Shown: positions 1 to 64,000 of the stretch, one piece after another
Layout: the number at the start of each line of letters is the position of its first letter
How positions within the stretch are numbered: position 1 is the first letter of the stretch
Virus record (IMG/VR): IMGVR_UViG_3300000944_000006
Location: 18,380-82,379 of that record
Origin: a virus
Lineage: Duplodnaviria; Heunggongvirae; Uroviricota; Caudoviricetes
Direction: 5' to 3' (one strand)
DNA length: 64,000 bases
The notes under the pieces: generated by a model
Databases searched by the model: none
What the model saw: the letters and a program-made list of their open reading frames with translations, nothing else
What the model was told of the DNA's origin: nothing
Made by a program: the position numbers and the translations under genes

Positions 1-51
1 ACTAATATACCCATATACATCAGACCAGATACTGCGCTACTGGCGTACCAC

Positions 52-456
52 TTAAAAATTGAATGCTTCTGTTTTTCCATACTTTACTATAACAGATTCT
101 ATTTTATTTTGCAAGTACGCTTTATGCTTTGGAATGTATTTTAATGCACCACCATCAAACTTAGAAACGTCTTCAGAAGGCAGTACAAGTAAAGCACCTT
201 TCTCCAAATGATTGCGTATGATAGAAAATTCTTTATCAATGCGGTTACAGAATTTGTCATAGTCTTCTGATTTCCAAAACGCCCGCCCGTCTCTTCCTTC
301 AGATTTTTTCATGGATAGAATGCATGTGTTTCCATATGTGTTCAGTTCGCTATTATCAAGCTTTGTGTTTCCAAGAACGAATAAAAAGTTTGGATATCCT
401 TTTATCACGTCTTTAGTCATTTTATTAGGGGAAGATATAATTACTTTATTAACCAT
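52..456 (-). CDS. hypothetical protein (134 aa)
   Basis: Uninterrupted ORF in line with the minus-strand gene array. No motif recognised with confidence. Confidence 0.45.
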   Translation of the reverse strand: MVNKVIISSPNKMTKDVIKGYPNFLFVLGNTKLDNSELNTYGNTCILSMKKSEGRDGRAFWKSEDYDKFCNRIDKEFSIIRNHLEKGALLVLPSEDVSKFDGGALKYIPKHKAYLQNKIESVIVKYGKTEAFNF

Positions 457-710
457 TGTCTTTTCTTCTTTTTATTATTTTTATTTTAAAGTGGTTTTAT
501 AAGAATGATAACTGGCCTTTCTGTTTCGAGGTAGCCAGTGTGGTGAAAATCTTCACGACCCATTTAAAGAAACTTGTATCTTAGCCGTTAGGCCGCGATA
601 GCTTGTTCTGAAAAACCGTTAACATTTAATGCATCAGTTAAATACTATTTATAAAAATTATATAGTGTTGTCAAACGAAATCTTATGAAAACGACATTAT
701 TTTCTTTCGT

Positions 711-718
711 TATAAATA
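711..718 (+). promoter_or_regulatory. T4-type late promoter box TATAAATA upstream of the GIY-YIG gene
   Basis: Exact TATAAATA about 63 nt upstream of the ATG at 782. Single occurrences are also expected by chance in AT-rich DNA. Confidence 0.3.
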
Positions 719-781
719 ATAGTGAAGTCGCGGTTTCCTATAACCCACTTCTCTAACATTTTAACCAAAGGACTAACCTTC

Positions 782-1420
782 ATGTCAGCTAAACCATATT
801 TATACACTGTATACAAAACAACAAATTTAATCAATAACAAAATCTATGTAGGCGCTCATAAAACGACAAACCCAGATGATTCTTATTTAGGGTCTGGTGT
901 TTATTTAAAAAGGTGTATTAAAAAATATGGAAAAGAAAATTTTAAAAAAGAAGTTTTGTTTATTTTTGAAACAGAGAAGGAAGCCCTGATAAAAGAAAGT
1001 GAAATAGTAGATGAAAATTTTGTCAAAAGTAAAGAAACGTATAATTTAAAATTAGGCGGTGGTAGAAAATTAGGCACTTCTGGATATAAATTTACGGAAG
1101 AACAGAAAAAGAAAATGTGCATTTCACAGCAAAAAAGATGGTCTAATCTTACAGATGAAGAAAGAATTTTAATCCAAGAAAAAAGAAATCGTATTCCCAA
1201 TAAATTAAAAGGGAAGAAGTTGACAAAAAACCATGCTAAAAAAATTAGCGAAGCATTAAAATCTAAAAACTTATTAACACATAATAGTGTTAAAATATCT
1301 ATTAATGATGAAATATTTCTTTCAATAAATAGAGCAGCAAAGGAACTGGATATTAAACCTACTACAATAGTCGGAAGATTAAAAAATAAAAAATATAGAA
1401 AATATTTTAGAATAGAATAG
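782..1420 (+). CDS. GIY-YIG homing endonuclease (seg-like), C-terminal NUMOD3-like repeats
   Basis: N-terminus LYTVYKTTNLINNKIYVGAHKT...YLGSG has the GIY-YIG architecture. Repeated basic K/G-rich motifs (GYKFTEEQKKKM, KGKKLTKNHAKKISEALK) follow. Start moved from 722 to the ATG at 782, which has an AAGGA upstream. Paralog of 63077..63748. Confidence 0.75.
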   Translation: MSAKPYLYTVYKTTNLINNKIYVGAHKTTNPDDSYLGSGVYLKRCIKKYGKENFKKEVLFIFETEKEALIKESEIVDENFVKSKETYNLKLGGGRKLGTSGYKFTEEQKKKMCISQQKRWSNLTDEERILIQEKRNRIPNKLKGKKLTKNHAKKISEALKSKNLLTHNSVKISINDEIFLSINRAAKELDIKPTTIVGRLKNKKYRKYFRIE

Positions 1421-1436
1421 ATGTCTATCTAAAACC

Positions 1437-2510
1437 CTATGTCAACCCCATAAGTTTAATATCTGTACTTGATTTTCCTGCTAAAGCCGCAGGCGTGTTT
1501 AAGTCATCGAAAATTTTAGGAGCGTTATCATTCATTCTTGTTAGCAGTCTTCGCAATGTTTTTTCAGATTGCTTTAGGCTATCAAACGACCATGTTGTTT
1601 CAAAACGATAATAAGATTTCAACAACGCCAAGCGAATAACTTTACCGTCCCAATCTTTAAGTAAATCATGGATATATACAGTATTGCCGAGAGACTTTGA
1701 CATCTTATCACCGCCAATCTTTAAAAATTCATTATGTATCCAGTATTTTGCAAATGTTTTGCCATTAGCACATTCACTTTGGGCACGTTCATTTTCATGA
1801 TGTGGAAATTTTAAATCTATTCCACCTGTATGAATATCAATAGTTTCGCCCAACGTAGCCTTAGCCATAGCAGAACATTCTATGTGCCAACCAACACGAC
1901 CTTTACCAAATGGTGATATCCATCCGACACCATCTTTTTCAGGCTTCCAAAGAACAAAGTCTTCTACATTCTTTTTAATGTCGGTTGTCGAATCAGAAAC
2001 GCGACTGCCTTTTCGCAATTTAGACAAAGTATTTCCAGATAGTTTTCCATAAGAATCATATTTTGTTACATCGAAAAACACATGCCCGTCTTTGACATAT
2101 GCATAGTCAGTTTCGACAAGACCTTTTATCATATCAATCATGTTTTGAATATTATCTGTGGCTTTTGGTTGATATGTTGGTTCAAGACATCCTAATTTAG
2201 TCAAATCATCTTGATATATCTTTGTATATTTTTCGGTTATCTGCTTTATCGACACACCTGTTTCAACAGACTTATTAATGATTTTGTCATCAATATCTGT
2301 AATATTTCTAGCATACAGAACACTATCTTCGCCATAAACATGACGTAGAACGCGAAAAAGAACGTCTGTGACAATAGCAGCGCGAGCATTGCCTATGTGA
2401 GCATAATTATATACAGTGGGGCCGCAGCCATACATGGTCACGCGCTTGGCATCTTGCGGAACAAAAATTTCTTTGTTGTTTGTGGCAGAATTATATAAAC
2501 GGATTTTCAT
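1437..2510 (-). CDS. cysS: cysteinyl-tRNA synthetase, class I catalytic core; C-terminal region truncated relative to bacterial CysRS
   Basis: CGPTVYNYAHIGNARAA (HIGH-type motif), KMSKS present, RNITDIDDKII, WHIECSAM and DDLNTPAA blocks align with bacterial CysRS. The protein stops about 90 aa short of the E. coli length, immediately convergent with the GIY-YIG gene. Start set at MKIRLYN. Confidence 0.8.
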   Translation of the reverse strand: MKIRLYNSATNNKEIFVPQDAKRVTMYGCGPTVYNYAHIGNARAAIVTDVLFRVLRHVYGEDSVLYARNITDIDDKIINKSVETGVSIKQITEKYTKIYQDDLTKLGCLEPTYQPKATDNIQNMIDMIKGLVETDYAYVKDGHVFFDVTKYDSYGKLSGNTLSKLRKGSRVSDSTTDIKKNVEDFVLWKPEKDGVGWISPFGKGRVGWHIECSAMAKATLGETIDIHTGGIDLKFPHHENERAQSECANGKTFAKYWIHNEFLKIGGDKMSKSLGNTVYIHDLLKDWDGKVIRLALLKSYYRFETTWSFDSLKQSEKTLRRLLTRMNDNAPKIFDDLNTPAALAGKSSTDIKLMGLT

Positions 2511-2878
2511 TTTACTAAATCTTCTCTGTCTACCCATGAGCGTTTTTCACTTGGAAATCGTAAAGATACGTGGCGAGTAAGTATGTAATTCTTTAAATCA
2601 TGTAGTTTTTCGAGTGAAATATTGTAGTTTCTAGTATTAAATGCCATTCCAAGAAATATAGATAATGTTGCATTTAATATAGATGCTTCGACAGCAAACG
2701 CTTCTGCCTTATATGCATATGCGTCATCAGTAATTCTTTCACGCGCCCATAAGTAAGCTACTGGTGCAATATCACAATCTGGGCATGCTCCTTCTAGTAC
2801 AGCCAAAATGTTTATGTCTAAAATTGAATAATTGCTCATGGTGATTCCCAAATCGTTTTCTACAACACATATTATCAT
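2507..2878 (-). CDS. hypothetical protein (123 aa)
   Basis: ORF directly downstream of the promoter-cassette copy at 2836-2915. Confidence 0.5.
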   Translation of the reverse strand: MIICVVENDLGITMSNYSILDINILAVLEGACPDCDIAPVAYLWARERITDDAYAYKAEAFAVEASILNATLSIFLGMAFNTRNYNISLEKLHDLKNYILTRHVSLRFPSEKRSWVDREDLVK

Positions 2879-2915
2879 AATATGTTGTGCATTGCAACAG
2901 TTATTTAAAGAATTT
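2836..2915 (-). promoter_or_regulatory. early promoter/leader cassette copy C (TTGCAA-N17-TAATAT, palindrome TGTTGTGCATTGCAACA, conserved leader ...GTAGAAAACGATTTGGGAATCACC-ATG)
   Basis: Homologous over about 80 nt to the cassettes at 41530, 50855 and 30606. The palindrome overlaps the -35 element. The cassette sits immediately 5' of the ATG at 2878. Confidence 0.6.
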
Positions 2916-3178
2916 TGGAAAGTGAGAAGGGAAGATTTGGGTGTACTTCCAACCGCCGATTCAATACCGTTTGATATTTAAGCGGAACTTTTCTACCTTG
3001 GGTTAACAAAGCGTTCTTTAGCACTTGCTCGTCGAACGTCCTACTACAGGATAGAAAATCAGACTACAGCCTTGAAGAGGCTGTTATTATCTGCACTTCT
3101 CGATGTCGGGTTACGTCCCGACAATCTTCTAATAGACACTGTTTTTTCGTATGTCAACGTCTATTTTAAATTTATATT

Positions 3179-3484
3179 TTAAATATCGTCTACAGCAGCT
3201 TCGTACATTTCTGAAAGCATAATTTCATTTTCGTACTTAGCTTTATCTTTACGAATCTTTTTACGCTTAGATAAAACTTTACGGACAATAGACGGGTCAA
3301 GATTATATGTCTTGGCTTCTTCAAGAATAGTTTTCTTATCGAATTGAAGGTCTTCAATTTCGATTTCGACAGCTTCGGCACGTTGAACGATATTCTTCAA
3401 CTGCTGTATTTCAATGCTGTTCATTTGCGTAGTGTCTGCCATATATATTCTTTCCTTTTTATTATAGTTACAGGCTTGTTTCAT
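3179..3484 (-). CDS. hypothetical protein (101 aa)
   Basis: ORF with a charged, helical-looking sequence. Confidence 0.45.
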   Translation of the reverse strand: MKQACNYNKKERIYMADTTQMNSIEIQQLKNIVQRAEAVEIEIEDLQFDKKTILEEAKTYNLDPSIVRKVLSKRKKIRKDKAKYENEIMLSEMYEAAVDDI

Positions 3485-3815
3485 ACAACGTTTGTCTAGT
3501 CAACGTTATTTTTCTTTCCCATATTTGCTTCTTGCAAAAAATAAAATAACATCCTTCGATTTCTATTTTATTTTCGTCTATGATTTTAATCTTTGCATCA
3601 TAAGACTTTTGGTTCATTGGATTGACTATCATACCTTTTAAGTCTTTGTCAAAGTCAAAAAGTATCTTTGTCCCTTTTTTGGAATATCCGCAGATATATT
3701 CTCCGCAAGGTTTTATATGTATTTCTTTTTCGTTAGGTGTCATCCAAACACCAGTTAGAAGTATCAAAGAAAGCTGTTTAAATAGTTGCATCATCCGTCG
3801 AAGATAAATCGACAA
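3468..3815 (-). CDS. hypothetical protein, probable N-terminal signal/TM segment
   Basis: Hydrophobic LSLILLTGVWM near the N-terminus. The start may be the internal MMQLF. Confidence 0.4.
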   Translation of the reverse strand: MSIYLRRMMQLFKQLSLILLTGVWMTPNEKEIHIKPCGEYICGYSKKGTKILFDFDKDLKGMIVNPMNQKSYDAKIKIIDENKIEIEGCYFIFCKKQIWERKITLTRQTLYETSL

Positions 3816-4053
3816 TAACCTTTTCTAATTTTTTCGGACAGCAGAAAATCTGCCCACGTCCATATTCAACACCATTAATAGTGTAAGATGCTTCTGTAAG
3901 AATTTGATGATTACCTTCACCAAGACCTTCCAGAATAGCCTGCCATATATTTACAGGAAGCTTTGGAAAGTCTTTATATATCCATCCTTTCCGCTTTATA
4001 TGTTGCGGTAAAGGTGGTGAAGCATCTATAAAATTTTGATATTGATTAGCCAT
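3778..4053 (-). CDS. hypothetical protein (91 aa)
   Basis: ORF in the minus-strand array. Confidence 0.4.
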   Translation of the reverse strand: MANQYQNFIDASPPLPQHIKRKGWIYKDFPKLPVNIWQAILEGLGEGNHQILTEASYTINGVEYGRGQIFCCPKKLEKVIVDLSSTDDATI

Positions 4054-4065
4054 AATAAAAATTCC

Positions 4066-4362
4066 TCATAAGTCATACCATTTTACCCAAGCATCACACA
4101 CAATGTCTAATCTTCCTTTTTTATAAGTCTCTTTATATGGTTCAATATAAAGACCTTCTACTAAAGCAAAAACGATAAAGTCAGGCTTTTTTCTAATAAT
4201 TTTTATGATTTCTTCGACAACTGCATCACTGACTTTCACCAAACTTACAATTTTTTTGTAATTAGTATTCTCAAAAATCTTTCTTGGATTAGATTCGAGA
4301 GAAGTTTCATGTTTCCATACACTATAAAGTTCTATAAATTTTTGACAATTTTGTTTTTTCAT
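4066..4362 (-). CDS. hypothetical protein (98 aa)
   Basis: ORF in the minus-strand array. Confidence 0.4.
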   Translation of the reverse strand: MKKQNCQKFIELYSVWKHETSLESNPRKIFENTNYKKIVSLVKVSDAVVEEIIKIIRKKPDFIVFALVEGLYIEPYKETYKKGRLDIVCDAWVKWYDL

Positions 4363-4582
4363 AATAAAATCTATTAACGTATAATGGTTAATAAATCAAT
4401 AATTATTTTGTGTAGACACTACCTATGGTATAAGAAATAAATCCTATAATTAATAATATACTAACACCACCGACTATGATTTCAAATAGTGGATACATAA
4501 ACATAAGATATCCTAATATAACCGCCACTAAAATCATGCAAGATAATATTGCAGAGCCTATAAAAGTTTCTTTTACCATTTC

Positions 4583-5305
4583 TTACAACTCTATAATTAA
4601 CGGTTCGTATTTACCATATTTCTTGTCAAGAAGATATCGTTCTTCTGGATATCCGTGTGGATTTGCCACAACACGCGTGTCACCTAACATATAGTCAACA
4701 GGGTCATGAATATGTCCGTGGCCCCATAGTGCAGGCTTTCTTGTTTTGATAAAATTATCTAAATTATTATGAAAGAAGTCGTTAATGGGATTTCCTTTCC
4801 ATCTATCCACAACAGACATGTTAGACGGACTATGATGTGTGAACACTAAATCGCCTTCTTCAACAACATCCATAAGCCATTCATAAGACTTTTTAAATTC
4901 TTCATTGGCACGTTCACCGCTCCAATCGCCAATATAATTTGAATCATTTAGCTGCTTCTCATACATAATTTCACGTATGGGGGAAGACATGTGCGTCCAT
5001 AAGGTACACATATGTACCTTACGACCTTTCACATCTATTGTGTGATTATTGTATGATGAATTTAAATTATTAAAAACAAAATTATTTACATCATCAAAAT
5101 CTTGGTGATAATATTCATGGTTTCCTGCTAAATATGCAATCTTCTGTTCTTCAAGTTCTTTAACAGAATGTATGCGCGTCTGTACTTCATAAGGATTACC
5201 TATATCGCCTGCAAGAACATATAAATCGACATTTTCACTTTTAGGAATGATAGGAATGTTACTACCATTTCTCATGTGCGTATCTGATACAAGAGCAATT
5301 TTCAT
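4583..5305 (-). CDS. calcineurin-like metallophosphoesterase
   Basis: MKIALVSDTHM, LAGDIGNP and LAGNHEYY blocks (D-x-H, GD, GNHE motifs). Confidence 0.65.
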   Translation of the reverse strand: MKIALVSDTHMRNGSNIPIIPKSENVDLYVLAGDIGNPYEVQTRIHSVKELEEQKIAYLAGNHEYYHQDFDDVNNFVFNNLNSSYNNHTIDVKGRKVHMCTLWTHMSSPIREIMYEKQLNDSNYIGDWSGERANEEFKKSYEWLMDVVEEGDLVFTHHSPSNMSVVDRWKGNPINDFFHNNLDNFIKTRKPALWGHGHIHDPVDYMLGDTRVVANPHGYPEERYLLDKKYGKYEPLIIEL

Positions 5306-5309
5306 ATTT

Positions 5310-5861
5310 TTACCAACTTACCCATATGTCAATTGTGTCATCTTCGTCTGCCAAGTGTTTAAACGTGTCATGCCACACTTTCTGGATTTCTTTCTGCCAA
5401 GGTTCGGCAATGATATAACTATAATCTTCACCGATGTAAACAGAAGCTACGTTATCATTTCGAAAATTATCTGATACGCAGTTTGCTAATTGCCAATGCC
5501 AAAAGTCCATGTAAGGTGTTTCAAGCCATTTACCGTCTTCAACGTCTTTTTTGTATTGTGAAAAAAGTATTTTCGAAGACCCTTTGTGGTTTCCTTCGAT
5601 ATCGTAATCACGAAGACCTTTTTCTTTGTGCCAATCATTATAATCGCCAGTTTCGGGGTGAAAATGTTTACCTGCTTTTCTAGCGTTATATCCAAGTTTA
5701 TTGTCTATAACTTTGTTCATATCCATAAAATCATATGTCTGATAATATTTCTTTCGGACATCACTTGCGTCATTAAAAAGATTCTTTTTCGCATCGAAAG
5801 CTTTCTGACGGGCCTGTAGTTCATCAAAAAGTTCTTGGTCTGTGTAAGTTTTTAGTGTCAT
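5310..5861 (-). CDS. hypothetical protein (183 aa)
   Basis: ORF tightly packed after the phosphoesterase gene. Confidence 0.5.
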   Translation of the reverse strand: MTLKTYTDQELFDELQARQKAFDAKKNLFNDASDVRKKYYQTYDFMDMNKVIDNKLGYNARKAGKHFHPETGDYNDWHKEKGLRDYDIEGNHKGSSKILFSQYKKDVEDGKWLETPYMDFWHWQLANCVSDNFRNDNVASVYIGEDYSYIIAEPWQKEIQKVWHDTFKHLADEDDTIDIWVSW

Positions 5862-6073
5862 GTGACTTCACCTTTCAGCATCTGTCCAAGAAAATATTTC
5901 GTCGAAAAGCTGCAACTATTTGCATCATAGATATGTGACATGCTGTTAATAGTTCCTACCATGGCAGTGCCATCACCATTTTCATAGCGAAATGAATCGC
6001 CTTTGTTTATGTTAGCGTGTTCTGAAATACGAACAAGTTCTTTACCGTCAATTGTATGAATTGATTTTCTCAT
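5858..6073 (-). CDS. hypothetical protein (71 aa)
   Basis: 4-nt overlap with the downstream gene suggests coupling. Confidence 0.4.
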   Translation of the reverse strand: MRKSIHTIDGKELVRISEHANINKGDSFRYENGDGTAMVGTINSMSHIYDANSCSFSTKYFLGQMLKGEVT

Positions 6074-6180
6074 AATAATAACTCCTGTTTAATTTGGTGG
6101 AGATGTCGTCTTTGAAGACGAGTCCAGTCCCGATATTTCACGGTCTGTCGATACCATTTCATCCCCATATCTTTATTTAT

Positions 6181-6483
6181 TTACTTTAAATCATCTGGCG
6201 TTAAATTAAATTTAAATCCGTATTTGAAAAACGGTGAACATATAGTTGCAGCAATTAATCCTATAGGCCCAAGAAAAAATATAAAAGAAGCAAACATAAT
6301 ATCACCAAAACGTTCGTTCTTCCAAGAATCTTTAGAAATTATTCCGAGAGAAACATGTCTTTTGTATGTTGCATCGTTAGGATTTCCAAGAAAAGAAAAC
6401 TTTCTATGAAAAGTCGCCCATGTCGCGCCAAAACCCAACGTTCCGCAAAATGCCCAAAATAGTATAATTAAAAATGTTTCCAT
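6181..6483 (-). CDS. small membrane protein
   Basis: Two hydrophobic segments (ILFWAFCGTLGFGATWATF, IFFLGPIGLIAATI). Confidence 0.4.
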   Translation of the reverse strand: METFLIILFWAFCGTLGFGATWATFHRKFSFLGNPNDATYKRHVSLGIISKDSWKNERFGDIMFASFIFFLGPIGLIAATICSPFFKYGFKFNLTPDDLK

Positions 6484-6521
6484 TTTAATGGCCTTTCTTT
6501 TTTAAGTTGCGTAAGCGCCGT

Positions 6522-6812
6522 TCATCCCCGAAAAGTGTAAACAGCATTATTCTTATAAGCACTATAAGCTTTACGCATTGCAAAAAATCTTTCAATTTTA
6601 TTTTTATAATAAAATTTATTCGAAATCTTATGCTTTGTCAAGCTTCTATAAACCCCTATATACTCTTTCGGTAAATCATACGCATATCTTTGACCACTTG
6701 CGTATATAACACCATCTATTTTATCACTATCCCATTTAGGCAAATCTGGATAAAGAATGTTCAAACTTGCTAAAGACGATTTATGAAAAAATGCTTTAAA
6801 ATAATTTTTCAT
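6522..6812 (-). CDS. hypothetical protein (96 aa)
   Basis: ORF. Confidence 0.4.
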   Translation of the reverse strand: MKNYFKAFFHKSSLASLNILYPDLPKWDSDKIDGVIYASGQRYAYDLPKEYIGVYRSLTKHKISNKFYYKNKIERFFAMRKAYSAYKNNAVYTFRG

Positions 6813-6813
6813 T

Positions 6814-7041
6814 TTATTCTTTCTTTGTTGCTAAGTAATCTTTACGATTTTGAAACATATACCAAGTAAGTGCTAAAAGAGAAACCACTGTGAATACAAT
6901 TTGTATGAAAGAAGTTTGTGATATTAGCAACCGTAGCTGAAATATCACCAAGCATATTAGTAAATATATAGCATATGGCGCAAAGGTATCATCAGTATCT
7001 GCCCATCCAGAATAAAAAAGTGATTTTATAAATTCTTTCAT
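6814..7041 (-). CDS. small membrane protein
   Basis: Hydrophobic core segments. Confidence 0.35.
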   Translation of the reverse strand: MKEFIKSLFYSGWADTDDTFAPYAIYLLICLVIFQLRLLISQTSFIQIVFTVVSLLALTWYMFQNRKDYLATKKE

Positions 7042-7045
7042 AACT

Positions 7046-7243
7046 TTACTTTCTCTTCTGTCTTATCAATTTTAAAATAGCTAATGGTATGACCAGTATA
7101 AACAACATTCCCGCTAAAAGAAACTCAATAATCAGCAAACTAGAATCTTCTGTTTCTTTTCCACCGCCTGTTAAGGCATAAAGAAATATAGAAAGCATCA
7201 TCATGACGCATATACATATACATATAAACATAAACAATTCCAT
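7046..7243 (-). CDS. small membrane protein
   Basis: Very hydrophobic 65-aa ORF. Confidence 0.35.
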   Translation of the reverse strand: MELFMFICICICVMMMLSIFLYALTGGGKETEDSSLLIIEFLLAGMLFILVIPLAILKLIRQKRK

Positions 7244-7246
7244 AAT

Positions 7247-7438
7247 CTAAGTTCCTTCGTTATAATCTGCAATAGATTGTATGACTTCATCAAATGTTTC
7301 CAGACACCACACATTATATCCGTTGTAAATTGAGATAATAGTGTCGCCTTTGTGTGTATCAATAGTTTTGATAAACTTCGGATTGATTGCAACACGTTTT
7401 ATGACGTTATGTTTTGTTCTTTTGGTAACTGTAATCAT
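7247..7438 (-). CDS. hypothetical protein (63 aa)
   Basis: ORF. Confidence 0.35.
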   Translation of the reverse strand: MITVTKRTKHNVIKRVAINPKFIKTIDTHKGDTIISIYNGYNVWCLETFDEVIQSIADYNEGT

Positions 7439-7444
7439 AATTTA

Positions 7445-7702
7445 TTAACTTGCTAATGGAACAAAACTAGTAATGCCGACTCTTGTTCCATTATTATTTT
7501 CTTTAATAATTTCTTCCCAATCTTCAATAGTTTCACGCGTAGGATGTATTGATGAAGACGACACAAATGTTCTTCCAAGACATCCATTTTCAAGAAAATA
7601 ATGCACTAAATAGTGGTACGGAAAATCGTCCGCCGTAGCTTCGTTATTTTCATCTTCATTATTTTTGGATTTACCGCTATTAATACTAATAACATTTGAC
7701 AT
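7445..7702 (-). CDS. hypothetical protein (85 aa)
   Basis: ORF. Confidence 0.4.
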   Translation of the reverse strand: MSNVISINSGKSKNNEDENNEATADDFPYHYLVHYFLENGCLGRTFVSSSSIHPTRETIEDWEEIIKENNNGTRVGITSFVPLAS

Positions 7703-7848
7703 GATTATCTCTCTTTAAATTTAATAGTTGTTTTATAATTATCGCATTTTTCGCATGTCATGCCAAGTAAGATACCAGACGGTGCTACAAATTTATCTGT
7801 TAAAACATATCTATGCATACAGAATATTTGTTTTAGAAACTTTTTCAT

Positions 7849-8550
7849 TTAACGAACTTTCTTTCTAAACGACCACTTATCAAACCCTTTTTTACCGACC
7901 CATTCTTTTTCGGTCAATGGTAAAGGCTCTTTGTAATCGACATTACAAAGTTCATTTGTAAAATACATACTAATTTCTTGAAAAGAATCCCAAGGGTTTT
8001 TAACTTTGGCAAATCCACGTTCTTTAAGATTGATATCTTTGTCAATAATAATCTTACCTGCCGTAGGATAAATTAAAAGAATCGGTGTTTTATTGTCTAA
8101 GCAAATCTGGTCAAGGTCTGGATAAGGGATATTTTCAAAGAAATCTAAAAGTTTTTGAAGTGTTCTTTTGCCAATATTTTCTTTAAGAAATTCCATGTCA
8201 CTTTCTACATGAAATGGAAAAAATCTCTCATATCTAGTTTTACCACTTCTACGAACACCATTAGTATCGTAGTAATCTTTTTGACTTGTATAAAATTCGA
8301 GAAATGGATATTTCTTTCCGCAGAAGTAAATAATATATTTGCTCATTCTACGCTCATGCGAATAGGTTACGTCATCAACAGTAAATTTAGTTGTCGTAGA
8401 AAGATTTCTCCAAATACTACTACTATAATCTAGTGACCAACTTTTTTCTAAGACAGTTTCTTCTTTGCGATTATAAACAATTGTCTTATCCACTCCCGCA
8501 GATTTAATAATCGTGTCATAATAATCGTGAAATTTTGAATTAATAATCAT
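7849..8550 (-). CDS. hypothetical protein (233 aa)
   Basis: Long ORF. No motif recognised. Confidence 0.5.
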   Translation of the reverse strand: MIINSKFHDYYDTIIKSAGVDKTIVYNRKEETVLEKSWSLDYSSSIWRNLSTTTKFTVDDVTYSHERRMSKYIIYFCGKKYPFLEFYTSQKDYYDTNGVRRSGKTRYERFFPFHVESDMEFLKENIGKRTLQKLLDFFENIPYPDLDQICLDNKTPILLIYPTAGKIIIDKDINLKERGFAKVKNPWDSFQEISMYFTNELCNVDYKEPLPLTEKEWVGKKGFDKWSFRKKVR

Positions 8551-8888
8551 GGCTTTTCCGCTTCACGTTCCCATAAATCTCTTTTAATAATTGTCATATA
8601 AATTACTCTTTTTGAGAAATTTGCCATAAAGATATCCCACTTATCGTCGGGATTCTCAAAAACAATATTGTAGACTTTACCTTCTTTAGTGTCGTCATAA
8701 ACAGTTTCTTTATATATAATATTCAATTCATCACAACCACCACCAATTCCCCAGACACTACCGCTCATATCTACATCAACAGACGCTAAAACGATATCGT
8801 CTGTCTTGTTAAGAATTACAACGTCAAGGTCTGCTACTTTAATGTTACCACTCTTATCAGAAACATAATTTAAAGAAGCTTTCATCAT
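8547..8888 (-). CDS. hypothetical protein (113 aa)
   Basis: 4-nt overlap with neighbours. Confidence 0.45.
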   Translation of the reverse strand: MMKASLNYVSDKSGNIKVADLDVVILNKTDDIVLASVDVDMSGSVWGIGGGCDELNIIYKETVYDDTKEGKVYNIVFENPDDKWDIFMANFSKRVIYMTIIKRDLWEREAEKP

Positions 8889-9427
8889 GACAAAAGCTTT
8901 CTAAAAGTAAGTGACACTCTCGGCTTAGCAGGGTCATAAGACATCTTAGGAATTCTATGAAGATGTGTTTGTTGCATACCCGCAGGCATGATAAACAACG
9001 ACCCATTTTCCAAAACTTTTTTATTGATAGAATCAACGCCTTTTGAACCAATTTCTTTCCAATTGATTTCACGATTTTGTCCGAAAGAAATGACAGCAAT
9101 AGGACATGTGTGGTCAATGCCTGCATCATCATCAGAATGCCATCCTAACCAATCCTTGCGTGTATCATATTTGTTAAGAAAACAGCCTTCGAAATATACG
9201 CCAGTTTTGACCAAAAGTTCAGCACGATAATATTCAATAAGGTCAAGATTTTCGTTCGGCTCATATGTACGCACACCACGGCCTGCGCCATATGTGTAAG
9301 GCTTGTTAAGTGTCGTATCCCAATATTCTTTACGTGGCGTATTCTCGCGCTGTATCCAATCTATTTCAAGAAGAGTTTCGTAATCTAATACGTCTGCGAA
9401 ATTTTTAAAATATAAAGGTTCCATCAT
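8885..9427 (-). CDS. 2OG-Fe(II) oxygenase superfamily protein
   Basis: WHSDDD (HxD), distal QTHLHRI histidine and RVSLTFR (2OG-binding Arg). Typical double-stranded beta-helix dioxygenase facial triad. Confidence 0.6.
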   Translation of the reverse strand: MMEPLYFKNFADVLDYETLLEIDWIQRENTPRKEYWDTTLNKPYTYGAGRGVRTYEPNENLDLIEYYRAELLVKTGVYFEGCFLNKYDTRKDWLGWHSDDDAGIDHTCPIAVISFGQNREINWKEIGSKGVDSINKKVLENGSLFIMPAGMQQTHLHRIPKMSYDPAKPRVSLTFRKLLS

Positions 9428-9627
9428 GGCAGAACTTCCTTTTCTATAATTTCAAATTCAATATCAACATATTTAGAAGATTTATTACCTTTTCTTCGCT
9501 TAATATTTTTTAGCGCAGATTTTGCAGATGTTTCATTGCCAAAAACATCTACGATTTGCGTATCTTGATATCCTTCATAGGACAACAGGGAGTCTGTAAT
9601 TTTAAGTATTATGAAAACGGTTTTCAT
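9424..9627 (-). CDS. hypothetical protein (67 aa)
   Basis: ORF. Confidence 0.35.
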   Translation of the reverse strand: MKTVFIILKITDSLLSYEGYQDTQIVDVFGNETSAKSALKNIKRRKGNKSSKYVDIEFEIIEKEVLP

Positions 9628-9629
9628 AA

Positions 9630-10121
9630 CTAAAAATCTGTCATTTTTTTATTTTCTACAAAGCCATTCTTTAAAAGAATATTCTTAACATCGTCAAAAC
9701 CGTCACTCTTTTTTAGCATATACATATTTTCTGATGCTTCATATAGTTCAGTATCAAACACAGAAAGTCCTGTTAAGAATTTTAGCATATAATCACAGCT
9801 TCTATCTGGTATAGAATTATTCTTTTCCCAAAAAAATTCTGACGAAAAGCACATGACTTCAGGAAGACCATTTTCATCATATCCAATACCAAAAAGCTGA
9901 TTTCCACACTCCCATGTCATATAATCAAGGTCTTCGCCTTCTTCATATTCATCTTCGTCCGCAGTATATACTAGAACTTCTAGTCCAGTTTGTTTGTTTT
10001 TAAACTTTCGGAAATAGTCTTCGAATCTATGCTTTTTCTTAGAAAGTCGTTTCCAATCAGAAGTATTTCCGCCATATTCTTCAACTAGAATTTCTTCTTT
10101 AATATAATCTGTAACAGTCAT
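9630..10121 (-). CDS. hypothetical protein (163 aa)
   Basis: ORF. Confidence 0.45.
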   Translation of the reverse strand: MTVTDYIKEEILVEEYGGNTSDWKRLSKKKHRFEDYFRKFKNKQTGLEVLVYTADEDEYEEGEDLDYMTWECGNQLFGIGYDENGLPEVMCFSSEFFWEKNNSIPDRSCDYMLKFLTGLSVFDTELYEASENMYMLKKSDGFDDVKNILLKNGFVENKKMTDF

Positions 10122-10327
10122 AATAATATAATCCCAAATAAACCAAATAATAAAGTTCTGGCTAATCTTTTTTGATTATCGCGCACTAATTTGCTGCTGA
10201 TAACCCAAAAGACAGACGAGACATATCTTTTATACGGATGTAATGAACAGAAAGGGCAATATTCAAAACATCTTCAAAATAATATGTTAACCCCGAAAGG
10301 CCAGATTGACTATACCTTAAAGAAGTT

Positions 10328-10774
10328 TTATGTGCTTGTCAAGCCATTTCGTAATTCTTCACGAACCTTCATTATTATCTTACCAAGCTTGTTTTCACCT
10401 ACACCATTACACACGCCCCAAAACGTATCGTTCCATGTATTATCTTCTACGATTAGACAATTACCTGTGCCTAGAAGTTTTGGCGTAAGGAACATATCAT
10501 TTCGATATTTCTCCCGCGTAAGTTCTAGCATAATATTTTCTTTGATGGAATCCCAATCTTTTCGTATTTTAAGATTTCTTCCATATTTTTTAGCATCGCC
10601 TGCATAGGTTAGTTTAGATATTTTGATTCGTTCTTCTTCGTCTAATGTCTTAGCAGCGACATATGCATGTTCTACAGAAGGATACAAAATATATTCAAAC
10701 ATTATGTCTACACGTTGAAAGTTAGACAACCATCTATATTTGCCATGAAAGCCAATTATATCTTCTTGAAGCAT
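10328..10774 (-). CDS. NADAR-domain protein (YbiA-like; NAD/ADP-ribose-associated)
   Basis: FHGKYRWLSNFQ...YPSVEHAYVAAK...GNCLIVEDNTWNDTFWGV matches the F-x-G-x-Y-x-x-LSNF signature of NADAR/DUF1768. Confidence 0.7.
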   Translation of the reverse strand: MLQEDIIGFHGKYRWLSNFQRVDIMFEYILYPSVEHAYVAAKTLDEEERIKISKLTYAGDAKKYGRNLKIRKDWDSIKENIMLELTREKYRNDMFLTPKLLGTGNCLIVEDNTWNDTFWGVCNGVGENKLGKIIMKVREELRNGLTST

Positions 10775-11016
10775 TAAGTTTCTAACTGTTCAGGAAAAAG
10801 ACATTTATCTGCACGGCAGTCATCAACTAACATTTCAAGCATTGTCAAGGCTTTTTGACGCATTTTATGTTGACTTCTTCCATACACACGAACAGATTGC
10901 ATTGTAGGAATGTGCGTTACAGTCATCCAAGAATTATTTGGGCCGCAATGCCACTGTCCCTTTAATGGCTTGTCAGTATTACCTACAATTTTTATATCTT
11001 TTTCGTCTAACATCAC
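10774..11016 (-). CDS. hypothetical protein (80 aa)
   Basis: ORF. Confidence 0.4.
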   Translation of the reverse strand: MMLDEKDIKIVGNTDKPLKGQWHCGPNNSWMTVTHIPTMQSVRVYGRSQHKMRQKALTMLEMLVDDCRADKCLFPEQLET

Positions 11017-11921
11017 ATGTCCCGCTTTTTTGTTTCGTAGAAGTGTTTAGCGATACCAAAACGAGGGACACCGCGCGGTGTAAGGTTTTGGTATTTGATT
11101 GTCGCAGGATTGCCAATATATTTTTCTTTATTTTTTAAAAGATATCGACAAAATGCCGTGTTGCCTTTTATACCTGCCTTGGCAGTCAATTCACCATCGA
11201 CTCTATAAAGAACACTCTTAGCAGCGCCCATCCATTTACCAGTACCTTCTATAATATCCAAAACTTCGTATTCAGCATCATAGAACTTTTTAACTTTCCA
11301 AATATATTTTGAAATCTTTTGTTCATATGGAGAATCGTGGGGAAAGCGTATCATTATGCCTTCATAACCTTGCTCAATACACATATCTAATTCTTCTTTA
11401 ATAGATTCAATATTAGAATCAAAAAATGCAGTATTAATCAAGTTAACTACACCGCCGTTTTCTGACAGTTGTCCTATGAATTTTTTATAATACATCCAAC
11501 GATTAAAAAATGACATATCAGAACCGTCATAAAAATCGAAAATATGAAACTGTAGATGTTCAACAGCTAATTCAATTTCTTCTTTTGTCGGAACTTGTTT
11601 TTTCGCGAGCGAAATGATTTGATTAAAATCATCTTTGAAGTCGTGATTATAAAGTTCTCCATCTATCACAAGTTTAGGAAATATTTTGAAAACAGGACGA
11701 AGAATATCTTGTATATGTCCTGTTGTTTGGAACAGATTGCCTTCTTTTGTGTAAGCCCCGTCTATAGTGATATAGCATCGAATACCGTCTGCTTTAGGCT
11801 GTCTACAAAGGGCTGTCACACTTGGTGTTGTTTTTATATTTCTAGCAAACCACTTTTCAAGTTCGACTTGCTTATCTTCATCTATCGGGAATGTCCGCGA
11901 TAACATAGGTTTAAATTTCAT
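11013..11921 (-). CDS. ATP-dependent DNA ligase, minimal (adenylation + OB domains only)
   Basis: Motif I KADGIRC (the K-x-D-G-x-R form typical of DNA ligases, as in T4 gp30 KADGAR), DGELY (motif III), YEGIMIR (motif IV). At 302 aa it lacks an N-terminal DNA-binding domain. Confidence 0.7.
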   Translation of the reverse strand: MKFKPMLSRTFPIDEDKQVELEKWFARNIKTTPSVTALCRQPKADGIRCYITIDGAYTKEGNLFQTTGHIQDILRPVFKIFPKLVIDGELYNHDFKDDFNQIISLAKKQVPTKEEIELAVEHLQFHIFDFYDGSDMSFFNRWMYYKKFIGQLSENGGVVNLINTAFFDSNIESIKEELDMCIEQGYEGIMIRFPHDSPYEQKISKYIWKVKKFYDAEYEVLDIIEGTGKWMGAAKSVLYRVDGELTAKAGIKGNTAFCRYLLKNKEKYIGNPATIKYQNLTPRGVPRFGIAKHFYETKKRDM

Positions 11922-12022
11922 TATTATCCTTTTATATTTAAAACCTGCTTCAGTGTATGGACGATTTCAACAAGGTCTTCTTGCGCTGCCATAACATTAT
12001 TTATGTCTTTTAAGAATATTTA

Positions 12023-12370
12023 CTATTTTTTGACAAAGTTATCTCCTGTTGTTTCTTTCTTTTCTTTTCGCTTAAAGAACCAAATCCACAGCAAAAATAA
12101 CACAGTAGGAGTTCCTATGACAACAGGACATGTAAATAATGCTAAAAGAAATCCCAACACAATCATAAGACAAGCACAGATAAACAGTGCCTGAATGAAA
12201 AGTATAGCTGTCGCAAGACCAAGTTTATTACGTCTATCTTTATCAAATTTAATACTCTTATCGAAAAGAGATGTTAAAAGCGGAACATCAGTTTCCCATC
12301 TAAACTTTCCCTCTCTTTCCTTCTCATAAAAAACATTATTCCAGAAGTTTGTCCATACATGCTTAACCAT
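12023..12370 (-). CDS. membrane protein
   Basis: Two strong TM segments. Confidence 0.4.
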   Translation of the reverse strand: MVKHVWTNFWNNVFYEKEREGKFRWETDVPLLTSLFDKSIKFDKDRRNKLGLATAILFIQALFICACLMIVLGFLLALFTCPVVIGTPTVLFLLWIWFFKRKEKKETTGDNFVKK

Positions 12371-12719
12371 AATTTCCTACACAATACCATCTTCCAAATT
12401 TTACAAAATGCTGTTGCATGTTGTCATGCTCACGTAAAAATTTATTAAGAAGTTTCTTTTGCACCTTTACTTTTGCTTGTGGATTTGCCTTTGTTTTACG
12501 CACATCCATGTTAACGGCTTGCGCCATATCTTCATATTCCTTGTTACTAACAGACGTTTTATAGTCTGTCAACACACGTTCCATTTCTGTGTGGTCGCGA
12601 AATAATAGAAAAATATATTTAGAATCTATTTGAATATATCCATTTGCCTTGGATTTAGATTCTTTTACGATATCATTAATCGTGTCTATATCGTCATATG
12701 TTGTCTTGATAGTTATCAT
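12363..12719 (-). CDS. hypothetical protein (118 aa)
   Basis: ORF. Confidence 0.45.
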   Translation of the reverse strand: MITIKTTYDDIDTINDIVKESKSKANGYIQIDSKYIFLLFRDHTEMERVLTDYKTSVSNKEYEDMAQAVNMDVRKTKANPQAKVKVQKKLLNKFLREHDNMQQHFVKFGRWYCVGNYG

Positions 12720-13054
12720 AGTGTTGATAGAGGATTTGCAATTTTCATTGGGGGATGTTTAAGACGTTGAAAGCCAGAAATCTTTTTAATTTTAGGTGAT
12801 GCTAGGTCTGATATATCAACAAGACAAAATATTCGAAGATAGCTGTCTGGCTTAATAAGATATTGTTCAGGAACTTTAAGTGTCTCGTTAGTATTAAAAT
12901 CCATAGGTAGAATTCCCTTGATTAAGGGCGATACGGTTATGTCCATATCAAATCTTATCGCATAATTAGTATAATTAAAAAAATATGTTACTGACGAATC
13001 GCTAGATTTGTATATATTAATTTTTGAAATATCTATGAAAAATTTATATAACAT
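12716..13054 (-). CDS. hypothetical protein (112 aa)
   Basis: ORF. Confidence 0.4.
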   Translation of the reverse strand: MLYKFFIDISKINIYKSSDSSVTYFFNYTNYAIRFDMDITVSPLIKGILPMDFNTNETLKVPEQYLIKPDSYLRIFCLVDISDLASPKIKKISGFQRLKHPPMKIANPLSTL

Positions 13055-13388
13055 CGTTTTTTGTTACTCTTTTTCCGTTAACTGTTATAAAATCAATCTT
13101 GGTTAACTTAAAACGTGAACTAATATATCCATATACTACAATAGTGTTAGGATTTTTTCTTGTATATTTAACTACACCGTTCTTTCCTAAAAATTCTCTT
13201 TCATAAAATTTACCCAACGTCTTACTTAAATGTTCTCCATCAAATAACGTATTTTTATCTATTACAATAAAAGACTGCGTTTGCTTAATATGCGGATTTA
13301 ATTTTTTGCCGTATGAAATTATTCGCATATATTGCTTTACAGTATAAAATTCTAAGACATCTATCGTAATTTTAACTTTCTTTACCAT
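13044..13388 (-). CDS. hypothetical protein (114 aa)
   Basis: ORF. Confidence 0.4.
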   Translation of the reverse strand: MVKKVKITIDVLEFYTVKQYMRIISYGKKLNPHIKQTQSFIVIDKNTLFDGEHLSKTLGKFYEREFLGKNGVVKYTRKNPNTIVVYGYISSRFKLTKIDFITVNGKRVTKNDVI

Positions 13389-13545
13389 AACTATGTTCTA
13401 TCGTTTGCAACTTCTAATTCTTCAAATGTGACATACGGATAGACAGGCTTATATACAAGTTCAAAATCATTTTGAATGTAAAGGTCTTCAGGTGTTATCC
13501 AAAACGCGCATGAAGAGTAGTAATTCATAATATACGGTAATGTTA

Positions 13546-13971
13546 TTAAAATGGCGGGTGTCTCTCTAATAGCAAATCGTGAATATATACGCGGTCTGAT
13601 TTATTAGTTGCCCCAAATAATCCTGCTAGTTTAGATGCCATAGCAAATCGTTTGAAATACGTTTCATCAGCCTCTTCGGGATTTAGTAAGATGACGTTCA
13701 GTTTACCAAAACGATAATTATCAAATTTATCACTGCCCTGTTTTTTTGTATAACTATGCGTTTCTATAGCCCAACGCTCGTTAATCAAATAATTTTGAAT
13801 AAGTTTGTAATTCGCAACACTTTTTGGGTAAATCAAAAAATCATAATCAGAAGGGACAACTTGATTTACTAATTGAGAACCGACAGCAGCTATACGTGTC
13901 CCTTCAAGTTTCTCACAAAAAAGCATGAGGCCTGTTATTTTTTGAAGAGAAGCTTTTTGAATATTTAGCAT
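13546..13971 (-). CDS. hypothetical protein (141 aa)
   Basis: ORF. Confidence 0.45.
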   Translation of the reverse strand: MLNIQKASLQKITGLMLFCEKLEGTRIAAVGSQLVNQVVPSDYDFLIYPKSVANYKLIQNYLINERWAIETHSYTKKQGSDKFDNYRFGKLNVILLNPEEADETYFKRFAMASKLAGLFGATNKSDRVYIHDLLLERHPPF

Positions 13972-13988
13972 CTAGTAATGTCCTTTTT

Positions 13989-14558
13989 TTAAGGAAGTGC
14001 GTAGAAAACGTGATTTCCTACTTGTTCGATTTTGTGTTTAGGGCTTGCCCAAAATGGGTTTACGTGGTGTGCATGATAGTGTAAAACATCGTTAGGTACA
14101 AGTCTTTCTTTACGATTTTTCTCCAAGGTTTTCATGCCGATACGAATAGAATCTTTCACGGCGTCTGAATATTCGCCATTTGGTGTGAAAGCTTTCTTGG
14201 CTTTCAGTAGGTTAGGGTCATTTTCATTCCACATAGAGAACTGCCAAGGCTGCTTTACAACACCACAAATAGTGTTGGGGTATTTTGGTGAATCCACACG
14301 ATTTAATATTACTGTAGCAATCAATTCTTTTCCAAGGTCTGATTCGCTTCTACCTTCACCCCAAATCGTCATGTACAGGCAGTTTGTTTCGCTGATTTGT
14401 ATGTCAGAAACTTTTGTTTTAACCGCTTCTATAACAGGCGTATATGTCTTCTCTGGGACTTGTGTATATGTCACGTCAGACATCATTGCATACATAAATG
14501 TTGTTAATATTGTTGCAGACACTGTAAACCTATTTACCATTACCATCGTCATAATCAT
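13989..14558 (-). CDS. SleB-type cell wall hydrolase (Hydrolase_2 family) with N-terminal signal/anchor
   Basis: MTIWGEGRSE...ATVILNRVDSPKYPNTICGVVKQPWQFSMW matches the SleB/Hydrolase_2 signature. Hydrophobic N-terminus. Confidence 0.65.
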   Translation of the reverse strand: MIMTMVMVNRFTVSATILTTFMYAMMSDVTYTQVPEKTYTPVIEAVKTKVSDIQISETNCLYMTIWGEGRSESDLGKELIATVILNRVDSPKYPNTICGVVKQPWQFSMWNENDPNLLKAKKAFTPNGEYSDAVKDSIRIGMKTLEKNRKERLVPNDVLHYHAHHVNPFWASPKHKIEQVGNHVFYALP

Positions 14559-14657
14559 ATTCCTTTTTTCTTAACTTGACTAAGAAATATGATATATCAG
14601 CATATAATTTAAAAAGCATTAATGCAACAAAAAAAATAACAGCAATAAAAAACCGTA

Positions 14658-14936
14658 TCATCGTGCCAATATTTCGTATTTTCGTAATATAATTTCATCT
14701 GATGGGATGTAATAATGTGTGATTTCGCTTTTTAGGTTTGTGTATGCAGATAAAGAATGTTTTATTTCAAAATATATAATAGAATTTAAATAGTCTTGTT
14801 CGGATAACAAGCTTCTAAAAATTTCGCTGTGTATATAAAATATTTCTTCTGGGTGGTTTCCTCGGAATCTTCGTTCGTTGTCTTTTCTCCGCGCCATAAA
14901 TCCAGTTGCTTTATATTTAAATTCAAACTTATACAT
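14658..14936 (-). CDS. small protein, FKYK...Y-x-IP-x-D-E-I family member
   Basis: N-term MYKFEFKYKATG, C-term YYIPSDEIILRKYEI. Paralog of the 14936, 15186, 39809, 40068 and 40333 genes. Confidence 0.5.
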   Translation of the reverse strand: MYKFEFKYKATGFMARRKDNERRFRGNHPEEIFYIHSEIFRSLLSEQDYLNSIIYFEIKHSLSAYTNLKSEITHYYIPSDEIILRKYEILAR

Positions 14937-15208
14937 TATATATCCGATATCTTTACGATTTCAATTTCTTCTTCTGGTATTCTAAAGTTTGCCCATTTTT
15001 TATATTCAATGAAATCGCGCTTTAAATGTACATAAAATGTATAATTCTTTTTTATCGTAATATTATGCACGCACCTTGGCCCAAAAGCTGTAGAAAATAT
15101 TATGATACGATACGACTTATACGCATGTTTCATTGTTAATGCATAGCCGCCTACAAGATGTCTTTGTTTAGCAGTAAGTTTGTATTTAAATGTCATAGAT
15201 ATTTTCAA
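14936..15208 (-). CDS. small protein, FKYKLT...IPEEEIEI family member
   Basis: MTFKYKLTAKQ ... FRIPEEEIEIVKISDI. Confidence 0.5.
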   Translation of the reverse strand: MKISMTFKYKLTAKQRHLVGGYALTMKHAYKSYRIIIFSTAFGPRCVHNITIKKNYTFYVHLKRDFIEYKKWANFRIPEEEIEIVKISDI

Positions 15209-15476
15209 TTTTATGAATAGTAATATGGTCTTCAGGAAAGCGATACTTATCTAAAGATATGAAACGGCTATGTTCTTTGTAAAAATTAATCGGATTTTCT
15301 AATGAAAAATGTATATAACATTTTTCATTCACATAATGAATTTTTCTAAATGCATCACTATAAAACGCAATTGTTTTATTAAATTGATGGACAGACTCTG
15401 GAATAGACAATACTTTCCCCATGCTAGTATGTATAATAGCACCTTCTGTTCTATATTTAAATTCTCTTTCAGACAT
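15186..15476 (-). CDS. small protein, same family
   Basis: EFKYRTEG ... YRFPEDHITIHKIENI. Confidence 0.5.
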   Translation of the reverse strand: MSEREFKYRTEGAIIHTSMGKVLSIPESVHQFNKTIAFYSDAFRKIHYVNEKCYIHFSLENPINFYKEHSRFISLDKYRFPEDHITIHKIENIYDI

Positions 15477-15516
15477 ATGTAATCATTATACAGCATATAG
15501 AACGACTAAACAATGT

Positions 15517-16245
15517 TTATTTTTTGGCGTTCCAGAACGTTATAAGACGCTTTAACAAAGCCTTTTTATGGTCGTTAATGTTTCCTTCAAACACTTGGAA
15601 CTTGCCATCTTGTATAGACACTAAAATCTTATATTTTTCAACATCAAGGTTATACATTTCATTAATCATAAGAGCATACATAGTACACTGTAGTCTATAA
15701 TCATTAATAAAAATTTGTTTCTTTGGTTTACGAGAATTTTTAAAATCAACAATCGTTACTTCACCGTCAATAATACCTACACAGTCACATGTACCTGCGA
15801 TTTTATATTTGTGCGAATATAAAGGTATTTCTATGCCCATCACTACATCTAAACGCTGTGAAAGATATTCTAGCATAGGCTTGAACATACGGTTTTCGCG
15901 GTCTGTCATGGCTTCGACAGTTTCGCCTAAAAGATATTTTTCACATGCATCATGAAGTTTGTTACCAATACCAGAAGAATCTTCTAAAATTCGAGTAGCT
16001 TCGTGTAATCCCTTGCGTTCATACCAATCGTCTAAAGGCTTACGGTCTTCGTCTGACAGGGATGCAGAAAGTATTGTTGTGACAGAAGGATATGACTTAC
16101 CATCTGGCGTCATATATGTTCTATACGCACCTGTATCATCGCGCACGATAGGTTTTATTTCTAATAGATTCTTTTTAAAATCTTTTTGAACTTTTAGAAA
16201 GACTTCTTTTTCAGAAAGTCGGTTAAGTATCTGATTTAGATTCAT
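15517..16245 (-). CDS. PD-(D/E)xK nuclease (RecB/lambda-exonuclease/Cas4-like)
   Basis: GTCDCVGIIDGEVTIVDFK (D...E-x-x-x-D-x-K) followed by a QCTMY (Q-x-x-x-Y) motif. Confidence 0.55.
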   Translation of the reverse strand: MNLNQILNRLSEKEVFLKVQKDFKKNLLEIKPIVRDDTGAYRTYMTPDGKSYPSVTTILSASLSDEDRKPLDDWYERKGLHEATRILEDSSGIGNKLHDACEKYLLGETVEAMTDRENRMFKPMLEYLSQRLDVVMGIEIPLYSHKYKIAGTCDCVGIIDGEVTIVDFKNSRKPKKQIFINDYRLQCTMYALMINEMYNLDVEKYKILVSIQDGKFQVFEGNINDHKKALLKRLITFWNAKK

Positions 16246-16549
16246 TCTTTGCTGTGTCGTTACTAAACGGTTTTAATTTATACGCTATGTAATAAAAATT
16301 CTTGCGAATAAGCGTTCGCATTTGTATAAAAGAAAGCCCAACAGAAAGCAACACAGCAAAAACATATGCGCCTGTGACGATAGACATGGCTATAAGAAAA
16401 TATGCACAAAGATATGCCATAAAACTTACTATAGGACTTTCGAACATAGCGTCATTCATGACATTAGGTGTTGACTTGTACATACGAAAAGGTTCTGCGA
16501 AAAATCCTACAACTTTTTCTTTGATTAATATTAATCTATCTTTGACCAT
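16223..16549 (-). CDS. membrane protein
   Basis: Multiple hydrophobic helices. Confidence 0.4.
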   Translation of the reverse strand: MVKDRLILIKEKVVGFFAEPFRMYKSTPNVMNDAMFESPIVSFMAYLCAYFLIAMSIVTGAYVFAVLLSVGLSFIQMRTLIRKNFYYIAYKLKPFSNDTAKNESKSDT

Positions 16550-17087
16550 ATGTTATTCCGTGTTTTGTGCCTTTTTTGTTTATAGTAAGAACTTCTCGGC
16601 GCTGTCTATCTTTGTCTGCATCGTAGGACACATGTACCCATCCACTTTGCGGAGAATCTTTGTAATGAAATTCAAGAATAAGTTGGTCAAACACAAGACC
16701 AGAATTTGCGATATGTTGTGCGACATAATAATTATCAAGACCAAGTATTTCAAAATCAACAGCACATCCTTTCATGTGTTGTGAATTTTTAGCACCTTTA
16801 ATTTTTGTGTTAAGTTCTTTGCTACGATACCCAGAAGATATCACAAGTGGTCTTTTATAGAAGTCACGGATAGGCTGTAGAACATATCTACAAAGGTCAA
16901 CAAGTGCTAAAAATTCTTCTTTGGAAGGAATGTTTTCTATACCATGCCTAGATGCGGTCTGTGAAACTAGAAATTCATTCAACCTAAAGTTCTTTGAAAG
17001 GAATGGGTTTTTCTTAAGAAGTTTTTTATATTCCACATCATCATCAGAAAATCTGATATGAGAATAACTATACCTGCGCCCAAACAT
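16536..17087 (-). CDS. zinc D-Ala-D-Ala carboxypeptidase-like peptidase (M15 family)
   Basis: SSGYRS...SQHMKGCAVDFE...WVHVSYD gives the H-D-H zinc ligand pattern of M15/VanY-like peptidases. Confidence 0.6.
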   Translation of the reverse strand: MFGRRYSYSHIRFSDDDVEYKKLLKKNPFLSKNFRLNEFLVSQTASRHGIENIPSKEEFLALVDLCRYVLQPIRDFYKRPLVISSGYRSKELNTKIKGAKNSQHMKGCAVDFEILGLDNYYVAQHIANSGLVFDQLILEFHYKDSPQSGWVHVSYDADKDRQRREVLTINKKGTKHGITYGQR

Positions 17088-17357
17088 TTAAAATTCTTTG
17101 CTTAAATCGACAGAATCACTTATAGTCGACCTTCGACCGACATAGTTATCAATGTCCTTTAGGCGTTTACCAAGTTCGCCATTAACTTTTCTTCCAGAAC
17201 CTTTACTTTGTATAAAGCCGCCGAATGCTATTATGACATGTTCAGTATTAGAAGATTCGCAATTCTCACATGGATGCGAATCTTCTCGTTCACTCATTTT
17301 ACACCAGACTTCATATATTTCTTCGCAATCATTGCATTTGAAATTATATACTATCAT
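17088..17357 (-). CDS. FmdB-like zinc-ribbon protein
   Basis: FKCNDCEE...HPCENCES forms a CxxC...CxxC ribbon at the N-terminus. Confidence 0.45.
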   Translation of the reverse strand: MIVYNFKCNDCEEIYEVWCKMSEREDSHPCENCESSNTEHVIIAFGGFIQSKGSGRKVNGELGKRLKDIDNYVGRRSTISDSVDLSKEF

Positions 17358-17363
17358 AGGTGC

Positions 17364-17549
17364 TTAGTGTACTTTCTGACGTGGTAGACGGTCATAAACG
17401 CCTGTGATAACCCATCGTTTCTGATTCATATAGTCTGGATTGCCAAGATTTTTATAGTCGTCTGCACAAGTAATGCCAGTTTTGACATCACCCATTTTTT
17501 GCCAACGATTATATTTTCCATCAGGGCGTTTTGTAAATTCTGTACGCAT
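17364..17549 (-). CDS. hypothetical protein (61 aa)
   Basis: ORF preceded by the conserved 19-mer CTAAGAAAGACTAAGTAAA. Confidence 0.4.
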   Translation of the reverse strand: MRTEFTKRPDGKYNRWQKMGDVKTGITCADDYKNLGNPDYMNQKRWVITGVYDRLPRQKVH

Positions 17550-17550
17550 A

Positions 17551-17569
17551 TTTACTTAGTCTTTCTTAG
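17551..17569. repeat. 19-bp perfect direct repeat, copy 1 (TTTACTTAGTCTTTCTTAG)
   Basis: Identical to 19465..19483. This copy contains the last codons and stop of the upstream gene and lies 1 nt from the next ATG. Confidence 0.8.
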
Positions 17570-18197
17570 CTTTTGGGGTTTCTTTCGGCGTTACGACTTT
17601 TTGTTCAGCAGGTTTATCAGTTGAAGCTTGCGAAACTTTAACAGGTTCTTTAGTAGCGTCTGTTTCGTTTTTAACCGCTTTTTCGACTTTCTTTTTAGTT
17701 GCCTTTTTCTTGGCAGGTTTTTCATCAGCAACTTTATCGACTTTTTTAGGTGCTTTTTCAGCAACTTTCTTCTTAACAGGTTTTTCTGCTGTGGGAAAGT
17801 CGAAACCAAAGACTTCCGAAATGATTTCATTAGAAAGATATGGAAGGTCTTCACCCGCGAAAATAGTTTCTACGAAGTCATATTCAAACGGATGTAGTGT
17901 ATCCATAAGACCTAAATAGATTGATTGTAGACGGTCTGCGCGAACGCGCGTAGGTTCTACAAAATAATTAAACACTTTATATTGTGATACAAGTGATGGC
18001 GCACGTCCAAGAGGATGATTACGCTTTGCAGCAGACACACCTTCTGGCAGTTGCCACATTTTGACTTCAGGATTTACAAGCAATCCCATAAAGTATTCAA
18101 AGCGTGGAAAGTTTTTATTTTCTTCGAGAAAAGCTTTTTTCTCTTCGTCAGTCTTCATGCCTGCGATTTTATTTAAAATTTCACCGATAGATTTCAT
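17556..18197 (-). CDS. hypothetical protein with lysine-rich histone-H1-like C-terminal tail
   Basis: C-terminus KKKVAEKAPKKVDKVADEKPAKKKATKKKVEKAVK... Start set at MKSIGEILNK (internal to the ORF-track start). Confidence 0.5.
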   Translation of the reverse strand: MKSIGEILNKIAGMKTDEEKKAFLEENKNFPRFEYFMGLLVNPEVKMWQLPEGVSAAKRNHPLGRAPSLVSQYKVFNYFVEPTRVRADRLQSIYLGLMDTLHPFEYDFVETIFAGEDLPYLSNEIISEVFGFDFPTAEKPVKKKVAEKAPKKVDKVADEKPAKKKATKKKVEKAVKNETDATKEPVKVSQASTDKPAEQKVVTPKETPKAKKD

Positions 18198-18214
18198 TAT
18201 TCTTTTTTCCTTTT

Positions 18215-18574
18215 TTAATGTATAGCGGTTGTTGGCGAAAGCACATCGAAGACTTTCTTGCATGTGTATTTATAAACCATGCCATTATCCCCATCTAGCT
18301 TTTGTTCTACGCCCATTTCATAATGTGGTGATGTAGCAGACATAGATGCTTCTGTTAGTTCAAAATGCTGTGACATGCCAAAATATGTCACAGACGATGT
18401 GTTTGCACATTGTATCGCTGACAGGATAGTCATATCCGATAGCAATTTCTGCATGAATACAGGACGTTGATAGATATCCGAAACTGAAAAGGTTATATTT
18501 CCAAGACGTTTTCGAATATCCGTCTTTTCGTCCATTTCATCGGCATAATCCATTAAATGTTCTTTTGTATTCAT
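18215..18574 (-). CDS. hypothetical protein (119 aa)
   Basis: ORF. Confidence 0.45.
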   Translation of the reverse strand: MNTKEHLMDYADEMDEKTDIRKRLGNITFSVSDIYQRPVFMQKLLSDMTILSAIQCANTSSVTYFGMSQHFELTEASMSATSPHYEMGVEQKLDGDNGMVYKYTCKKVFDVLSPTTAIH

Positions 18575-18588
18575 GTGATAATTTCCTT

Positions 18589-19092
18589 TTAAGTGTCTGT
18601 CAGTTCAGTTTGAACTGATTTTTCGTCTTTACGTGCATTAATTTCATAATTTATCATATCTTGTATAAGTTGTGATAGCATATGAGCGACAAGTGTTGCC
18701 TGTGTGCTTGACATAGATTTAATATCGTATGTTTTAGCAAGATTTTGGATAACGTCAAGAGAATCTTCTTCAATAATTTTATCTAATTCTTCCTTTAATC
18801 CCCCCATGTCTTCTTCTTTAACTTCGTCCACAAATGCGTTTATAACAGATGTTATAATTTTTTGGCGCTCTTTCCATTCACCATTTATCTTGTCTACAAC
18901 ACCTGAAGCAGGTTCATGTACGATAAGTATATTGCCATCATCTACAGGATATTGGCCTATCACATATCGATATACAGATTCTTTGTCTGGGGAATTTGTG
19001 GGGGAAGAAGGGGTTTTGCGGGATTTTTGTTGTTTTGTAAAATCAACTACATTATTATTGTTATTATTATCAGTTGTTTCGTCGGTAGGCAT
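18589..19092 (-). CDS. hypothetical protein with poly-Asn N-terminus
   Basis: TDNNNNNNVVDF. Acidic protein. Confidence 0.45.
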   Translation of the reverse strand: MPTDETTDNNNNNNVVDFTKQQKSRKTPSSPTNSPDKESVYRYVIGQYPVDDGNILIVHEPASGVVDKINGEWKERQKIITSVINAFVDEVKEEDMGGLKEELDKIIEEDSLDVIQNLAKTYDIKSMSSTQATLVAHMLSQLIQDMINYEINARKDEKSVQTELTDT

Positions 19093-19459
19093 TCAATATT
19101 TTTACTTGTCCTTTGTTGTTTATAAGTCGGTTCTTTAAAATTGGCATGTCATATTCATCTATGTAATTATATAACACATCAATTGCCTTAACCTTTACAA
19201 CATTCCCGTTTAAGCTGTCAAGGTCTAAATACACAATAAAAGATTTCATGAAATTAAATTCGTTTAATGAAAACCCATACTTACTAAACACTTTCTTGTT
19301 ATTCATAAAATAAGAAGACTGTTTATCTAAAACATATTTTTTGCCTTCATGTATTAGATAATAAGGTTTTGTTTTAGACTTAGAGCAAGCCCGTTCTCGA
19401 AATGAAACCTTCAATATTCTTGTTGAATATTTATTTTTTTCCGAAAAAGGCTTGCTCAT
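19070..19459 (-). CDS. hypothetical protein (129 aa)
   Basis: ORF preceded by the 19-mer repeat copy 2. Confidence 0.45.
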   Translation of the reverse strand: MSKPFSEKNKYSTRILKVSFRERACSKSKTKPYYLIHEGKKYVLDKQSSYFMNNKKVFSKYGFSLNEFNFMKSFIVYLDLDSLNGNVVKVKAIDVLYNYIDEYDMPILKNRLINNKGQVKILNAYRRNN

Positions 19460-19464
19460 TTTAG

Positions 19465-19483
19465 TTTACTTAGTCTTTCTTAG
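19465..19483. repeat. 19-bp perfect direct repeat, copy 2
   Basis: Identical to 17551..17569. This copy is non-coding and lies 5 nt upstream of the ATG at 19459. Confidence 0.8.
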
Positions 19484-19595
19484 TAAGTTTGTTGATGTCG
19501 CGTCTGTGCTAGACCCCATCTACTTGGCTACAAGCAACTTAATCCACCGTTCAAAAGTGTGCTAAGTCTTGTTAAGATTATACATTTCTTTGGAA

Positions 19596-19925
19596 TTAGT
19601 CAATAAGTATCTTGTCTATTTTGACTTGATAAGATTCAATTTCATCTGATTCGTATTCGCTACCAGTGATAGTAAAATAAAGAGTGTGTGGTTGTTTTAC
19701 GCGATATTCACTAACGTTTTGCCAATTGTCTCCGTTTGCATTTGGCAATGGCGTGATATCAATATAATTGAGGATTTGTTTTGCATCAATGTCAAGATAT
19801 ATTGCATCTGTGAGTCTTGAAGGTTTAATATATAACCCAATCAAATTATCTACTTTATTGTGGATAATTTCTGAATTATAAACTATGGAACTATGCGCTT
19901 TGTATTTTTTGCCGATAATAAACAT
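19596..19925 (-). CDS. hypothetical protein (109 aa)
   Basis: ORF. Confidence 0.45.
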   Translation of the reverse strand: MFIIGKKYKAHSSIVYNSEIIHNKVDNLIGLYIKPSRLTDAIYLDIDAKQILNYIDITPLPNANGDNWQNVSEYRVKQPHTLYFTITGSEYESDEIESYQVKIDKILID

Positions 19926-19961
19926 TTTTCTTCAATATATTATCGTAACATCAATTGCAAA

Positions 19962-20363
19962 TTATTCTTTGGTAAAATTTCCCCTGCCAAAGATTTTTAC
20001 ACTTGTGTACATAATACGTGCGCGATGTTTGGCAACACCAGATGCGTCCATAATATATCTGAATTCTTTGTCTGCGAAAGATTTTGTTTTTAATCCATGT
20101 TCGTAAAGATAATCGTGTATTACAGCAGCAAATGTATATTTTCCGAATGGCGGTACAAACGCCCATAATGGCCTTGGTACGCTTGCTAAATCAGTATGTG
20201 TGCCTTTGGGTATAAATATTTCTGTATCGTCAGTAAGTTTTATTTGTATGTCTCTTGTCGTAACAAATCCATATTCAGAAACTTGCGTCACTGTATTATA
20301 TTGATACTCTTTTACATAATTTCTATAATGTGCAATACCTTTATACTTAAACATTATTTTCAC
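19962..20363 (-). CDS. DUF1353-like protein
   Basis: DLASVPRPLW...FGKYTFAAVIHDYLYEHG...ADKEFRYIMD resembles the DUF1353 conserved core. Confidence 0.4.
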   Translation of the reverse strand: MKIMFKYKGIAHYRNYVKEYQYNTVTQVSEYGFVTTRDIQIKLTDDTEIFIPKGTHTDLASVPRPLWAFVPPFGKYTFAAVIHDYLYEHGLKTKSFADKEFRYIMDASGVAKHRARIMYTSVKIFGRGNFTKE

Positions 20364-20406
20364 CCGTTATTTGCTGATAAAAATATTTATAATTTTCGCA
20401 CTTAGG

Positions 20407-20736
20407 TTAACATAAATTTATACTACATTGATTCAATTTCGCTGAATCTAATTTAATATTTCTTATATCGGCTCTTATAATATCTAAATTAGTCAATTTA
20501 AGGATTTCAATTGATTTAGAAGTTTTGAAATAAAGCGTTTCTTTACTATCTTTAAATTTTACGAAAACTTTGTTCAAAAAGTTTTGTTGTGTATCATTTC
20601 CTACATGAAAGTGTACACTAAATAAAACCTCACGCAACCCGTCCTCGGCATAATATCTTAAGCATACATCATTGTGGCCCATGTAATATACACTAACATC
20701 GCGTATATTTGAAAAGTCTATTTTATATTTGTACAT
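20407..20736 (-). CDS. small protein, MYKYKI family
   Basis: Starts MYKYKIDFSN. Paralogous N-termini at 20723, 28514, 29413, 33604 and 35719. Confidence 0.45.
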   Translation of the reverse strand: MYKYKIDFSNIRDVSVYYMGHNDVCLRYYAEDGLREVLFSVHFHVGNDTQQNFLNKVFVKFKDSKETLYFKTSKSIEILKLTNLDIIRADIRNIKLDSAKLNQCSINLC

Positions 20737-21100
20737 GTCTTTGCGTAACCGTGTCTACAAATCGAAAATCTTCAAATGTTAATTCGACTGTATGTGAAGG
20801 AAAATTGAAAGATGTGCTATGTATAGTTGACACACAAAGAATAGCTTCAAAATATAAAATAGATTTTTCTTTGTTAAAATGATTTATAACACGTCTTAGA
20901 ATTGAATTTGCGAAGTCAGTGTTCATTTGTTCATCGCTCGTAGGAAAAATATGTGCATAAATCTTGTGCGTACCTACAAAATAACTAACCATAACATTGC
21001 CACTATCTGTAATAATGACATCCCATGCAGTAGAAAAATCTATTTTAAATTTTTGCGGCGTTTCTAACATGGTTGAAATCTTTCTTTTCTTTAAAAGCAC
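20723..21100 (-). CDS. small protein, MYKYKI-family-like (QKFKIDFST)
   Basis: N-terminal region similar to the neighbouring gene. Confidence 0.4.
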   Translation of the reverse strand: MLLKKRKISTMLETPQKFKIDFSTAWDVIITDSGNVMVSYFVGTHKIYAHIFPTSDEQMNTDFANSILRRVINHFNKEKSILYFEAILCVSTIHSTSFNFPSHTVELTFEDFRFVDTVTQRHVQI

Positions 21101-22448
21101 CGTTATTATAAACTGTCGTTAGTTTATTGTCATCAAGTATATCATCTTCGCCTGTTGTATATTCTCCATTTAGATTAACAGATGTCAGAAATCCTTTTTT
21201 GAATTTCTTTGAATTGTTGGTGAATGATTTGAATGCGGCACGGCGTCCACCATCATCAATAAAAGAATTGGCAGAAGACATAAACTGAAACGTGTTTTTC
21301 GAAACATTTTGGTACATGCTTCCGCGCATACACAGCACAAAGTTGTTAATAGATACTTTACTTGCCTTACATAACTTAACAAAATTTTCAAAATCTTTTA
21401 GAGACTGCCAATCATACTGGAACATAATTTTAACACGATGCGAAATGCGATATCCACGGTCTGTTGTTGTCTGGGGGAAAGTTGCCAAAATCTTTTCCAT
21501 AAGCGCAATGACTTCTTCTTGTGTGATGCCGTTACCACATTTAAGATGCACTTTACGTGTTGTATATGATTCTATTTTTTCTTTTAATATTTCGCATATA
21601 TATGTTTCAACAGCATCTTCGGCATTATGTGTGTCAATAGTTAATGCGGTATTATCTGGCGTTTGCTCGCTGTCAAAGCTTTCTAAAAAGTGTTGATATG
21701 CAAGAACTTCGTTTTGAACGCCCCACGACAATGTGACAAGATTGTCATTTCCATTATATCCACTATTATCTGTAAAGAAATTAGAATAAATTTCATTTCC
21801 AATATTTACGGCAGATGTTGCTTCTGTTGTGTCAAAATTTATAAGATGTGCGATAGCTGTTATATCTGCTGTTTCCTTCGAAGACATTTCAGAAAAGCTT
21901 TCATCATGCAGTACAATATCTTCTGGGCCAATATCATCATATCCAATAGACGTTTCTTCGTCTATAATATCTTTTAAAATTTTCTTTATTTCTCGCGAAA
22001 TTGTAGCAACTGTGGATGGTAGCCATATCGCACGTAACAAAGCCTTTTCTATGTGCGACACAAGCCATGCACACTTAGGGTCTGTGTTGATGACTTGGTA
22101 TAAAGGCGTCTTAAACGGTACAACAGACCCTTCTGGCAGGGCTTGTATTTTTATTGGTATAGCGCCGTCATATGTTTTTAAAATATATTCCCATCCTTCG
22201 TAATTAAATTCCATACCAGATTTTTCTGCAACATTTTGTGCAATTTTCAAATCATCTTCTGTGATAGGTTTCGAAAGATGTTGATTTATAAAAAGGTGAT
22301 GTCCTGTATAGACCATTTCCTTAATAGGTTTGTACTTATCGTCAGACGAACCATTTGCTTCACCACACACAGACGCGTGTTCTAATGTTAATTGGTAATG
22401 ACGTGCAGCGTCAAGTTTGTGGAATAATGTGTTAAGAATAATGCTCAT
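21045..22448 (-). CDS. nicotinamide phosphoribosyltransferase (NAMPT/NadV) family protein, divergent; possibly non-catalytic
   Basis: Block EGWEYILKTYDGAIPIKIQALPEGSVVPFKTPLYQVINTDPKCAWLVSHIEKALLRAIWLPSTVATISREIKKIL aligns closely with NAMPT ([74 protein letters not shown]). Where NAMPT has HDFGYRG the phage protein has HDESFSE, and the His247-equivalent position appears to be Asp. Confidence 0.7.
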   Translation of the reverse strand: MSIILNTLFHKLDAARHYQLTLEHASVCGEANGSSDDKYKPIKEMVYTGHHLFINQHLSKPITEDDLKIAQNVAEKSGMEFNYEGWEYILKTYDGAIPIKIQALPEGSVVPFKTPLYQVINTDPKCAWLVSHIEKALLRAIWLPSTVATISREIKKILKDIIDEETSIGYDDIGPEDIVLHDESFSEMSSKETADITAIAHLINFDTTEATSAVNIGNEIYSNFFTDNSGYNGNDNLVTLSWGVQNEVLAYQHFLESFDSEQTPDNTALTIDTHNAEDAVETYICEILKEKIESYTTRKVHLKCGNGITQEEVIALMEKILATFPQTTTDRGYRISHRVKIMFQYDWQSLKDFENFVKLCKASKVSINNFVLCMRGSMYQNVSKNTFQFMSSANSFIDDGGRRAAFKSFTNNSKKFKKGFLTSVNLNGEYTTGEDDILDDNKLTTVYNNGAFKEKKDFNHVRNAAKI

Positions 22449-22498
22449 ATGGGAATACCTATTTTTTAATAGCTTATTAGATATTTACATACAAGATG

Positions 22499-22837
22499 TC
22501 AACGCTTTTTCACGTAATGGTCAATTTCGATACGGCCAATTTTAGTTGCTGTAACATCAACATAGAAATAATTGCCACTACCAGACGAATATGCTTCTTT
22601 TTCAAAAGATACGTCTTCTTTAGTAAATTCTCCATACACATTATACTGAATTGGCCCAAGATAGAAAAATTTATTTTTATCCACAAGATATTTCGGGATA
22701 ATTATCTTTGCATAGGCAGTTAAAGTTTTACCTTCTTCTTCAGAATATACAGTACCAATTTTTACATAAGAATAATAAATATCGTCGGTAGTTTTAAGTT
22801 CTATACCTTTCCAAACAGTTTTCATTATACTTGTCAT
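22499..22837 (-). CDS. hypothetical protein (112 aa)
   Basis: ORF. Confidence 0.45.
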   Translation of the reverse strand: MTSIMKTVWKGIELKTTDDIYYSYVKIGTVYSEEEGKTLTAYAKIIIPKYLVDKNKFFYLGPIQYNVYGEFTKEDVSFEKEAYSSGSGNYFYVDVTATKIGRIEIDHYVKKR

Positions 22838-23121
22838 GTGTTTATTTCTATTTTATCAAGATTAATGACTTTAAGATATACTATTTTTGCAGTAAATCCA
22901 CTTTTAGTTTCCTCTTCGCCTTTTTTGACTACTTCGAAACCCCCATACACATCAACACAGACGCCTTTCCATAAAAACTGTTCGGGTATGATAGATACGT
23001 CTTCAATAAGAAATCGTATATTATACTTTTCATCTTCATTAGTATGAAAAATTTTTTGAAGATACAGTTCACCAGTATTTGAATACTCGCAGACTTCAAG
23101 CTTTTTGATAACGCCCTTCAT
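22834..23121 (-). CDS. hypothetical protein (95 aa)
   Basis: ORF, 4-nt overlap. Confidence 0.45.
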   Translation of the reverse strand: MKGVIKKLEVCEYSNTGELYLQKIFHTNEDEKYNIRFLIEDVSIIPEQFLWKGVCVDVYGGFEVVKKGEEETKSGFTAKIVYLKVINLDKIEINT

Positions 23122-23123
23122 GG

Positions 23124-23750
23124 TTACAAACCACCAAGACCACCAAGCAGACCATTACCACCTTTGCCTTTAAGCAAGTTGTGCAGACCTTTTGTGATGC
23201 CGTCAATTGCAAGCATAGAATCAATATCGATTGTAAAATTATACTTGTGCGCCGCACAGATTTCAAGTTTTTCGACATCTTCTTTAAATCCAATAAAGGA
23301 TTTCTGGACAAACTTTTCAGCACCAGATGGAAGTGTAAGCTTTGATAAAGGGTGTGAATCTATTGCAGAAATATAAAGAGAACGAAGAATAATATCTTCG
23401 TCAAACGTAAGATGACGCTTCTTTTCTATGACATCATCAAAAGAATGATGGTCTTTGCCTGTACGTGATGCAATTTCTATAGATGCAACACGAAGCATTG
23501 TCTGGGAAGTCTTTTCATCATTTTTTACTGAAGTGCTATAGTGCGTGTCCATGTAATGCAACAGGAACATAAATTCTGCGTATGATGTGCGCGAACCTTT
23601 TGTGAAAACAGACCATGCAAGATATTCTTCGATTTTTAAACGAAGGTGTTTGTCTACACTTTCCCAATTCATAACGTCTTTATCGGTGTGTACAAAAACA
23701 TTATCTAGTTGTTCGCACGGCTCATACTGAAAAATGTTAATATCAGTCAT
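23124..23750 (-). CDS. hypothetical protein with Gly-rich C-terminus
   Basis: Ends KGKGGNGLLGGLGGL. Confidence 0.45.
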   Translation of the reverse strand: MTDINIFQYEPCEQLDNVFVHTDKDVMNWESVDKHLRLKIEEYLAWSVFTKGSRTSYAEFMFLLHYMDTHYSTSVKNDEKTSQTMLRVASIEIASRTGKDHHSFDDVIEKKRHLTFDEDIILRSLYISAIDSHPLSKLTLPSGAEKFVQKSFIGFKEDVEKLEICAAHKYNFTIDIDSMLAIDGITKGLHNLLKGKGGNGLLGGLGGL

Positions 23751-23759
23751 AGTTTTCTC

Positions 23760-24341
23760 CTAAGAAAGTTCTTCAAAAACAGATGGAAAATCATCCGAAA
23801 AATGACCTTCGATTAAATTTTCTAATACAGTTTTGTTTAAGAAACATGACCGTATCTGGTGATTGACATAATACCATATAAAATCTAAACATAAAAGTGT
23901 GTACGCATATGGCTTAAACATGTCTGGATAAGGAAAGAATAATAAAAAGCCTGCGGTTGCAAGAAATACCATAGATGATATTATGGATGTTTTTTTGACA
24001 TATATTTTAATATCTTCTTGCCACACAAACCAGTAGCTAATTGTAGGTAGTGGATTTGGGTATCTTTTATATTTTGCGGCATATTCTACAACTTTTTTTA
24101 GCTGCTCATTAACAACCTTATGACGCTGTTTCAAAACACCATTTGCAGTATTTTGTAGACCAGTGAGGCCGACAGACATTGCTACAACACAACATGTAAA
24201 AATTTTGATGAGTATTAGGCCAGAAAGAAGAAGTTCCATATATGGGAAATTGATTGCAAACATTGCTGCAAGAAATGCTACACCAACAGTACTAGCAAGT
24301 ACATATTTCAACAATATTTTTTCCATAATAAAATTTCTCAT
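23760..24341 (-). CDS. integral membrane protein (about 4 TM)
   Basis: Several long hydrophobic segments. Confidence 0.45.
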   Translation of the reverse strand: MRNFIMEKILLKYVLASTVGVAFLAAMFAINFPYMELLLSGLILIKIFTCCVVAMSVGLTGLQNTANGVLKQRHKVVNEQLKKVVEYAAKYKRYPNPLPTISYWFVWQEDIKIYVKKTSIISSMVFLATAGFLLFFPYPDMFKPYAYTLLCLDFIWYYVNHQIRSCFLNKTVLENLIEGHFSDDFPSVFEELS

Positions 24342-24391
24342 TTGTTTGGTGTTATACTACGCCAATATAATCTAGATGTCAAATTTATATG

Positions 24392-24468
24392 TGGTACGCG
24401 AGGCAAGATTCGAACTTGCGATAGTTCCGTTATGAGCGGAAAGCTTTAGACCACTTAGCTACTCGCGC
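24392..24468 (-). tRNA. tRNA-Met or tRNA-Ile2 (anticodon CAU), CCA encoded
   Basis: Hand-folded cloverleaf: acceptor GCGCGAG/CTCGCGT, anticodon stem TTCCG/CGGAA, loop CTCATAA, T-arm GCAAG-TTCGAAT-CTTGC. 77 nt. Not initiator-like. Confidence 0.7.
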
Positions 24469-24482
24469 ACGACATATAAATT

Positions 24483-24529
24483 TGGAGCGAACAACGGGAC
24501 TCGAACCCGTATATCCGCTTGGTGTTGTT
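24483..24529 (-). pseudogene. tRNA 3' half remnant (T-arm GGGTTCGAGTCCC + acceptor 3' strand + CCA-like end), no 5' half
   Basis: Only 47 nt separate the flanking tRNAs. It contains a perfect T-arm and a 6-bp AACAAC/GTTGTT stem but no D-arm or anticodon arm. Confidence 0.4.
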
Positions 24530-24604
24530 TGGCATGCCCGACAGGACTTGAACCTGTGACCCCAGATTAAAAATCTGATGTTCTACCAACTGAACTACGG
24601 GCAT
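24530..24604 (-). tRNA. tRNA-Lys (anticodon UUU)
   Basis: Acceptor ATGCCCG/CGGGCAT, D-arm GTTC-AGTTGGTAG-AAC, anticodon stem TCAGA/TCTGG with loop TTTTTAA, T-arm ACAGG-TTCAAGT-CCTGT, discriminator G + CCA. Confidence 0.7.
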
Positions 24605-24749
24605 ATCTAACAACAATGTTTTTATCGAATCTAAAGGTACGTTCGATATACCTTTGCAAGTTCCAACGTCTTGGGTAATAATGCATACCGAACATCTTAC
24701 CAAGTGCAAAAGTAAATTTATAGAATCAATATTAAACCTTTTTGGCTAT

Positions 24750-25031
24750 TTAGTAAAGAGGAATAAGTTGCTTACAAGAAACTTTATTTTCTTTTCCATC
24801 AACGCTTATTACATTAACATAATGTTCATCTGAAGACACTATAAAAACTGTCCCAAGAATATTGTGTGCATATGGCTTACTATATTCACAGGACGTTCCT
24901 GTAACAGTTTCGTTTTTATAGCTATGGGGCGGCGGATATAATGCTAAAGAAGCTACAGCTAATATTAACACCAATCCTATCAAAACTGAAAAGAAAATAA
25001 CTTCGAAGCTTAAGTCGTCACAGTGCTTCAT
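24750..25031 (-). CDS. small membrane-anchored protein
   Basis: N-terminal TM VIFFSVLIGLVLILAVASLALY. Confidence 0.4.
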   Translation of the reverse strand: MKHCDDLSFEVIFFSVLIGLVLILAVASLALYPPPHSYKNETVTGTSCEYSKPYAHNILGTVFIVSSDEHYVNVISVDGKENKVSCKQLIPLY

Positions 25032-25183
25032 TTTTTATCCCTGTGTTGTTGATGTTACTATTACAAGAAATATGGCTATGCACACTAAAGAAATAGGCCA
25101 AAGTGCCTTAATAGCAACAACTTTATCTTCGTAGTTTTTCATAATAAAACATTTTAAATCAATTAAAACATTACGTCAATATG

Positions 25184-25909
25184 TTATCTTAGTCGATTAC
25201 GTCTTTTCTTGTTAGACCGCTTTTTAGACGATGCATTACCTTTAGAAAAAAGCTGCTTAGAATGTCTACTGTCTCGTTGCCCTTCTTTTGATTTAATATC
25301 GTTATCGCCAGACCTGTATTTTTCGTAGACCTTGTGTGCAGGTGATTTAAATGTCCAAAGGCGCTTTGTCATAACCTGTATTTCGCATATAACACCGTCT
25401 ATGTCGACTTTAAAATGATGACTTCCGTAATAGCCATAATCTTTATCACGACCTTTTTCTTTATAGTCATATTTAAAAATTATAGCTTTTTTCTTTAAAG
25501 CCTTTACAACTTTTTCAACTTCGTAATCGTCTTTAAGAAGAATAGCGCCTCGCAGAAAATCATGTATGTCACCTGCCGACACACCGCGCTTAAAAACTTT
25601 ATCAATAAAAGAATCTGCGGGCTTAACACCTATTAAAATTTTAGCACCTTTGCCAGATACATGTTTCATCAAACTTTCAAACTTTTTTGTCCGCACAGTG
25701 ATGTATTTCTTTGCAACAAAATCATATGCGGCAAATCTTTCATCGTCATTATTTGTAGGAAGGTCTTTAAAGTCCTTTGCCCAAGGCTGTTTCTTTACAT
25801 TAGACTTACGGCGTTCTGTCAAAAGAGAATCAAAGATGTCCCAATTTTCATTAAACTGTATTTTATTTTCTATCAAATCTTCATAATAAAAATCTGTAAA
25901 TCTATGCAT
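25184..25909 (-). CDS. RelA/SpoT-homolog small alarmone synthetase-like nucleotidyltransferase (toxSAS-like) with basic C-terminal tail
   Basis: RTKKFESLMK (R-x-K-x3-S-x2/3-K), DFLRGAIL (D-x-x-G-x-R region), YYGSHHF (Y-x-S-x-H), VICEIQVMTKRLW (E-x-Q-x-R/M-T) reproduce the RSH synthetase-domain motif order. C-terminus KKRSNKKRRNRLR. Confidence 0.65.
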   Translation of the reverse strand: MHRFTDFYYEDLIENKIQFNENWDIFDSLLTERRKSNVKKQPWAKDFKDLPTNNDDERFAAYDFVAKKYITVRTKKFESLMKHVSGKGAKILIGVKPADSFIDKVFKRGVSAGDIHDFLRGAILLKDDYEVEKVVKALKKKAIIFKYDYKEKGRDKDYGYYGSHHFKVDIDGVICEIQVMTKRLWTFKSPAHKVYEKYRSGDNDIKSKEGQRDSRHSKQLFSKGNASSKKRSNKKRRNRLR

Positions 25910-26324
25910 TCTTAACCTTGTTAAAATAAAAGCTGTCGCCGTTCACGTAGTATTTATAATTAAACTTATCAACAATTTCTTTTGCGAAGCGTTCATAGAT
26001 AATGAATTTCTTTTCTGTTCCGCCGCTTGTTGTGAAATAGAAGCTATTTGGACAGTTTTCAGTGATGTAAGCGAAGATATGGTTACGAACAGTAGCAAAG
26101 ACCTTAAGAGGGTTTTTTATGCGGTTCCCGTAACTTTTCGTTGAAGAGAATGTCCCAAAGAATTCTGTTTCATGTGTGATGAATGGCATACCATGCTTAT
26201 CGTATCCGCCAATGATATAGAACGTTATGTCACGGTCTTTTACTTCGAAGACATAATCTGTTCCATCAACAGTAAAGGCTTTTAAAACATGCTTAGTCAT
26301 AATAATATCGCATTTCTCCATCAA
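25902..26324 (-). CDS. hypothetical protein overlapping the RSH gene start by 8 nt (candidate partner/antitoxin)
   Basis: Translationally coupled gene immediately upstream of the RSH gene. Confidence 0.45.
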   Translation of the reverse strand: MMEKCDIIMTKHVLKAFTVDGTDYVFEVKDRDITFYIIGGYDKHGMPFITHETEFFGTFSSTKSYGNRIKNPLKVFATVRNHIFAYITENCPNSFYFTTSGGTEKKFIIYERFAKEIVDKFNYKYYVNGDSFYFNKVKNA

Positions 26325-26365
26325 TACGGCTTACCTTACCATAAAAGAACAATGATGTCAAATGG

Positions 26366-27193
26366 TTAGCTAAGATTTTCGAAAATATGCTTAAAGGATG
26401 GTAAAGATATGTCACAGCTTTCGACAGTATATTTCTTTTCACGGTCTTTAGGGCGGAAGTTTTTCTTTCTCATGATGGTTGTAGCAACTAAATCAAATTC
26501 TTTCTTAGAATTATCCCATTTTAAAAAGAATGGGCTGTTAACATTTGTCTTAAGGTCTGTAAGCACAGCACCTATGTCCTTGTGTCTGTTACCTGACTTG
26601 TTTATGTTTTTACCATGCTTTTTAAACGCTTTTATAAACAGGTCTTTTAATTCTTCTATAGTAATTTGCTTACCATTTCGAGAATCATTTAATCTGTCAA
26701 TAAAATGACGTGTAAATTCAATATCAATATCTAAGTTTTTCCACACGCGGTCAAGATAGTTTTCAAGTTCTTTTAACTGCTTTCTTGTGACAGGCGGGTC
26801 TTTTGATTCAAAAATAGTTTTTGAAAATGACTTTGGAAATTTATGTGCAAGACTTAAAAGACGTTCTATAGGTGTTGCTACAAGATATACAGCTATCTTT
26901 TCATCTGGATTTTCATACATCACGCCCATATATCTATGATGTCCATCAAGAATTTTCTTGTCTGAAGAAACGATTAAAGGCTTCTTCATAATTTCTTTAA
27001 CGCCCTTTTCTTTAATCAATCGAGCAAATTGTTGTATCTTCATGTGATTAAAATCAGATTGTGTTGGTTTAAGATTTCCTACGCGCACATATGTTTTGAT
27101 AGTTCGTATATTATGCTGCGTTTTAAGCCATTTAATAAAATCTTTAGCATGGGCCGATTTTATCTGGGGCATGTCTTTACGTTTGATGTCCAT
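26366..27193 (-). CDS. ParB/Srx-like nuclease domain protein
   Basis: LKPTQSDF...KKILDGHHRY matches the ParB N-terminal nuclease-domain signature (L-x-P-T-Q ... DGHHR). Confidence 0.6.
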   Translation of the reverse strand: MDIKRKDMPQIKSAHAKDFIKWLKTQHNIRTIKTYVRVGNLKPTQSDFNHMKIQQFARLIKEKGVKEIMKKPLIVSSDKKILDGHHRYMGVMYENPDEKIAVYLVATPIERLLSLAHKFPKSFSKTIFESKDPPVTRKQLKELENYLDRVWKNLDIDIEFTRHFIDRLNDSRNGKQITIEELKDLFIKAFKKHGKNINKSGNRHKDIGAVLTDLKTNVNSPFFLKWDNSKKEFDLVATTIMRKKNFRPKDREKKYTVESCDISLPSFKHIFENLS

Positions 27194-27208
27194 AAAGACT
27201 ATTTATAG

Positions 27209-27502
27209 TTAAGAAAATTTTATATTGTGTATATACATTTGACCATATTCAAGATGGCCCGAATCTAATTCTAAAGACGTTTCAAAAAATTTAATATTAC
27301 CACTGTTTCTCCAAGCATATGTTAAATCATCCATATCAATTTCAAAGTAAATATATTTTGCATGTTGGGGTATGTTAGTAGAATTTGGAAAATAAATTCT
27401 GGTATATATTTTAACATTATCGAAACGTAAATAATGTCTGTGTTTACCTAAAAAGTGTCTACCATCATTTTCAGACATATTGATTTTAATTTTTTTAAGC
27501 AT
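27209..27502 (-). CDS. hypothetical small protein
   Basis: ORF in a dense array of small genes. Confidence 0.4.
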   Translation of the reverse strand: MLKKIKINMSENDGRHFLGKHRHYLRFDNVKIYTRIYFPNSTNIPQHAKYIYFEIDMDDLTYAWRNSGNIKFFETSLELDSGHLEYGQMYIHNIKFS

Positions 27503-27816
27503 TATAAAAACTTTAATCCATAGATAGGTATGTGATAAAATAATTCTTTGTTTGTAGGCAAACTTTCTTCAAAAAATTCTGGCGAATAACCTTTTTGAAG
27601 GCATAGTCTAACAGCGTCTATATCAACTAGAAAATACGCATACGAAAAATCTTCAGTAGGCGTTTGATGTGTTGGAAGGTTTATGTCACAAGATACATCT
27701 GGTTCAATTTCAACAGCAAATACTTCTGCATTACCATCACCATAAACGCTTTTGCTTACGCTTCTACGAAACATATTCATATCTATTTTTAGTTTAACTT
27801 TAGTAAGATTTTTCAT
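27502..27816 (-). CDS. hypothetical small protein
   Basis: ORF in the array. Confidence 0.4.
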   Translation of the reverse strand: MKNLTKVKLKIDMNMFRRSVSKSVYGDGNAEVFAVEIEPDVSCDINLPTHQTPTEDFSYAYFLVDIDAVRLCLQKGYSPEFFEESLPTNKELFYHIPIYGLKFL

Positions 27817-28157
27817 TTTATAATAATTTCATGCATCGGTAAAAACCACGCGTTAGGTTCTCCGTTTTCATATCTAGGCAATTGGTTATAATAAATAGTA
27901 TCACAAAGTACAGGTGAATTATGTAATTTTTTCAGCACTTTATTAATTGCGTTAATATCACACTTAAAATAGATATTTTTCTCTCGGTGGTCGTTAAAAG
28001 AAATTATAGGCAATATAGTATCTACGCCCTTACGACTTTTGTGGAATCTAAAATAAATTCTTTTACCCAAATTGATGTCAAAAACCCATTCGTAAATACC
28101 ATCAGAATAAAAAGCGTCTGGACTATATAATTTAACATTAACCTTATTCATGTGCAT
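27813..28157 (-). CDS. hypothetical small protein
   Basis: ORF in the array. Confidence 0.4.
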   Translation of the reverse strand: MHMNKVNVKLYSPDAFYSDGIYEWVFDINLGKRIYFRFHKSRKGVDTILPIISFNDHREKNIYFKCDINAINKVLKKLHNSPVLCDTIYYNQLPRYENGEPNAWFLPMHEIIIK

Positions 28158-28533
28158 TATCCAAGATTTTTACAATTCTTCCAACAGTATTTGCGCCATC
28201 CCATGTTCTACATTTTCCTAAACATTCTTCAACAACGTTTATACGTTTTCCGCTTCTAAGAAATTCTTCTATTACATTAGGTGGTAAACTACACTTAAAT
28301 AAAATCGTATATTCGACACTTTTTACGTGGGTTTTATCTAACATAAAATTTTTTAATTTTCCATATGTGAGTGGCGATATATAAAAATCAAATGTATTAT
28401 ATTCTTCCAGACCTTTTCCTACCATAGTTTCTATGACATGAGTTTGTGTATCGCCAGAATCTAATTCTGTCGTGATATAGCTATTCTCTATGGAAGTTAT
28501 ATTTATTTTATAGTTATGTAACATCATCACCAA
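28144..28533 (-). CDS. hypothetical small protein
   Basis: ORF in the array. Confidence 0.4.
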   Translation of the reverse strand: MVMMLHNYKINITSIENSYITTELDSGDTQTHVIETMVGKGLEEYNTFDFYISPLTYGKLKNFMLDKTHVKSVEYTILFKCSLPPNVIEEFLRSGKRINVVEECLGKCRTWDGANTVGRIVKILDNAHE

Positions 28534-28924
28534 GCTTTTTAATATGTGTTATTTTTCCGCGTATAGCCATACCTTCATGCATCGATTTTGGCGTAATACC
28601 ATCTTCCAAAAAATTTATACGAGGTTGGTAAGAGGTATTTCTATCAAATTCTTTAAAAAAATAAAACATCTCTGCTGCAGAGATAGAGCATTCAAAAAAT
28701 ATTTCAACGTGGTTTATTATACCTGTGCCAACAATTTGTTCATTAAGGTTATGCAAGGAATATAAAAACTCTCTGTGTCCGTTTCTTAAATAGAAATCAA
28801 ATGGATTGGAACAGATATAATCACCATCAATAGTCAAGTGAAAACCAACTTCAATAAAGTCATTTTTTGTATCGGCATATTTTTCAAAACATATATTTTC
28901 AGCAATTATTTTATACTTATACAT
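28514..28924 (-). CDS. small protein, MYKYKI family
   Basis: MYKYKIIAEN. Start set at the MYKYK methionine. Confidence 0.45.
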   Translation of the reverse strand: MYKYKIIAENICFEKYADTKNDFIEVGFHLTIDGDYICSNPFDFYLRNGHREFLYSLHNLNEQIVGTGIINHVEIFFECSISAAEMFYFFKEFDRNTSYQPRINFLEDGITPKSMHEGMAIRGKITHIKKLGDDVT

Positions 28925-28938
28925 TTTTTCTGTCATTA

Positions 28939-29406
28939 TTATTCACCATCAATTTCTGTCAAACAGGATATATCCCAAAAACATCCAGACGCACAATCCC
29001 ATCCATAATACCAGTTTATATCATAGCGACAAGACCATTGATAAGGCGTTATTAAAATACCTTTATACGCACCATAAACCTTTTTCCAATCTATTCTGTA
29101 AAGACTAAGCAAGCCACCATTATTAGGATTTGGCTTTGCCCATTTCTTGTCAAATCGGCGTAATTCACTTTGCGATTTGATATGCAAAACATCTGTCATG
29201 TCGACATCAAATTTATACTCATGCTCACATTTTCTAAATGATTCGGTATCGCACCATGTTTTCCACCCAAGTTCTTGTTCATCAGACAACCAAAAACCGA
29301 CAGGCTTACCACATGCGCCTTCGTCTTTATCATATACTTCGAAAGAGCGGTTCTTATCGAACTGCCAATCTTCGGGATTACGTGATGGAAAATGTGATAA
29401 TATCAT
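28939..29406 (-). CDS. hypothetical Cys/Trp-rich protein
   Basis: GWDCASGCFWDISC motif. No family assigned. Confidence 0.4.
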   Translation of the reverse strand: MILSHFPSRNPEDWQFDKNRSFEVYDKDEGACGKPVGFWLSDEQELGWKTWCDTESFRKCEHEYKFDVDMTDVLHIKSQSELRRFDKKWAKPNPNNGGLLSLYRIDWKKVYGAYKGILITPYQWSCRYDINWYYGWDCASGCFWDISCLTEIDGE

Positions 29407-29412
29407 AATAGT

Positions 29413-29799
29413 CTATTCGTTATATACTGTAATACCGCTTCTTTCATCAACAATCTTGATTATATTACCTGTCGGCATTTGACCGAAAGAATAAGAATTT
29501 GTCTCTGGCGTTTCTAATATGTTTAAGCGGCGAGAGATTTTCTCGTCTCCTGTCTCAAAATATCCAATAATGTGGTCTTTGTGCATATCACATTCAAAGT
29601 ATAATGTATATTCGCCCGTAATTTTATCAATAGATTCAAATAAAGAAACTCTTTTATAGTCATCAAAATAAAAATCAATAATATTTGTATCTCGATGTTT
29701 TTTGTAACTATCGCTGTAGCATTCTATAAACTTTAAAGAATCTTCATCAGAGTAGATACTTAGACTAATAGACGTTATTTTTATTTTATACTTGTACAT
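29413..29799 (-). CDS. small protein, MYKYKI family
   Basis: MYKYKIKITS. Confidence 0.45.
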   Translation of the reverse strand: MYKYKIKITSISLSIYSDEDSLKFIECYSDSYKKHRDTNIIDFYFDDYKRVSLFESIDKITGEYTLYFECDMHKDHIIGYFETGDEKISRRLNILETPETNSYSFGQMPTGNIIKIVDERSGITVYNE

Positions 29800-29977
29800 T
29801 ATTTTCCAACAATATCAAAATTTTCCAATACGGGCTTGCAATCTGTCCCTCTTTACCTTCTTTGGCTAATTTGTAATGTGTGCTTATTGTAGACCGATTC
29901 ACACCACATATCTTGGCCCATTGATTTTGATTCAAACCCAAAGATTCAATTCTCTCGATATAATTCGTTTTATCCAT
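29786..29977 (-). CDS. helix-turn-helix DNA-binding protein (63 aa)
   Basis: LGLNQNQWAKICGVNRSTIS is an HTH signature. Confidence 0.5.
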   Translation of the reverse strand: MDKTNYIERIESLGLNQNQWAKICGVNRSTISTHYKLAKEGKEGQIASPYWKILILLENNVQV

Positions 29978-30030
29978 TTTGGATATCCTTATTTCTCGAC
30001 TTTAGAAAACTACTTCCCATAAACTAAATA

Positions 30031-30606
30031 TTAAAGTTGGCTACGAATCGTTCCGTGGTCGTTCAAGCAAGGGATTTTCATATCATCAATTTTGATATAG
30101 GCGGTTTCTTTTCCAAGAAATTCTTGTTTGCAAACTTCAACGCCGTTCCAATCAATATAACCATATTCAGGGTTTTTAGTAAGGGCTTCAACACTTGCTG
30201 TCAATGATTCAAATGTCCGTTCGCGACGAGCAAAAACATAGTCAGCGCCGCTTGAAATCAACACAGCACCTTCTACAGGGGCTTCGTTTTCTTGGCTTTC
30301 GACATATCCCATACTACCAGTTGTTCCTTGCACAACAGCTATAGACGCTGTTCCGTCAGGATGTAGCCACATCTTTTTGTAATAGGCCATATCAATCATA
30401 CCATCAAAACCTTTACCACTAAAAGCGTTGATAATTTCTTCAACTTCAGACTGCTTAGGCCCGTCTGTGTAAGAAACGTTAATAGATGCGCCACCTGCGT
30501 ATTTTTCAGACCGAACTGAAAACTTCGTTTCTGGGTATTTTGATTTTAAAGTCTTACGAATGATTTTCGCAATTTCGACAACAGATTTATAAACAGCTTC
30601 TGCCAT
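30031..30606 (-). CDS. hypothetical protein (about 191 aa), expressed from promoter cassette copy D
   Basis: Start set at MAEAVYK with GGAGAA 8 nt upstream. Confidence 0.5.
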   Translation of the reverse strand: MAEAVYKSVVEIAKIIRKTLKSKYPETKFSVRSEKYAGGASINVSYTDGPKQSEVEEIINAFSGKGFDGMIDMAYYKKMWLHPDGTASIAVVQGTTGSMGYVESQENEAPVEGAVLISSGADYVFARRERTFESLTASVEALTKNPEYGYIDWNGVEVCKQEFLGKETAYIKIDDMKIPCLNDHGTIRSQL

Positions 30607-30695
30607 AACATTTTCTCCATTTTTGCTACGAACTATAATTATCACACTATGTTGTGTATTGCAACACTTATTTTGATTTATTTTTAAATTTATCT
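30606..30695 (-). promoter_or_regulatory. early promoter/leader cassette copy D (TTGCAA, palindrome TGTTGTGTATTGCAACA)
   Basis: A 34-nt stretch AAATAAATCAAAATAAGTGTTGCAATACACAACA is identical to copy B (50855..). The leader is homologous to copies A and C. Confidence 0.6.
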
Positions 30696-30800
30696 TGCAA
30701 AAATAATATAAATTTATTTTTCTTTTTCAGATGTATCAATCTTTCGTTGTTATGCTGAATATCAGTATGCGCTTTGTATAACAGCCATTTTTACAATCCT

Positions 30801-30840
30801 CTAAATAAAGAAAAAAGAAGAGGAAATTGTTCCTCTTCTT
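30801..30840 (-). terminator. rho-independent terminator (11-bp stem AAGAAGAGGAA/TTCCTCTTCTT, 4-nt loop, U-run on minus strand)
   Basis: Hairpin 17 nt after the stop of the 30858..31373 gene, followed on the minus strand by TTTTCTTTATTT. Confidence 0.6.
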
Positions 30841-30857
30841 TATAATATCAGCAGGTA

Positions 30858-31373
30858 TTAAGCTGCTTGTCGCTGATGTTCAGTAGCTTTCCATTCAGCA
30901 AAACGTTGCATTGTGACGCGCGAATCATCTGTTGAATATTTGCGAATCATTTTTTCAATAGCAGACCAATTTGGCGTTGTCCGCGTCTGGGGGTTTTCCA
31001 TATGTGTGTATGGTGTACCGCGTAGGAAACCGTATGCAAGATGCGTAGACCGTGCGGCGGAACGAACAATTGTTTTACGATGGTCTTGAAGGCTCTTATA
31101 CGCGTTTAGACGTGCGCGGGCCTGCTGTTGCCATTTTTCAAGCTTTTCAGGCGATACATTGTTTTGTGCAATATACGCTTTTTGCTTTTCAAGTTGGCGC
31201 TTCAGCTTCGTTTCTTCTGTGCGAATCGTCCGTGATTCGTCAGAAAGGTTTTTCAATTTGATTTTCATTTTAATAGACATATAATTCCTCTTTGTCTGTC
31301 TTTGTGCGAATGTTTGTTGTTTCATAATAATAAAATAAGGAATTATTTTACGGCGGTGATTTATTGCGTTCAC
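30858..31373 (-). CDS. hypothetical protein
   Basis: ORF in a locally GC-richer segment. The true start may be an internal Met (MSIKMK). Confidence 0.45.
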   Translation of the reverse strand: MNAINHRRKIIPYFIIMKQQTFAQRQTKRNYMSIKMKIKLKNLSDESRTIRTEETKLKRQLEKQKAYIAQNNVSPEKLEKWQQQARARLNAYKSLQDHRKTIVRSAARSTHLAYGFLRGTPYTHMENPQTRTTPNWSAIEKMIRKYSTDDSRVTMQRFAEWKATEHQRQAA

Positions 31374-31428
31374 AAATTACGCATAGTGATATCCTTTTCT
31401 GCTAATGTTTAAATCTTTTTACAAAATT

Positions 31429-31499
31429 TGGAGGAATACTAGGGACTCGAACCCCATGCTTTAAGGATTGAAAGCCTTAGCAAACCCGCGTTGTATTCC
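31429..31499 (-). ncRNA. tRNA-like element with non-canonical structure (7-bp acceptor GGAATAC/GTATTCC, T-arm GGGGTTCGAGTCCC, CCA end, short D-arm, apparent 8-nt anticodon loop CTTTCAAT)
   Basis: Hand folding gives a perfect acceptor stem, canonical T-arm and encoded CCA, but only 11 nt for the D region and the stem TAAGG/CCTTA closing an 8-nt loop. Confidence 0.4.
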
Positions 31500-31555
31500 A
31501 CATATAATCATTATTTATGGGAAAGCAACCAGTAGCAGCAGCTTTCCCAATGTTA

Positions 31556-32416
31556 CTATTTATTAACGTTGATGAACGGTACTGCGCCAGACCCCATATA
31601 AGTCGGTAATTGACCATTCCAAGATTCGACAGAACGTAGTTCAATCACTTGTGGATTACGGGCAATCGCATCGCCTTCCAAATCTAGTGCATCAGCTTTA
31701 GCTTTTGCTTCGATAAGAATTGCTTCAGCACGGCCTTTTGATTCCGCAATTTTAATTTGCGCTTCGGCGTTAGCTGTTTGAATTTGGTTCTCACGTTCTT
31801 GTGCGACCTGCGTGGCACGAATTTTCGCGTCGATAGACTGCACAACAGATGGTGGTAAATTCATTTCACCAATCCAGTAAAGTTTTTCGATATTGATACC
31901 GAATTGCTTAACTTGCGCCTGTACGTTAGCTTGGGCGTTTTTCATAAGCGTCACCTTACCTTCGCCATAAACAGCTTCGATAGGCATTACAGACCCGCCT
32001 TCAACAAGTGCATCACGTACCATGTTACGAAGATATACATCCGTAATTTCATGGATACCACGACGATATTTCTGGAATAGAATATCAACTTTTTCAGGGT
32101 CGACATAATACGACATACCAATATCAGCAGATACTACAAGACCGCCTCTTGTTTGGAATGAAACGCTTTCGTCAGTTTTAGAACCACGGCGCGAATCAGA
32201 AGTCCATTCTTCGTTTTGGGTAAATGTCGGGAAGATATGAAGTTCTTGCGTAGGCGGAATAAATTCATATCCCACACCTACCACTTCTTCATTGACAGCA
32301 TTGTCAGACCCTAATTTGTCAACTTTGACCCCCACATGCCCTACAGGGACTTTTGAACAAGCTGATACTGCTACGAGCGCAAGGGCTGCAATAAATGGTG
32401 TGAAAAATCGTTTCAT
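31556..32416 (-). CDS. SPFH/band-7 (HflK/HflC-stomatin-like) lipoprotein
   Basis: Lipobox LVAVSAC after a signal peptide. Central region and C-terminal coiled-coil AEAQIKIAESKGRAEAILIEAKAKADA are typical of SPFH-domain proteins. Confidence 0.65.
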   Translation of the reverse strand: MKRFFTPFIAALALVAVSACSKVPVGHVGVKVDKLGSDNAVNEEVVGVGYEFIPPTQELHIFPTFTQNEEWTSDSRRGSKTDESVSFQTRGGLVVSADIGMSYYVDPEKVDILFQKYRRGIHEITDVYLRNMVRDALVEGGSVMPIEAVYGEGKVTLMKNAQANVQAQVKQFGINIEKLYWIGEMNLPPSVVQSIDAKIRATQVAQERENQIQTANAEAQIKIAESKGRAEAILIEAKAKADALDLEGDAIARNPQVIELRSVESWNGQLPTYMGSGAVPFINVNK

Positions 32417-32443
32417 ACGAATCTCTTTCTTTTTGTTTAAGGA

Positions 32444-32653
32444 TTACTCTTCGATAGAATTGGGAAGAAGAATTTTTTTGGCGCTATCTTTACCCATTGC
32501 ATAAGCGAATAGACATACTGCTAAAACAGCAAGAAATCCAAACGCAACAATAAAGCCACTACCACTATTTAATAAGTGCGGAATTATCATTCCTGCGGCA
32601 ACTGCCAGTAAAAACATACGGGCGATGTGATAAAAAATTCTAAGTAAATACAT
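32444..32653 (-). CDS. small two-TM membrane protein upstream of the SPFH gene
   Basis: 69 aa, two hydrophobic helices. Same-strand neighbour 27 nt upstream of the SPFH gene. Confidence 0.45.
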   Translation of the reverse strand: MYLLRIFYHIARMFLLAVAAGMIIPHLLNSGSGFIVAFGFLAVLAVCLFAYAMGKDSAKKILLPNSIEE

Positions 32654-32862
32654 ACGCTTTATAAATCCTTCATTCTCAATTTATGCATTAATGTTAATTA
32701 AGCTTTTCTATATTGTCAATAATTATTTTAATATTTTTAAATGGATTACTATTTTTTTTCTGGTGTAATATTCGAAAGCTTACAAGCTTTTTTTAAATCT
32801 TCGGTACTACAATAAGCGGGCTATATATGTAAGACGCCGCACGAATTTTTCTTGCAAGGATT

Positions 32863-33273
32863 TTACGCATTTTTTGTTATCACTTTTTCTATTTTTATAG
32901 TTATGCAATCATATATTTCGCGGAAATCTATATGTGGAACACTGTACGCTGATTTTATAAAATTTTCAATGTCTTTTCTTTTCCCTGTGATATTAAAATA
33001 TATATCATGGGTTTCGTCAAACAAGCGATTAGTGTGCGTGCCTTTATCTTCTTCCGTTGTATTAAAAACATCCTGCAATTCAGATAAAGATTTTTTTAAC
33101 AAATACAACGGCAATTTGACATCAATAGTTTTAGGATGGTCTTGGGTAAACATAATATTGCATAAAGCGCGTGATGCACCAGACAAGCTTGGGTATAAGA
33201 AAATGCCTACGAAATGAGCATTTGGTATACGATATTTGGCTGTAATAAATTCGTTTTCTTTATTTTCTGTCAT
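32863..33273 (-). CDS. hypothetical protein (136 aa)
   Basis: ORF. Confidence 0.45.
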   Translation of the reverse strand: MTENKENEFITAKYRIPNAHFVGIFLYPSLSGASRALCNIMFTQDHPKTIDVKLPLYLLKKSLSELQDVFNTTEEDKGTHTNRLFDETHDIYFNITGKRKDIENFIKSAYSVPHIDFREIYDCITIKIEKVITKNA

Positions 33274-33293
33274 TAACTTTTGCGCCTAGCATT

Positions 33294-33530
33294 TTAAAAC
33301 TGTCCGTTATTTCTGCGATTGATATCGCGAACAATCATCTTAACTGATATGTTAACATTCTTGTTACTTGGCGAACCGCTTGCAGTAAGCTTCATACGAT
33401 TTTTCTTGAAGTTATATTCTACACTAAAATGTCCATTTTTAGTGCGAGAAATGTCAACAAATTCGACATCTTTAATGCCGTTGACTTCCCTTTTGAGAAT
33501 CTTTTTAGCTTTAGAATTCCAGATTGACAT
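33294..33530 (-). CDS. hypothetical protein (78 aa)
   Basis: ORF. Confidence 0.4.
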   Translation of the reverse strand: MSIWNSKAKKILKREVNGIKDVEFVDISRTKNGHFSVEYNFKKNRMKLTASGSPSNKNVNISVKMIVRDINRRNNGQF

Positions 33531-33603
33531 AATAATCTCCTATATGTGTGTCTATGCGTCACCGTATCATAATAATAACAATGTGTCAAACATTACATTT
33601 GTA

Positions 33604-33981
33604 CTATCGTGTTATCTTAACAAGATTAACGCCCATTACATCTGTGAAAGATAATATACGATTAGATTCTTTAATAGGCGGATTATTAGATTTGAAATAA
33701 AAAGTATTTGGATATTTTTCAAAATATCTATCGACTATAGTATCCTTTATATAGTATTTAGATTTGTCTTTATTTGGGTATTTGTCATTGTAGACATACA
33801 GATACTGATTACTGTCGCGCAAATTAACATTAAAATAATCCAACATTTCTTCATATAATTTCACATTGTTCTCAAAAACAATGCAGTTGGAATCGCCTAA
33901 TCCAAAAACCACGCTTGATATTCTTGTATCAAATTCTATAAGCGAAACTTTATTAAAAGGTATTTTGAATTTATACATCAT
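33604..33981 (-). CDS. small protein, MYKYKI family (MMYKFKIPF)
   Basis: N-terminal family motif. Confidence 0.45.
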   Translation of the reverse strand: MMYKFKIPFNKVSLIEFDTRISSVVFGLGDSNCIVFENNVKLYEEMLDYFNVNLRDSNQYLYVYNDKYPNKDKSKYYIKDTIVDRYFEKYPNTFYFKSNNPPIKESNRILSFTDVMGVNLVKITR

Positions 33982-34345
33982 ATTTTCTAATTTTACGAAT
34001 ACAGTTCAAAATTTTAAATTTATAACGTTCCTTATCCTTTTTTTGAATATCTAAAAACAAGTATAAAGAAGGGTCTTGTTTTCTTACCCATTTTGCTAAT
34101 CTGCGTGAATATAATGTCCCGTAATTATCAAGACGGCTTGCCCAATACTCTTGCCGAACATCATGAGATGAAAACTTGGTTTCTTGGTCAAGATATAAAA
34201 TTTTACTTAGGTCAAATTTACAATGCTTCTTGCGGAAAAAATTATATATTTTACGCAAAGTTTTTCGCTTAGGGCTATATGCCCAAAACCAAAGATTTTC
34301 TAACAGACGTGAAAACTTCCGAAGTATTTTAAGTTTAAATAGCAC
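33971..34345 (-). CDS. hypothetical basic protein (124 aa)
   Basis: ORF, K/R rich. Confidence 0.4.
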   Translation of the reverse strand: MLFKLKILRKFSRLLENLWFWAYSPKRKTLRKIYNFFRKKHCKFDLSKILYLDQETKFSSHDVRQEYWASRLDNYGTLYSRRLAKWVRKQDPSLYLFLDIQKKDKERYKFKILNCIRKIRKYDV

Positions 34346-34346
34346 T

Positions 34347-34742
34347 TTACTTTTTCTTCTTACGTCTTGCTTTTTCAGCTATAATCGCATCTTCATTTTC
34401 ATCATACCAAGATTGCCATTTTTCAAGCTTTTTTTCGTATTGTTTGATATCTATATCATAAGAATAATCTGATTGGATATACTGTATGCAAAAATATACT
34501 TCATCACCATCGCCACGATACATACCACCTTCATATTCGAAAGAGCATTTCGAAAAGTCGTTTACAGGTGTCCACAATTGAGGGTCTACGCGTGTAGAAA
34601 AATATCCTTTTTCTTCGCCTGCTATAAACTTATCAAACACATCTTTTAATTGCTGAATAGTTTGGTCGGTGATTGCTTCCCAATATACACGATGGTCGAC
34701 AGTTTTCTTTTCTGGCTTAACAGGTTTTTTTCTTAAAATCAT
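34347..34742 (-). CDS. hypothetical protein (131 aa)
   Basis: ORF. Confidence 0.45.
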   Translation of the reverse strand: MILRKKPVKPEKKTVDHRVYWEAITDQTIQQLKDVFDKFIAGEEKGYFSTRVDPQLWTPVNDFSKCSFEYEGGMYRGDGDEVYFCIQYIQSDYSYDIDIKQYEKKLEKWQSWYDENEDAIIAEKARRKKKK

Positions 34743-34770
34743 AATAAAGAATATCCATAATAAATTTAGT

Positions 34771-35067
34771 CTAAATCTTAGACATTTTCAAATATTTATC
34801 AAGAACAAAATCCATAGAATATCGTTCTTTGTGTACGCGTGTTCTAAATGCGCCATTTTCTTCGCTGATAATAAAATCTGATATTTGTACAATACGCGTA
34901 TTTAAATCATGCAGACCGCTAAGTTTTTTGAAGGTAAGTTTGAAAAAGTCGCCAACATTTTCTTTGGTAAAGAACACTGTTTCGTTGCCAGTGTTCTTTA
35001 AAATTTCTTCCATATCCGTCTTAAGACTAATAGAGACATATGCATAAAATGTGTGCGTATTTTTCAT
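34771..35067 (-). CDS. hypothetical protein (98 aa)
   Basis: ORF. Confidence 0.4.
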   Translation of the reverse strand: MKNTHTFYAYVSISLKTDMEEILKNTGNETVFFTKENVGDFFKLTFKKLSGLHDLNTRIVQISDFIISEENGAFRTRVHKERYSMDFVLDKYLKMSKI

Positions 35068-35102
35068 AATAAGCCATATATTATTGACTTATTTTAAGTG
35101 TG

Positions 35103-35741
35103 TCAAACTATATTTGGCATGTCGTTATAAAAATCTACAAAGACATCATATACGTCTGCAAGAGCAACAAAATCACAAGACGCATCATCTATACCATCAC
35201 TGTTTAAATCTGCTGTGCTATTAGTTGTCACAAGTATTCCTAAAGGTTCTCCATATTCAGAAACAACAGGCGAACCAGACATTCCACCACCTACAGGCTG
35301 ATAATATATATGTTCATAGGCGTCATGCGACAATATAAGTGGTGGATTTTCCATTTTGGCTATCCAAGTAGGTGTTACATAACCATCAGAACCAGAAACA
35401 TCTCTTTTGTAATGAACGCGCATAACACGTTCTGAAAGATGCCCTGAAGCATGGGGGTATCCCCACGTATAAAGCCTTTCCCCGCGTTTTGGTTCGCGTG
35501 GTCTAGCCATAGAAGATAAATTACAACCGATTAAAGCTGCGTCTATAACACCTGTTCCTGCCATTATTTCTCCGCTCACAAATGGTGGTAGTTTACGTTC
35601 TTGTTCTTTTAAAACATGCATAGCAGTTACCCAACCACCTGCCCATTGCCAATATGTTCCAGACGCTTCTACACGCTTTGATGCGTGGAAATGCTTTTTT
35701 ATTATAAATCCAAAGTCTTCAGGTCTTTTCATCACAATCAT
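35103..35741 (-). CDS. trypsin/chymotrypsin-like serine peptidase
   Basis: Candidate catalytic His in TAMHVLKE and an oxyanion/Ser motif GGGMSGSPVV (GDSGGP-like). Locally GC-richer codon usage. Confidence 0.5.
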   Translation of the reverse strand: MIVMKRPEDFGFIIKKHFHASKRVEASGTYWQWAGGWVTAMHVLKEQERKLPPFVSGEIMAGTGVIDAALIGCNLSSMARPREPKRGERLYTWGYPHASGHLSERVMRVHYKRDVSGSDGYVTPTWIAKMENPPLILSHDAYEHIYYQPVGGGMSGSPVVSEYGEPLGILVTTNSTADLNSDGIDDASCDFVALADVYDVFVDFYNDMPNIV

Positions 35742-36021
35742 ATTTATAAATTATTTTTACAATACGTGTTTCATCAACAAAATAAATTCTTTGTAAAAAG
35801 TTTTCTATGCACAGTTGGTTCCAAAATTTAGTCGATGGCCCCATTCCTGTATTAATAAGTTCAAGCATTTTTTCGTCGTGAATACTATCTAATGGTATCG
35901 TTAAGGGTGTGCCCTGAATGTTCAAATTTATTTGAACATGTGGACTTGGATATGAAAAATTATCAGAAGTAGAAAGATATATACTATGTATGTCTTCAGT
36001 TTTAATATAAAATTTATACAT
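35719..36021 (-). CDS. small protein, MYKYKI family (MYKFYIKTED)
   Basis: Start set at the family methionine. Confidence 0.4.
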   Translation of the reverse strand: MYKFYIKTEDIHSIYLSTSDNFSYPSPHVQINLNIQGTPLTIPLDSIHDEKMLELINTGMGPSTKFWNQLCIENFLQRIYFVDETRIVKIIYKYDCDEKT

Positions 36022-36352
36022 AATCAATACCAACAATAGTTTTCATATTTGCGAAATAGATTCTTTTAATACCATCTGGTAATTTAATTTTATGCCATGC
36101 CTCATTATCTTGTGGTATAGGAGTTTGTTGCAACAACATACTTTGAAAAATTGGACATAATATGTGTTCAAACGATAATGTAAAATCTAATTGGCATTCT
36201 GTTTTCGTGCGTATATTTCGTGTAATTATATTTGCAGTATTTTGACTATATACATAGTTATTAGCAGACGCCAACCATATATACGGGTCGATATTTTTTC
36301 GTTGTATATAAAATTTCTCATAGTAGCAGTCATTTGTCATAGAGTTTCCCAT
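36014..36352 (-). CDS. hypothetical small protein
   Basis: ORF. Confidence 0.4.
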   Translation of the reverse strand: MGNSMTNDCYYEKFYIQRKNIDPYIWLASANNYVYSQNTANIITRNIRTKTECQLDFTLSFEHILCPIFQSMLLQQTPIPQDNEAWHKIKLPDGIKRIYFANMKTIVGIDYV

Positions 36353-36702
36353 ACAACATGGTCTATATCAGCATCAAGAAATAAACCATACGAATCTGAA
36401 GAAAATTCGTTTAATCTTGGATTAGATAAAAATATTTTTTTAAAGCCAAGATTATTTGAGTACACATATCTCCAATTTGTATCAGTATATCCAATTTTAC
36501 ATTTTGAATGTAAAAAGCCATTTAAAAATTTTCTACTATATAAGCATCTAATGGAAAATTCATTAAGACCGCCATGAAATATGACTATATTTTCATTTAC
36601 GTCAGAATAATTTTTATTTGTTGACGTAGAAATCAAAAATTTATTTACAATTCTACCATCTATAGTAAATTTTTTCGGTATATCTGTTATACTATGCTTC
36701 AT
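36337..36702 (-). CDS. hypothetical protein (121 aa)
   Basis: ORF. Confidence 0.4.
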   Translation of the reverse strand: MKHSITDIPKKFTIDGRIVNKFLISTSTNKNYSDVNENIVIFHGGLNEFSIRCLYSRKFLNGFLHSKCKIGYTDTNWRYVYSNNLGFKKIFLSNPRLNEFSSDSYGLFLDADIDHVVWETL

Positions 36703-36750
36703 AATATCTACGCTCTCACAGCATGGTCTAAGTTAGTTAATAAATTATTT

Positions 36751-37038
36751 TTATGAGAATCGGTAGAAGATGAAAGTGCAAATGCTGATATCTTCGATAG
36801 AAAGAGGGTCGATAGGTGTCCAATAATCTGTTTGATGCGGTTTTAAATACTTTAAAAATATTTTGTTAGTTTCTCTGGATTTTCGTATCAAAATTCTGTT
36901 TGATACAGCACCATATACTGGAAAAATTGCAACAGTTCCTATAGGATAAATTCTATGAAATGATGTGGCAACCGACATAGAACTTATGTCAGATACTTTG
37001 ATAAGAAATTTTTGTGGTAAAACAAAAGTATTTGACAT
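36751..37038 (-). CDS. hypothetical protein (95 aa)
   Basis: ORF. Confidence 0.4.
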   Translation of the reverse strand: MSNTFVLPQKFLIKVSDISSMSVATSFHRIYPIGTVAIFPVYGAVSNRILIRKSRETNKIFLKYLKPHQTDYWTPIDPLSIEDISICTFIFYRFS

Positions 37039-37061
37039 AAAATATTTCTCCTATAAAAAAA

Positions 37062-37138
37062 TGGCACACCTAACAGGACTCGAACCTGTAACATCCTGCT
37101 TAGAAGGCAAGCACTCTATCCAGTTGAGTTATAGGTGT
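37062..37138 (-). tRNA. tRNA-Arg (anticodon UCU), CCA encoded, followed by a U-run
   Basis: Acceptor ACACCTA..., D-loop TAACTCAACTGGATAGAGT, anticodon stem CTTGC/GCAGG with loop CTTCTAA, T-arm GGTTCGAGTCC. 77 nt. TTTTTTTATAGG follows the 3' end on the minus strand. Confidence 0.7.
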
Positions 37139-37262
37139 AAAAATAAAAAAATGGGTCGGATGTATCAATTCCTGTTACCTTATTTACAATTAAATACCAT
37201 AATTCATCGAAGCGGTGTATTGGGAGAAATCTTCTCTGAATCTTTTGTAAATGACCACAAGT

Positions 37263-37523
37263 TTATTTTATAAAATCTCCATCTTTTTCTTCCCGTATGT
37301 ATTCAAGAACTTCCGAATCCTGTTCTTTAGAATATATAACACCTTTGTAGTAACCTTGGTTGTCACCACTTTCCATATAACCAATTTCAGCAACTTTAAT
37401 ATTTTCAAATGATTCGCCAAGAAACACCACAAGGGACTGTTTCAAAAAATCAAAATCGTGATAGTCTTCCACATAAATAATTCGTGGTAAGTCAATCTTA
37501 AAGTTTTTCTCAATTTGCTTCAT
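37263..37523 (-). CDS. hypothetical protein (86 aa)
   Basis: ORF. Confidence 0.4.
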   Translation of the reverse strand: MKQIEKNFKIDLPRIIYVEDYHDFDFLKQSLVVFLGESFENIKVAEIGYMESGDNQGYYKGVIYSKEQDSEVLEYIREEKDGDFIK

Positions 37524-37533
37524 GTTTCTTACA

Positions 37534-37839
37534 TTAACATTTTACAATTTGGTTGTCAACATCAATAATCAAATTAGTTATATTTTCTGGCTGCAATCCT
37601 ACATGCATGACACCATTATAAAAATCTATATCCAACATGAATAAGTTTTCAATATTAAAGTAAAATGTCACGTTTTCAATATTTTCTAAGGTTGTGTACG
37701 TTCTTCCGCAAGCAACATCAAATAAAGATTTTGGTATATGTACTTTATACTTTTCTGTGCTGTTTCCCACAAACAAATCTCCAAATTCTTCTAAAGACAG
37801 TCGCATATTATCATCTAAAGAAAAGCTTGCCTTAAACAT
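37534..37839 (-). CDS. hypothetical protein (101 aa)
   Basis: ORF. Confidence 0.4.
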   Translation of the reverse strand: MFKASFSLDDNMRLSLEEFGDLFVGNSTEKYKVHIPKSLFDVACGRTYTTLENIENVTFYFNIENLFMLDIDFYNGVMHVGLQPENITNLIIDVDNQIVKC

Positions 37840-37994
37840 ACGCTGCTTAATAAAAATTTATTTAAGCTTGTTTTCGCGTACCTTTTGCGCTCGTAGCAAC
37901 TTTTCGTTCGTCATACCTTTAGTGAAATTGCCGTAGTGATTATTCTTCGTCCACGCATTGAAATATGCTTTTTGATTATTGTTTAAATTCATAA

Positions 37995-38456
37995 CTAGAA
38001 CAACTTAACAGTCTTACCATCATATTGCAACACGATATTTTTAGCGCGTGAAATCGTTGTATGATAACCGACATCAACAATATCAGAATCATAAACTTCG
38101 CAAAATACTTTCACGTCTTTGCTTTCGTATGGTACGCTGTCTCTTATAATCTTATGTATATTCCAATCTAAAAAAACTCTTCCAAATGGGTCGCCTATGC
38201 TATAATATACATGACCACCTTCAGTAATAGTATTAAATGGGCTGTCTGTCTTGCGATATATAAAGAATATCTTTTTTTGTGGCATATCAAACTGAAGAGT
38301 TGTTGTGCTAATACGATTAGTATTAATATGATAATGAATTAAACCATTTGAAGGCAGTATTCCGTTAGCATTTATACTTATCGATGATGTAGAAATCTGC
38401 TGTTTAGCATTTAGATATTGTTTAAGTATATGTTCTTCTTCGTCATCATTTTCCAT
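37995..38456 (-). CDS. hypothetical protein (153 aa)
   Basis: ORF. Confidence 0.45.
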   Translation of the reverse strand: MENDDEEEHILKQYLNAKQQISTSSISINANGILPSNGLIHYHINTNRISTTTLQFDMPQKKIFFIYRKTDSPFNTITEGGHVYYSIGDPFGRVFLDWNIHKIIRDSVPYESKDVKVFCEVYDSDIVDVGYHTTISRAKNIVLQYDGKTVKLF

Positions 38457-38461
38457 GTATA

Positions 38462-39115
38462 TTACCAGACTTTTCGTTTTTTACCTTCACAAAGTTTTAT
38501 TACTTGTTCGGTTGTCAATTTTTTATAACGCTCATTATTATATGTAAAATCCGCGCCTTCATCCTGTGCCATCAATTTATCTGTAAAACGTTTTTTAGGG
38601 AAAAATCCAAACTTAGCATGTTGCTCATTTACAGAAAATAGAACGTTAATATATTCGTCTAAAACATCACCATGTTGCGCTACACATAAGATATTCTCGC
38701 CTGTGCGCTTTTCATAATATCCGCCTGTAACATAATTATTCACAACGCTATTATCATCTTCAAGGTATGAAAGCGTTGCTATGTTAGGAACATTTGTTTC
38801 ATTTACGGTTTCGGGCGGAACTTTTGGATAATAGACTTCCATGACTTCTTCTGGCAAATCTTCATTAGAATTTATTTGTAATCTACCATAGCTTTTACGT
38901 CGACCAAGTGTTCCTAACAAGGACAGTGAAAGACTCTTGTATAAATCGCAATTTACGTTAATACGTTGCCCCCACGTATAAGACCACGAAAGGTCTTCGG
39001 CAGTAATCAAAGGCTTCTTCTTAAGCGCAAGTTTTCTATTCATGTCTTCTACAATAGTGTCCACAGAAGACTTGACGTGCTTTGGCATTTTTTCCAGTGT
39101 CGTTTCAACTTGCAT
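38462..39115 (-). CDS. hypothetical protein (217 aa)
   Basis: ORF. Confidence 0.5.
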   Translation of the reverse strand: MQVETTLEKMPKHVKSSVDTIVEDMNRKLALKKKPLITAEDLSWSYTWGQRINVNCDLYKSLSLSLLGTLGRRKSYGRLQINSNEDLPEEVMEVYYPKVPPETVNETNVPNIATLSYLEDDNSVVNNYVTGGYYEKRTGENILCVAQHGDVLDEYINVLFSVNEQHAKFGFFPKKRFTDKLMAQDEGADFTYNNERYKKLTTEQVIKLCEGKKRKVW

Positions 39116-39131
39116 AATTTTCTAATCCCGT

Positions 39132-39139
39132 TATAAATA
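39132..39139 (+). promoter_or_regulatory. T4-type late promoter box TATAAATA 6 nt upstream of the resolvase ATG
   Basis: Exact TATAAATA at 39132-39139, ATG at 39146. Confidence 0.35.
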
Positions 39140-39145
39140 AAATTA

Positions 39146-39712
39146 ATGAGCAATAAAACATTTTGCGGGATAGATTATTCATACACATCCCCCGCGTTCA
39201 CGCTATACGACTCTTCTACAAAATTGTATAAGACACATTATCTTACAAAAACAAAGCGATGTCAAGGTATTTTCAAATCTCCTAAAGGAAATTACGAACT
39301 TATTGGGGAACCTTCTTATGAAGGCATTATAAACGGCTCACAGCGTTACTACACGATTGCTAAATGGGTTTTAGAAGAACTACAGCCCTATGACATACAA
39401 ACCATTCTTATAGAAGGTTATAGCCTTGGGTCTAAAGGTTCGCGGGTCTTTGATATCGCAGAAAATGCGGGTATGTTAAAATACGCTTTGCTTGATAGCG
39501 GATATGATATTGTAGTTAAATCACCAAAAGAAATCAAAAAATGGTTTTGTGGTAATGGTAGTGTAGGGAAATATACCGTCGAAAAAGTTTTTAATTTAAC
39601 AACTGGTTTTGACATACGCGATGTTATTCTATCTAAAGCAGAAAATCCAGTTTCGGATATATGCGACAGTTTTGCTATGTGCGAAATGGCAAGGTCTGTT
39701 GACAAACTTTAA
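39146..39712 (+). CDS. RuvC-like Holliday junction resolvase
   Basis: N-terminal FCGIDYSYTSP (catalytic Asp), TILIEGYSLG (Glu), C-terminal DICDSFAMCEMA (Asp pair). RuvC/YqgF-fold acidic residue order. Confidence 0.55.
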   Translation: MSNKTFCGIDYSYTSPAFTLYDSSTKLYKTHYLTKTKRCQGIFKSPKGNYELIGEPSYEGIINGSQRYYTIAKWVLEELQPYDIQTILIEGYSLGSKGSRVFDIAENAGMLKYALLDSGYDIVVKSPKEIKKWFCGNGSVGKYTVEKVFNLTTGFDIRDVILSKAENPVSDICDSFAMCEMARSVDKL

Positions 39713-39753
39713 ATTTTAATTTAAGATTCTTCTTAATAGGAGAATTCAAAGAT

Positions 39754-39822
39754 ATGTCGCGCGAACATATTAATGTATTCGAAATTCCAGAAGATGAAAT
39801 TGTACATCATGTCGAAGCATAG
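39754..39822 (+). pseudogene. 22-codon minigene retaining only the C-terminal family motif (MSREHINVFEIPEDEIVHHVEA), preceded by a strong SD
   Basis: AGGAGAA 9 nt before the ATG. The peptide ends with the IPEDEI signature of the FKYKLTG family, whose intact members follow directly downstream. Confidence 0.4.
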
Positions 39823-40087
39823 ATACAAATATAAATTGACGGGGGAAATTGAGGAAGGCATTTTTAGTAATTTCTATATGTGGTGCAGTTCGAATAACAC
39901 AGGCAATAAAAATATATTTTTAGGCATTAAAGAATTAGAATCATATAATCTTGGAATTTCCACAGTGTATTTTACTTTGCCGAAAACCATTAATTCCTAT
40001 ATAGCACATGATAAATCTACTATTGTCACTTATTCAATACCAAATGGTGTTGTAGAAATTATATCGGTTGTATCACATGATTCATAA
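39809..40087 (+). CDS. small protein, FKYKLTG...Y-x-IP family member
   Basis: MSKHRYKYKLTGEIEEG ... YSIPNGVVEII. Start set at the ATG at 39809. Confidence 0.5.
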   Translation: MSKHRYKYKLTGEIEEGIFSNFYMWCSSNNTGNKNIFLGIKELESYNLGISTVYFTLPKTINSYIAHDKSTIVTYSIPNGVVEIISVVSHDS

Positions 40088-40355
40088 TTACAAAGTAACA
40101 TGCGAAGTGCAACAACTTAACCGTGGAGTAATTTATCTATATCTCAATGTTTATAAGAATGGTGTTGGTAATAAAATGATTTGTATAGATTCTAATTTAC
40201 TAGAACCATATATTAACATAGGAAACGTAATTTTATATTTTATCACCAAAAATAAAATTCATACTTACTACAGTAAATCGAAAAGTGGTATAACATATGA
40301 TGTTTATACAATACCAGATGACGACATAAGGATTGTCCGATATGTTCAAATATAA
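40068..40355 (+). CDS. small protein, same family
   Basis: C-terminus YDVYTIPDDDIRIV. Confidence 0.5.
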   Translation: MYHMIHNYKVTCEVQQLNRGVIYLYLNVYKNGVGNKMICIDSNLLEPYINIGNVILYFITKNKIHTYYSKSKSGITYDVYTIPDDDIRIVRYVQI

Positions 40356-40629
40356 ATTGACAGGTATTATAACAGATTGTGATGGTGAAACATCCTTATA
40401 CCATTATGTCTCTGAAGAAAAAGAGATATATGTTGATTGTCCCAAATTGCAAAATATACACACAAACAATTCAAAAGTAACTGTATATTTTACAACACCA
40501 AAGTTTATAGAATCTTATTTAAATACAAGCGACAGCGACAGTAATTATGATGTTTATACAATACCAGAAGACGAAATGGAAATTATGTCAAGCGATATCG
40601 TCATAGATAAATGGGAAGATGGTAGTTAA
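40333..40629 (+). CDS. small protein, same family
   Basis: MSDMFKYKLTGIITDCDG ... YDVYTIPEDEMEIM. Confidence 0.5.
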   Translation: MSDMFKYKLTGIITDCDGETSLYHYVSEEKEIYVDCPKLQNIHTNNSKVTVYFTTPKFIESYLNTSDSDSNYDVYTIPEDEMEIMSSDIVIDKWEDGS

Positions 40630-40976
40630 ACGTCTTTTTCTTCGGCAGATTTCTTAGAAGCTTCTTTTAGGTCTTTATAATCTTGCTCACACCAAAATCC
40701 CCTAATATATAAAAGCCTGTCAACATGCTTTGCACCACACTTAATTCTGTATCCGCCTGCAATCTTGTTATGCACAATCATATGACAGTCTTTACAAAGT
40801 GTTATGCCATTATCTACATCAAACCTTAATTCAGGACTGTATGTGGCGTGTTTAATGTGATGTGCATGGCGATTTTGTTTGGAACCACAGCACTGACAAA
40901 CTTTGTCACGCTTAACAACAGCAACTTTCCACATTCTATATTCTTTGGTTTTTCTCCAAGCTTGTTTACTAGACAT
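40626..40976 (-). CDS. HNH homing endonuclease
   Basis: CQCCGSKQNRHAHHIKH...NGITLCKDCHMIVHN forms an HNH zinc-binding/catalytic motif. Confidence 0.7.
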   Translation of the reverse strand: MSSKQAWRKTKEYRMWKVAVVKRDKVCQCCGSKQNRHAHHIKHATYSPELRFDVDNGITLCKDCHMIVHNKIAGGYRIKCGAKHVDRLLYIRGFWCEQDYKDLKEASKKSAEEKDV

Positions 40977-40978
40977 AT

Positions 40979-41245
40979 TTACGACTTCCCATAAAGAATT
41001 TCATATGCGGCGATAAGATGGTCGACGGCATTTTCAAATTGATATTCAGAAGATATACCCGCTTTACGAATACGGGCTTTGATGCTTTTTAAATCTTTAA
41101 TAGATTTATTTTTTACAGCGAAGTCAATAGAACGATACATGCCCGAAAATTCATGCATGTTGTTAGGTGTTTTAGATGCTCCCAGACGTTCGTTAATTTC
41201 ACGAACTTCATCAAGCCTATGTTTAAGTGTATTGTTATTGCTCAT
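40979..41245 (-). CDS. hypothetical protein (88 aa)
   Basis: ORF. A TATAAATA box (41251-41258, minus strand) lies 5 nt upstream of the ATG. Confidence 0.45.
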   Translation of the reverse strand: MSNNNTLKHRLDEVREINERLGASKTPNNMHEFSGMYRSIDFAVKNKSIKDLKSIKARIRKAGISSEYQFENAVDHLIAAYEILYGKS

Positions 41246-41529
41246 ACACCTATTTATAGTGAATCTATTCTATGTTAGAACAGTTTAAGTACGCTTGTAC
41301 CAGAATAACGTCCAACACGGCGGTTTTTACGGCGGCGGTAAGCAGAAGATACACGCGGCTTATCAGATACAACTGTTTTATTGTTGTTATTCTGGCTAGG
41401 TGTTTGGTTTTTCATCTTTGCATGTCCTTTTTAAAATATTAAAGATTGATTAAGGATATACTTATAATTTCATCACGAAAAAAAGTAGATACGTTTTGGC
41501 AATACAGCTATGCATTTATGCAAGGTGAA

Positions 41530-41602
41530 AATCAAAATAAATGTTGTAATGCACAACATACTGTGATAGAATGATTGTAGAAACGATTTGGGAGAATCAA
41601 AT
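41530..41602 (+). promoter_or_regulatory. early promoter/leader cassette copy A (TTGTAA-N17-TAGAAT, palindrome TGTTGTAATGCACAACA, leader ATGATTGTAGAAACGATTTGGGAGAATCAAAT-ATG)
   Basis: -35 at 41544-41549, -10 at 41567-41572. The 32-nt leader with GGGAGAA is identical to that of copy B. Confidence 0.65.
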
Positions 41603-41875
41603 ATGGCTTTTAAGTTCGAAAATATTGCTGAAATAGGTGAAACTATTAAATCATTTAGTTTTAAACCATTTCCAGATAGAGAAGACATGTATGTCCAAGG
41701 TAAAGTTATTGCCAAAGGTGATATAAATCATCCTACGCATGGTAACTACTATAAAGGATATACGGTCATAGCAGAAGTTTCAACAGATGGTAATATCAAA
41801 CAAGGCGACACCTTCTATGTTCCGTTTGAACTTTCTTTTATGGACTTTGATGAACGTGTTTCTAAAGTTGACTAA
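41603..41875 (+). CDS. hypothetical protein (90 aa) expressed from cassette copy A
   Basis: MAFKFENIAEIGE. Start ATG placed 8 nt after GGGAGAA. Confidence 0.55.
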   Translation: MAFKFENIAEIGETIKSFSFKPFPDREDMYVQGKVIAKGDINHPTHGNYYKGYTVIAEVSTDGNIKQGDTFYVPFELSFMDFDERVSKVD

Positions 41876-42447
41876 AGTGAAGTAGCAAGTCCAGTATGCT
41901 TTTCTATAGACTTCAAAAGCATATCGTTATATATGCCTTCGTCTTTAGATTTTGTTTTAACAGACGTTCCTCTTACAGAAAGATATTCAACATCATATAA
42001 ATCCATTGACGTAAGTGTTATACGCACGACATTAACGCCTTTTGAATTTCTTCCTATGCGAAATTGTAGGCCATCATTAGAACCAACAAGTTTTTTTGCT
42101 CCTATCATATAAAGGGCTTTGTTGCCAATCTGCCTAACGATTTCTTTCGAAACAGTCATATTAGTAGCTTCGTTTAAACTTGTTTGTGATACTTTACCTG
42201 TTTTAATAGGGTTACTTCCGACAACATATGTTTTTAAAGAACCTGTGCCTTTATATATTTTATATTGAGTGCCAGACTTTATGTTATATTTTTTAACAGC
42301 AGATTTGGCTTTTTCATTTAAACTTTCCAAGGAAAATTCGACTACTTTGTTAATGTTTCCAGAAAATTCACACACATATACTGTTTTATCAGAAGATTTT
42401 CCTTCACGAACAAGTTCTAATTTTTCAACCAATAGTTTATGTGTCAT
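41872..42447 (-). CDS. hypothetical protein (191 aa)
   Basis: ORF. Confidence 0.5.
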   Translation of the reverse strand: MTHKLLVEKLELVREGKSSDKTVYVCEFSGNINKVVEFSLESLNEKAKSAVKKYNIKSGTQYKIYKGTGSLKTYVVGSNPIKTGKVSQTSLNEATNMTVSKEIVRQIGNKALYMIGAKKLVGSNDGLQFRIGRNSKGVNVVRITLTSMDLYDVEYLSVRGTSVKTKSKDEGIYNDMLLKSIEKHTGLATSL

Positions 42448-42448
42448 A

Positions 42449-43945
42449 TTATATTTTCTCCCACCTATCCGTTATAGGGCGTCCTACAGGGGCCATAGAA
42501 AAGTTTTTGTATCCATACTTAGATATAAGATTAACAATGTTCTTAACGTACTCATGATTGCAGTCAGACACCAAACGATTTACTAAACCATGTTCATCAA
42601 TATATTCCAGTGTTAAAACACAATGGTCGTAATCATGTGAATGGTCGTCATTAATTGAACATACAGTAAGACGTAGCGCATCTTTGGGGAAGTTGTAATC
42701 CTGTCTAAGACGATAATAAACTTCCAATGCCATGTCTTCGCAGTTATGTCCTAAAATACCATTTTCAAAAACAAATGTAGACGTTCCTGCTACTGTTATA
42801 TCGTAACACTTCTTCACGCCATTAGAAGTAATATCTTTAGTTTTTATCCTAGTTTGCCCAAGACCTTCAAAACCATAGTCTTTTTGATGTGAAGAATTTT
42901 TGTTATATATTACTCTATATATAGGCTGTGTTCCAGAACCGCCATGTTTCTCTTGCGTGTAAATTCTAGCAGACTTACCAACACGCAGTAAAGCGGCCTG
43001 TATCCATTCAGCAAATTTTTTACATGACGTTGAATATGTTTTATCAGGTTCCGTACCCCATCCACCGTTACTAGATTTTACATGATAATGTCCATCACCT
43101 AAAAAATATCCTTCAAGTATATAATTTAGACATACTTCTGGAAGATTTAAGTATTTGTCCATACGAATATCAAAAGAATTTTCCTTAAGTGGTTTTAAGA
43201 AATCCTTAAACCAAGACTTCAAAAATCTTACACAAGGAACACCAGAATTATTTTTAAATAATGTATAAGGAATTTTATATTTATCTAAAATAGGAAGAAT
43301 AAATTCAGGAATGTCATGTCCAGATGTAGAAACTTTACTAATTTTATTACTTCCCTGCGGACGGTCTACCCATCCTTCTGCAAGATAATGTCCCACAACA
43401 AACCAAATATCGTCATCAAGAACATTCTCAATTTCTGTGTATGGTAGATTTAAAGCACACGGAACATATTCCCAATGAACACTCTTTCCATCAATAATTT
43501 CTTTCAATTTTCTTTTTGTGTATCCGTTTTGTTGTTGTTTTTCTTTAGACCACATATTATGATTTTCTGTAACAACAATTTCATTTCCGTTATGAAACGG
43601 TACAGTAAAGGTTTCTAAATTTCCTTTATCCATTTTATTTATGATAACTTTATCAATATATTTTTTTTCGACAAAATCATAAGACATACAAACATCACCT
43701 ATTTGTGCATCTTTGATTGGAACAGCTACATATTCATCATTACGTTTTAACCATATTTTTTGATTTTCTTCTACACAATCACCTAATAGAATAGGTCTGC
43801 CAAAGAAATCCACATCAACAGTAGGACGCGTCCAGTGTTCAGGTACTGCCCAATTATTTTGGTCTGAACGCCATACGAAAATAGATTTAACATCCTCATG
43901 TACTTTTTTAAAAGTAGCTACCTGTGCGTGTGTAAGTTTTAACAT
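42449..43945 (-). CDS. intein-containing protein: 153-aa extein resembling a papain/transglutaminase-like Cys hydrolase, split by a 345-aa LAGLIDADG intein
   Basis: Intein blocks: C at N-junction (LLGD/CVEENQ), VVTENHNMW (T-x-x-H block B), two LAGLIDADG motifs (FVVGHYLAEGWV, ILEGYFLGDGHY), C-terminal YDITV...FENGILGHN followed by C. Spliced extein junction GDCEDMA (G-x-C-x-x-x-A) plus downstream HSHDYDH suggests a Cys-His-Asp hydrolase. Confidence 0.6.
   Translation of the reverse strand: MLKLTHAQVATFKKVHEDVKSIFVWRSDQNNWAVPEHWTRPTVDVDFFGRPILLGDCVEENQKIWLKRNDEYVAVPIKDAQIGDVCMSYDFVEKKYIDKVIINKMDKGNLETFTVPFHNGNEIVVTENHNMWSKEKQQQNGYTKRKLKEIIDGKSVHWEYVPCALNLPYTEIENVLDDDIWFVVGHYLAEGWVDRPQGSNKISKVSTSGHDIPEFILPILDKYKIPYTLFKNNSGVPCVRFLKSWFKDFLKPLKENSFDIRMDKYLNLPEVCLNYILEGYFLGDGHYHVKSSNGGWGTEPDKTYSTSCKKFAEWIQAALLRVGKSARIYTQEKHGGSGTQPIYRVIYNKNSSHQKDYGFEGLGQTRIKTKDITSNGVKKCYDITVAGTSTFVFENGILGHNCEDMALEVYYRLRQDYNFPKDALRLTVCSINDDHSHDYDHCVLTLEYIDEHGLVNRLVSDCNHEYVKNIVNLISKYGYKNFSMAPVGRPITDRWEKI
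42743..43777 (-). mobile_element. LAGLIDADG homing-endonuclease intein (about 345 aa)
   Basis: Boundaries computed from junctions ...PILLGD|CVEEN and ...GILGHN|CEDMA. Confidence 0.6.
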
Positions 43946-43946
43946 A

Positions 43947-44813
43947 TTACTTCGTCAGACTCCAAAATTTATTCATAAGTATATTGAAGTCTTTAGACGT
44001 TCCTGTATTAACAATCTTTTCTACATTAGCAATTGCCTTAGGCGACTTAAGTTGTTTGAAAACTTGCGTCACAAGATTGGCAGATTGCGCGTCTACCAAA
44101 ACTTCTTTCTTATCAGAAAATTTAATTTTCATTGCTTGGTGACGCTTTGTGATATCAAAGATTTGGTTAAGATTTGTGTCTTTAGTTTCGTTTAAAGATT
44201 CTTGCAAAAGGTCTTTTTCTTTAAGAAGTGCTTTTACTCTTTTAATAACATCAGAATCTGTGATAGAATCGGTTTTATATTGTTGGTTTAATTCTCCAAC
44301 TTTTGTACTAACCATAAATTTATTTTTTATGAAATTATTAAGCATTTTAGCGGTTGCGACTTTTTTTGAATCTGTCATGCCAATAAAAATTTTAAACTTT
44401 TTTAAAGATATTGCTCCTGCAAAGTAGTCATCCATAGCCATTAAAGCGCCTTTACTATCTACACCATAATTACCACTTGTTTTGAAGTTTTTTGTTTGTG
44501 CTATTATTTTAGATTCGTTTAACATAGACGATTGAACGACTTTACCAGTTCCTTCCTTCACTTCTTCTAAACGACTTTCAAAAAGTTTCGTAGGAAATGT
44601 AAATCCGTCATATTCGTATTTTTCTGTTTTATTTTCTTCGTTCATTTTTTTATTTTTCCAAGTAGCTATTACTTTACCTTTATCTAACAAGTTTACAACT
44701 TTATGTAGACCAATTTTAGCATGGTCAAATTCAACTTTTGCCATACGTCCTATAGAAAATGTTCCTAACGACTTCGTTTCACCGTATTTGTCGGTTGCTT
44801 TTACCTCATACAT
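43947..44813 (-). CDS. structural-module protein related to the downstream leader-bearing trio (shares the LG-x-x-G repeat unit), lacks the N-terminal leader
   Basis: Start set at MYEVKATDKYGE. Segment KYGETKSLGTFSIGRMAKVEFDH resembles EKYFLGVKGHSGTAMLFEYN of the 44818 gene. Confidence 0.45.
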   Translation of the reverse strand: MYEVKATDKYGETKSLGTFSIGRMAKVEFDHAKIGLHKVVNLLDKGKVIATWKNKKMNEENKTEKYEYDGFTFPTKLFESRLEEVKEGTGKVVQSSMLNESKIIAQTKNFKTSGNYGVDSKGALMAMDDYFAGAISLKKFKIFIGMTDSKKVATAKMLNNFIKNKFMVSTKVGELNQQYKTDSITDSDVIKRVKALLKEKDLLQESLNETKDTNLNQIFDITKRHQAMKIKFSDKKEVLVDAQSANLVTQVFKQLKSPKAIANVEKIVNTGTSKDFNILMNKFWSLTK

Positions 44814-44817
44814 TTGA

Positions 44818-45156
44818 TTACAAAAACTTCTTAAGGATAGAAGATGTTTTCTTAGTGAGAACAATATCACTATATCTTTTGTTGTTATATTCAAAAAGCA
44901 TAGCTGTTCCGCTATGACCTTTAACACCTAAAAAATATTTTTCACCCACTTCTAAAACAACTGAATTTTTATTTTCTTCTACTTTGTCACCTTTAAAATT
45001 TTTAAAACGAATTGGTTTCCCTACACGACCTTTGTTTAATTTCACATACATGTCGCGTAAATCTAAGTCTGTTTTAATGTTTTCTCTCAAAACGTCTTCA
45101 TCGTCATTATTTGATGAACGCATTTCTACAAGATGTTGTTTAATATTCTTTGTCAT
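44818..45156 (-). CDS. putative capsid-targeted internal protein 1 (N-terminal MTKNIKQHLVE/MR leader)
   Basis: N-terminus conserved with the 45376 and 45671 genes and ends in L-x-E, the T4 prohead protease cleavage motif. Confidence 0.5.
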   Translation of the reverse strand: MTKNIKQHLVEMRSSNNDDEDVLRENIKTDLDLRDMYVKLNKGRVGKPIRFKNFKGDKVEENKNSVVLEVGEKYFLGVKGHSGTAMLFEYNNKRYSDIVLTKKTSSILKKFL

Positions 45157-45164
45157 GTTATTTC

Positions 45165-45374
45165 CTATCCTTCTTCATCACTCACGCACAATTCGCTCTG
45201 TGGATTATCTTCGCAGAATAATCTTGCACCGTAAGGGGCTGTGATTGTAGTGTTATCTCTTATGGCAGTATCTTCACTACTTCCTTTGGTTGTGGCACAC
45301 CCTAATGAAGACGCTGCAACCATAAGACAAACGAATAAAAAACAAAGTGATTTTAATTTAAAATTCTTGAACAT
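45165..45374 (-). CDS. small lipoprotein
   Basis: Signal peptide with lipobox SSLGC. Confidence 0.45.
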   Translation of the reverse strand: MFKNFKLKSLCFLFVCLMVAASSLGCATTKGSSEDTAIRDNTTITAPYGARLFCEDNPQSELCVSDEEG

Positions 45375-45375
45375 G

Positions 45376-45696
45376 TTATTTCCTAAATATTCTTCCAGAA
45401 TTAAAGATTATACCTTCGTCTTTAAGATAATCTTTATAGTGCGAATACTCTTCTACAAATTCATCATAAGCCTTTTCGACTTTTTTTATGCGATTTAAAG
45501 CTTTACGTGACTTTCTAACTTTAAATTCTTTTTTAAGATTTTGTACATCTTTTCTAAGTTCGAAAACTACGTTGTCAAATTTTTCGACAACGTTATCACC
45601 AGAAATCCCGTTAGTTAAACCTTCATCAAGACGTATTTCTGCAAGATGTTCGTGGATTTTCTTTGTCATGTTATTTTTGATTCTCTTCTTTAACAT
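45376..45696 (-). CDS. putative capsid-targeted internal protein 2 (MTKKIHEHLAE/IR leader)
   Basis: Shared N-terminal leader. Confidence 0.5.
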   Translation of the reverse strand: MLKKRIKNNMTKKIHEHLAEIRLDEGLTNGISGDNVVEKFDNVVFELRKDVQNLKKEFKVRKSRKALNRIKKVEKAYDEFVEEYSHYKDYLKDEGIIFNSGRIFRK

Positions 45697-46660
45697 ATTC
45701 AGGTGTTTTATAATTAGATTTAGTGTTTTTATTACCTAGCATATATGCTTCGCCAAGTGCGTCTTGAACAGACGGGGAAAACTTTAATTTATATTTCTTT
45801 GCGATTTTTTCCAAAGCGTCACTAAAGGAAACTTTCTTACCTTCGTTCAAAGTACCATCACTTTTTTGCTTTTTAGCGACTTTAGGATTATCAACAACAC
45901 GTCCAACAGCAGCTTTACGTGCAACATGAACTTGGTAGCCGTTGCGACCAATAATTCCATAACCTTTACGCGACTTTAAGAAGTTGTTTGCATCACTTTC
46001 TGTGTTGAAACAATATGTCTGATACATTTTACCATCTTTTTTAAATACGGAACGAACATCACCATCAGAAGCAGATTGTATTTTATTCCATTCCGTAGGT
46101 TTTACAGGTTCGTTTTCGTCAAGAGAAACTTCTTCTTTGAAGTATTCAACTTTACTGTGCGAAATCATTTGACGATAATTACCAGATTTTTTAGGATAGT
46201 CTCTTTCACTTACGCGCGAAGGATTAATTTCTTTCCAAGAATTATTTTGCTTTCCAAGAAATTCGCCTAGTGCATTAGCATTTTTAAAAACTTTAACTTT
46301 ATATCTAGGACGACGACCACTTACAGTCATTTTTTCAAATTCTTTTTCTGCGGCATAAAATTTATTCTCGTTCAGATACCCATCATCAGATTGTTTGACA
46401 GTTACGTTATCACCGCCTTCATTATCTTTAGCAACATGTATCATTTCACCTTGTTTGCCAATAACACCAAGCTTATCACCGCCATTACCAACGATTTTTT
46501 CTATATATGAATTAGCAGCAGATTCGGAATTAAATTTAATAGTATCAAAGATTTTACCATTCTTTTCGAATGTTGACGTAACGCCACAATCAATTTTTTC
46601 TTTGTTAGGGGATTTCTTTGCAGAACGCATTTCCCAAAGGTGTTCGCGAATATTCTTCAT
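45671..46660 (-). CDS. putative capsid-targeted internal protein 3 (MKNIREHLWE/MR leader) with internal duplication
   Basis: Shared leader. Two internal repeats (FDTIKFNSESAANSYIEK...IHVAKDN and YQTYCFNTESDANNFLKS...VHVARKA). Confidence 0.5.
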   Translation of the reverse strand: MKNIREHLWEMRSAKKSPNKEKIDCGVTSTFEKNGKIFDTIKFNSESAANSYIEKIVGNGGDKLGVIGKQGEMIHVAKDNEGGDNVTVKQSDDGYLNENKFYAAEKEFEKMTVSGRRPRYKVKVFKNANALGEFLGKQNNSWKEINPSRVSERDYPKKSGNYRQMISHSKVEYFKEEVSLDENEPVKPTEWNKIQSASDGDVRSVFKKDGKMYQTYCFNTESDANNFLKSRKGYGIIGRNGYQVHVARKAAVGRVVDNPKVAKKQKSDGTLNEGKKVSFSDALEKIAKKYKLKFSPSVQDALGEAYMLGNKNTKSNYKTPEYVKEENQK

Positions 46661-46715
46661 TTTATGTCTAAAGCCTTTTTATATTAAAATACATTATATA
46701 TTTATAATGTTTATT

Positions 46716-47063
46716 TTATTGGCTTGAAAGACCTTGAAGAATCGCTGATTGAATGCCTGCTACATCGCCCGCAAGGATAAGATTATCGAAAGCACCACTT
46801 TTAACTTGTGCTTCTATTGTTTTATAAGTGCTTTCAAAGTTAATAAGGACACGCTTTGTGCCTTCTTCAAGAACAACACCTGTGATAAAATCTGCTGCAA
46901 AGGCTTCAATATATTGTGTATATGTAACAGGATTAAGCATCAAAGGATAGACGCCTTCTTCATCTGGGTCTTTCGATGTATCTTCTATTTCAAAAGACCA
47001 TCCACGACTGATTGCTAGGATAATTGCTATATTATCTGGTAATTCGAAAGAAATTTCTGCCAT
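46716..47063 (-). CDS. hypothetical structural-module protein (115 aa)
   Basis: ORF in the late block. Confidence 0.45.
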   Translation of the reverse strand: MAEISFELPDNIAIILAISRGWSFEIEDTSKDPDEEGVYPLMLNPVTYTQYIEAFAADFITGVVLEEGTKRVLINFESTYKTIEAQVKSGAFDNLILAGDVAGIQSAILQGLSSQ

Positions 47064-47069
47064 ATTATA

Positions 47070-48596
47070 TTACGCCTGTACCCATGTGTCTGTTCCACCA
47101 CTATTTATAACTCTTCTATATAGTATTCCATCATCACCTTCGCGAATTTCTGCCCGAATAGCTTCTGGTGTCCATCCAAGCATAAGAGTTTCATCGTCAT
47201 TATCTGCAATACCCACAGAAGTTGTTCCGTTTTGACTTCTTATAGAAATTGTCTCTTGGAAATGGTCTGCGCCATTTTGAACAACAACAGTAATAGGTAC
47301 GTTAGCAATAATTACACCTGCGCCTAACGTACCTACAAGTGTATTTGTGGCTTCTGCGTCATTTGATATTAGACCTGCTGTAGGATGATTTTGGTCTTCT
47401 TTAGAATTAACTGTGACATTTGTACGATTAAGTGGTACGGTATATCTTAACACTAAAGAACTTGTTGCTGCATCCCATTCATAGACTTTAGCTTCACCTA
47501 CATATGGTGATGCAATAGCAACACCTGAATTGCCCCCATCGCCATTGTCGGCAATATAAAATGGTTGTGCAACAACTTGTGACATAGCTGTAACAGGCAT
47601 AGCAGGTGATGCTTCAAGACCTGCACTATCTGCGCCTGAATACCATGTACCAAGACCATTAATAAGTGTTCTTGTAGCGCCATTTGGTTCGTAATCTGAA
47701 TCTGTTGCGCCTGTGATAGAATCAATAGGTTGTGGCGATGCAGGATTTACAGTAAAACTTCCACTCACACCGTCCCTAACATAATAGTTGAAAACAGTTC
47801 CTGAAAAAGGTGCTGAAGCGTCACCAGAACGCGGCCAAGATATTAAATCATTTGATAGTGGCATGATAAGACGGCTATCATAATATTGATTAGAATCCAT
47901 ATTTGCGTTTGTACATGCCATGACGGGATTAGCCCCTTCAAGAATATATTCACGAACGCCTGTGCCGTGCAATTCGATATATTCCCAAGGGGCTAGTTTT
48001 ATATCTTCTTGTCCGTCAATTGTATTACCAAAACCGTCTGTTAATTTAATTGTATTTGCAAGAGGGCCGTTAACAACATGTATCAAACCTTCGTTTAAAT
48101 TTGTATTAGAACCAAAGTTTCTAAACCCAAAGAAGAATGTAAAATCAAAACCTAAACCGTATGACAATAGTGGCATAGGCGATTCATTACTGCCTGTAAC
48201 TTGGTCAGAAACACCATAAAAACCTTGTGTAGATGTGATGATAGCGCCATTAGAAAGACCTGTAAAAACGATAGGTTCGCCAAGAGACATAAATTCTCGA
48301 TAAAGAACGTTCCCCGCATTAAAGTCTGCGCCAGATGCATAAACTTCTATTGTATTTCCGTTTCCTAAAGAGACGCCTTGAACTTTACCAGTGTCCGTGT
48401 AACCAACAGCCAAAACAGTTAGCGCAGGTTGCCCTGCATTTGCTAAAAGCTGTTGTTCAAGACCTAGTGTAGACCCTGAAGCAATATCTCCTACATCAGA
48501 AATAAGTGCTACAGGGTTTTCGACAGTTGCAGCAGGATTTCCACCCACTTCAAATGCCGATGTACCGTCTTTAGTAATATCGACTAAAGAACGCAT
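47070..48596 (-). CDS. putative tail fibre/structural protein (Gly/Ser/Thr/Asn-rich, 508 aa)
   Basis: Composition and size typical of fibre proteins. Much higher GC and small-residue content than neighbouring genes. Confidence 0.45.
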   Translation of the reverse strand: MRSLVDITKDGTSAFEVGGNPAATVENPVALISDVGDIASGSTLGLEQQLLANAGQPALTVLAVGYTDTGKVQGVSLGNGNTIEVYASGADFNAGNVLYREFMSLGEPIVFTGLSNGAIITSTQGFYGVSDQVTGSNESPMPLLSYGLGFDFTFFFGFRNFGSNTNLNEGLIHVVNGPLANTIKLTDGFGNTIDGQEDIKLAPWEYIELHGTGVREYILEGANPVMACTNANMDSNQYYDSRLIMPLSNDLISWPRSGDASAPFSGTVFNYYVRDGVSGSFTVNPASPQPIDSITGATDSDYEPNGATRTLINGLGTWYSGADSAGLEASPAMPVTAMSQVVAQPFYIADNGDGGNSGVAIASPYVGEAKVYEWDAATSSLVLRYTVPLNRTNVTVNSKEDQNHPTAGLISNDAEATNTLVGTLGAGVIIANVPITVVVQNGADHFQETISIRSQNGTTSVGIADNDDETLMLGWTPEAIRAEIREGDDGILYRRVINSGGTDTWVQA

Positions 48597-48605
48597 GGCA
48601 GTTTA

Positions 48606-49265
48606 TTACGCTAGTACGATAACACGTATTTCGTTTGTAGAAGGTGCTACAGCGAAAGATACGTCCACCGTGTTTGCATCTACACGTGTAGAATCTGCAA
48701 TGACAGTTTCGCCAGTAGCAACGTCTACGAACTGTACCATAACATCAAGTGTTGCAAGGTTATGCGTAAGTGTATAAGATGTTAACGAACCATCACCAAC
48801 AGTTTCTTGATAACGTTTGATAGACAGAATATTTGCAATATCGTCTTCGTTATCACGAATAAGTGCTGTAAATTCAGCAATTGTATCAACAGTTGCATCG
48901 ACAGCATCATTTGTAAATGCGGCTGTAATACGACCATCAATAACAGTTACAAGGTCTGTGATTTGGGCAGATGTGTGTGTATGACCTACAAGCGCGAACG
49001 CAGAAGGTTCAAGACCACGGAATAAGTCAGCATCGAGGCCAGAGCCTTGTCCATCAACAGTTAAAAGCGCATTAAGAATATCTGTTGCAGGCATGTCGCC
49101 TGAAATTGGATTCCACTGAACACCGTCTGCATATTTGATAAGACTTTCCGTTGTATTATAATAAATACGGCCTGCTGTTGGTACGGCAGGGTCTGTTGGT
49201 AGGTTTTCGAGAACAAGATTCAATATTGAATTTAGAACCATGTCCAATTTAGTTAAGTGTCTCAT
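48606..49265 (-). CDS. putative tail fibre protein with tail-collar-like GHTHT motif
   Basis: ALVGHTHTSAQITDL resembles the conserved G-x-H-x-H segment of phage tail-collar fibre domains. Confidence 0.4.
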   Translation of the reverse strand: MRHLTKLDMVLNSILNLVLENLPTDPAVPTAGRIYYNTTESLIKYADGVQWNPISGDMPATDILNALLTVDGQGSGLDADLFRGLEPSAFALVGHTHTSAQITDLVTVIDGRITAAFTNDAVDATVDTIAEFTALIRDNEDDIANILSIKRYQETVGDGSLTSYTLTHNLATLDVMVQFVDVATGETVIADSTRVDANTVDVSFAVAPSTNEIRVIVLA

Positions 49266-49281
49266 TTTTTAATTTTCCTTT

Positions 49282-49629
49282 TTAATCGACTCTTGCTGTT
49301 CCCATCACAGGAATTGAAAAAACAACGGTTGTAATGTTTTCGTTGTCATGTGTTATTTCGCCTATAATCTGCTTGCCGTTTTCGTCATAAATCGTCACAT
49401 CAGCAATGTGACCACGATTATGAACGAGCGTCCAAATAGTTGAAGGTGTCTCTTGTATATATATAAAAGGTAATGCGACTTGCGGTTGTGTAAACTGTGT
49501 TTGCGCTAATACCGATACTACTTTTGCAGAAACTTTCATAGAACGTCTTCGCAGCATAAGCTTACCTGCTTTACCTACAAATTCACCAGATGCTTGATAA
49601 TATGCGGATAATTTACCAGACCCTGACAT
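49282..49629 (-). CDS. hypothetical late protein (115 aa)
   Basis: ORF abutting the next gene (shared nucleotide). Confidence 0.45.
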   Translation of the reverse strand: MSGSGKLSAYYQASGEFVGKAGKLMLRRRSMKVSAKVVSVLAQTQFTQPQVALPFIYIQETPSTIWTLVHNRGHIADVTIYDENGKQIIGEITHDNENITTVVFSIPVMGTARVD

Positions 49630-49943
49630 TATCGAGTAATACCTTCTATAATTTCAAAACTATCTGTTTCTGTACGAATTTCGCCACCCGCAGGACTTGT
49701 TAATTTTATATCAATAAAAACTTTTCCAAGGGGCCATTCATCAGTGTTTGCAAAATGCAATTGACAGACACAATTAGTAGCATCTAACCAAGCAAAATCT
49801 AAGTCTGCGACAAGATTCAATCCATCTGTTCGTATTTGTGATTCGCCTGTCCATCCCGTAAGGTCTGCCAGTGTTTCATTATCTATTGTCTGAACTTGTA
49901 TTTCACCTATGAATGAAAATGTATCGCCTCTTTTAAATTGCAC
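49629..49943 (-). CDS. hypothetical late protein (104 aa), GTG start
   Basis: First gene after the late promoter. GTG at 49941-49943 preceded by AAGG. Confidence 0.45.
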   Translation of the reverse strand: MQFKRGDTFSFIGEIQVQTIDNETLADLTGWTGESQIRTDGLNLVADLDFAWLDATNCVCQLHFANTDEWPLGKVFIDIKLTSPAGGEIRTETDSFEIIEGITR

Positions 49944-49973
49944 AGAAAACCTTATAAAATATACTTATGTCTG

Positions 49974-49981
49974 TATTTATA
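49974..49981 (-). promoter_or_regulatory. T4-type late promoter TATAAATA driving the leftward structural block
   Basis: Exact TATAAATA on the minus strand 30 nt upstream of the GTG start. Confidence 0.45.
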
Positions 49982-50000
49982 AAAGCAATTTAAACTTCCC

Positions 50001-50029
50001 TTGACAAAAGTATATTTTTTGAATAGTAT
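50001..50029 (+). promoter_or_regulatory. sigma70-like early promoter TTGACA-N17-TAGTAT
   Basis: Perfect -35 hexamer, 17-nt AT-rich spacer, good -10. The gene starts 31 nt downstream with GGAAGGA. Confidence 0.6.
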
Positions 50030-50060
50030 TGTTTTAAAATTGTATTGGAAGGATATTATT

Positions 50061-50711
50061 ATGGGCGGTTCTGTTAATGTAGCTATTCGATTAAAAAATG
50101 GCGAAGCATTTTGTGTTGAACGTTGGACTAACAATATTCCATTTTGGCTTATAAACCATGAAATGTATGTTGATGATAAACATGCCGTGAAATATCTATC
50201 AATGACGTTAGAAAATGACCCTAAAGTAGACAAATATTGCACAGGCAAACCACAGCGTTTATGCAATAGTTCATACGGAATTATTATTTTTGATTATGTC
50301 ACAAATACTATTATTGATAATAATGAATATTCACACCTTAACCGAATATCATCAATAAGTTCTTTCGAGAGAGGGTATTCAAAAGATATGAAAGAAACCA
50401 AATATAAAATACACGACCATGTTAAGGGTCTTATAGAAGCAGGTCGTATAAAAGACATATTGAAATGGAATAATACCCCAATCATAAAAAATCCTACTAA
50501 AACACAAGTCTATGATTTTCTTGAAAAAGAAAAACATGATAGATTCGAAAAAAGCGGATATTTGATGATTAACACAAACCCTATGATGTATTGTCAATAT
50601 CCTAGTAATCACAACAAAGGCTCTTTCAAACTAATCAAAAAACATTTGAAGGATATAAATTTCCCTATGAATAAATCACAGGGACTTAATAAAACTAAAT
50701 GGATAAAATAA
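50061..50711 (+). CDS. hypothetical protein (216 aa)
   Basis: Start set at the ATG at 50061 (MGGSVNVAIRLKNGEAF). Confidence 0.55.
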   Translation: MGGSVNVAIRLKNGEAFCVERWTNNIPFWLINHEMYVDDKHAVKYLSMTLENDPKVDKYCTGKPQRLCNSSYGIIIFDYVTNTIIDNNEYSHLNRISSISSFERGYSKDMKETKYKIHDHVKGLIEAGRIKDILKWNNTPIIKNPTKTQVYDFLEKEKHDRFEKSGYLMINTNPMMYCQYPSNHNKGSFKLIKKHLKDINFPMNKSQGLNKTKWIK

Positions 50712-50854
50712 CATGAAGCTATTTATTGAGTGTCTTATTTCTTCATTATACATAAAAGTTATCTGGGGAAAACGATGTTCGACATATGAAGAATCATGTA
50801 TAGTTTGCGAAAAGTGGAAAGAACATGACGAAATGTTCGAATAATATATAAATA

Positions 50855-50935
50855 AAAATAAATCAAAATAAGTGTTGCAATACACAACAGTCTATGCTAC
50901 ATAATGATTGTAGAAACGATTTGGGAGAATCAAAA
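50855..50935 (+). promoter_or_regulatory. early promoter/leader cassette copy B (TTGCAA, palindrome TGTTGCAATACACAACA, leader identical to copy A)
   Basis: The 32-nt leader ATGATTGTAGAAACGATTTGGGAGAATCAAA is identical to copy A. The upstream 34 nt are identical to copy D. Confidence 0.65.
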
Positions 50936-51100
50936 ATAACTGAATATACAGATTTAAAAGCGAACGTTATTAAAGGTGTTATATCTTCATTAACAAAAAA
51001 AGGTCTGTTGTTCGATGCATATGGCGACCACGAAAGCAAAAAAGTTCTGAACTGGATTTCAGACAAAGGTATTGATGCTTATTACGAAAACTTTGGTTAA
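50936..51100 (+). CDS. ORF downstream of cassette copy B whose expected ATG is ATA (start uncertain; possibly defective)
   Basis: Where copy A has ...GGGAGAATCAAATATGGC, copy B has ...GGGAGAATCAAAAATAACT. The only in-frame ATG (50894) lies inside the promoter -10 region. Confidence 0.3.
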   Translation: MTEYTDLKANVIKGVISSLTKKGLLFDAYGDHESKKVLNWISDKGIDAYYENFG

Positions 51101-51112
51101 AGAAAGCGAGAA

Positions 51113-51361
51113 TTGACTATGAAAATATTATTTCAAATGGCATGTGTCATTATAGGTGTTCTTTTAGCATTGCTATACCAAGCAAACGAAGAACTTTCTA
51201 CATCAGTAGATTTTGTAAAACTATCTGAACATGCATCAGAAGTTAATAAAAAAGAATGGTGTGAAATTTTAACGTCGATAGAAGATGAAGAATTAGGGCA
51301 GAAAATTTACAGCATAAATTCGGATTTGTCTTTTTGTTTTGTAAGTGTAACTATATACTAA
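51113..51361 (+). CDS. small membrane-anchored protein (82 aa)
   Basis: N-terminal TM ILFQMACVIIGVLLALLY. Confidence 0.4.
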   Translation: MTMKILFQMACVIIGVLLALLYQANEELSTSVDFVKLSEHASEVNKKEWCEILTSIEDEELGQKIYSINSDLSFCFVSVTIY

Positions 51362-51501
51362 GTTATGAGAAAAAGTTACAAATATAATTTTGAAGGCGTT
51401 ACTATGAAAGCAACAGCCATATCAAAAGAAGACGCTTTGAAAAAGATAAAACTATTTTATCCAGAAGCGTCTTCTAAAGATGTTAAGCAGGTTAGCCGTA
51501 G

Positions 51502-51813
51502 TTAAATACTTTCATAAGTTTTCTCGAAGATATCGCTTCGACATGGATATAATTCACCTTCCACACCACGTATGATATAATCGTTTTCAGAAACTTTCAT
51601 GTTTCCTTCTAGCGTGGTGATGTATATGTCACCTTCTTCAATTTTATAAAGTGCGTTATTGTCAATAATAAACGCCATCACTTCTTTAGAATTTTCAAGA
51701 CGATTTTGAATTGCCTGTATAACAACAGGTCTTTTGCGATAATTGTTAATCATATATGTAGTCATTTCCTTGTTCTTTATATTTTCTTTTATATTTTCTA
51801 CCAACCTTTTCAT
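51502..51813 (-). CDS. hypothetical protein (103 aa)
   Basis: ORF. Confidence 0.4.
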   Translation of the reverse strand: MKRLVENIKENIKNKEMTTYMINNYRKRPVVIQAIQNRLENSKEVMAFIIDNNALYKIEEGDIYITTLEGNMKVSENDYIIRGVEGELYPCRSDIFEKTYESI

Positions 51814-52423
51814 AAGTCAAAGTATCACCAGAAGGATGGTAATATGATGTGATTGATGATTTTGCCTGTCCATAATACTCATTAGAAAAAATGTACCAAG
51901 CATAATTATGTCTTGGTGAAGACGACTCTGGCGTTTTTTCTACCCATAACGGACGTTTTTGTATGACTATCTTATGAGCAAAATAATCGCTATTAAAAAT
52001 GTCGTTACGCTTCCCTGCACAGTCCCATTCGTTTCTTAGAAGAACCGACATGGTTACGTTTCGTGCAGAATTACGATACTTGGAAAGAACCTTTAATCCT
52101 TCACGAACAAATTTTTCAGATTGGTCAAACGGGGGATTTGTAATTATATCATAATATCCCTTCTTCACGCCATATTCAGGGTCTTCAAAATAATCAACGC
52201 CACTTTTTAAATCCGTAGACAAGACATCATAACCACGATTTTTTAGATATGTTGTAATGTGCTTACCGCCCGCGCAAGGTTCCCAAATCTTACCTTTACT
52301 CGGAGTATATTTACCCGCATGAGCATATAAAGAATCCATAAGAATTATGTCGCGTGAGTAATAAGCTTCATTTTGTATTCGGTCAAAATTTGATTTAACC
52401 ATTGCTTTATCAGTATATGTCAT
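51746..52423 (-). CDS. DNA N6-adenine (or N4-cytosine) methyltransferase, Dam-like
   Basis: EPCAGGKH (motif I, AdoMet-binding glycines) and ITNPPF (catalytic (D/N)PP(F/Y) motif IV). Confidence 0.55.
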   Translation of the reverse strand: MTYTDKAMVKSNFDRIQNEAYYSRDIILMDSLYAHAGKYTPSKGKIWEPCAGGKHITTYLKNRGYDVLSTDLKSGVDYFEDPEYGVKKGYYDIITNPPFDQSEKFVREGLKVLSKYRNSARNVTMSVLLRNEWDCAGKRNDIFNSDYFAHKIVIQKRPLWVEKTPESSSPRHNYAWYIFSNEYYGQAKSSITSYYHPSGDTLTYEKVGRKYKRKYKEQGNDYIYD

Positions 52424-52578
52424 ATTATTTTTTCAGCAGTCTTCGAGAAACTTCACGTAAAATATCTGTGTCAATTTTTCTTGGCACATGTATTCCACTT
52501 GGATTATCTATGTCAGTTGTTCCAAGAAGATATCTAACAAGTCGTTCGTTTGAACATTTACTATAAGTTCTTCCGTAG

Positions 52579-52770
52579 CTATCTGGCATTATTACTGTTC
52601 ATCTTTCTAATTTTTTTTATTTTATTTTTTATTTTAAAATTTAATTTGTGATATTTCCACAAATACCTTGCAAAATCTATAGCAAAAAATGCAATGATTA
52701 TTGCAAGATATATTAAAGATATATCGTCAAAATTAGTAACGCTTACCGCCTTCTTTTGTACGATTTTCAA
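52579..52770 (-). CDS. small membrane protein
   Basis: TM segment LIYLAIIIAFFAIDF. Confidence 0.35.
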   Translation of the reverse strand: MKIVQKKAVSVTNFDDISLIYLAIIIAFFAIDFARYLWKYHKLNFKIKNKIKKIRKMNSNNAR

Positions 52771-53194
52771 GTTTATGGTCTGGACGATTAGCGTTAAACT
52801 TCATCTTATCGCTTAATGCGCTTTCAGAAGCATCTCCAAGACCTTCCTGTTCATCAAGCTTTCCAAGAAGGTCAAATGTACGAATAAGTACATCACATAA
52901 TTCCACACGTAGCATAGAATATTGTGGCAATTTATCGTCTTGAAGACCTTTTCTATCCCCTTCCATTGCTTCCGCAACTTCTGAAACAATAAGCATAAGC
53001 TTTTCTGGAACCTTATCAAAGACATCCATATCCGCGCCTGTAGCAAGGTCTGTCCACCAACCTGCTTCTTTAGATGCACCATAACAAGCTGCTTTAAGGT
53101 GCTGTGCAGAAATGTATATAGAATAGTATTTAGCCTGTTCTGCTGTCATATCATTCATACCATTCATATCTTCAGAATCTTTTTTATACGTCAT
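52733..53194 (-). CDS. MazG-like nucleoside triphosphate pyrophosphohydrolase
   Basis: EVAEAMEG (E-x-x-E-x-x-E) and ELCDVLIRTFDLL (E-x-x-D) all-alpha NTP-PPase motifs. Confidence 0.5.
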   Translation of the reverse strand: MTYKKDSEDMNGMNDMTAEQAKYYSIYISAQHLKAACYGASKEAGWWTDLATGADMDVFDKVPEKLMLIVSEVAEAMEGDRKGLQDDKLPQYSMLRVELCDVLIRTFDLLGKLDEQEGLGDASESALSDKMKFNANRPDHKLENRTKEGGKRY

Positions 53195-53200
53195 ATTTTT

Positions 53201-53383
53201 TTATTTTCCTTTTGAAATTTTTTCTGCAAAAGACATAACTTTTTTTAACTGTTCCATGTTCATATCTTGAAGTAAGTTATCTATATCTTCTAAGATACCA
53301 CTTTCTGCAATAACAACGAGTTTAGCAACTTCTATTGGAGAAATTGCTGAAACTTTTTCGACATGCTCATGAACTTTCAACAC
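53201..53383 (-). CDS. hypothetical protein (60 aa)
   Basis: ORF. Confidence 0.35.
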   Translation of the reverse strand: MLKVHEHVEKVSAISPIEVAKLVVIAESGILEDIDNLLQDMNMEQLKKVMSFAEKISKGK

Positions 53384-53814
53384 TATTTCTCCAATAGAAA
53401 TTTAAGAACGTTCGTGTGGATATCCATAGCGGATTCTTCGCCAACAATATCGCCATAAGCTTTTTCAACATCAGTTTCGTCTAGCTGAAAAATGTCTTTA
53501 TATGGCTTTGCATCATCAGCAAATGAAATGCTTTTGATACCTGTCATATTTACCATAAGTTGTGTGATTTCGTCCATAGTGATGTTCGCATACACCATAC
53601 CGATATCTGCATTAGAAGAAATTACATCAACGCCCATATCAGATAAAGTTTTTTCAAAGTCTGTAAATTCTATCATCAACAAATCTAAAATAATCTGTGA
53701 CTTTGTGCTTACGGTTGTTGCGCCAGAATGCATCTGTACAGTTGGTATATCTGCTTGCAAATTTGGCGTTTCGCTTGATGCTGCATTTTTGATGTCGTGT
53801 CCATTTAATTCCAT
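53383..53814 (-). CDS. hypothetical protein (143 aa)
   Basis: ORF. Confidence 0.45.
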   Translation of the reverse strand: MELNGHDIKNAASSETPNLQADIPTVQMHSGATTVSTKSQIILDLLMIEFTDFEKTLSDMGVDVISSNADIGMVYANITMDEITQLMVNMTGIKSISFADDAKPYKDIFQLDETDVEKAYGDIVGEESAMDIHTNVLKFLLEK

Positions 53815-54024
53815 TTAATCAGTTTCCTTTGCCTGCGGCTTTTGTGGATGTTTTGATTTGCTGAAGTCTGGCTGCGAACGAAGATGTGATGATATAGCAT
53901 AAGCAGAAGTGCCTAGTAAAAGTCTCTTTTTAAATATTCCCATCTTTTTTTCCTTCATTTGGTTTCGTAACTTCAAATAATTCTTTGTAGTCTTCATCGT
54001 TTCGTAACTGTTCCCAAGCTTCAT
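53815..54024 (-). CDS. hypothetical protein (69 aa)
   Basis: ORF. Confidence 0.35.
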   Translation of the reverse strand: MKLGNSYETMKTTKNYLKLRNQMKEKKMGIFKKRLLLGTSAYAISSHLRSQPDFSKSKHPQKPQAKETD

Positions 54025-54235
54025 CGCCTGCGATTTTAAGTCTTTCGAAACTTAAAGTTCCGCATCTTTTACACACATGCTCGTTATATGCAACCTTCCC
54101 AATAAGCTTTTCTCGTATTTTTTTAAATATTTTCATTACAAATCCTTCATTCAAAGTGAACATTAACGTGTGGTATGATTTTTGACATAACATTATCAAA
54201 ATCATCTGGTACATCATCATTCCACACGCCTTCAT
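53930..54235 (-). CDS. hypothetical protein (101 aa)
   Basis: ORF, partly overlapping neighbours. Confidence 0.35.
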   Translation of the reverse strand: MKACGMMMYQMILIMLCQKSYHTLMFTLNEGFVMKIFKKIREKLIGKVAYNEHVCKRCGTLSFERLKIAGDEAWEQLRNDEDYKELFEVTKPNEGKKDGNI

Positions 54236-54350
54236 GTGCGCGTAACCAAGCTGTGAAAATATCTTCGTCAGAAACTACAATATTATGCTTAGTCATAAGT
54301 TTCTGTAATTTTTGTATAATACTATGCTTCACAAGCAAAACATTCTCCAT
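54147..54350 (-). CDS. hypothetical protein downstream of nrdA
   Basis: Start set at internal MENVLLVK. Confidence 0.35.
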   Translation of the reverse strand: MENVLLVKHSIIQKLQKLMTKHNIVVSDEDIFTAWLRAHEGVWNDDVPDDFDNVMSKIIPHVNVHFE

Positions 54351-57135
54351 TTGATGCCTGAACACCTGCTTCAGACCGTATATAATATAATGACTTAATA
54401 TAAGGATTGACAAAAGCTTCTGAATGTATCATCGCAACATATTCTGGGTCTTCATCAGCAGATATATACAAATTTATAGATTGTGCTTGGTCAATATATT
54501 TTTGTCGTTGTGCCGCATAACGTATAATCGTCAATTGGTCAATCTCAAAAGCTGTTTTGAACAAAGCCTTTTCATCGTCACTAAAAAATTCTAAATGCTG
54601 AACAGACCCTTTATTATCGACAATGGAATCAATAATTGCATCTGTATATTGTCCATGCTTTTCAAGATATTCGATAAGAACTGGATTTATACGGTTCATT
54701 TTACCTGCGGCTGTACCTTGCGTATAAACATTTTTAGGAAATGGTGATATGCCTTCAGAAACACTACCACACACAATAGCAGATGATAGAGTAGGTGCTA
54801 CTGCCATAAGTGTAGCATTGCGTCGACCAAGACCCTTACAAGATTCTGGTTCACCTAATTCTGCGGCAAGCCATTCCGTAGCAGCTTCTGCTTGTACTTG
54901 GATATTTTTAAATATTTCCACATTTTTAAATTGCGCTTCAAGGCTTTCCCAAGGAATACCATTTTTCTGAAAATATGTGTGAAGACCGAGTGTGCCCAAG
55001 CCTAATGCACGGAAACGTTGTGTGAAACGAACGACTTTTTCAAGACCTTCCATATCTTTACCGCGCTGTATAAGGTCTTCGCAAACGCAATCTAAAAGAA
55101 CAATTGCTGTTTCAATCGCATTCGTATCTTTCCATTCATCATATTTTGCCAGATTCATAGACGATAGAACGCAAGAAAATGTATGTTCTTCATCAGAAGG
55201 TAGCGCAATTTCAGAGCAGTTAAATGTTTTCATGCCCTGTGCAATAAATATGTGTTCATCTGTATGTACAGTTGGACAATATACATCTTCTTTACCATAA
55301 TACTCTATAGATTTTATTTTGTAACCCTTTTTAGAATTATCACGATACTTTCGATTTTCTAAATGAACACCTTTTCGGGATAAAAATCCTGTATGTTTTT
55401 CGACAACCAAGCAATCATTTTTATTTCCTACAATAAGTCTCCAACAATCTTTTGTGTTATATAGCTTTTGTCCACCTTTTCCATCTGGCAATAATGATTC
55501 ACCTGCTTTTCTTAGTATTCGTATAGAAGTTTGAAGTCCTAAGTTTTGGAATAAAATTTGAAGTTCTTTAATAAAATCTAAGTTAATATCTGTGTATGAT
55601 AAATGTATAGGATTTCCTTTTGAAGGAGATACATTTATTGTACCATCTGCGTATAATAGCCCGCGAACATATTCCCATTGTGTCTTTTCGTCAGATTCCC
55701 ATATCCAAGAAGGGACATACCCTTTTTCAAAATTCAAGGCTTTTTTAAGAGTAGCAGAAGACAATGTTCTTTTTCTATGGCTTCCTTCGCGAACATGTGA
55801 TTCGCGAAACTTAGCAGGTGTTCTTCCGCGATATTTTCCAGTTTTTCCTATTTCATATTTATCGCATCCGTATTTGTAATGTATTCGGTCAAATTTTTCT
55901 TTGATTTCATTCTCTAAATCAAAATCATTTTCCCAAAGACACAGATGAATAGAATTTTTGTGTTGCGTTCCGTCCGATTGATACTGACCTAACAAAAATG
56001 CTTCATCTTGCATATCGGCATTTCCAAAAATACCTTTGTTAGTTTGAATTGCAATTTTATGACCTATGTTCAGGTCTTTCAATTCAATTCGTGTGATATT
56101 ATTTCTTGCATCAATAACAGGAAACCCATGATTATCCGTGGCTTTAATTTCCATTCCATTTTCTAATGTAACTTTATAAACATCTTGGTTTTCGCCACGT
56201 AAAATCATTTTTGTAGAATTTACCTTATTTTCGCCGTCAAATAATACCAAAGATTCATTTATATCATGAAGTTCTTTAGCTGTTAAATATCCATATGACG
56301 AAACTACGCGCGTATCACCTGTTATACAAAGATTAGAAGCTTTGATTAGCATACCACTATTTTTAATAGCAGGTGGTGCTAAATCATTCATGCGGTCAAT
56401 AAAACAAAAATATCCCTTGCCTGTAACAAGCTTACGCAACAACGCACGTTTAAAGCGAGAATTTGCTTCTTTGTCGCCATTCACTAATCGTGCAATAAAT
56501 TCATCAGAAATATTCCAACCAATATTTAAATCATCTGGATAATTTTTCATATGGTCGCAAATATCCCAAAAATCTCCATGTTCGATTGGAAGATAGCCTG
56601 CCCATGCACCGCGTCTCGAAGACCCTTGTGACACTTGAACTGCTGTATTAACATGTCCTTGGATAACAGGAACTACCCCATCTGCAACACCGTCTACACC
56701 ATATTTCTCGCCACGCGGACGTATATCCCCAAGATATGATGACGTTCCAAAGCCATATTTTGAAAGCATTGCCGTTTCTGTATAAGACCCAAAGAAACCT
56801 GCTATACTATCTGGTGTATAGTTTCCAGAACAGCTTACAGAAAGCCCTTTTTCCGTCCCTGTATTGGACATAACAGGCGTTGAAAGAGAAAGATAACCTT
56901 TCCACACAACATCAAAGAAACGCTTCTCCCAATGCTTAGAATTAGGCATATGGGCGGCGAGTGTTTTAGATATTCTCTTTAATTGCTCTTTATATGTTGT
57001 AGCTTCGAACAGATATTTTTGTTTGAACATAGACCATCCAATAGTTGTAAACCACATAGGAAGGTCGCCATCTTCTTGCATTTTTTTCCGCTCTTGCGAA
57101 AGTTCTTCATAAGTATTTTCGTTTAAATTATCCAC
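54322..57135 (-). CDS. nrdA: ribonucleotide reductase class I large subunit (no ATP-cone), interrupted by an intein at the active-site cysteine
   Basis: Extein junction ...IKASNL|CSEIALPS restores the catalytic SNLCSEI motif. C-terminal CFAC pair present. Extein about 567 aa. Confidence 0.8.
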   Translation of the reverse strand: MDNLNENTYEELSQERKKMQEDGDLPMWFTTIGWSMFKQKYLFEATTYKEQLKRISKTLAAHMPNSKHWEKRFFDVVWKGYLSLSTPVMSNTGTEKGLSVSCSGNYTPDSIAGFFGSYTETAMLSKYGFGTSSYLGDIRPRGEKYGVDGVADGVVPVIQGHVNTAVQVSQGSSRRGAWAGYLPIEHGDFWDICDHMKNYPDDLNIGWNISDEFIARLVNGDKEANSRFKRALLRKLVTGKGYFCFIDRMNDLAPPAIKNSGMLIKASNLCITGDTRVVSSYGYLTAKELHDINESLVLFDGENKVNSTKMILRGENQDVYKVTLENGMEIKATDNHGFPVIDARNNITRIELKDLNIGHKIAIQTNKGIFGNADMQDEAFLLGQYQSDGTQHKNSIHLCLWENDFDLENEIKEKFDRIHYKYGCDKYEIGKTGKYRGRTPAKFRESHVREGSHRKRTLSSATLKKALNFEKGYVPSWIWESDEKTQWEYVRGLLYADGTINVSPSKGNPIHLSYTDINLDFIKELQILFQNLGLQTSIRILRKAGESLLPDGKGGQKLYNTKDCWRLIVGNKNDCLVVEKHTGFLSRKGVHLENRKYRDNSKKGYKIKSIEYYGKEDVYCPTVHTDEHIFIAQGMKTFNCSEIALPSDEEHTFSCVLSSMNLAKYDEWKDTNAIETAIVLLDCVCEDLIQRGKDMEGLEKVVRFTQRFRALGLGTLGLHTYFQKNGIPWESLEAQFKNVEIFKNIQVQAEAATEWLAAELGEPESCKGLGRRNATLMAVAPTLSSAIVCGSVSEGISPFPKNVYTQGTAAGKMNRINPVLIEYLEKHGQYTDAIIDSIVDNKGSVQHLEFFSDDEKALFKTAFEIDQLTIIRYAAQRQKYIDQAQSINLYISADEDPEYVAMIHSEAFVNPYIKSLYYIRSEAGVQASNGECFACEA
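55219..56328 (-). mobile_element. LAGLIDADG homing-endonuclease intein in nrdA (370 aa)
   Basis: Starts CITGDTRVV, contains FLLGQYQSDGT and RGLLYADGT LAGLIDADG motifs, ends ...GMKTFN before Cys+1. Penultimate residue is Phe rather than His. Confidence 0.7.
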
Positions 57136-58129
57136 GCGCTACAAACCCCAACTTTTCTTCAGGCCAATCCCGATTATAATCACTCCCAATATTAAAGAAG
57201 AAGTCATGTACTTGACCGCCCCCAATCATTTTATAAAACCATTTTGCAATAGGATTATAGTTATTCTCAATTTCAAAAATTGGTTCAATGTCGAGTTGTT
57301 CTAAACACAAATTTATACGGGACTTAACAAAATTCTTCATTTGCTTTTTTGTTATTCCAAGTATCTTTCCTTTTTCAAATATCATTTCAATAATTTGCTT
57401 TTCATGTTCCCATATTTTGTAAGCAGCTTTTACAATACGGGCTTCAAGTGGAATGATAGAACGTTTATCAAGATTCATTTCCTTCTTAAGTGTTTTGTAA
57501 AGCCATGCACCACCAACAGAATGTAGCATTTCGTCTTTCACAGAAAATGCAATTCCTGCATTAATATTAACTAACTTATTCTTTGGCTGATTCTGGAAGT
57601 GACATAGAAACGCAAACGAAGAATAAAGAACAGCACCTTCTACAATAGAAAATACTCCCAATGATGTTAACTTATCTTCGTGGTCAATATATTCATCAAT
57701 AAATTCCATGCGCTCTTTAAGTACAGGATTGTCTACATAACCAAGATAAAATTCTGGTGTGGATAGACCAAGAAGACGATTGATTTCGTCATAAAATACG
57801 GCATGAACATTACTTTCCATATATGAAAATGCCGTTGCCATTTGTTGTATATCAGGTCGCGGAAAGTCTCGCATAACTCTATCTCCCCAATATTCACCAC
57901 CTGCTTTAAGTTCATATGTCGTAAAAAGTCGAAGAACTGTTATAACACCGTGCTTTTCAGATTCGGTTAAATTTGTTTTCATGTCCTGTATATCTTTTGA
58001 TACTAGGATTTCATCTGGCGTCCAAAGTATTTTTCGCTGTTGTTTTGCTAGTTCAGTTGCTTGGGGATAGTATTTTGTGTAGTCCATAGTCGGAATACAC
58101 ATGCGGGGAAGGTCGCCGTGTGTTTTCAT
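57128..58129 (-). CDS. nrdB: ribonucleotide reductase class I small subunit
   Basis: Di-iron ligand segments ESNVHAVFYDE and SVKDEMLH (cf. RDEALH). 8-nt overlap with the nrdA start. Confidence 0.75.
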   Translation of the reverse strand: MKTHGDLPRMCIPTMDYTKYYPQATELAKQQRKILWTPDEILVSKDIQDMKTNLTESEKHGVITVLRLFTTYELKAGGEYWGDRVMRDFPRPDIQQMATAFSYMESNVHAVFYDEINRLLGLSTPEFYLGYVDNPVLKERMEFIDEYIDHEDKLTSLGVFSIVEGAVLYSSFAFLCHFQNQPKNKLVNINAGIAFSVKDEMLHSVGGAWLYKTLKKEMNLDKRSIIPLEARIVKAAYKIWEHEKQIIEMIFEKGKILGITKKQMKNFVKSRINLCLEQLDIEPIFEIENNYNPIAKWFYKMIGGGQVHDFFFNIGSDYNRDWPEEKLGFVARG

Positions 58130-58173
58130 CGTTTATTATTGCCTTATTATTTTATTATTATTGGTCATATTAT

Positions 58174-59217
58174 TTATAGGTTTTTCCACTGTGTGAACTT
58201 GATTTTTGCATTTAATCCGACATAAGAATTGTCTAAAAAATATTGGTCTAAACCATCCTTTTCAACTTCACCTTGTAGTATCATATCATTTACATCTTTT
58301 GATTTTATATTGTGCGGTAAGAGAGTAACACGATATCCATCATCGATAGTTTTCTTGATATTTCGTAAAGTCTCTTTGTGACGAGTCTCATTATCAAAGA
58401 CTATACATAGCTGATTTTTTGGTATTACGTCTTTAACACGTCCGAATGAAGAACCAGATGCAGAAACAGCATTTCTAAAGAACATTGAATCGAATTGCCC
58501 TTCTGTCACAATAACTTTTTCGGACAAATTTATTTTGTCAAGATTGTATATTAGTGGTGCATTCTCATTCAACTTTACGTGAAGATATTTTATAGGGTGA
58601 TGTTTTTTAAGACTTCGCATAGAAAATCCTATCAAAACACCTTTACGATTTCGGTAAGGAATGATGATACGACCATCTTTACTATTCTTTAATTTCTCTT
58701 TGTATTTCGGAAGTATGTTAGACATCTTTGATATATCGTCCATATAATATAAGTCAGATATATCAGGCAACTTTCTTGCGTTTAAATAAGCCCGTGCAGG
58801 ATGGCTTCTTTCTAATTTCTGCACGGGCAGCATCAATTCATGAAGTACCGACTTTTCTTCTTCAATTACTACTGGCGCAAACACAGCATTTGTAAGGTCT
58901 ACATGTGTATCAGATTGTTTGATAGAAGACTTTCCTTTATTTAGATAAACATTTTTTACAACTTCATTGTAAATAGACGTGTCGAAATCTTTTAAGAAAA
59001 ATTGATATTTTTTGTGATATTCGCAGTTATGACATTTATACCAAAGGTTTTTGTCATGCGTGTTAACATATATGTATCCTCTTGCGCGAGTAGAAACACG
59101 CTTAGAGTCGCCACATATGGGACAAGAAAAGTTCCAAAGGTATGTATTTACCTTCTTAAAATTTTTAAGTTTGTACTGAATCATTGAAACTGATTCAGCA
59201 AGGTCATGTAATTCCAT
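58174..59217 (-). CDS. DNA primase, T4 gp61-like (zinc ribbon + TOPRIM)
   Basis: FSCPICGDSK...ARGYIY...YKCHNCEY zinc ribbon, VTEGQFDS and FDNETRH TOPRIM acidic motifs, SKDVNDMI block as in T4 gene 61 protein. Confidence 0.7.
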   Translation of the reverse strand: MELHDLAESVSMIQYKLKNFKKVNTYLWNFSCPICGDSKRVSTRARGYIYVNTHDKNLWYKCHNCEYHKKYQFFLKDFDTSIYNEVVKNVYLNKGKSSIKQSDTHVDLTNAVFAPVVIEEEKSVLHELMLPVQKLERSHPARAYLNARKLPDISDLYYMDDISKMSNILPKYKEKLKNSKDGRIIIPYRNRKGVLIGFSMRSLKKHHPIKYLHVKLNENAPLIYNLDKINLSEKVIVTEGQFDSMFFRNAVSASGSSFGRVKDVIPKNQLCIVFDNETRHKETLRNIKKTIDDGYRVTLLPHNIKSKDVNDMILQGEVEKDGLDQYFLDNSYVGLNAKIKFTQWKNL

Positions 59218-59233
59218 GCGTCCCTGTTTATTA

Positions 59234-59806
59234 TTATTTTTTTAGAACAGTGACGCTTTCATTAACGGATATAATTTCATTATGCAACGATTTATTTTCA
59301 TCATTTCCAATTTTAAATTGGATTTTTGGTAAATGGATTGCTTCTTCATCATCAACATACATATTAACTATGTAAAAATACATACCATCTTCAAAATCTG
59401 TTGGTATGTCTACGTTAACTCGTATTTTATAACAATATGGCTTTAAGACGTTTTCGAAAAGATTTCTTTTCTTTTGTTCAGATAACATTGGCGGATACAG
59501 GTCATATGTTACATCATTTAAATTTATAATTTTACCATTACGGATATGTCTACGAAGCTGAATGTTTTTTAGCCTTGGTTCTGAAAGACACACTTCGCGA
59601 TTAAAACTTAATTTTCTGTCTTTGCTATCTACTTTATATACAACAGGGTCATATTGATTAAGGTATTTAACTTTCTGGTCAAAGTTTTTTGAGGAAAAAA
59701 TAGCAATAATGAACGCGATAACGCCGACATGAAAATATAAAATTAAATCTTTTAAGAGCATTGTTAAATTATTGTTTGAATAAGAGCGCCTAAAAATGCC
59801 ATACAA
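59234..59806 (-). CDS. N-terminally membrane-anchored protein (190 aa)
   Basis: TM VGVIAFIIAIFSS near the N-terminus. Confidence 0.4.
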   Translation of the reverse strand: MYGIFRRSYSNNNLTMLLKDLILYFHVGVIAFIIAIFSSKNFDQKVKYLNQYDPVVYKVDSKDRKLSFNREVCLSEPRLKNIQLRRHIRNGKIINLNDVTYDLYPPMLSEQKKRNLFENVLKPYCYKIRVNVDIPTDFEDGMYFYIVNMYVDDEEAIHLPKIQFKIGNDENKSLHNEIISVNESVTVLKK

Positions 59807-59976
59807 ATAGCCGTAATAACGGTAAAAATTATTTTTTGTAATACAGTAACATCTTTTTTATCAGCTTTTGTAGCTAATGCATCTCTGTTTTCGTCAATCC
59901 TTTCGTCATTTCTAGCAACCGAACCTTCTAGTTTCGCTATCTTTACTTCAGTATTATCCGTCATTTTATGTTTCAT
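59764..59976 (-). CDS. small C-terminally anchored membrane protein (70 aa)
   Basis: C-terminal TM IIFTVITAICMAFLGALI. Confidence 0.4.
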   Translation of the reverse strand: MKHKMTDNTEVKIAKLEGSVARNDERIDENRDALATKADKKDVTVLQKIIFTVITAICMAFLGALIQTII

Positions 59977-60023
59977 CCCAACTTAATTATTTATATTAAC
60001 ACTTTTTTAGATTTGTAAAGTGG

Positions 60024-60533
60024 TTATGTTATCGGGCCAGATAAGCGTCTGGCAATCGGTTTGTCGTAAGATTTTTCCATAGCCCTACGCCCGAACCAGA
60101 AAGTTACAATAGACGAAAACAACGTTTGTGTATTTGCATCCCACATAGTTGCAATCAAATCGAGATTTAATTCTGCTTGTTTTAAAAGTACACAGAATGT
60201 CACAACCTTTAAGAAAACAAACAAAAAGAAAAACAAATACGTCACGACAGGACGTACTGATGCTCTAAGGTTAGACATAAATTCAGATTGATTTGCGCCA
60301 ATAGCAATATCATGTTCATACAATTTTTTCATTTCTTCAATGTCAGCTTCGACATTAAGAACTTGGATTTTTTGAAGGGTTTCTGCGCTAGCAATTTTAG
60401 CACGTTCTTTCGTCATGGCAAGTTCATGAGCAAAAGCCTGTTTCTGTTTGCGTATTTCAACAATTTCAGTAGCAATTGCCGAACCTAAGCCTAAAGCTGT
60501 GCCTAAAACACTCCCTGTAATATTCGCTTCCAT
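60024..60533 (-). CDS. membrane protein (169 aa)
   Basis: Amphipathic N-terminus and central TM YLFFFLFVFLKVVTFCVLL. Confidence 0.4.
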   Translation of the reverse strand: MEANITGSVLGTALGLGSAIATEIVEIRKQKQAFAHELAMTKERAKIASAETLQKIQVLNVEADIEEMKKLYEHDIAIGANQSEFMSNLRASVRPVVTYLFFFLFVFLKVVTFCVLLKQAELNLDLIATMWDANTQTLFSSIVTFWFGRRAMEKSYDKPIARRLSGPIT

Positions 60534-60537
60534 ATTC

Positions 60538-61092
60538 CTAAGACCTTTTTTTCTTTACCAAATACTTTGTTTTCTTCTTCTTTTTACGGAGTCCGATAAG
60601 TTCTGGTTGTTTACGTCTAGCAATATTTATATCATTTTTACCCTGTATAATGGTATCTTGTGTTAATTCTGGTACACCTACACCTGCTGTGTTCACAGTA
60701 GGTAAATCTTCCAAAATCATATTATAGTCAAAATCTGGGTCAATATTCTCTTGAATATATTTTGTAAATTCGTTTTTTGCGATATTAAAGTCCATATTTT
60801 CATCTTCATAATGCTCTTTAAGAAGGGCAAATGCTGTAACAATTTTTAGTGAAGATGATGATGAAAACTTATCTAAAGTCTTCTTTATCGTCAAAACAAT
60901 CGAATGAAAGCGTGTGAAAGCTTTCTTTTCTTGCGAAGTTTTACGTTGAACACGTTTCTTAATGATATTACCGTCTTTATCAATAATGCCATGTTCAAAA
61001 GCATCCCATTCATCAAAATCTTTAAGCAAGAGCGTTATAAAACGTCTTGTGTAAAGGATATCCATGACGAGGGATTTAGTAGAATCTGCCAT
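60538..61092 (-). CDS. hypothetical protein with Lys-rich C-terminus
   Basis: Ends LRKKKKKTKYLVKKKRS. Confidence 0.45.
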   Translation of the reverse strand: MADSTKSLVMDILYTRRFITLLLKDFDEWDAFEHGIIDKDGNIIKKRVQRKTSQEKKAFTRFHSIVLTIKKTLDKFSSSSSLKIVTAFALLKEHYEDENMDFNIAKNEFTKYIQENIDPDFDYNMILEDLPTVNTAGVGVPELTQDTIIQGKNDINIARRKQPELIGLRKKKKKTKYLVKKKRS

Positions 61093-61649
61093 TATTTTAT
61101 CTGGTCAAATAGCCTATTAACATTATCAAAATGCTTATCAACATCTTCAGGAGAAATTATTTCAAACTTACCTTCTATAGAATCTCTATCTGATAAAGTT
61201 CGTGTCAATACCATAATAAGGGAGCCGCGAGAACCTTTTTTAATAGTTAAAGATGCTCTTCTAGTTTTAATAACAACATTTTTGCGAATTTTGACATCCC
61301 ATTTTTCAGCAACAGCATTTTTATTTAAATTATATCGTTCAGTATTTTCATTTAAATATTCATCAAAGCCAAAAGATTCTTTAACCACATGCTTAATATC
61401 GTCTTTGTAATGTGAATTTGACAGCATAGATTTTTGCATAGAGATTTTTTTCTTCTTGCCCTTATACATCTGATATCCTTGAAACCCTTTGTCACCAACT
61501 TTCGTGACCGTCATGGTTACTTTACCGTTAGCCATAATAAGTTCATCGCCTACTGACACGTCATCTGGATTGATATCCACTTTTTTACTTTCGCGAATAT
61601 TTAAAAGCTTATCAGCAATCGTCTTTTGTTCTTCTGGCGTTATATACAT
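61092..61649 (-). CDS. hypothetical protein (185 aa)
   Basis: ORF. Confidence 0.45.
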   Translation of the reverse strand: MYITPEEQKTIADKLLNIRESKKVDINPDDVSVGDELIMANGKVTMTVTKVGDKGFQGYQMYKGKKKKISMQKSMLSNSHYKDDIKHVVKESFGFDEYLNENTERYNLNKNAVAEKWDVKIRKNVVIKTRRASLTIKKGSRGSLIMVLTRTLSDRDSIEGKFEIISPEDVDKHFDNVNRLFDQIK

Positions 61650-61653
61650 TTTA

Positions 61654-63093
61654 TTAAATTCCTTTTATTATATTTAGAACAAATTTTCTTACGCGCAGGT
61701 CAACCTTTTCGCCCATCAATACAGACGCGAACATTTCTGCCCAAAATTCTCTTACATTTGTTCTAGCATATTCAGTCACGAACCATGAATCATCATAGAT
61801 AAAATCGCCATTTCTTCTTTTGGTTTTTGGTGTTAGTATTCTACGAAGCTTTTGTAATGTTGTCGGACGGCCTTTATAAGTCATGGTAACAAATCCTTTT
61901 GTAAGCATTTCATGAGACTTTCCCATATAATCCCCACTACCATCTGATGTTACGACTATGCCAAAAGGTTTATTTCTAGCACCTTCTTTACCAAAAGACA
62001 GTATTTGGCGACCAGAAGACATATCCAAGACATCTCTTACCATTTCTTCGCCCTTAGAAAGACCATATTTTTTATTTTTGCTTTTATTCCAATAAAATTT
62101 AATATCGTTTGTGTTTTTTATAGATGAAAAAAGGGCTTTTTTAAAAACTGTATAATCTGCGCTACGAACCATGTGCCTTTTAAATTCTTCATCTTTTCTT
62201 ATTTTAGCGTTTTTACCATTAGACTTTTTAGCTTGCGAATAAACTTCTTCTAATGCCTTTCTATCCTTTGAAGAAAAATATTCATAATCTATTTTGTGAC
62301 CTATTTCATGAATAATAACCCGAATAAAAAATCGGTCTGTGTCATGGCGAGGGTCGATAACAAGTTCTTTACTATTAGAATAGTAAAGTCCTGCTGCACG
62401 TCTTGATGAAATAGTCCCAATTATTATATCAGAATTGTCCCATACATTTTCTATTTTTGTACGTTTCATGATACGATATGCTACATTAAGACTTTTCTTA
62501 ACTTTATCTAACTTCTTTGGGTCAAAATTTTCTCTTACCTTAATTTCATTTTTACCTACTTTGATAGTGTTGGTAGATGTTTTGTTAAAAGATGATTTTA
62601 CTTCATCCCAATTAACTTTTTCGGAAAATCTTTTAACCCAATCATGATTAAGCTTTTTATTATTTGTTGCCCATTTATAAAAATCTATAGACGTTTTAAA
62701 AACAATTTTTTCAAGGGCTTTTGGAAATCTTCTTGATACAGCTTCACATGCTTTTAAGTACATGTCCACATTACCATCAAGTTTAGGATAATGAAATGCA
62801 TGTCTAAGTTCTTCGACATAATCATACATTAAACTGTCTGAATATTCCAAACCACTCATAAATTCATTATCAGACCCGTCCCATGATGTGTTGATAAATT
62901 TAGAAAAGTCTTTCTTAGCAATAAACACGTAATGTTTTTCATCCAAACCATTACTATTTTCCGTGTTATAGGGAAAAATAACCATATGATTAGTACGAAA
63001 AGGTGTGCGCGTTGCCATTCTTGCTATACAAGAATTAGAATCGTCGTAATACGGCCTTTCGAATCTTGCCATTTTATTATTCACCATCCACAT
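61654..63093 (-). CDS. large protein with HExxH zinc-metallopeptidase motif
   Basis: VIIHEIGHKIDYEY contains HEIGH. Confidence 0.45.
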   Translation of the reverse strand: MWMVNNKMARFERPYYDDSNSCIARMATRTPFRTNHMVIFPYNTENSNGLDEKHYVFIAKKDFSKFINTSWDGSDNEFMSGLEYSDSLMYDYVEELRHAFHYPKLDGNVDMYLKACEAVSRRFPKALEKIVFKTSIDFYKWATNNKKLNHDWVKRFSEKVNWDEVKSSFNKTSTNTIKVGKNEIKVRENFDPKKLDKVKKSLNVAYRIMKRTKIENVWDNSDIIIGTISSRRAAGLYYSNSKELVIDPRHDTDRFFIRVIIHEIGHKIDYEYFSSKDRKALEEVYSQAKKSNGKNAKIRKDEEFKRHMVRSADYTVFKKALFSSIKNTNDIKFYWNKSKNKKYGLSKGEEMVRDVLDMSSGRQILSFGKEGARNKPFGIVVTSDGSGDYMGKSHEMLTKGFVTMTYKGRPTTLQKLRRILTPKTKRRNGDFIYDDSWFVTEYARTNVREFWAEMFASVLMGEKVDLRVRKFVLNIIKGI

Positions 63094-63748
63094 AAAAAAT
63101 GTTTGGATATTTTTTAGACTTTACTCTATTTCTATAATAGCTTGGGTTCTTTTTCAAAAGTCTTTCTGCTGTTCCACATGTTTCATAAATTACACCATCT
63201 ACAGAAATTCTTTTGCCCGCACTAGGATTATTTCTACCCAATTTAGATTTTCGTAATTTAGTTTTAGTTTCTTCTGAATGTTTATATCCATTTTTCATTC
63301 GTGTTGATATAGATTTTTCAACAATTTCTTTTGGAATGGTTCTGCCGATTAAAGATTTAGATATATTTTCTCTTCGTTTTTTTGTATGTTTTGTTCCTTT
63401 TAAAGAATTTGAAATTTTCAATTTTGTTTCATCAGAATGTTGATATCCGTGCCTTCCATATTTTTCATTGCCGCCAACACCACCTTGCCTTAAATTATAT
63501 GTGTTAGGATTTTTTACAAATTCTTTATTTACTACCTCTTTTTCCTTCTTAAAAATTTCTTCCTTTGACAAACATTCAAATAATATTTCTTTTTTAAAGT
63601 TTTTCCTACCATATTTTTTTATAGATTTTTTAATAACTACGCCACTTCCCAAATATCCATCATTTGGGTTAGATGTTTTGTGAACGCCAACATAAATTTT
63701 TCCATTTATAACATTTGTTATCTTATAAAGCGTATATATTTTTTTCAT
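63077..63748 (-). CDS. GIY-YIG homing endonuclease (second copy)
   Basis: MKKIYTLYKITNVINGKIYVGVHKT...YLGSG... plus NUMOD3-like repeats. About 60% identical over the N-terminal domain to the 782..1420 protein. Start set at MKKIY. TATAAATA (63754-63761, minus) lies 5 nt upstream. Confidence 0.7.
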   Translation of the reverse strand: MKKIYTLYKITNVINGKIYVGVHKTSNPNDGYLGSGVVIKKSIKKYGRKNFKKEILFECLSKEEIFKKEKEVVNKEFVKNPNTYNLRQGGVGGNEKYGRHGYQHSDETKLKISNSLKGTKHTKKRRENISKSLIGRTIPKEIVEKSISTRMKNGYKHSEETKTKLRKSKLGRNNPSAGKRISVDGVIYETCGTAERLLKKNPSYYRNRVKSKKYPNIFYVDGE

Positions 63749-63771
63749 AATATTATTTATAAGATAACAAA

Positions 63772-64000
63772 TCAGTTGAACCAATCCGCTAACTGACTTA
63801 CAACAAGTTTTTTCCACATTGGGTCTGATAAATCAGCCGCATAAGGCACAAGATATCCAAATTCACGAATAGGTATGTACTTGTCTTTCGGCAGTCTACT
63901 AAACCAATCTTTACAAAGTTTTAAAAGAACTTTTTTATTCTCTAAAGGAACGTCATATCTATCGCCAACAAATTCAAGAATATCTTCAAGACGCCCAAAA
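63772..64000 (-). CDS. partial CDS running off the window edge (C-terminal about 75 codons)
   Basis: Open minus-strand frame ending ...QLADWFN stop at 63772. The N-terminus lies outside the window. Confidence 0.4.
   Translation of the reverse strand, partial: FGRLEDILEFVGDRYDVPLENKKVLLKLCKDWFSRLPKDKYIPIREFGYLVPYAADLSDPMWKKLVVSQLADWFN

Follow-up and report, generated by a model that had tools for sequence, protein, structure and literature searches.

The window analyzed here, a 64,000-nucleotide stretch of a viral contig (IMG/VR record IMGVR_UViG_3300000944_000006, positions 18,380 to 82,379), carries a gene for a cysteinyl-tRNA synthetase (CysRS), cysS, that lacks its 3′ end and converges on a homing endonuclease gene (HEG). 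The features of this locus, in window coordinates, are as follows.

52 to 456, minus strand: next minus-strand gene past the HEG, 134 amino acids, DUF7831 (PF25176, 27.7 bits, cut-off 27), unrelated to CysRS
457 to 781: non-coding region of 325 nt from the HEG start to the next minus-strand gene; no CysRS remnant by reading frames, tblastn, or HMM
646 to 653, minus strand: T4-late-promoter-like TATAAATA box, divergent (motif search)
711 to 718, plus strand: T4-late-promoter-like TATAAATA box, 64 nt before the HEG ATG (motif search)
782 to 1420, plus strand: free-standing Seg-like GIY-YIG HEG, 212 amino acids from its ATG (TIGR01453, PHROG 314, T4 homologue)
1421 to 1436: spacer of 16 nt between convergent stop codons, TAG at 1418 to 1420 for the HEG and TAG at 1439 to 1437 for cysS (sequence read directly)
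1437 to 2510, minus strand: cysS core encoding a 357-amino-acid CysRS (TIGR00435, PF01406, identity to alphaproteobacterial CysRS, AF2 model, Foldseek)
2507 to 2878, minus strand: upstream orphan ORF, 123 amino acids, with no Pfam or PHROG family

The cysS ORF spans 1437 to 2537 on the minus strand, and its true start is the ATG at 2510 (MKIRLYNS…), in agreement with the N termini of homologues. The TGA of the upstream ORF overlaps this ATG (ATGA), so cysS is translationally coupled to it. The gene sits in a long minus-strand gene array, in this stretch of which the convergent HEG is the sole plus-strand gene. As had been recognized in an earlier note made from the sequence, the setting is T4-like: a gp61-like primase gene lies next to nrdA/nrdB, and gp33-like, gp32, gp53, and gp5-lysozyme homologues are encoded downstream of the DUF7831 gene. 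The phage tRNA genes, which the same note had placed beside cysS, lie 22 to 36 kb from it; they are for Met, Lys, and Arg, and the idea that the CysRS core works with the phage's own tRNAs is without support. The absence of a tRNA-Cys gene from the window held, and none was found in 20 kb of flanks either.

The third-position GC content (GC3) of cysS was 28%, matching that of the phage genes (26.8 ± 4.2%) and not that of the nearest bacterial cysS genes (55 to 61%), which indicates long residence in the phage; judged by this composition, cysS is an old phage gene.

The CysRS body and the missing domain

Profile and structure searches confirmed that the phage-borne CysRS is genuine, as originally called. 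The TIGR00435 cysS model matched it with 412.7 bits (cut-off 340) over model positions 1 to 324 of 466, Pfam tRNA-synt_1e (PF01406) matched with 372.8 bits (E = 1.8e-111, cut-off 27), and the predicted fold matched CysRS structures 8qhp, 3tqo, and 1u0b in Foldseek with TM-scores of 0.79 to 0.81 (0.81 for 1U0B). The protein consists of a Rossmann fold, a CP insertion, a stem-contact fold, and a 29-amino-acid remnant of the helical bundle. The KMSKS (residues 269 to 273) and WHIECSAM motifs are present as first read, whereas the supposed HIGH signature reads HIGN (residues 38 to 41). Zinc ligands C29, C212, H237, and E241, which correspond to C28, C209, H234, and E238 of E. coli CysRS, were invariant columns of a 117-sequence alignment, as were HIGN and KMSKS. 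This architecture, the zinc ligands, and HIGN/KMSKS are common to the window CysRS, to the CysRS of alphaproteobacteria (Litorimonas, Hellea, and Robiginitomaculum; P0004, P0012, and P0052), and to that of E. coli (1LI5/1U0B). An AlphaFold model built on a 14-sequence alignment had a pLDDT of 44.8; rerun on the 117 sequences, the AF2 model reached 81.5, with residues 1 to 328 confident and residues 329 to 357 below 50.

The window CysRS retained 102 of the 104 universally conserved positions, including 15 of the 16 in the stem-contact fold, and a body so nearly intact is what would be expected had the gene encoded a working CysRS until recently. Clade-conserved positions were changed more often in the CP insertion and stem-contact fold (21 of 90) than in the Rossmann fold (9 of 105; Fisher p = 0.005). 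Relaxed constraint on the tRNA-binding domains was rejected as an explanation, since full-length viral CysRS served as a control and showed a like skew (stem-contact to Rossmann change ratios of 0.8 to 2.9, against 3.2 in the window CysRS) and since only 2 of the 104 universal positions had changed.

The C-terminal truncation was likewise confirmed. Relatives of the window CysRS are 431 to 510 amino acids long, versus 357 here, and alignment to the full-length forms reaches the penultimate residue, 356 (…KLMGL, followed by T and the stop codon), and then ends. The break falls inside a nearly invariant linker, LGL/LxxxPxxWF (break at the slash), of which G355 and L356 are kept and the next L, P, W, F, and G are absent. 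The last aligned residue is the equivalent of E. coli L393. Stopping one codon past the LGL of the linker, the protein has lost the linker and the C-terminal alpha/beta anticodon-binding domain (E. coli residues 394 to 461), 66 to 80 amino acids as measured on the shortest relatives; it is thus this part that is missing and not most of the helical domain, as the earlier note had it, a remnant of the helical bundle being kept. Neither PF23493 (CysS_C) nor PF09190 (DALR_2) matched the window CysRS, though relatives carry both. The separated domains of CysRS are reportedly the subject of a study by Zhang and Hou in 2005.

Related full-length cysS genes carry a LGLLQKDPEEWF-coding stretch. The missing segment, which the earlier note had proposed to look for past position 1437 and elsewhere, was not found: none of the three minus-strand frames of 440 to 1440 held a 3′ remnant or a shifted continuation of cysS, and tblastn with ten homologue C termini (word size 2, E ≤ 10) recovered only the known tail at 1443 to 1607. 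An unfiltered HMM of the missing domain (80 positions, built from 114 relatives), run against six-frame fragments of the window and 20 kb of flanks (about 84 kb, from a contig that is 151 kb or longer), gave a best E value of 2.2.

The endonuclease gene and the junction

The HEG was confirmed to be real. TIGR01453 matched its product with 64.9 bits (cut-off 56.05) over positions 4 to 213 of 215, and PHROG 314, annotated as "homing endonuclease," matched with E = 2.4e-47; Pfam GIY-YIG and SegE_GIY-YIG scored below their cut-offs (18.7 versus 22.6 and 20 versus 25, respectively). In the protein, a GIY-YIG domain at the N terminus is followed by a DNA-binding region at the C terminus, and an alignment covering 97% of its length shows 39.6% identity to the HEG that T4 carries at the 5.1/5.3 (segC) position. 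The protein shares with the T4 SegC-type HEGs, to which it is about 40% identical at full length, its domain architecture, an intergenic site, and a late-promoter-like box, but the T4 gene lies between 5.1 and 5.3 whereas the window HEG lies after cysS, between it and the DUF7831 gene and on the opposite strand. The composition of the HEG is distinct (GC 26% and GC3 18%, versus 35% and 27% for phage genes). The same phage carries a paralogue at 63077 to 63748, and the closest homologue among 5.8 billion proteins was a 44% identical paralogue on the same contig. With at least three GIY-YIG HEGs and one intein HEG, this phage is heavily invaded.

The stop codons of the two genes are 16 nt apart (1421 to 1436), one less than originally counted, and the observation that a free-standing GIY-YIG gene abuts cysS held. 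Homology to CysRS ends at codon 356 (1443 to 1445), which puts no more than about 22 nt between the breakpoint and the HEG stop, and tblastn alignments of homologue C termini also end at 1443. No terminator-like hairpin or bidirectional terminator was found in the spacer. Neither a group I intron nor any other RNA family of Rfam matched positions 1 to 4000, which include the HEG, at E ≤ 1. A group I intron-encoded endonuclease was rejected, as no intron model matched, the HEG is antisense to cysS, and there is no downstream exon.

Free-standing HEGs of the T4 type (Seg and Mob) normally occupy intergenic gaps next to a stop codon (PMC2988022). In a compact phage genome, any HEG inserted after cysS would abut its stop, and adjacency alone therefore does not discriminate among possible histories. 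The nearest HEG homologue being only 44% identical, the boundaries of the cassette are not mappable. That the HEG clipped cysS, as had been proposed, is plausible but unproven, and as stated it is unsupported. The far side of the HEG carries no cysS 3′ remnant, which counts against HEG-linked loss.

The locus resembles HEG-disrupted genes of T4-like phages, namely, nrdA of Aeh1 with mobE, the T4 topoisomerase genes 39/60 with mobA, and gene 43 of phage 25 with a seg-like gene, in that a free-standing HEG lies where a conserved coding sequence breaks (PMC2988022). In those cases, however, both halves of the gene flank a co-oriented HEG and the enzyme reassembles, whereas here the HEG is convergent with cysS and the distal part is absent.

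Relatives among cellular and viral CysRS

The nearest relatives of the window CysRS were full-length cellular CysRS of marine alphaproteobacteria, with 61 to 71% identity over residues 1 to 356. These retain the linker and alpha/beta anticodon-binding domain, as does E. coli CysRS, and the bacterial genes lie in a synteny of L28, GTP cyclohydrolase I, cysS, and GCS2, with a GC3 of 55 to 61%, in contrast to the phage operon and 28% of the window gene.

Huge phages are known to carry aminoacyl-tRNA synthetases (aaRSs; PMC7162821). Consistent with the rarity assumed at the outset, CysRS was rare in phages and otherwise lay on very large phage contigs: PHROG 30090 (a phage CysRS family of 473 positions), Sinorhizobium phage Phosso, Acinetobacter phage MD-2021a, and IMG/VR contigs of 160 to 600 kb. 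Like the window CysRS, these are host-derived class I enzymes carried by phages. They are only 41 to 52% identical to it, however, and represent independent acquisitions, not close relatives; moreover, the window belongs to a T4-like phage, whose contig measures about 151 kb against the more than 200 kb of huge phages. Naturally short homologues had been named as the finding that would speak against a clipped gene, yet all 26 complete CysRS on viral contigs were full length (424 to 482 amino acids) and ended in the GTxWRR module that the window CysRS lacks. Two short homologues, P0048 (345 amino acids) and P0088 (362 amino acids), were considered as natural short forms and rejected as frameshifted bacterial genes in cellular synteny; the CysS_C piece of P0088 was called as the following ORF. 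The truncated CysRS of this phage is a single case.

Related phages were sought by megablast of positions 1 to 6000 against 50,697 phage records, by IMG/VR scans with cysS, both neighboring genes, and two further neighbors, and by a scan of JGI metagenomes (best match, 53% identity); none was found. Among the 5.8 billion proteins, the upstream ORF matched only itself, and the HEG matched best the 44% identical paralogue on its own contig. As no relative without the HEG or with a full-length cysS was present in these collections (phage records, IMG/VR, JGI, and the 5.8 billion proteins), the loss is not datable and its cause cannot be assigned.

Origin and possible role of the short enzyme

We favor, with a probability of about 0.45, a history in which an old, host-derived cysS lost its 3′ end fairly recently at the HEG junction, leaving a marginal or decaying enzyme. 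The donor of cysS, long ago, would have been a marine alphaproteobacterium resembling Litorimonas, Hellea, or Robiginitomaculum, and the recipient, a T4-like marine myovirus, would have kept the gene as an expressed auxiliary gene. Most likely, the last 200 to 250 bp would then have been lost fairly recently, by illegitimate recombination or deletion, leaving cysS joined, as now, to the cassette that holds the convergent Seg-like GIY-YIG HEG. Judging from the retained residues, the product would still bind zinc, ATP, and cysteine and make Cys-AMP. By analogy with E. coli CysRS, it would be expected to charge tRNA-Cys weakly and without regard to the anticodon, by way of the acceptor end and U73. 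Identity of tRNA-Cys depends mainly on the anticodon GCA and on U73, which by itself allows a minihelix to be charged (PMC9976931). With the anticodon contacts gone, such an enzyme would have a marginal or decaying function and would not be a canonical translation enzyme. The intact, coupled ORF with all its catalytic residues could equally be a selected short enzyme, and this counts against the favored history.

It is possible, though we lean away from it, that the short form is itself old and selected, the truncation having arisen by partial capture or an earlier deletion, before or unrelated to the HEG, which landed later. Such an enzyme might charge tRNA-Cys independently of the anticodon, through U73, or might act independently of tRNA, ligating cysteine to another acceptor, as does MshC, or synthesizing persulfide. 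In a genome of 34% GC, the ORF runs through 357 codons without interruption, which in random sequence would happen by chance with a probability of about 2e-13; its translation is coupled to that of the upstream ORF; and its composition is fully ameliorated, indicating that the gene was kept for a long time; the 102 retained universal residues and the normally intergenic siting of free-standing HEGs (PMC2988022) also fit. That the body can fold alone is suggested by tRNA-free crystals of E. coli CysRS, in which only 369 to 386 of 461 residues are modeled, and by MshC (cysteine:GlcN-Ins ligase), a natural CysRS paralogue of about 410 amino acids with the same catalytic fold and no anticodon-binding domain; Foldseek aligned MshC structures to the window CysRS with TM-scores of 0.75 to 0.79 at 28 to 33% identity. 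Persulfide synthase activity of CysRS is reported to be separable from aminoacylation, but the KIIK motif reported to be needed for it (PMC5660078) is KIIN here and KIIA in the bacterial relatives. Against an old short form stand, further, its single instance, with no second short CysRS among viral contigs and with P0048 and P0088 explained by frameshifts; a break that cuts a conserved motif instead of a clean domain edge; and the low confidence with which the retained helical tail is predicted. The conserved tRNA-contacting residues of the stem-contact fold argue against a long tRNA-independent history. The MshC model score, 233.9 bits against a cut-off of 485, also counts against this reading. 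An assignment of the window CysRS as an MshC orthologue was rejected on that score (TIGR03447, cut-off 485.1); the protein is clearly a CysRS derivative.

A stronger proposal, that selection has kept the core as a phage enzyme using cysteine activation in a new way, we consider unlikely. It would cysteinylate tRNA through U73 without reading the anticodon, or pass cysteine or persulfide sulfur to a non-tRNA acceptor. If true, anticodon-blind cysteinylation through U73 would also be a route to deliberate mischarging.

Quite improbable is a gene in pieces, in which another part of the genome would supply the anticodon-binding domain as its own polypeptide, to reassemble with the core as in Aeh1 nrdA. 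HEG-split phage genes with reassembling halves have precedent (PMC2988022 and PMC3045599), and about 67 kb or more of the contig (≥151 kb) lies outside the searched sequence. The known halves, however, flank their HEG, while here the far side is non-coding and then continues with the DUF7831 gene; tblastn and the 80-position HMM came up empty in the window and its 20-kb flanks; and the neighboring orphan ORF matches no family. An assembly chimera or sequencing frameshift at the junction hiding a full-length gene is highly improbable: although the short bacterial homologues proved to be frameshift artifacts of low-coverage assemblies and the 5′ end of the HEG is a point at which Logan contigs from the same sample break, that break is at the end opposite the cysS junction, a Logan contig from SRR2835688 that matches the window at 100% identity runs through cysS and the junction and covers almost all of the HEG, and CysRS sequence does not resume in any frame past the stop.

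Discussion of phage aaRS genes usually concerns huge phages, in which they are treated as intact "translation takeover" genes; here, the phage is T4-like and of ordinary size, and its CysRS lacks exactly the anticodon-reading module. If the HEG caused the loss, a selfish endonuclease would have destroyed part of an auxiliary gene instead of splitting an essential one, and the locus would be a natural snapshot of the loss of a host-derived gene. If the short enzyme is functional, it would be a natural minimal CysRS, from which one could learn whether recognizing only the acceptor end is enough for a biological role and by what route aaRS cores turn into new enzymes. A repurposed core, if true, would parallel the origin of MshC, GluQRS, and EpmA from aaRS bodies. 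GluQRS/YadB and EpmA/PoxA, whose roles lie outside translation, are aaRS bodies without an anticodon-binding domain that still activate an amino acid; they are old, widespread families with conserved signatures of their own, whereas the window CysRS stands alone and is of recent derivation, without a comparable family.

Identity of the phage cysS product and the position of its break

The phage cysS gene lies on the minus strand as an open reading frame from 2537 to 1437, with its start at the ATG at 2510-2508 (MKIRLYNS…, 357 aa), in agreement with all homologues. This ATG overlaps the TGA stop of an upstream 123-aa ORF as ATGA, so that cysS is positioned for translation together with its neighbor and is translationally coupled within a long minus-strand gene array. 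Score, motifs, and fold all identify the product as a cysteinyl-tRNA synthetase (CysRS), as the earlier note had held, and every profile agreed: Pfam tRNA-synt_1e (E=1.8e-111), NCBIfam TIGR00435 "cysteine--tRNA ligase" (412.7 bits; cut-off 340), PHROG 30090 (E=1e-89), and solved CysRS structures (phmmer, E=1e-80 to 1e-88). The CysRS paralogue MshC was rejected as an identity (233.9 bits versus a cut-off of 485). The catalytic set (HIGN, KMSKS, and the WHIECS block) and the zinc ligands (C29, C212, H237, and E241) were all present, and an AlphaFold model from an alignment of 117 sequences (pLDDT 81.5) superposed on CysRS 8qhp, 3tqo, and 1u0b at TM 0.79-0.81; the modeled catalytic machinery is complete and confidently folded.

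Among 5.8 billion proteins searched, the closest were CysRS of 431-510 aa at 61-71% identity from Litorimonas, Hellea, Robiginitomaculum, and further marine alphaproteobacteria, and an identical copy was present in Logan sample SRR2835688. The inspected bacterial relatives had cellular synteny (ribosomal protein L28, GTP cyclohydrolase I, cysS, and a GCS2 gene). These relatives continue past the phage stop, which bears out the proposed C-terminal truncation. The phage end "…DDLNTPAALAGKSSTDIKLMGL-T*" pairs with "…DDLNTPEALANLSIDVAKLLGL-LQKDPEDWFKGE…GTTWRRE" of the relatives, homology reaches the end of the phage protein, and tblastn alignments of homologue C-termini stop at 1443, the codon of L356. 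G355 and L356 are near-invariant in the 117-sequence alignment; the phage protein has nothing to match the next near-invariant linker residues (L, P, W, F, and G) or, in the last domain, the D/R/D…E…G…R positions. Transferred to E. coli CysRS numbering via P0052, a full-length marine alphaproteobacterial homologue, the break falls between …V390-L391-G392-L393 and L394-E395-Q396-E397-P398…. The phage protein thus lacks the linker and, after it, the C-terminal alpha/beta anticodon-binding domain (66 aa in P0052, 80 aa in a second such homologue, P0004, and 68 aa in E. coli) and not, as first proposed, the greater part of the helical domain; of the helical bundle it keeps a remnant of 29 residues (329-357), modeled at pLDDT below 50. 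Relatives carry Pfam CysS_C (PF23493) or DALR_2 (PF09190), neither of which was found in the phage protein. The anticodon-binding module is a defining CysRS feature, and this protein fails it.

History and predicted function of the truncated enzyme

The composition of cysS (GC 36.5%, GC3 28.0%) is that of phage ORFs of at least 150 aa (mean GC 35.1±3.8%, GC3 26.8±4.2%), the nearest bacterial cysS having GC3 of 55-61%, which points to a long stay in an AT-rich phage lineage. A long branch separates the protein from a bacterial clade: its identity to the clade is ~65%, versus ~80% among the clade members themselves. Of 104 positions conserved in that clade as well as in no fewer than 80% of full-length viral CysRS, the phage protein retains 102 (Rossmann fold, 63/63; CP domain, 24/25; stem-contact fold, 15/16). 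Changed clade-conserved positions were more frequent in the CP and stem-contact domains (21/90) than in the Rossmann fold (9/105; p=0.005). Relaxed constraint on tRNA binding was nevertheless rejected because full-length viral CysRS, the control, had the same skew, and the body thus looks like a well-kept CysRS without decay.

The major identity elements of tRNA-Cys are the anticodon GCA and the discriminator U73, acceptor minihelices are charged weakly through U73 alone, and the active site of CysRS is coupled to anticodon recognition (PMC9976931). On these grounds, the truncated protein would still make Cys-AMP, and its charging of tRNA-Cys would be poor and blind to the anticodon. Its body probably folds without the last domain, given that only 369-386 of 461 residues are modeled in tRNA-free crystals of E. 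coli CysRS, as against all of them in the tRNA complex, and that MshC naturally lacks an anticodon-binding domain as well. ARAGORN identified tRNA-Met, tRNA-Lys, and tRNA-Arg at 24.4-24.6 kb and 37.1 kb and, as already remarked for the window, no tRNA-Cys there or in the flanks.

All 26 complete CysRS from other viral contigs, mostly phages of 160-600 kb, were full length (424-482 aa) and ended in the GTxWRR module. The naturally short phage form that the earlier note had weighed against its own reading was not among them, so the short form is not a recurrent phage type. Phage aminoacyl-tRNA synthetase genes are already known, chiefly from huge phages (PMC7162821), as is damage to phage genes by homing endonucleases; what is new, in one genome, is that a T4-like phage of ordinary size has a CysRS from which just the anticodon reader has been lost, a finding neat to the specialist rather than startling. 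In GenBank, CysRS at 43-47% identity also occurs in several "Listeria/Staphylococcus/Enterococcus phage" records of 7-95 kb that carry no annotation (matches H2-H5, H8, and H11-H13), and in IMG/VR many cysS matches fall on a provirus edge, at positions 16-969. Both sets look like flanking host DNA or host contigs present as contamination and not phage genes, so that raw counts overstate how common genuine phage cysS is.

The adjoining homing endonuclease and the origin of the truncation

The phage is heavily colonized by homing elements, namely at least three GIY-YIG genes and an NrdA intein:

782-1420, plus strand: GIY-YIG homing endonuclease gene (HEG), 212 aa; TIGR01453, 64.9 bits (cut-off 56.05); PHROG 314, E=2.4e-47
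63077-63748, minus strand: second GIY-YIG homing endonuclease, 223 aa; PHROG 314, E=1.1e-52; 37% identical to the HEG
151-kb contig, outside the window: third GIY-YIG paralogue (P0123), 229 aa; 44% identity
54322-57081, minus strand: NrdA (class Ia RNR large subunit), 919-937 aa; same gene at 16614-19427 of the flanking locus L255

The HEG, distinct in composition (GC3 18%), shares 39.6% identity across 97% of its length with the endonuclease gene that T4 carries between 5.1 and 5.3, the segC position (table in PMC2988022). It adjoins cysS with convergent stop codons, as described earlier, although 16 nt (1421-1436) rather than 17 nt separate them, and the end of cysS homology lies at most about 22 nt from the HEG stop codon. 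Beyond the HEG are 325 nt of non-coding DNA and then an unrelated gene. The second GIY-YIG gene overlaps the start of a downstream 479-aa ORF by 17 nt. The NrdA ORF matched its PHROG in two stretches, and Pfam placed Intein_splicing and LAGLIDADG_3 between two Ribonuc_red_lgC halves, which indicates an intein with a LAGLIDADG endonuclease.

We tentatively favor (probability of roughly 0.45) a recent truncation in which cysS would have lost its 3' end at the junction with the HEG, leaving a product that would be a marginal or decaying auxiliary enzyme. An HEG-associated deletion is the most economical origin, short of a demonstration, in light of the breakpoint near the HEG stop, the distinct HEG composition, the heavy colonization, and precedents in which HEG insertion interrupted conserved T4-like phage genes (PMC2988022). 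In known split genes both halves survive flanking the HEG, whereas the far side here is non-coding and then unrelated. Relatives without the HEG were found neither in 50,697 phage records, IMG/VR, and JGI metagenomes nor, with the upstream ORF and the HEG as queries, in the 5.8-billion-protein collection.

The main rival, which we regard as a real if lesser possibility, holds that the short enzyme is older and has been kept by selection and that the HEG is a bystander. All twelve free-standing endonuclease genes of T4 are intergenic between conserved genes (PMC2988022), and where genes are spaced by only a few nucleotides, an HEG landing after cysS would lie against the cysS stop codon whether it was the cutter or not. 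Such an enzyme might be a repurposed cysteine-activating core, as persulfide synthesis by CysRS is reportedly separable from aminoacylation (PMC5660078), but the KIIK motif implicated in that activity is KIIN in the phage protein and KIIA in bacterial relatives.

That the missing domain is encoded elsewhere, as in a split gene, is unlikely. The earlier note had suggested looking for it past the HEG or elsewhere, yet no CysRS-like sequence occurred between 1440 and 440 in any of the three minus-strand frames, and tblastn queries made of the final 130 aa of ten relatives returned the known tail only, with no match in two further loci of the same phage that add 10 kb per side. Across the resulting ~84 kb of a source contig of about 151 kb, a profile HMM made from 114 relatives to cover the 80 missing positions, and run unfiltered, gave nothing significant (best E, 2.2). 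Genes in pieces were rejected, no second piece being found within ~84 kb, as was an intron-associated gene, Rfam detecting no intron or other RNA family in 1-4000. An assembly artefact is more improbable still, since the cysS-HEG junction recurs in a Logan contig at 100% identity.

Genomic setting

Among T4-like myoviruses this phage is a distant member. T4-like cyanophages have gp61-type primases ~37% identical to its own and also share its primase-nrdA neighborhood. The window contains 19 copies of the T4 late-promoter-like box TATAAATA, versus 12.6±3.3 expected. Most copies lie directly upstream of a same-strand ORF start, both window HEGs included, which suggests, at the sequence level, T4-type late transcription. 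Examples are

711-718, plus strand: before the HEG, divergent from a box at 646-653 (minus strand) in the same 325-nt region
18267-18274, 25951-25958, and 46699-46706, minus strand
39132-39139, plus strand
63754-63761, minus strand: before the second GIY-YIG gene

Logan contigs L001 and L254 (SRR2835688) meet at 784-811, where they overlap by 28 nt precisely at the HEG ORF's 5' end; such a break could reflect a repeat common to another HEG copy or population heterogeneity at the cassette edge. The left flank encodes DUF7831, gp33-like, and gp32 proteins, a TnsA-like endonuclease, and gp53 and gp5-lysozyme homologues. The TnsA-like ORF (N-terminal domain, PF08722), alone on the opposite strand at 5556-6032 of L254 (~5 kb left of the window start) and neighbored by small genes and then the gp53-like and gp5-lysozyme genes, may be another mobile nuclease.

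Auxiliary genes encode a 2OG-Fe(II) oxygenase (8885-9427), a NADAR-domain protein (10328-10774), an ATP-dependent DNA ligase (11013-11921), and a nicotinamide phosphoribosyltransferase (21045-22448), so that NAD salvage and ADP-ribose-related functions share the early region with cysS. About 10 small ORFs (90-140 aa) share the N-terminus M(Y/F)K(Y/F)K(I/L/F) (12716-13054, 14658-14936, 19962-20354, 20407-20736, 28514-28936, 29413-29799, 33604-33981, 35719-36021, and 39773-40629) and may be a diverged multi-copy family, of which BLASTP at 1e-4 joins only the three tandem plus-strand ORFs at 39773-40629.

Follow-up and report, generated by a model that had tools for sequence, protein, structure and literature searches.

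The question raised by this locus is what a free-standing NADAR protein does for the phage that encodes it. On the minus strand of the window (the whole 64,000-nucleotide stretch of phage DNA that was analysed), positions 10328-10774 hold an open reading frame that runs from an ATG at 10774 to a TAA at 10328-10330 and encodes a protein of 148 aa. The gene is intact and free-standing, and its product consists of the core domain only, without an N-terminal extension. Two ORFs on the opposite strand (10191-10607 and 10330-10488) are probable shadows of this gene. The first-pass annotation had identified the protein by an F-x-G-x-Y-x-x-LSNF signature, which is indeed present at residues 9 to 19 (10718-10750, minus strand; codon positions checked), where the actual letters are F9-H-G11-K-Y13-R-W-L16-S17-N18-F19, a match far beyond chance. 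The profile search that it proposed as a check gave a clear result: Pfam PF08719 (NADAR/DUF1768) matched residues 12 to 142 at 82.5 bits (E = 5.5e-23; gathering score 35.1), and the viral family phrog_1017 matched the protein at E = 4.9e-39. Sequence matches in the PDB were Escherichia coli YbiA (2b3w; E = 3.2e-18) and the Phytophthora nicotianae NADAR (8bau; E = 9e-4); a profile of the protein's clade recovered the same two at E = 1.5e-33 and E = 1.4e-15, respectively, and no further NADAR chain in the PDB at E ≤ 1. When 5.8 billion proteins were searched, 970 homologues emerged at E ≤ 1e-5, the closest non-self one being 65% identical. PF08719 was present in all of the best 120 of these 970, and the lengths of those 120 fell almost without exception between 135 and 186 aa (one was 216 aa). 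By tblastn, 462 phage records spanning many host genera contained homologues, with identities of ~53% at most.

The AlphaFold2 model of the protein (input: 43 homologues; mean pLDDT 94.8, pTM 0.88) has the alpha-helical NADAR core fold flanked by small beta elements and is superposable on solved NADARs. Foldseek against the PDB matched it to YbiA (2b3w; TM 0.89, rmsd 2.1) and to the ADP-ribose-bound Phytophthora NADAR (8bau; TM 0.81), with no significant match beyond these two. Ligand contacts in the Phytophthora enzyme are made by E43, K50, K75, R79, D86, W89, R93, E125, D130 and W133, of which E43 contacts the distal ribose and K50 the phosphate and adenine, and mutagenesis of the C7 NADAR from E. 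coli revealed that the equivalents of E43, K50 and E125 are required for guanine de-ADP-ribosylation (Schuller et al. 2023, PMC11543638). After correction for the printed Phytophthora chain numbering, which runs +2 relative to that of the paper, alignments placed E35 (10670-10672) and K42 (10649-10651) of the window protein, together spanning 10649-10672 on the minus strand, opposite Phytophthora E43 and K50. Their counterparts are E88/K95 in C7 NADAR and E36/K43 in T4 AdfN, and further mutational evidence on these positions is available (PMC11257639). A predicted ADP-ribose-binding stretch (10541-10591, minus strand) comprises K62, R66, D73, W74 and K78, equivalent to Phytophthora K75, R79, D86, W89 and R93, and the predicted catalytic site (10418-10447, minus strand) comprises E110 (10445-10447), D116 and W119, equivalent to E125, D130 and W133. 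All ligand-contact and catalytic residues described for the Phytophthora and C7 enzymes are identical or conservatively replaced in the window protein, and the conserved Ser, Glu and Lys, as well as the acidic residue at the Phytophthora E125 position, were found as S17, E35, K42 and E110. In the alignment of the 43 homologue sequences on which all conservation figures are based, L16, S17, N18, E35, K42, W74, E110, D116 and W119 were invariant and F9, F19, K62 and D73 were at least 90% conserved; R66 and K78 fell in neither group. The first-pass annotation had asked whether a structure model would retain the catalytic acidic residues: E35 and E110, together with K42, D116 and W119, align with the Phytophthora NADAR in a fold of high confidence.

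The residue at the Phytophthora E125 position also separates the NADAR subfamilies, being Glu in the NADAR and YbiA families, Asp in DarG1 and His in the T4-type enzymes (PMC11543638, PMC12945103). The window NADAR carries Glu here (E110). A T4-type AdfN (gp30.3) was ruled out, as E110 faces a His in gp30.3 and overall identity is 21%. Membership of the DarG1 (BC4488) family was ruled out by the Glu in place of Asp, by the lack of a neighbouring DarT1 toxin gene and by the missing N-terminal beta1-beta2-alpha1 extension; the NADAR domain begins at about residue 6 of 148, and the model has no such extension. A true YbiA was also rejected: on the YbiA equivalog model TIGR02464 the window protein scored 69.1 bits against a cut-off of 73.7, where YbiA itself scored 169.5. 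Phage relatives scored 66.8 (Bas33), 75.7 (Bajun), 79.1 (P0002) and 82 bits (P0025) on this model, so that the phage clade, as judged by these scores, straddles the threshold and is distinct from true YbiA. No riboflavin biosynthesis gene (ribA/ribD) was fused to the NADAR or found among the window's annotated genes, for which annotation coverage is incomplete. The DS-32 NADAR anti-phage defence protein (NF053876) was rejected at 37.7 bits against a cut-off of 240, and a PADLOC search gave no match to a DarT or DarG model, its sole match being PDC-M42C, a weak one (E = 9.6e-9). On sequence comparison, the window NADAR is assigned to phrog_1017, a widespread, core-only, glutamate-type phage clade.

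The surrounding DNA is AT-rich (GC 33-35%), with nearly all genes on the minus strand and most without a Pfam match, and megablast of positions 9000-13000 against 50,697 phage records gave no match. The exact window NADAR also occurs on a 29.9-kb Logan contig, and a 151-kb contig is on record for its protein cluster. Immediately upstream lies ORF80 (10774-11016, minus strand; 79-80 aa), whose stop codon overlaps the NADAR start (TAATG), and the start of ORF80 is in turn overlapped (TGATG) by the stop of an ATP-dependent DNA ligase gene (11013-11921, minus strand; PF01068 E = 1.9e-10 and above the cut-off, phrog_114 E = 8.5e-47; for the OB domain, PF14743, it scored 22.9 bits, under the 28-bit cut-off). 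Ligase, ORF80 and NADAR form a tightly, translationally coupled unit, of which the ligase is the first gene and the NADAR the last. Downstream of the NADAR, a 206-nt gap and two ORFs without matches are followed by a gene for an AlkB-like 2OG-Fe(II) oxygenase (8885-9427, minus strand; PF13532 E = 2.5e-15, phrog_21963 “alkylated DNA repair” E = 1e-58), an enzyme of the type that repairs nucleic acids by direct reversal, located three genes and 0.9 kb from the NADAR on the same strand. Because its neighbours include a ligase and an AlkB-like repair enzyme, a DNA substrate is favoured for the window NADAR. Scanning for promoters and terminators near the gene was not informative: 24 promoter-like sites turned up where 16.7 would be expected.

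No ADP-ribosyltransferase domain was found among precomputed Pfam hits in the surrounding 20-kb phage gene array, and the nearest relatives of the window NADAR are likewise encoded by phages or prophages and have no transferase gene beside them. Nor was a conserved partner gene detected, ORF80, ORF163 and ORF67 having no homologue beside the NADAR in T5-like phages, Brevundimonas phage Bajun, T4, two metagenomic phage contigs or a prophage. Since the flanking genes differ at every related locus examined, the NADAR behaves as a mobile single-gene cassette, one that usually sits in replication or nucleotide-metabolism blocks.

Functional data are available for several phage-borne NADARs (Johannesman, Carlson and LeRoux; bioRxiv 2024, PMC11257639; Nat Commun 2025, PMC11825919). 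T4 gp30.3 (AdfN) is a DNA ADP-ribosyl glycohydrolase that is both necessary and sufficient to make T-even phages resistant to DarTG1. The NADARs of Bas32/Bas33 (T5-like; stated by the authors to be identical, and tested for Bas32 by ectopic expression) and of Bas60-62, two unrelated phage NADARs, neutralise DarT1 in uninfected cells and rescued three DarTG1-sensitive phages by several logs, with no help against DarTG2 (PMC11257639, PMC11825919). Removal of the DarT1 mark together with phage rescue on DarTG1 hosts is proven only for the T4, Bas32 and Bas60 enzymes (PMC11257639). The window NADAR is 43% identical to bas33_0070 (QXV80081.1; 144 aligned residues, E = 7e-40), an identity that, as YbiA and T4 AdfN illustrate, does not guarantee equal specificity in vivo. 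A search of the whole Bas33 genome (MZ501074) with the clade HMM recovered exactly one NADAR, bas33_0070. The suggestion in the first-pass annotation that a free-standing phage NADAR is a plausible counter-defence factor thus gains support from likeness to a protein whose neutralisation of DarT1 is published.

One position may bear on whether such activity extends to the living cell. K115 of C7 NADAR is dispensable in vitro and required in vivo for rescue from DarT1 toxicity (PMC11543638), and neither YbiA nor T4 AdfN, although active in vitro, neutralises DarT1 in uninfected E. coli. In an alignment of four sequences, the window NADAR (K62) and the Bas33 NADAR both had Lys at the K115-equivalent position, where YbiA had Ala and T4 AdfN had Gln. 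This correlation over four sequences suggests that Lys at this position is a possible marker of DarT1 neutralisation in vivo, and K62 would accordingly favour in vivo competence of the window NADAR.

The reading that we consider best, with a probability of roughly 0.62, is that the window NADAR is an orphan-antitoxin-type DNA guanine-N2 ADP-ribosyl glycohydrolase that erases DarT1-type marks from phage DNA. The gene, its fold, its conserved active site, the fact that it stands as an orphan in a phage, and its relatedness to a tested enzyme are established, and from these we infer activity, substrate and a role in counter-defence. The enzyme would be produced alongside the phage DNA ligase in the replication phase, when a host DarT1-type ADP-ribosyltransferase would mark phage DNA to block replication and the NADAR would erase those marks. 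By analogy with the Phytophthora NADAR-ADP-ribose complex, K42, R66, W74 and W119 would hold the pyrophosphate and adenine, and E35 and E110 would grip the distal ribose. E110 would then drive hydrolytic cleavage of the N-glycosidic bond that links ribose C1'' to the exocyclic N2 of guanine, releasing free ADP-ribose and restoring unmodified guanine. Every NADAR subfamily that has been assayed hydrolyses guanine-ADP-ribose in vitro. As the anti-DarT1 role is proposed from homology to the tested Bas32/Bas33 protein of the same clade, it is not a new idea.

In a 2026 study, cytidine-ADP-ribose in DNA and RNA was removed only by the Glu-type NADAR and YbiA families, whereas the Asp-type DarG1 and His-type T4 enzymes removed guanine-ADP-ribose only (PMC12945103). 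Because only Glu-type NADARs showed this activity, the window enzyme, with E110 at the key catalytic position, may accept more substrates and act against further toxins. It could act on cytosine as well as guanine, in DNA and/or RNA, and counter pierisin/ScARP-like, YarT-like or as yet undiscovered defence toxins; a YbiA-type NADAR is already known as the antitoxin of YarT, a transferase unrelated to DarT. A defence system that ADP-ribosylates cytosine is not known, however, and this possibility, which we regard as unlikely, extends the guanine glycohydrolase reading without excluding it. A further step along the same line would be to treat the entire phrog_1017 clade as dual guanine/cytosine de-ADP-ribosylases, joined here with the ligase and the AlkB-like oxygenase in a direct-reversal repair cluster against host nucleic-acid marking, and we hold that to be a speculative and rather improbable proposal. 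The unit of ligase, ORF80 and NADAR could also be pictured as an RNA or ribosome repair module, with a loose likeness to RtcB-PrfH or Tpt1-linked RNA repair, in which the three act jointly and the NADAR clears ADP-ribose by-products. NADAR domains were first tied to RNA-repair systems by genome context (Iyer et al. 2022), the three genes are translationally coupled, and ORF80 bears a weak resemblance to the release factor 1 GGQ domain (Pfam RF-1 E = 0.0094, sub-cut-off; NCBIfam prfA E = 1.3e-4). We rejected ORF80 as a release-factor-like partner, however: the similarity lies under all curated cut-offs, and its only phage homologue, in Dinoroseobacter phage R26L (45% identical), has neither the GQ nor the SQHK motif and does not lie beside a NADAR. 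The ligase, moreover, matches phage ATP-dependent DNA ligases and not RNA ligases, no Tpt1/KptA, RtcB or 2H gene was seen, and the variation in neighbours from one related locus to another leaves no conserved module; an RNA-repair role is thus very hard to credit.

A different kind of substrate would be a small molecule. On this account the protein would be an N-glycosidase that destroys reactive intermediates of the riboflavin pathway, as YbiA/COG3236 does, or that degrades immune signals derived from NAD or ADP-ribose, perhaps together with the NAMPT encoded in the window; the latter corresponds to the NAD-metabolite processing offered as an alternative in the first-pass annotation. The closest solved structure is YbiA, a small-molecule N-glycosidase of the same family that is 36% identical to the window NADAR; the TIGR02464 score lies near its cut-off; and an analysis of genome context concluded that phage NADARs mainly target low-molecular-weight ADP-ribose derivatives (Iyer et al. 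2022). The distance from a true YbiA on that model is large, however, and in its score the window protein resembles the DarT1-neutralising Bas33 NADAR; there are no riboflavin genes among the annotated genes, the immediate neighbours of the NADAR are DNA enzymes, and every NADAR tested since 2023 has shown nucleic-acid activity. The link to NAMPT had been drawn in the first-pass annotation as a common theme of NAD and ADP-ribose metabolism, and gene organisation lends it no support. The NAMPT gene (21045-22448; phrog_448 E = 1.8e-60) lies ~10 kb and some 25 genes from the NADAR and shares no unit with it. The ORFs between 19.9 and 27.2 kb around it yielded no NMNAT, Nudix, macro or transferase domain, and an exact look-up of its product returned no record. 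A match to “Tad8” on an ORF at 20723-21100 was not significant (E = 0.009; 16 bits against a 27-bit cut-off). Both genes may reflect pressure from NAD-consuming host immunity, a general theme that is not evidence on the window NADAR. We consider a small-molecule substrate improbable.

Taken as a DNA guanine-N2 ADP-ribosyl glycohydrolase, the window NADAR would extend, with a divergent member, a class of enzymatic phage counter-defences already established by experiment, its closest matches being those noted above, at 65% identity among all proteins searched and ~53% in any sequenced phage. It places a Bas32-type orphan NADAR in a phage that is uncultured, AT-rich and at least 151 kb in size. 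The counter-defence role of phage NADARs has already been published, and the window gene alone opens no new question; given its glutamate-type site, it is a sensible choice for asking whether NADARs of phages also remove ADP-ribose from cytidine. If the dual-substrate cluster were real, this would be a pointer to cytosine- or RNA-directed ADP-ribosylating defences, as yet undiscovered, in the hosts of these phages.

Among known systems, DarG1 belongs to the same superfamily and shares the predicted reaction, reversal of guanine-N2 ADP-ribosylation, as well as equivalents of the Glu, Lys and Lys found in the window NADAR (E88, K95 and K115). It differs in having an adjacent DarT1, a basic DNA groove formed by an N-terminal beta-beta-alpha extension, and a catalytic Asp, none of which is found here. 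E. coli YbiA, the best match among solved structures (TM 0.89, 36% identity, E = 3.2e-18), has the same Glu-type site and hydrolyses both guanine- and cytidine-ADP-ribose in vitro. It is, however, the product of a chromosomal housekeeping gene, with a longer N-terminus, no equivalent of K62 and no neutralisation of DarT1 in vivo. T4 AdfN is likewise an orphan, core-only phage NADAR with equivalents of E35 and K42, and its gene is found two genes away from gene 30, which encodes the ATP-dependent DNA ligase of T4, recalling the proximity of ligase and NADAR in the window. At 21% identity it carries His for E110 and Gln for K62, works only within a T-even infection and does not remove cytidine-ADP-ribose.

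The nearest parallel is AdfN of Bas32. Its lineage is unrelated, its T5-like neighbours are RNase H, ThyA and RNR in place of ligase, ORF80 and AlkB, and 57% of residues differ; activity is proven there and inferred here. Both proteins are nonetheless phage-borne, free-standing and core-only, of almost the same length (149 aa and 148 aa in the window). The Bas32/Bas33 and window enzymes both score just under the YbiA-model cut-off (66.8 and 69.1 bits), and both are encoded among replication and nucleotide-metabolism genes. Common to the Bas32 and window proteins are, finally, the Lys corresponding to C7 NADAR K115 and an active site of the Glu type.

In the alignment of the window NADAR (10328-10774, minus strand) with the NADAR of the T5-like phage Bas33, YbiA and T4 AdfN, lysine K62 (codon 10589-10591) occupies the position of K115 of the E. 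coli C7 NADAR, a residue required in vivo and dispensable in vitro (PMC11543638). Lysine at this position is common to the window and Bas33 proteins; the residue is Ala in YbiA and Gln in T4 AdfN. The presence or absence of the lysine agrees with the reported neutralization of DarT1 in uninfected cells.

The AlkB-like 2OG-Fe(II) oxygenase gene (8885-9427, minus strand; PF13532, E = 2.5e-15; phrog_21963 "alkylated DNA repair", E = 1e-58) is the third gene downstream of NADAR and, together with the ATP-dependent DNA ligase, forms a small cluster of nucleic acid repair or damage reversal enzymes. Translationally coupled between the ligase and NADAR is ORF80 (10774-11016, minus strand; 80 aa), which has a weak likeness to the GGQ domain of class I release factors (motifs KGQ...THIPT...RSQHK), with matches to Pfam RF-1 (E = 0.0094) and NCBIfam prfA (E = 1.3e-4) both falling far under the cutoff. 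The sole phage homologue found, from Dinoroseobacter phage R26L (45% identity), lacks these release factor motifs.

No NMNAT or Nudix partner could be detected for NAMPT (21045-22448, minus strand; phrog_448, E = 1.8e-60) in the genes around it (flanks 19.9-27.2 kb); if it serves an NAD reconstitution pathway, the second enzyme would be encoded elsewhere or be unrecognizable. The Tad8-like match of the ORF directly downstream (20723-21100) was insignificant (E = 0.009). A 241-aa protein (25184-25909, minus strand; phrog_37685, E = 1.5e-33) shows a borderline RelA/SpoT nucleotidyltransferase domain (PF04607, 26.5 bits versus a cutoff of 27) and may be a phage-encoded small alarmone synthetase-like enzyme.

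The window also encodes a 366-aa class I cysteinyl-tRNA synthetase catalytic domain protein (1437-2537, minus strand; PF01406, E = 1.8e-111), unusual in a phage, in which the catalytic domain is complete; genes for tRNA-Met, tRNA-Lys and tRNA-Arg are located at 24392-24604 and 37062-37138. Inteins with LAGLIDADG homing endonuclease domains occur in two genes (54322-57135 and 42449-43945, both minus strand): one of them sits in the large subunit of ribonucleotide reductase, and the host protein of the other has no more than a weak match to an anaerobic ribonucleotide reductase phrog.

Proximity of a ligase gene to NADAR was not seen in the T5-like phages, Brevundimonas phage Bajun or the metagenomic relatives examined. 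It is, however, shared with T4 (NC_000866, 125745-128765), where adfN (30.3) lies two genes away from gene 30, which encodes the ATP-dependent DNA ligase, and alt, encoding an ADP-ribosyltransferase, is located just past these genes.

What the first reader, a model, noticed from the sequence alone, without database searches (positions are those of the whole stretch)
14658..15476. Expanded family of small proteins (N-terminal F/Y-K-Y-K-L-T-G, C-terminal Y-x-IP-E/D-D/E-E-I-x-I) in two tandem arrays
Three adjacent genes here and three at 39809-40629 (opposite strand) share both terminal motifs: YYIPSDEIIL, FRIPEEEIEI, YRFPEDHITI, YSIPNGVVEI, YTIPDDDIRI and YTIPEDEMEI. That makes six intact paralogs in 64 kb plus one decayed copy. 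This level of expansion is unusual for a phage and suggests a diversifying family (host-range, anti-defence or decoy functions). I do not recognise the family.
Basis: seen in the sequence. Interest (0 to 1): 0.65.

Follow-up and report, generated by a model that had tools for sequence, protein, structure and literature searches.

The report
Fast-evolving small OB-fold phage paralogs
An uncultured T4-like phage carries six diverged copies, plus one stump, of a roughly 90-residue protein predicted to be a small OB-type beta-barrel; the family is real and fast-evolving and is confined to a tiny phage lineage, but it looks like ordinary phage accessory-gene expansion and its function is unknown.

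Summary
Three adjacent genes at 14658-15476 (- strand), three at 39809-40629 (+ strand) and a 22-codon stump at 39754-39822 form one protein family. Profiles built from one array find the other array's members (E 2e-9 to 4e-3), and each beats 1000 composition-matched shuffles.

No described family matches (Pfam, PHROGs, NCBIfam, PADLOC). Searches of 5.8 billion and 1.84 billion proteins found only the six, plus three divergent members on two short contigs from related phages, again beside the RuvC-like gene.

The shared terminal motifs are strands beta1 and beta5-turn-beta6, and residues 9-48 are hypervariable. pI ranges from 4.2 to 9.8.

Array B and an HNH gene are absent from the same site in three related contigs. 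An orthologous pair has ten times the dN of the adjacent RuvC gene at equal dS.

Best reading: a lineage-specific accessory binder family, expanded by local tandem duplication and translationally coupled. The target is unknown, and anti-defence or host-range roles remain speculation.

The parts
15186..15476 (-). A3, 96 aa family member (MSEREFKYRTEG ... YRFPEDHITI); first gene of array A, 40 nt downstream of the PD-(D/E)XK exonuclease gene
   Evidence: ORF. B-set HMM E 5e-6. Beats all 1000 shuffles.
14936..15196 (-). A2, 86 aa family member (MTFKYKLTA ... FRIPEEEIEI), pI 9.8; its ATG start overlaps the end of A3 by 11 nt
   Evidence: B-set HMM E 4e-3. It is the most divergent member, and its centre is not detectably similar.
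14658..14936 (-). A1, 92 aa family member (MYKFEFKYKATG ... YYIPSDEIIL); its start shares 1 nt with the A2 stop, and its stop overlaps (ATGA) the start of a 43-aa membrane ORF
   Evidence: B-set HMM E 9e-5.
39754..39822 (+). Stump of a family member: a 22-codon ORF, MSREHINVFEIPEDEIVHHVEA, keeping only the beta5-turn-beta6 motif. It has a canonical AGGAGA Shine-Dalgarno 10 nt upstream, and its stop lies 9 nt past the B1 start, so it is probably translated as a coupling leader.
   Evidence: Sequence. HMM E 0.009-0.1 in leave-one-out searches. An 18-nt DNA repeat is shared with B2 and B3.
39809..40087 (+). B1, 92 aa family member (MSKHRYKYKLTG ... YSIPNGVVEI)
   Evidence: A-set HMM E 2.5e-4. 31-35% identical to B2 and B3.
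40077..40355 (+). B2, 92 aa family member (MIHNYKVTCE ... YTIPDDDIRI); its start overlaps the end of B1 by 11 nt
   Evidence: A-set HMM E 6e-7. A 32-nt stretch is 94% identical to B3.
40342..40629 (+). B3, 95 aa family member (MFKYKLTG ... YTIPEDEMEI), pI 4.2; its start overlaps the end of B2 by 14 nt. This is the protein modelled with confidence.
39713..40976 (.). Segment (stump, B1-B3 and a convergent HNH endonuclease gene at 40626-40976) that is absent between the RuvC-like gene and its downstream neighbours in related contigs L001, L002 and L004
   Evidence: Synteny by blastp. L004 ORFs. HNH by PHROGs.
39146..39712 (+). RuvC-like resolvase gene, directly upstream of array B on the same strand. 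Family members also flank its orthologue in L003 and L005.
   Evidence: phrog_159 E 5e-25..
15517..16245 (-). PD-(D/E)XK exonuclease gene, directly upstream of array A on the same strand (context)
   Evidence: phrog_298 E 3e-59.

Best explanation
These are six diverged paralogues, plus a truncated seventh, of a lineage-specific, cytoplasmic protein of about 90 residues that folds as a small OB-type beta-barrel.

The two 'terminal motifs' are structural. F-K-Y-K-L-T-G is the first half of strand beta1. Y-x-I-P-E-D-E-I-x-I is strand beta5, a tight acidic turn and the last strand. Together with the conserved beta4 block (v-Y-F ... I-x-x-Y) they make up one conserved side of the barrel. The rest of beta1, beta2, beta3 and the first helix (residues 9-48) are almost free to vary, in sequence, length and charge.

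The family grew by local tandem duplication at two plastic sites of a T4-like phage genome. Each site lies just downstream of a recombination nuclease gene. The copies are expressed as translationally coupled units with overlapping stop and start codons.

I infer that they are non-core accessory proteins that share a constant face and use the variable face to bind different partners, which could be host or phage proteins or nucleic acids.

Shown here: family, predicted fold class, copy history, patchy distribution, fast protein evolution. Inferred: binder function, diversified specificity, accessory role.
For: **Family.** Cross-array HMM hits and shuffle controls support it.

**Conservation map.** Invariant or near-invariant positions are M1, K3, Y4, K5, T7, I29, Y49/F50, I56, Y59, I67, Y72, I74, P75, D77 and I81. 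Positions 9-48 are variable and hold most of the larger indels.

**Charge.** pI ranges from 4.2 (B3) to 9.8 (A2).

**Local duplication.** B1-B3 cluster together, A2 and A3 cluster together, and the two L003 copies cluster together. B2 and B3 share a 32-nt stretch that is 94% identical.

**Translational coupling.** Gene junctions overlap by 1-14 nt, and the stump ORF has its own AGGAGA site.

**Accessory status.** Array B and the HNH gene are missing at the same site in L001, L002 and L004. L003 and L005 carry two divergent members on the other side of RuvC. There is no member in 24 IMG/VR relatives, in 50,697 GenBank phages, or detectably in 1.84 billion representative proteins.

**Fast evolution.** For P0014 against P0016, dN is 0.093, versus 0.009 for the adjacent RuvC at equal dS (0.166 and 0.159). 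Fisher p = 4e-7. The 14 replacements spare residues 1-17, 54-67 and 83-91.
Against: - No partner, ligand or phenotype is known, so the binder idea rests on fold class and variation pattern only.
- A simple 'strands conserved, loops variable' test failed (Mann-Whitney p = 0.69). The contrast is between sequence blocks, not between secondary-structure classes.
- Omega for the orthologue pair (0.56) is not significantly below 1 (p = 0.19). Purifying selection is therefore argued from intact ORFs and conserved blocks, not proven.
- The structure is a prediction from a six-sequence alignment.
- Synteny for array A could not be examined in relatives.
Confidence: 0.5

Rival explanations
1. They are single-stranded DNA or RNA binding helpers (SSB/PriB-like OB proteins) that work with the adjacent recombination nucleases, the RuvC-like resolvase and the PD-(D/E)XK exonuclease.
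For: - Each array lies immediately downstream of a nuclease gene on the same strand.
- Family members also flank RuvC in L003 and L005.
Against: - No Pfam SSB or other nucleic-acid-binding model matches.
- B3 is strongly acidic (pI 4.2, net charge -12) and pI varies over 5.6 units.
- The beta2-beta3 face, which binds nucleic acid in classical OB proteins (established knowledge), is the least conserved part.
- Relatives with the same RuvC gene lack the array.
- Six copies are not needed for one helper function.
Confidence: 0.2
2. They are potempin-like inhibitors: small OB barrels that each block a specific enzyme with protruding loops. The target could be a co-encoded enzyme (nuclease or cell-wall hydrolase) or a host defence nuclease or protease. 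This is a special case of the best explanation.
For: - Potempins are a small family of enzyme-specific inhibitors, three of them minimal OB barrels, each encoded next to its target (PMC9890683).
- Array A lies between an exonuclease and two cell-wall hydrolase genes. Array B lies beside RuvC and HNH genes.
Against: - Potempins are secreted lipoproteins, whereas these proteins have no signal peptide.
- No peptidase gene is co-transcribed directly downstream.
Confidence: 0.12
3. Each triplet encodes three subunits of one hetero-oligomeric OB complex, in the manner of RPA or CST. That would explain the exact threes and the translational coupling.
For: Two arrays of exactly three genes, with overlapping stop and start codons. 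A conserved face could serve as an oligomerisation interface.
Against: - There is no positional orthology between the arrays. The B genes cluster with each other, not with an A counterpart.
- Relatives carry two copies, not three.
- A stump shows array B once had a fourth copy.
Confidence: 0.08
4. They are neutral or decaying duplicates with no function, carried along with mobile DNA such as the HNH gene.
For: - Omega of 0.56 is not significantly below 1.
- One copy is already truncated.
- The site is gained and lost among relatives.
Against: - Six ORFs of 86-96 codons remain open in 34% G+C DNA despite only 22-39% identity, which implies long divergence without stop codons.
- The same blocks stay conserved in all copies and in the L003 and L005 relatives, with synonymous codon variation.
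- Start/stop overlaps are preserved.
Confidence: 0.07
5. The shared termini are a low-complexity or compositional coincidence in AT-rich DNA, and there is no family.
For: The proteins are rich in F, Y, N, K and I, as expected for 34% G+C. Several pairwise BLAST scores between arrays A and B are weak.
Against: - Cross-array profile E-values reach 2e-9.
- 0 of 1000 shuffles reach the real scores for any member.
- Motif spacing is constant at 61-67 residues, and residual similarity remains in the centre.
- The alignments are collinear over the full length.
Confidence: 0.01

Closest known systems
Potempin A (PotA) of Tannerella forsythia, a minimal OB-fold peptidase inhibitor (PDB 8b2n; PMC9890683)
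   Different: No sequence similarity (16% identity). Potempins are secreted outer-membrane lipoproteins of a bacterium, co-transcribed with a peptidase. The phage proteins have no signal peptide, sit beside nucleases, and have no known target.
Single-stranded-DNA-binding OB proteins (bacterial SSB, PriB, mitochondrial Rim1/mtSSB, phage SSBs)
   Different: No match to SSB or other OB Pfam models. There is no acidic C-terminal tail motif. The canonical binding face is the hypervariable part. Net charge runs from -12 to +9. Copy number is six, and the genes are absent from close relatives.
ORFan accessory genes of the hyperplastic regions of T4-type phages (Comeau, Arbiol and Krisch; PMC4122927, PMC2839356)
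   Same: Small genes without homologues, packed between conserved core genes. They are gained and lost between related phages, and mobile endonuclease genes lie nearby. The window's core genes are most similar to Kyanoviridae and Ackermannviridae-type phages.
   Different: Here one ORFan family is amplified to six copies at two sites. The repeated promoter-like element of this genome, which is reminiscent of PeSL cassettes, does not flank either array.

Membership tests
OB fold (five-stranded Greek-key beta-barrel) | Strand order b1-b2-b3-helix-b4-b5, with a helix between b3 and b4 | tested here: met
   The AF2 model of B3 (pLDDT 87) gives E2-13, E16-24, E27-32, H34-38, E45-52, H56-59, E69-73, E80-88. 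There is one extra C-terminal strand. This is a prediction, not a solved structure.
OB fold (five-stranded Greek-key beta-barrel) | Superposes on solved OB-fold domains | tested here: met
OB fold (five-stranded Greek-key beta-barrel) | Glycine or beta-bulge in strand b1 that lets it bend between the two sheets (Murzin 1993, from memory) | tested here: inconclusive
   G is at position 8 of b1 in 4 of 6 paralogues and in the L003 and L005 members (A2 has A, B2 has C). The bulge geometry could not be inspected.
SSB-type ssDNA-binding proteins (Pfam PF00436 and relatives) | Sequence match to the family model | tested here: not met
   No Pfam, NCBIfam or PHROGs match shared by members. No significant hit to PDB sequences.
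SSB-type ssDNA-binding proteins (Pfam PF00436 and relatives) | Conserved basic and aromatic binding face on b2-b3 | tested here: not met
   Residues 9-48 (b1 C-terminal half, b2, b3, helix) are the least conserved. pI is 4.2-9.8.
SSB-type ssDNA-binding proteins (Pfam PF00436 and relatives) | Binds single-stranded DNA | not testable with these tools
   Needs gel-shift or similar assays.
Potempins | Lipoprotein signal peptide and outer-membrane anchoring | tested here: not met
   The proteins begin directly with strand b1 (M-x(0-4)-F-K-Y-K). There is no hydrophobic leader or lipobox.
Potempins | Co-transcribed with the target peptidase gene immediately downstream | tested here: not met
   The downstream neighbours are a 43-aa membrane ORF followed by a SleB-like hydrolase (array A), and a convergent HNH gene (array B).
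Potempins | Sequence relationship | tested here: not met
   16% identity in the structural alignment. No profile hit to PDB sequences.
Hyperplastic-region accessory ORFans of T4-type phages | Lies between conserved genes and is variably present among related phages | tested here: met
   Array B and the HNH gene are absent at the RuvC 3' flank of L001, L002 and L004. Array A could not be checked.
Hyperplastic-region accessory ORFans of T4-type phages | No homologues outside a narrow lineage | tested here: met
   Only the six, plus P0014-P0016 from two short contigs. None in IMG/VR loci or GenBank phages.
Hyperplastic-region accessory ORFans of T4-type phages | Flanked by repeated promoter/stem-loop cassettes (PeSLs) | tested here: not met
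   The genome's repeated promoter-like element has four copies, none next to either array.

The most novel reading that the evidence does not exclude
The family is a phage-encoded, in-genome diversified OB-barrel 'binder library'. A constant face docks to a common partner or oligomerises. The hypervariable beta2-beta3 face of each paralogue neutralises a different host factor, for example distinct defence nucleases or sensors of phage recombination intermediates. That would make it a new class of multi-specific anti-defence proteins.
Probability: 0.12. Interest if true: 0.7.

Novelty: new member of a known kind. Interest (0 to 1): 0.35.

Why it matters
If the binder reading is right, the six paralogues form a natural series: one small stable scaffold carrying very different surfaces (net charge -12 to +9). 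That would be a compact set to screen for inhibition of host defence or DNA-processing enzymes. It would also be a clear case of a phage diversifying a binding domain by tandem duplication within its own genome.

As it stands, the finding mainly adds an undescribed OB-type protein family. It also documents an accessory locus in an uncultured T4-like phage lineage that is gained and lost among relatives and whose protein sequence changes ten times faster than its neighbour's. This is useful, but it is not surprising for the plastic regions of such genomes.

Tried and rejected
- **Near-identical DNA in GenBank phages:** none found for either array region.
- **Family libraries:** Pfam, PHROGs, NCBIfam and PADLOC gave only isolated weak hits to single members (phrog_13841 E 0.008; PDC-S15 E 2.5e-4). 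No hit is shared by members, so I treated them as chance.
- **Exhaustive profile search:** it returned two extra proteins, P0007 and P0008. Both are long repeat proteins whose many weak stretches add up (an Ig-like-repeat surface protein and a repetitive translation), so I rejected them.
- **The search for related loci with the family alignment:** this failed because no block was conserved enough. Single neighbour proteins found no close relative in IMG/VR.
- **Degenerate N-terminal motif scan of IMG/VR:** 33 loci, none with a family member.
- **First structure model (A1 first):** poor, pLDDT 66. I used it only as weak corroboration.
- **dN/dS between paralogues:** not attempted, because synonymous sites are saturated at 22-39% amino-acid identity. 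An orthologous pair from relatives was used instead.
- **Promoter and terminator scans:** counts around both arrays are not meaningfully informative (promoter-like sites are not above shuffled controls). No timing class can be assigned.
- **'Strands conserved, loops variable':** tested and not supported (p = 0.69). I replaced it with the block description.
- **T4 internal-protein-like arrangement** (a shared N-terminal capsid-targeting peptide on otherwise unrelated proteins, from memory): considered and rejected. Here the N-terminal motif is strand beta1 of a shared fold, and the C-terminus and centre are conserved too.
- **RNA elements:** Rfam finds only three tRNAs in the window.

Full report
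**1. What is there**

The window has 33.7% G+C. It is packed with small genes, mostly on the - strand: about 129 putative ORFs of at least 40 codons by a crude greedy ORF call.

At 14658-15476(-) lie three consecutive ORFs:
- A3, 15186-15476
- A2, 14936-15196, using the ATG that gives MTFKYKLTA
- A1, 14658-14936

At 39809-40629(+) lie three more:
- B1, 39809-40087
- B2, 40077-40355
- B3, 40342-40629

Between the RuvC-like gene (stop at 39712) and B1 lies a 22-codon ORF at 39754-39822, MSREHINVFEIPEDEIVHHVEA.

Neighbouring family genes overlap by 1-14 nt: A3/A2 by 11, A2/A1 by 1, B1/B2 by 11 and B2/B3 by 14. A1 overlaps the next gene by ATGA. The stump ORF has a canonical AGGAGA site 10 nt before its ATG, and it stops 9 nt after the B1 start. 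I read both arrays as translationally coupled units, and the stump as a leader ORF that still feeds ribosomes to B1. That last point is an inference.

**2. Is it more than chance?**

Yes.
- Pairwise BLAST gives 31-39% identity among B1-B3, 27% for A2 against A3, and 22-27% between arrays over nearly full length.
- An HMM built only from B1-B3 ranks A3, A1 and A2 first, second and fourth among non-self hits in 981 six-frame segments of the window (E 5e-6, 9e-5, 4e-3); one unrelated segment (36340-36732) scores marginally above A2. The HMM from A1-A3 finds B3, B2 and B1 (E 2e-9, 6e-7, 2.5e-4). Leave-one-out HMMs recover every member (E 7e-5 to 3e-13). The alignments are collinear over the whole length.
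- None of 1000 composition-preserving shuffles of any member reaches its real score against the other array's HMM.
- The two motifs are always 61-67 residues apart. With both motifs removed, the centres still score at p = 0.003-0.015 for five of six; A2's centre is not detectably similar.
- Codons within the motifs vary synonymously between copies (TTT/TTC, TAT/TAC, ACT/ACA/ACG, ATA/ATC/ATT, GAT/GAC). The constraint is therefore on the protein.
- No other segment of the window belongs to the family.

**3. Distribution**

No curated library knows the family (Pfam, PHROGs, NCBIfam, PADLOC).

A profile search of 5.8 billion clustered proteins returned only the six, all from one 151,219-bp contig. 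An exhaustive HMMER scan of 1.84 billion representatives added only two repeat-protein artefacts. tblastn of B3 and A3 against 50,697 GenBank phage records found nothing.

Relatives were reached through the neighbouring RuvC-like gene, with these results.
- **L001 and L002** (a 160,891-bp contig and its fragment; RuvC 59% identical). RuvC is followed directly by a - strand gene homologous to window 40979-41245.
- **L004** (RuvC 63% identical). RuvC is followed directly by a small Arg-rich ORF resembling window 41275-41415.
- **Consequence.** The stump, B1-B3 and the HNH gene (39713-40976) behave as an insertion or deletion at this site.
- **L003 and L005** (RuvC 61% identical). Nothing lies downstream of RuvC, but two tandem, overlapping, divergent family members lie on the other side. 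P0014/P0016 are 91 aa (MFKYKIEG ... CVVYFESP ... KIKHIEIL). P0015 is 118 aa. These members keep the beta1 and beta4 blocks but not the I-P-E-D-E turn.
- **More distant relatives.** Twenty-four IMG/VR genomes of about 155-164 kb with 30-34% RuvC identity have no member. A degenerate scan of IMG/VR for the N-terminal motif found none either.

The nearest named phages for the neighbouring core genes are as follows.
- For the RuvC-like gene: Pelagibacter phage Mosig (Kyanoviridae), Ackermannviridae such as Serratia phiMAM1, and Vibrio phage YC.
- For the exonuclease: Ralstonia phage RSP15 and T4-like cyanophages.

All are at 33-37% identity. Mosig has the same primase-Nrd-RuvC gene order but no array. 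The window therefore comes from an uncultured, AT-rich, T4-like myovirus lineage.

**4. Structure**

With B3 as target and the six-sequence alignment, AlphaFold2 gives pLDDT 87 and pTM 0.76. The elements are b1 (2-13), b2 (16-24), b3 (27-32), a short helix (34-38), b4 (45-52), a helix (56-59), b5 (69-73), a 3-10 turn (76-78) and b6 (80-88).

Foldseek against the PDB (using the weaker A1 model) and against BFVD also lists OB proteins, but without significance. I conclude that the fold class is OB-like, and that no specific structural family can be named.

Potempin A is described as the minimal five-stranded OB barrel. It inhibits its peptidase through surface loops, and it belongs to a family of inhibitors each encoded next to its target (PMC9890683).

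**5. Where the conservation sits**

I mapped alignment A2 onto the B3 model. The conserved positions fall into three blocks:
- M1, K3, Y4, K5, T7, (G8), the first half of b1
- Y49, F50, I56, Y59, covering b4 and the following helix
- I67, Y72, I74, P75, D77, I79, I81, covering b5, the turn and b6

One isolated invariant residue, I29, lies in b3.

Residues 9-48 (the rest of b1, b2, b3 and helix 1) are nearly unconstrained and contain most of the larger indels.

A plain strand-versus-coil comparison shows no difference (p = 0.69). The right description is therefore 'conserved blocks versus a variable block', not 'core versus loops'.

In the OB topology the strand order is 1-2-3-5-4-1 (established knowledge). 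The conserved blocks (b1 N-terminal half, b4, b5) are neighbours and form one side of the barrel. The variable b1 C-terminal half, b2 and b3 form the other side, which is the usual ligand-binding face. This is an inference, because the model coordinates could not be inspected.

In b1 both the inward-facing residues (F, Y, L) and the outward-facing ones (K, K, T) are conserved, and the b5-b6 turn is acidic (E-D-E). That suggests a shared exposed surface or cross-strand salt bridges.

Net charge ranges from -12 (B3, pI 4.2) to +9 (A2, pI 9.8). No member has a signal peptide or a hydrophobic segment (sequences).

**6. Evolution**

B1-B3 group together, A2 groups with A3, A1 stands alone, and the two L003 genes group together. 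The arrays therefore grew, or were homogenised, locally. They did not arise by copying a triplet.

B2 and B3 share 32 nt at 94% identity at the C-terminal motif, and B1 and B3 share 25 nt at 84% at the N-terminal motif. This is compatible with recent duplication or gene conversion. No long DNA repeat links arrays A and B or flanks them.

For the orthologous pair P0014 (L003) and P0016 (L005), dS is 0.166 and dN is 0.093, giving omega 0.56. The adjacent RuvC genes of the same two contigs have dS 0.159 and dN 0.009, giving omega 0.057. The tenfold dN excess is significant (Fisher p = 4e-7). Omega below 1 for the family gene is not significant (p = 0.19).

All 14 replacements fall outside residues 1-17, 54-67 and 83-91.

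**7. Context**

*Array A.* It follows a PD-(D/E)XK exonuclease gene (phrog_298, E 3e-59). Downstream are a 43-aa membrane ORF and a SleB-like cell-wall hydrolase (Pfam Hydrolase_2). An M15 peptidase and a 108-aa membrane protein lie just upstream of the exonuclease.

*Array B.* It follows the RuvC-like gene on one of the few + strand islands and abuts a convergent HNH gene.

*Wider genome.* It also carries two intein-LAGLIDADG insertions, several other paralogue pairs and a four-copy promoter-like element. This matches the plastic, mobile-element-rich periphery described for T4-type genomes (PMC4122927). Promoter-like site counts near the arrays are not above shuffled controls, and terminator-like hits give no clear signal, so no timing class can be assigned.

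**8. Interpretation**

*Shown.* This is a real, undescribed family confined to a narrow lineage. Its predicted fold is OB-like. It has conserved structural blocks and a hypervariable block. It was amplified locally, its genes are translationally coupled, array B is present or absent among relatives, and its protein sequence changes fast.

*Inferred.* I infer non-core accessory proteins that share one face and bind different partners with the other. I put about 0.9 on the descriptive part and about 0.45 on the binder and accessory mechanism, giving 0.5 overall.

*Rivals.*
- ssDNA or RNA helpers of the adjacent nucleases (0.2). The charge spread and the variable canonical face weaken this reading.
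- An RPA-like three-subunit complex (0.08). There is no positional orthology between the arrays, relatives have two copies, and the stump implies a former fourth copy.
- Neutral decay (0.07).
- Chance similarity (about 0.01), which is refuted.

**9. Novelty and verdict**

The family is new at the sequence level, but the phenomenon is a familiar one: ORFan paralogues in the plastic regions of a large T4-like phage, built on a very common small fold. Interest is moderate to low at 0.35. The most novel reading, an in-genome diversified OB 'binder library' against host defences, gets about 0.12 probability.

Noticed in passing
window 54322-57135(-) and 42449-43945(-): Two intein plus LAGLIDADG insertions. 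One is in the ribonucleotide reductase large subunit (937 aa; intein around residues 303-635). The other splits a protein whose 154-aa homologue in relative L001 (Peptidase_C93-like) is uninterrupted.
   Followed up: partly
window 2883-2899(-), 30650-30666(-), 41542-41558(+), 50873-50889(+): A promoter/operator-like element in four copies. Its core is the imperfect palindrome TGTTGCAATGCACAACA, inside a TTGCAA-17 nt-GATAAT-like promoter. In three copies a shared leader and GGGAGA ribosome site follow. 0 of 100 shuffles give four matches. It is reminiscent of the PeSL cassettes of T4-type phages, but it does not flank the arrays.
   Followed up: partly
window 40626-40976(-): A stand-alone HNH endonuclease gene, convergent with B3 (stops overlap by 4 nt). 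It is absent at this site in relatives L001, L002 and L004, so it is probably a mobile endonuclease that came or went with array B.
   Followed up: partly
window 41275-41415(-); L004 1105-1245(-): A 46-aa arginine-rich ORF (ending ...RR.R..Y.G...KLF) is conserved between the window and relative L004. In L004 it abuts RuvC directly. Function unknown.
   Followed up: no
window 782-1420(+) vs 63077-63748(-); 28144-28527 vs 29413-29799; 35719-36021 vs 36014-36352: Other paralogue pairs in the same window (37%, 28% and 26% identity). Gene duplication is therefore common in this genome and not special to the reported family.
   Followed up: no
window 44818-45156(-), 45165-45374(-), 45376-45669(-): Two otherwise dissimilar small proteins share an N-terminus, MTK(N/K)I..HL.E.R, and 46 nt of DNA at 85% identity. 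A 69-aa predicted lipoprotein (lipobox LGC) lies between them.
   Followed up: no
window 13989-14558(-), 14530-14661(-), 16223-16549(-), 16536-17087(-): A lysis-like cluster surrounds array A. It comprises a SleB-like hydrolase with an N-terminal membrane anchor, a 43-aa membrane ORF, a 108-aa membrane protein and an M15 peptidase (endolysin-like).
   Followed up: partly
window 24392-24468(-), 24530-24604(-), 37062-37138(-), 31424-31454: Three tRNA genes: Met, Lys(ttt) and Arg(tct). A 31-nt stretch at 31424-31454 resembles a tRNA 3' end but was not called as a gene, so it may be a tRNA remnant.
   Followed up: no
window 21045-22448(-): A nicotinamide phosphoribosyltransferase gene (phrog_448, E 2e-60). 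This is an auxiliary NAD-salvage gene.
   Followed up: no
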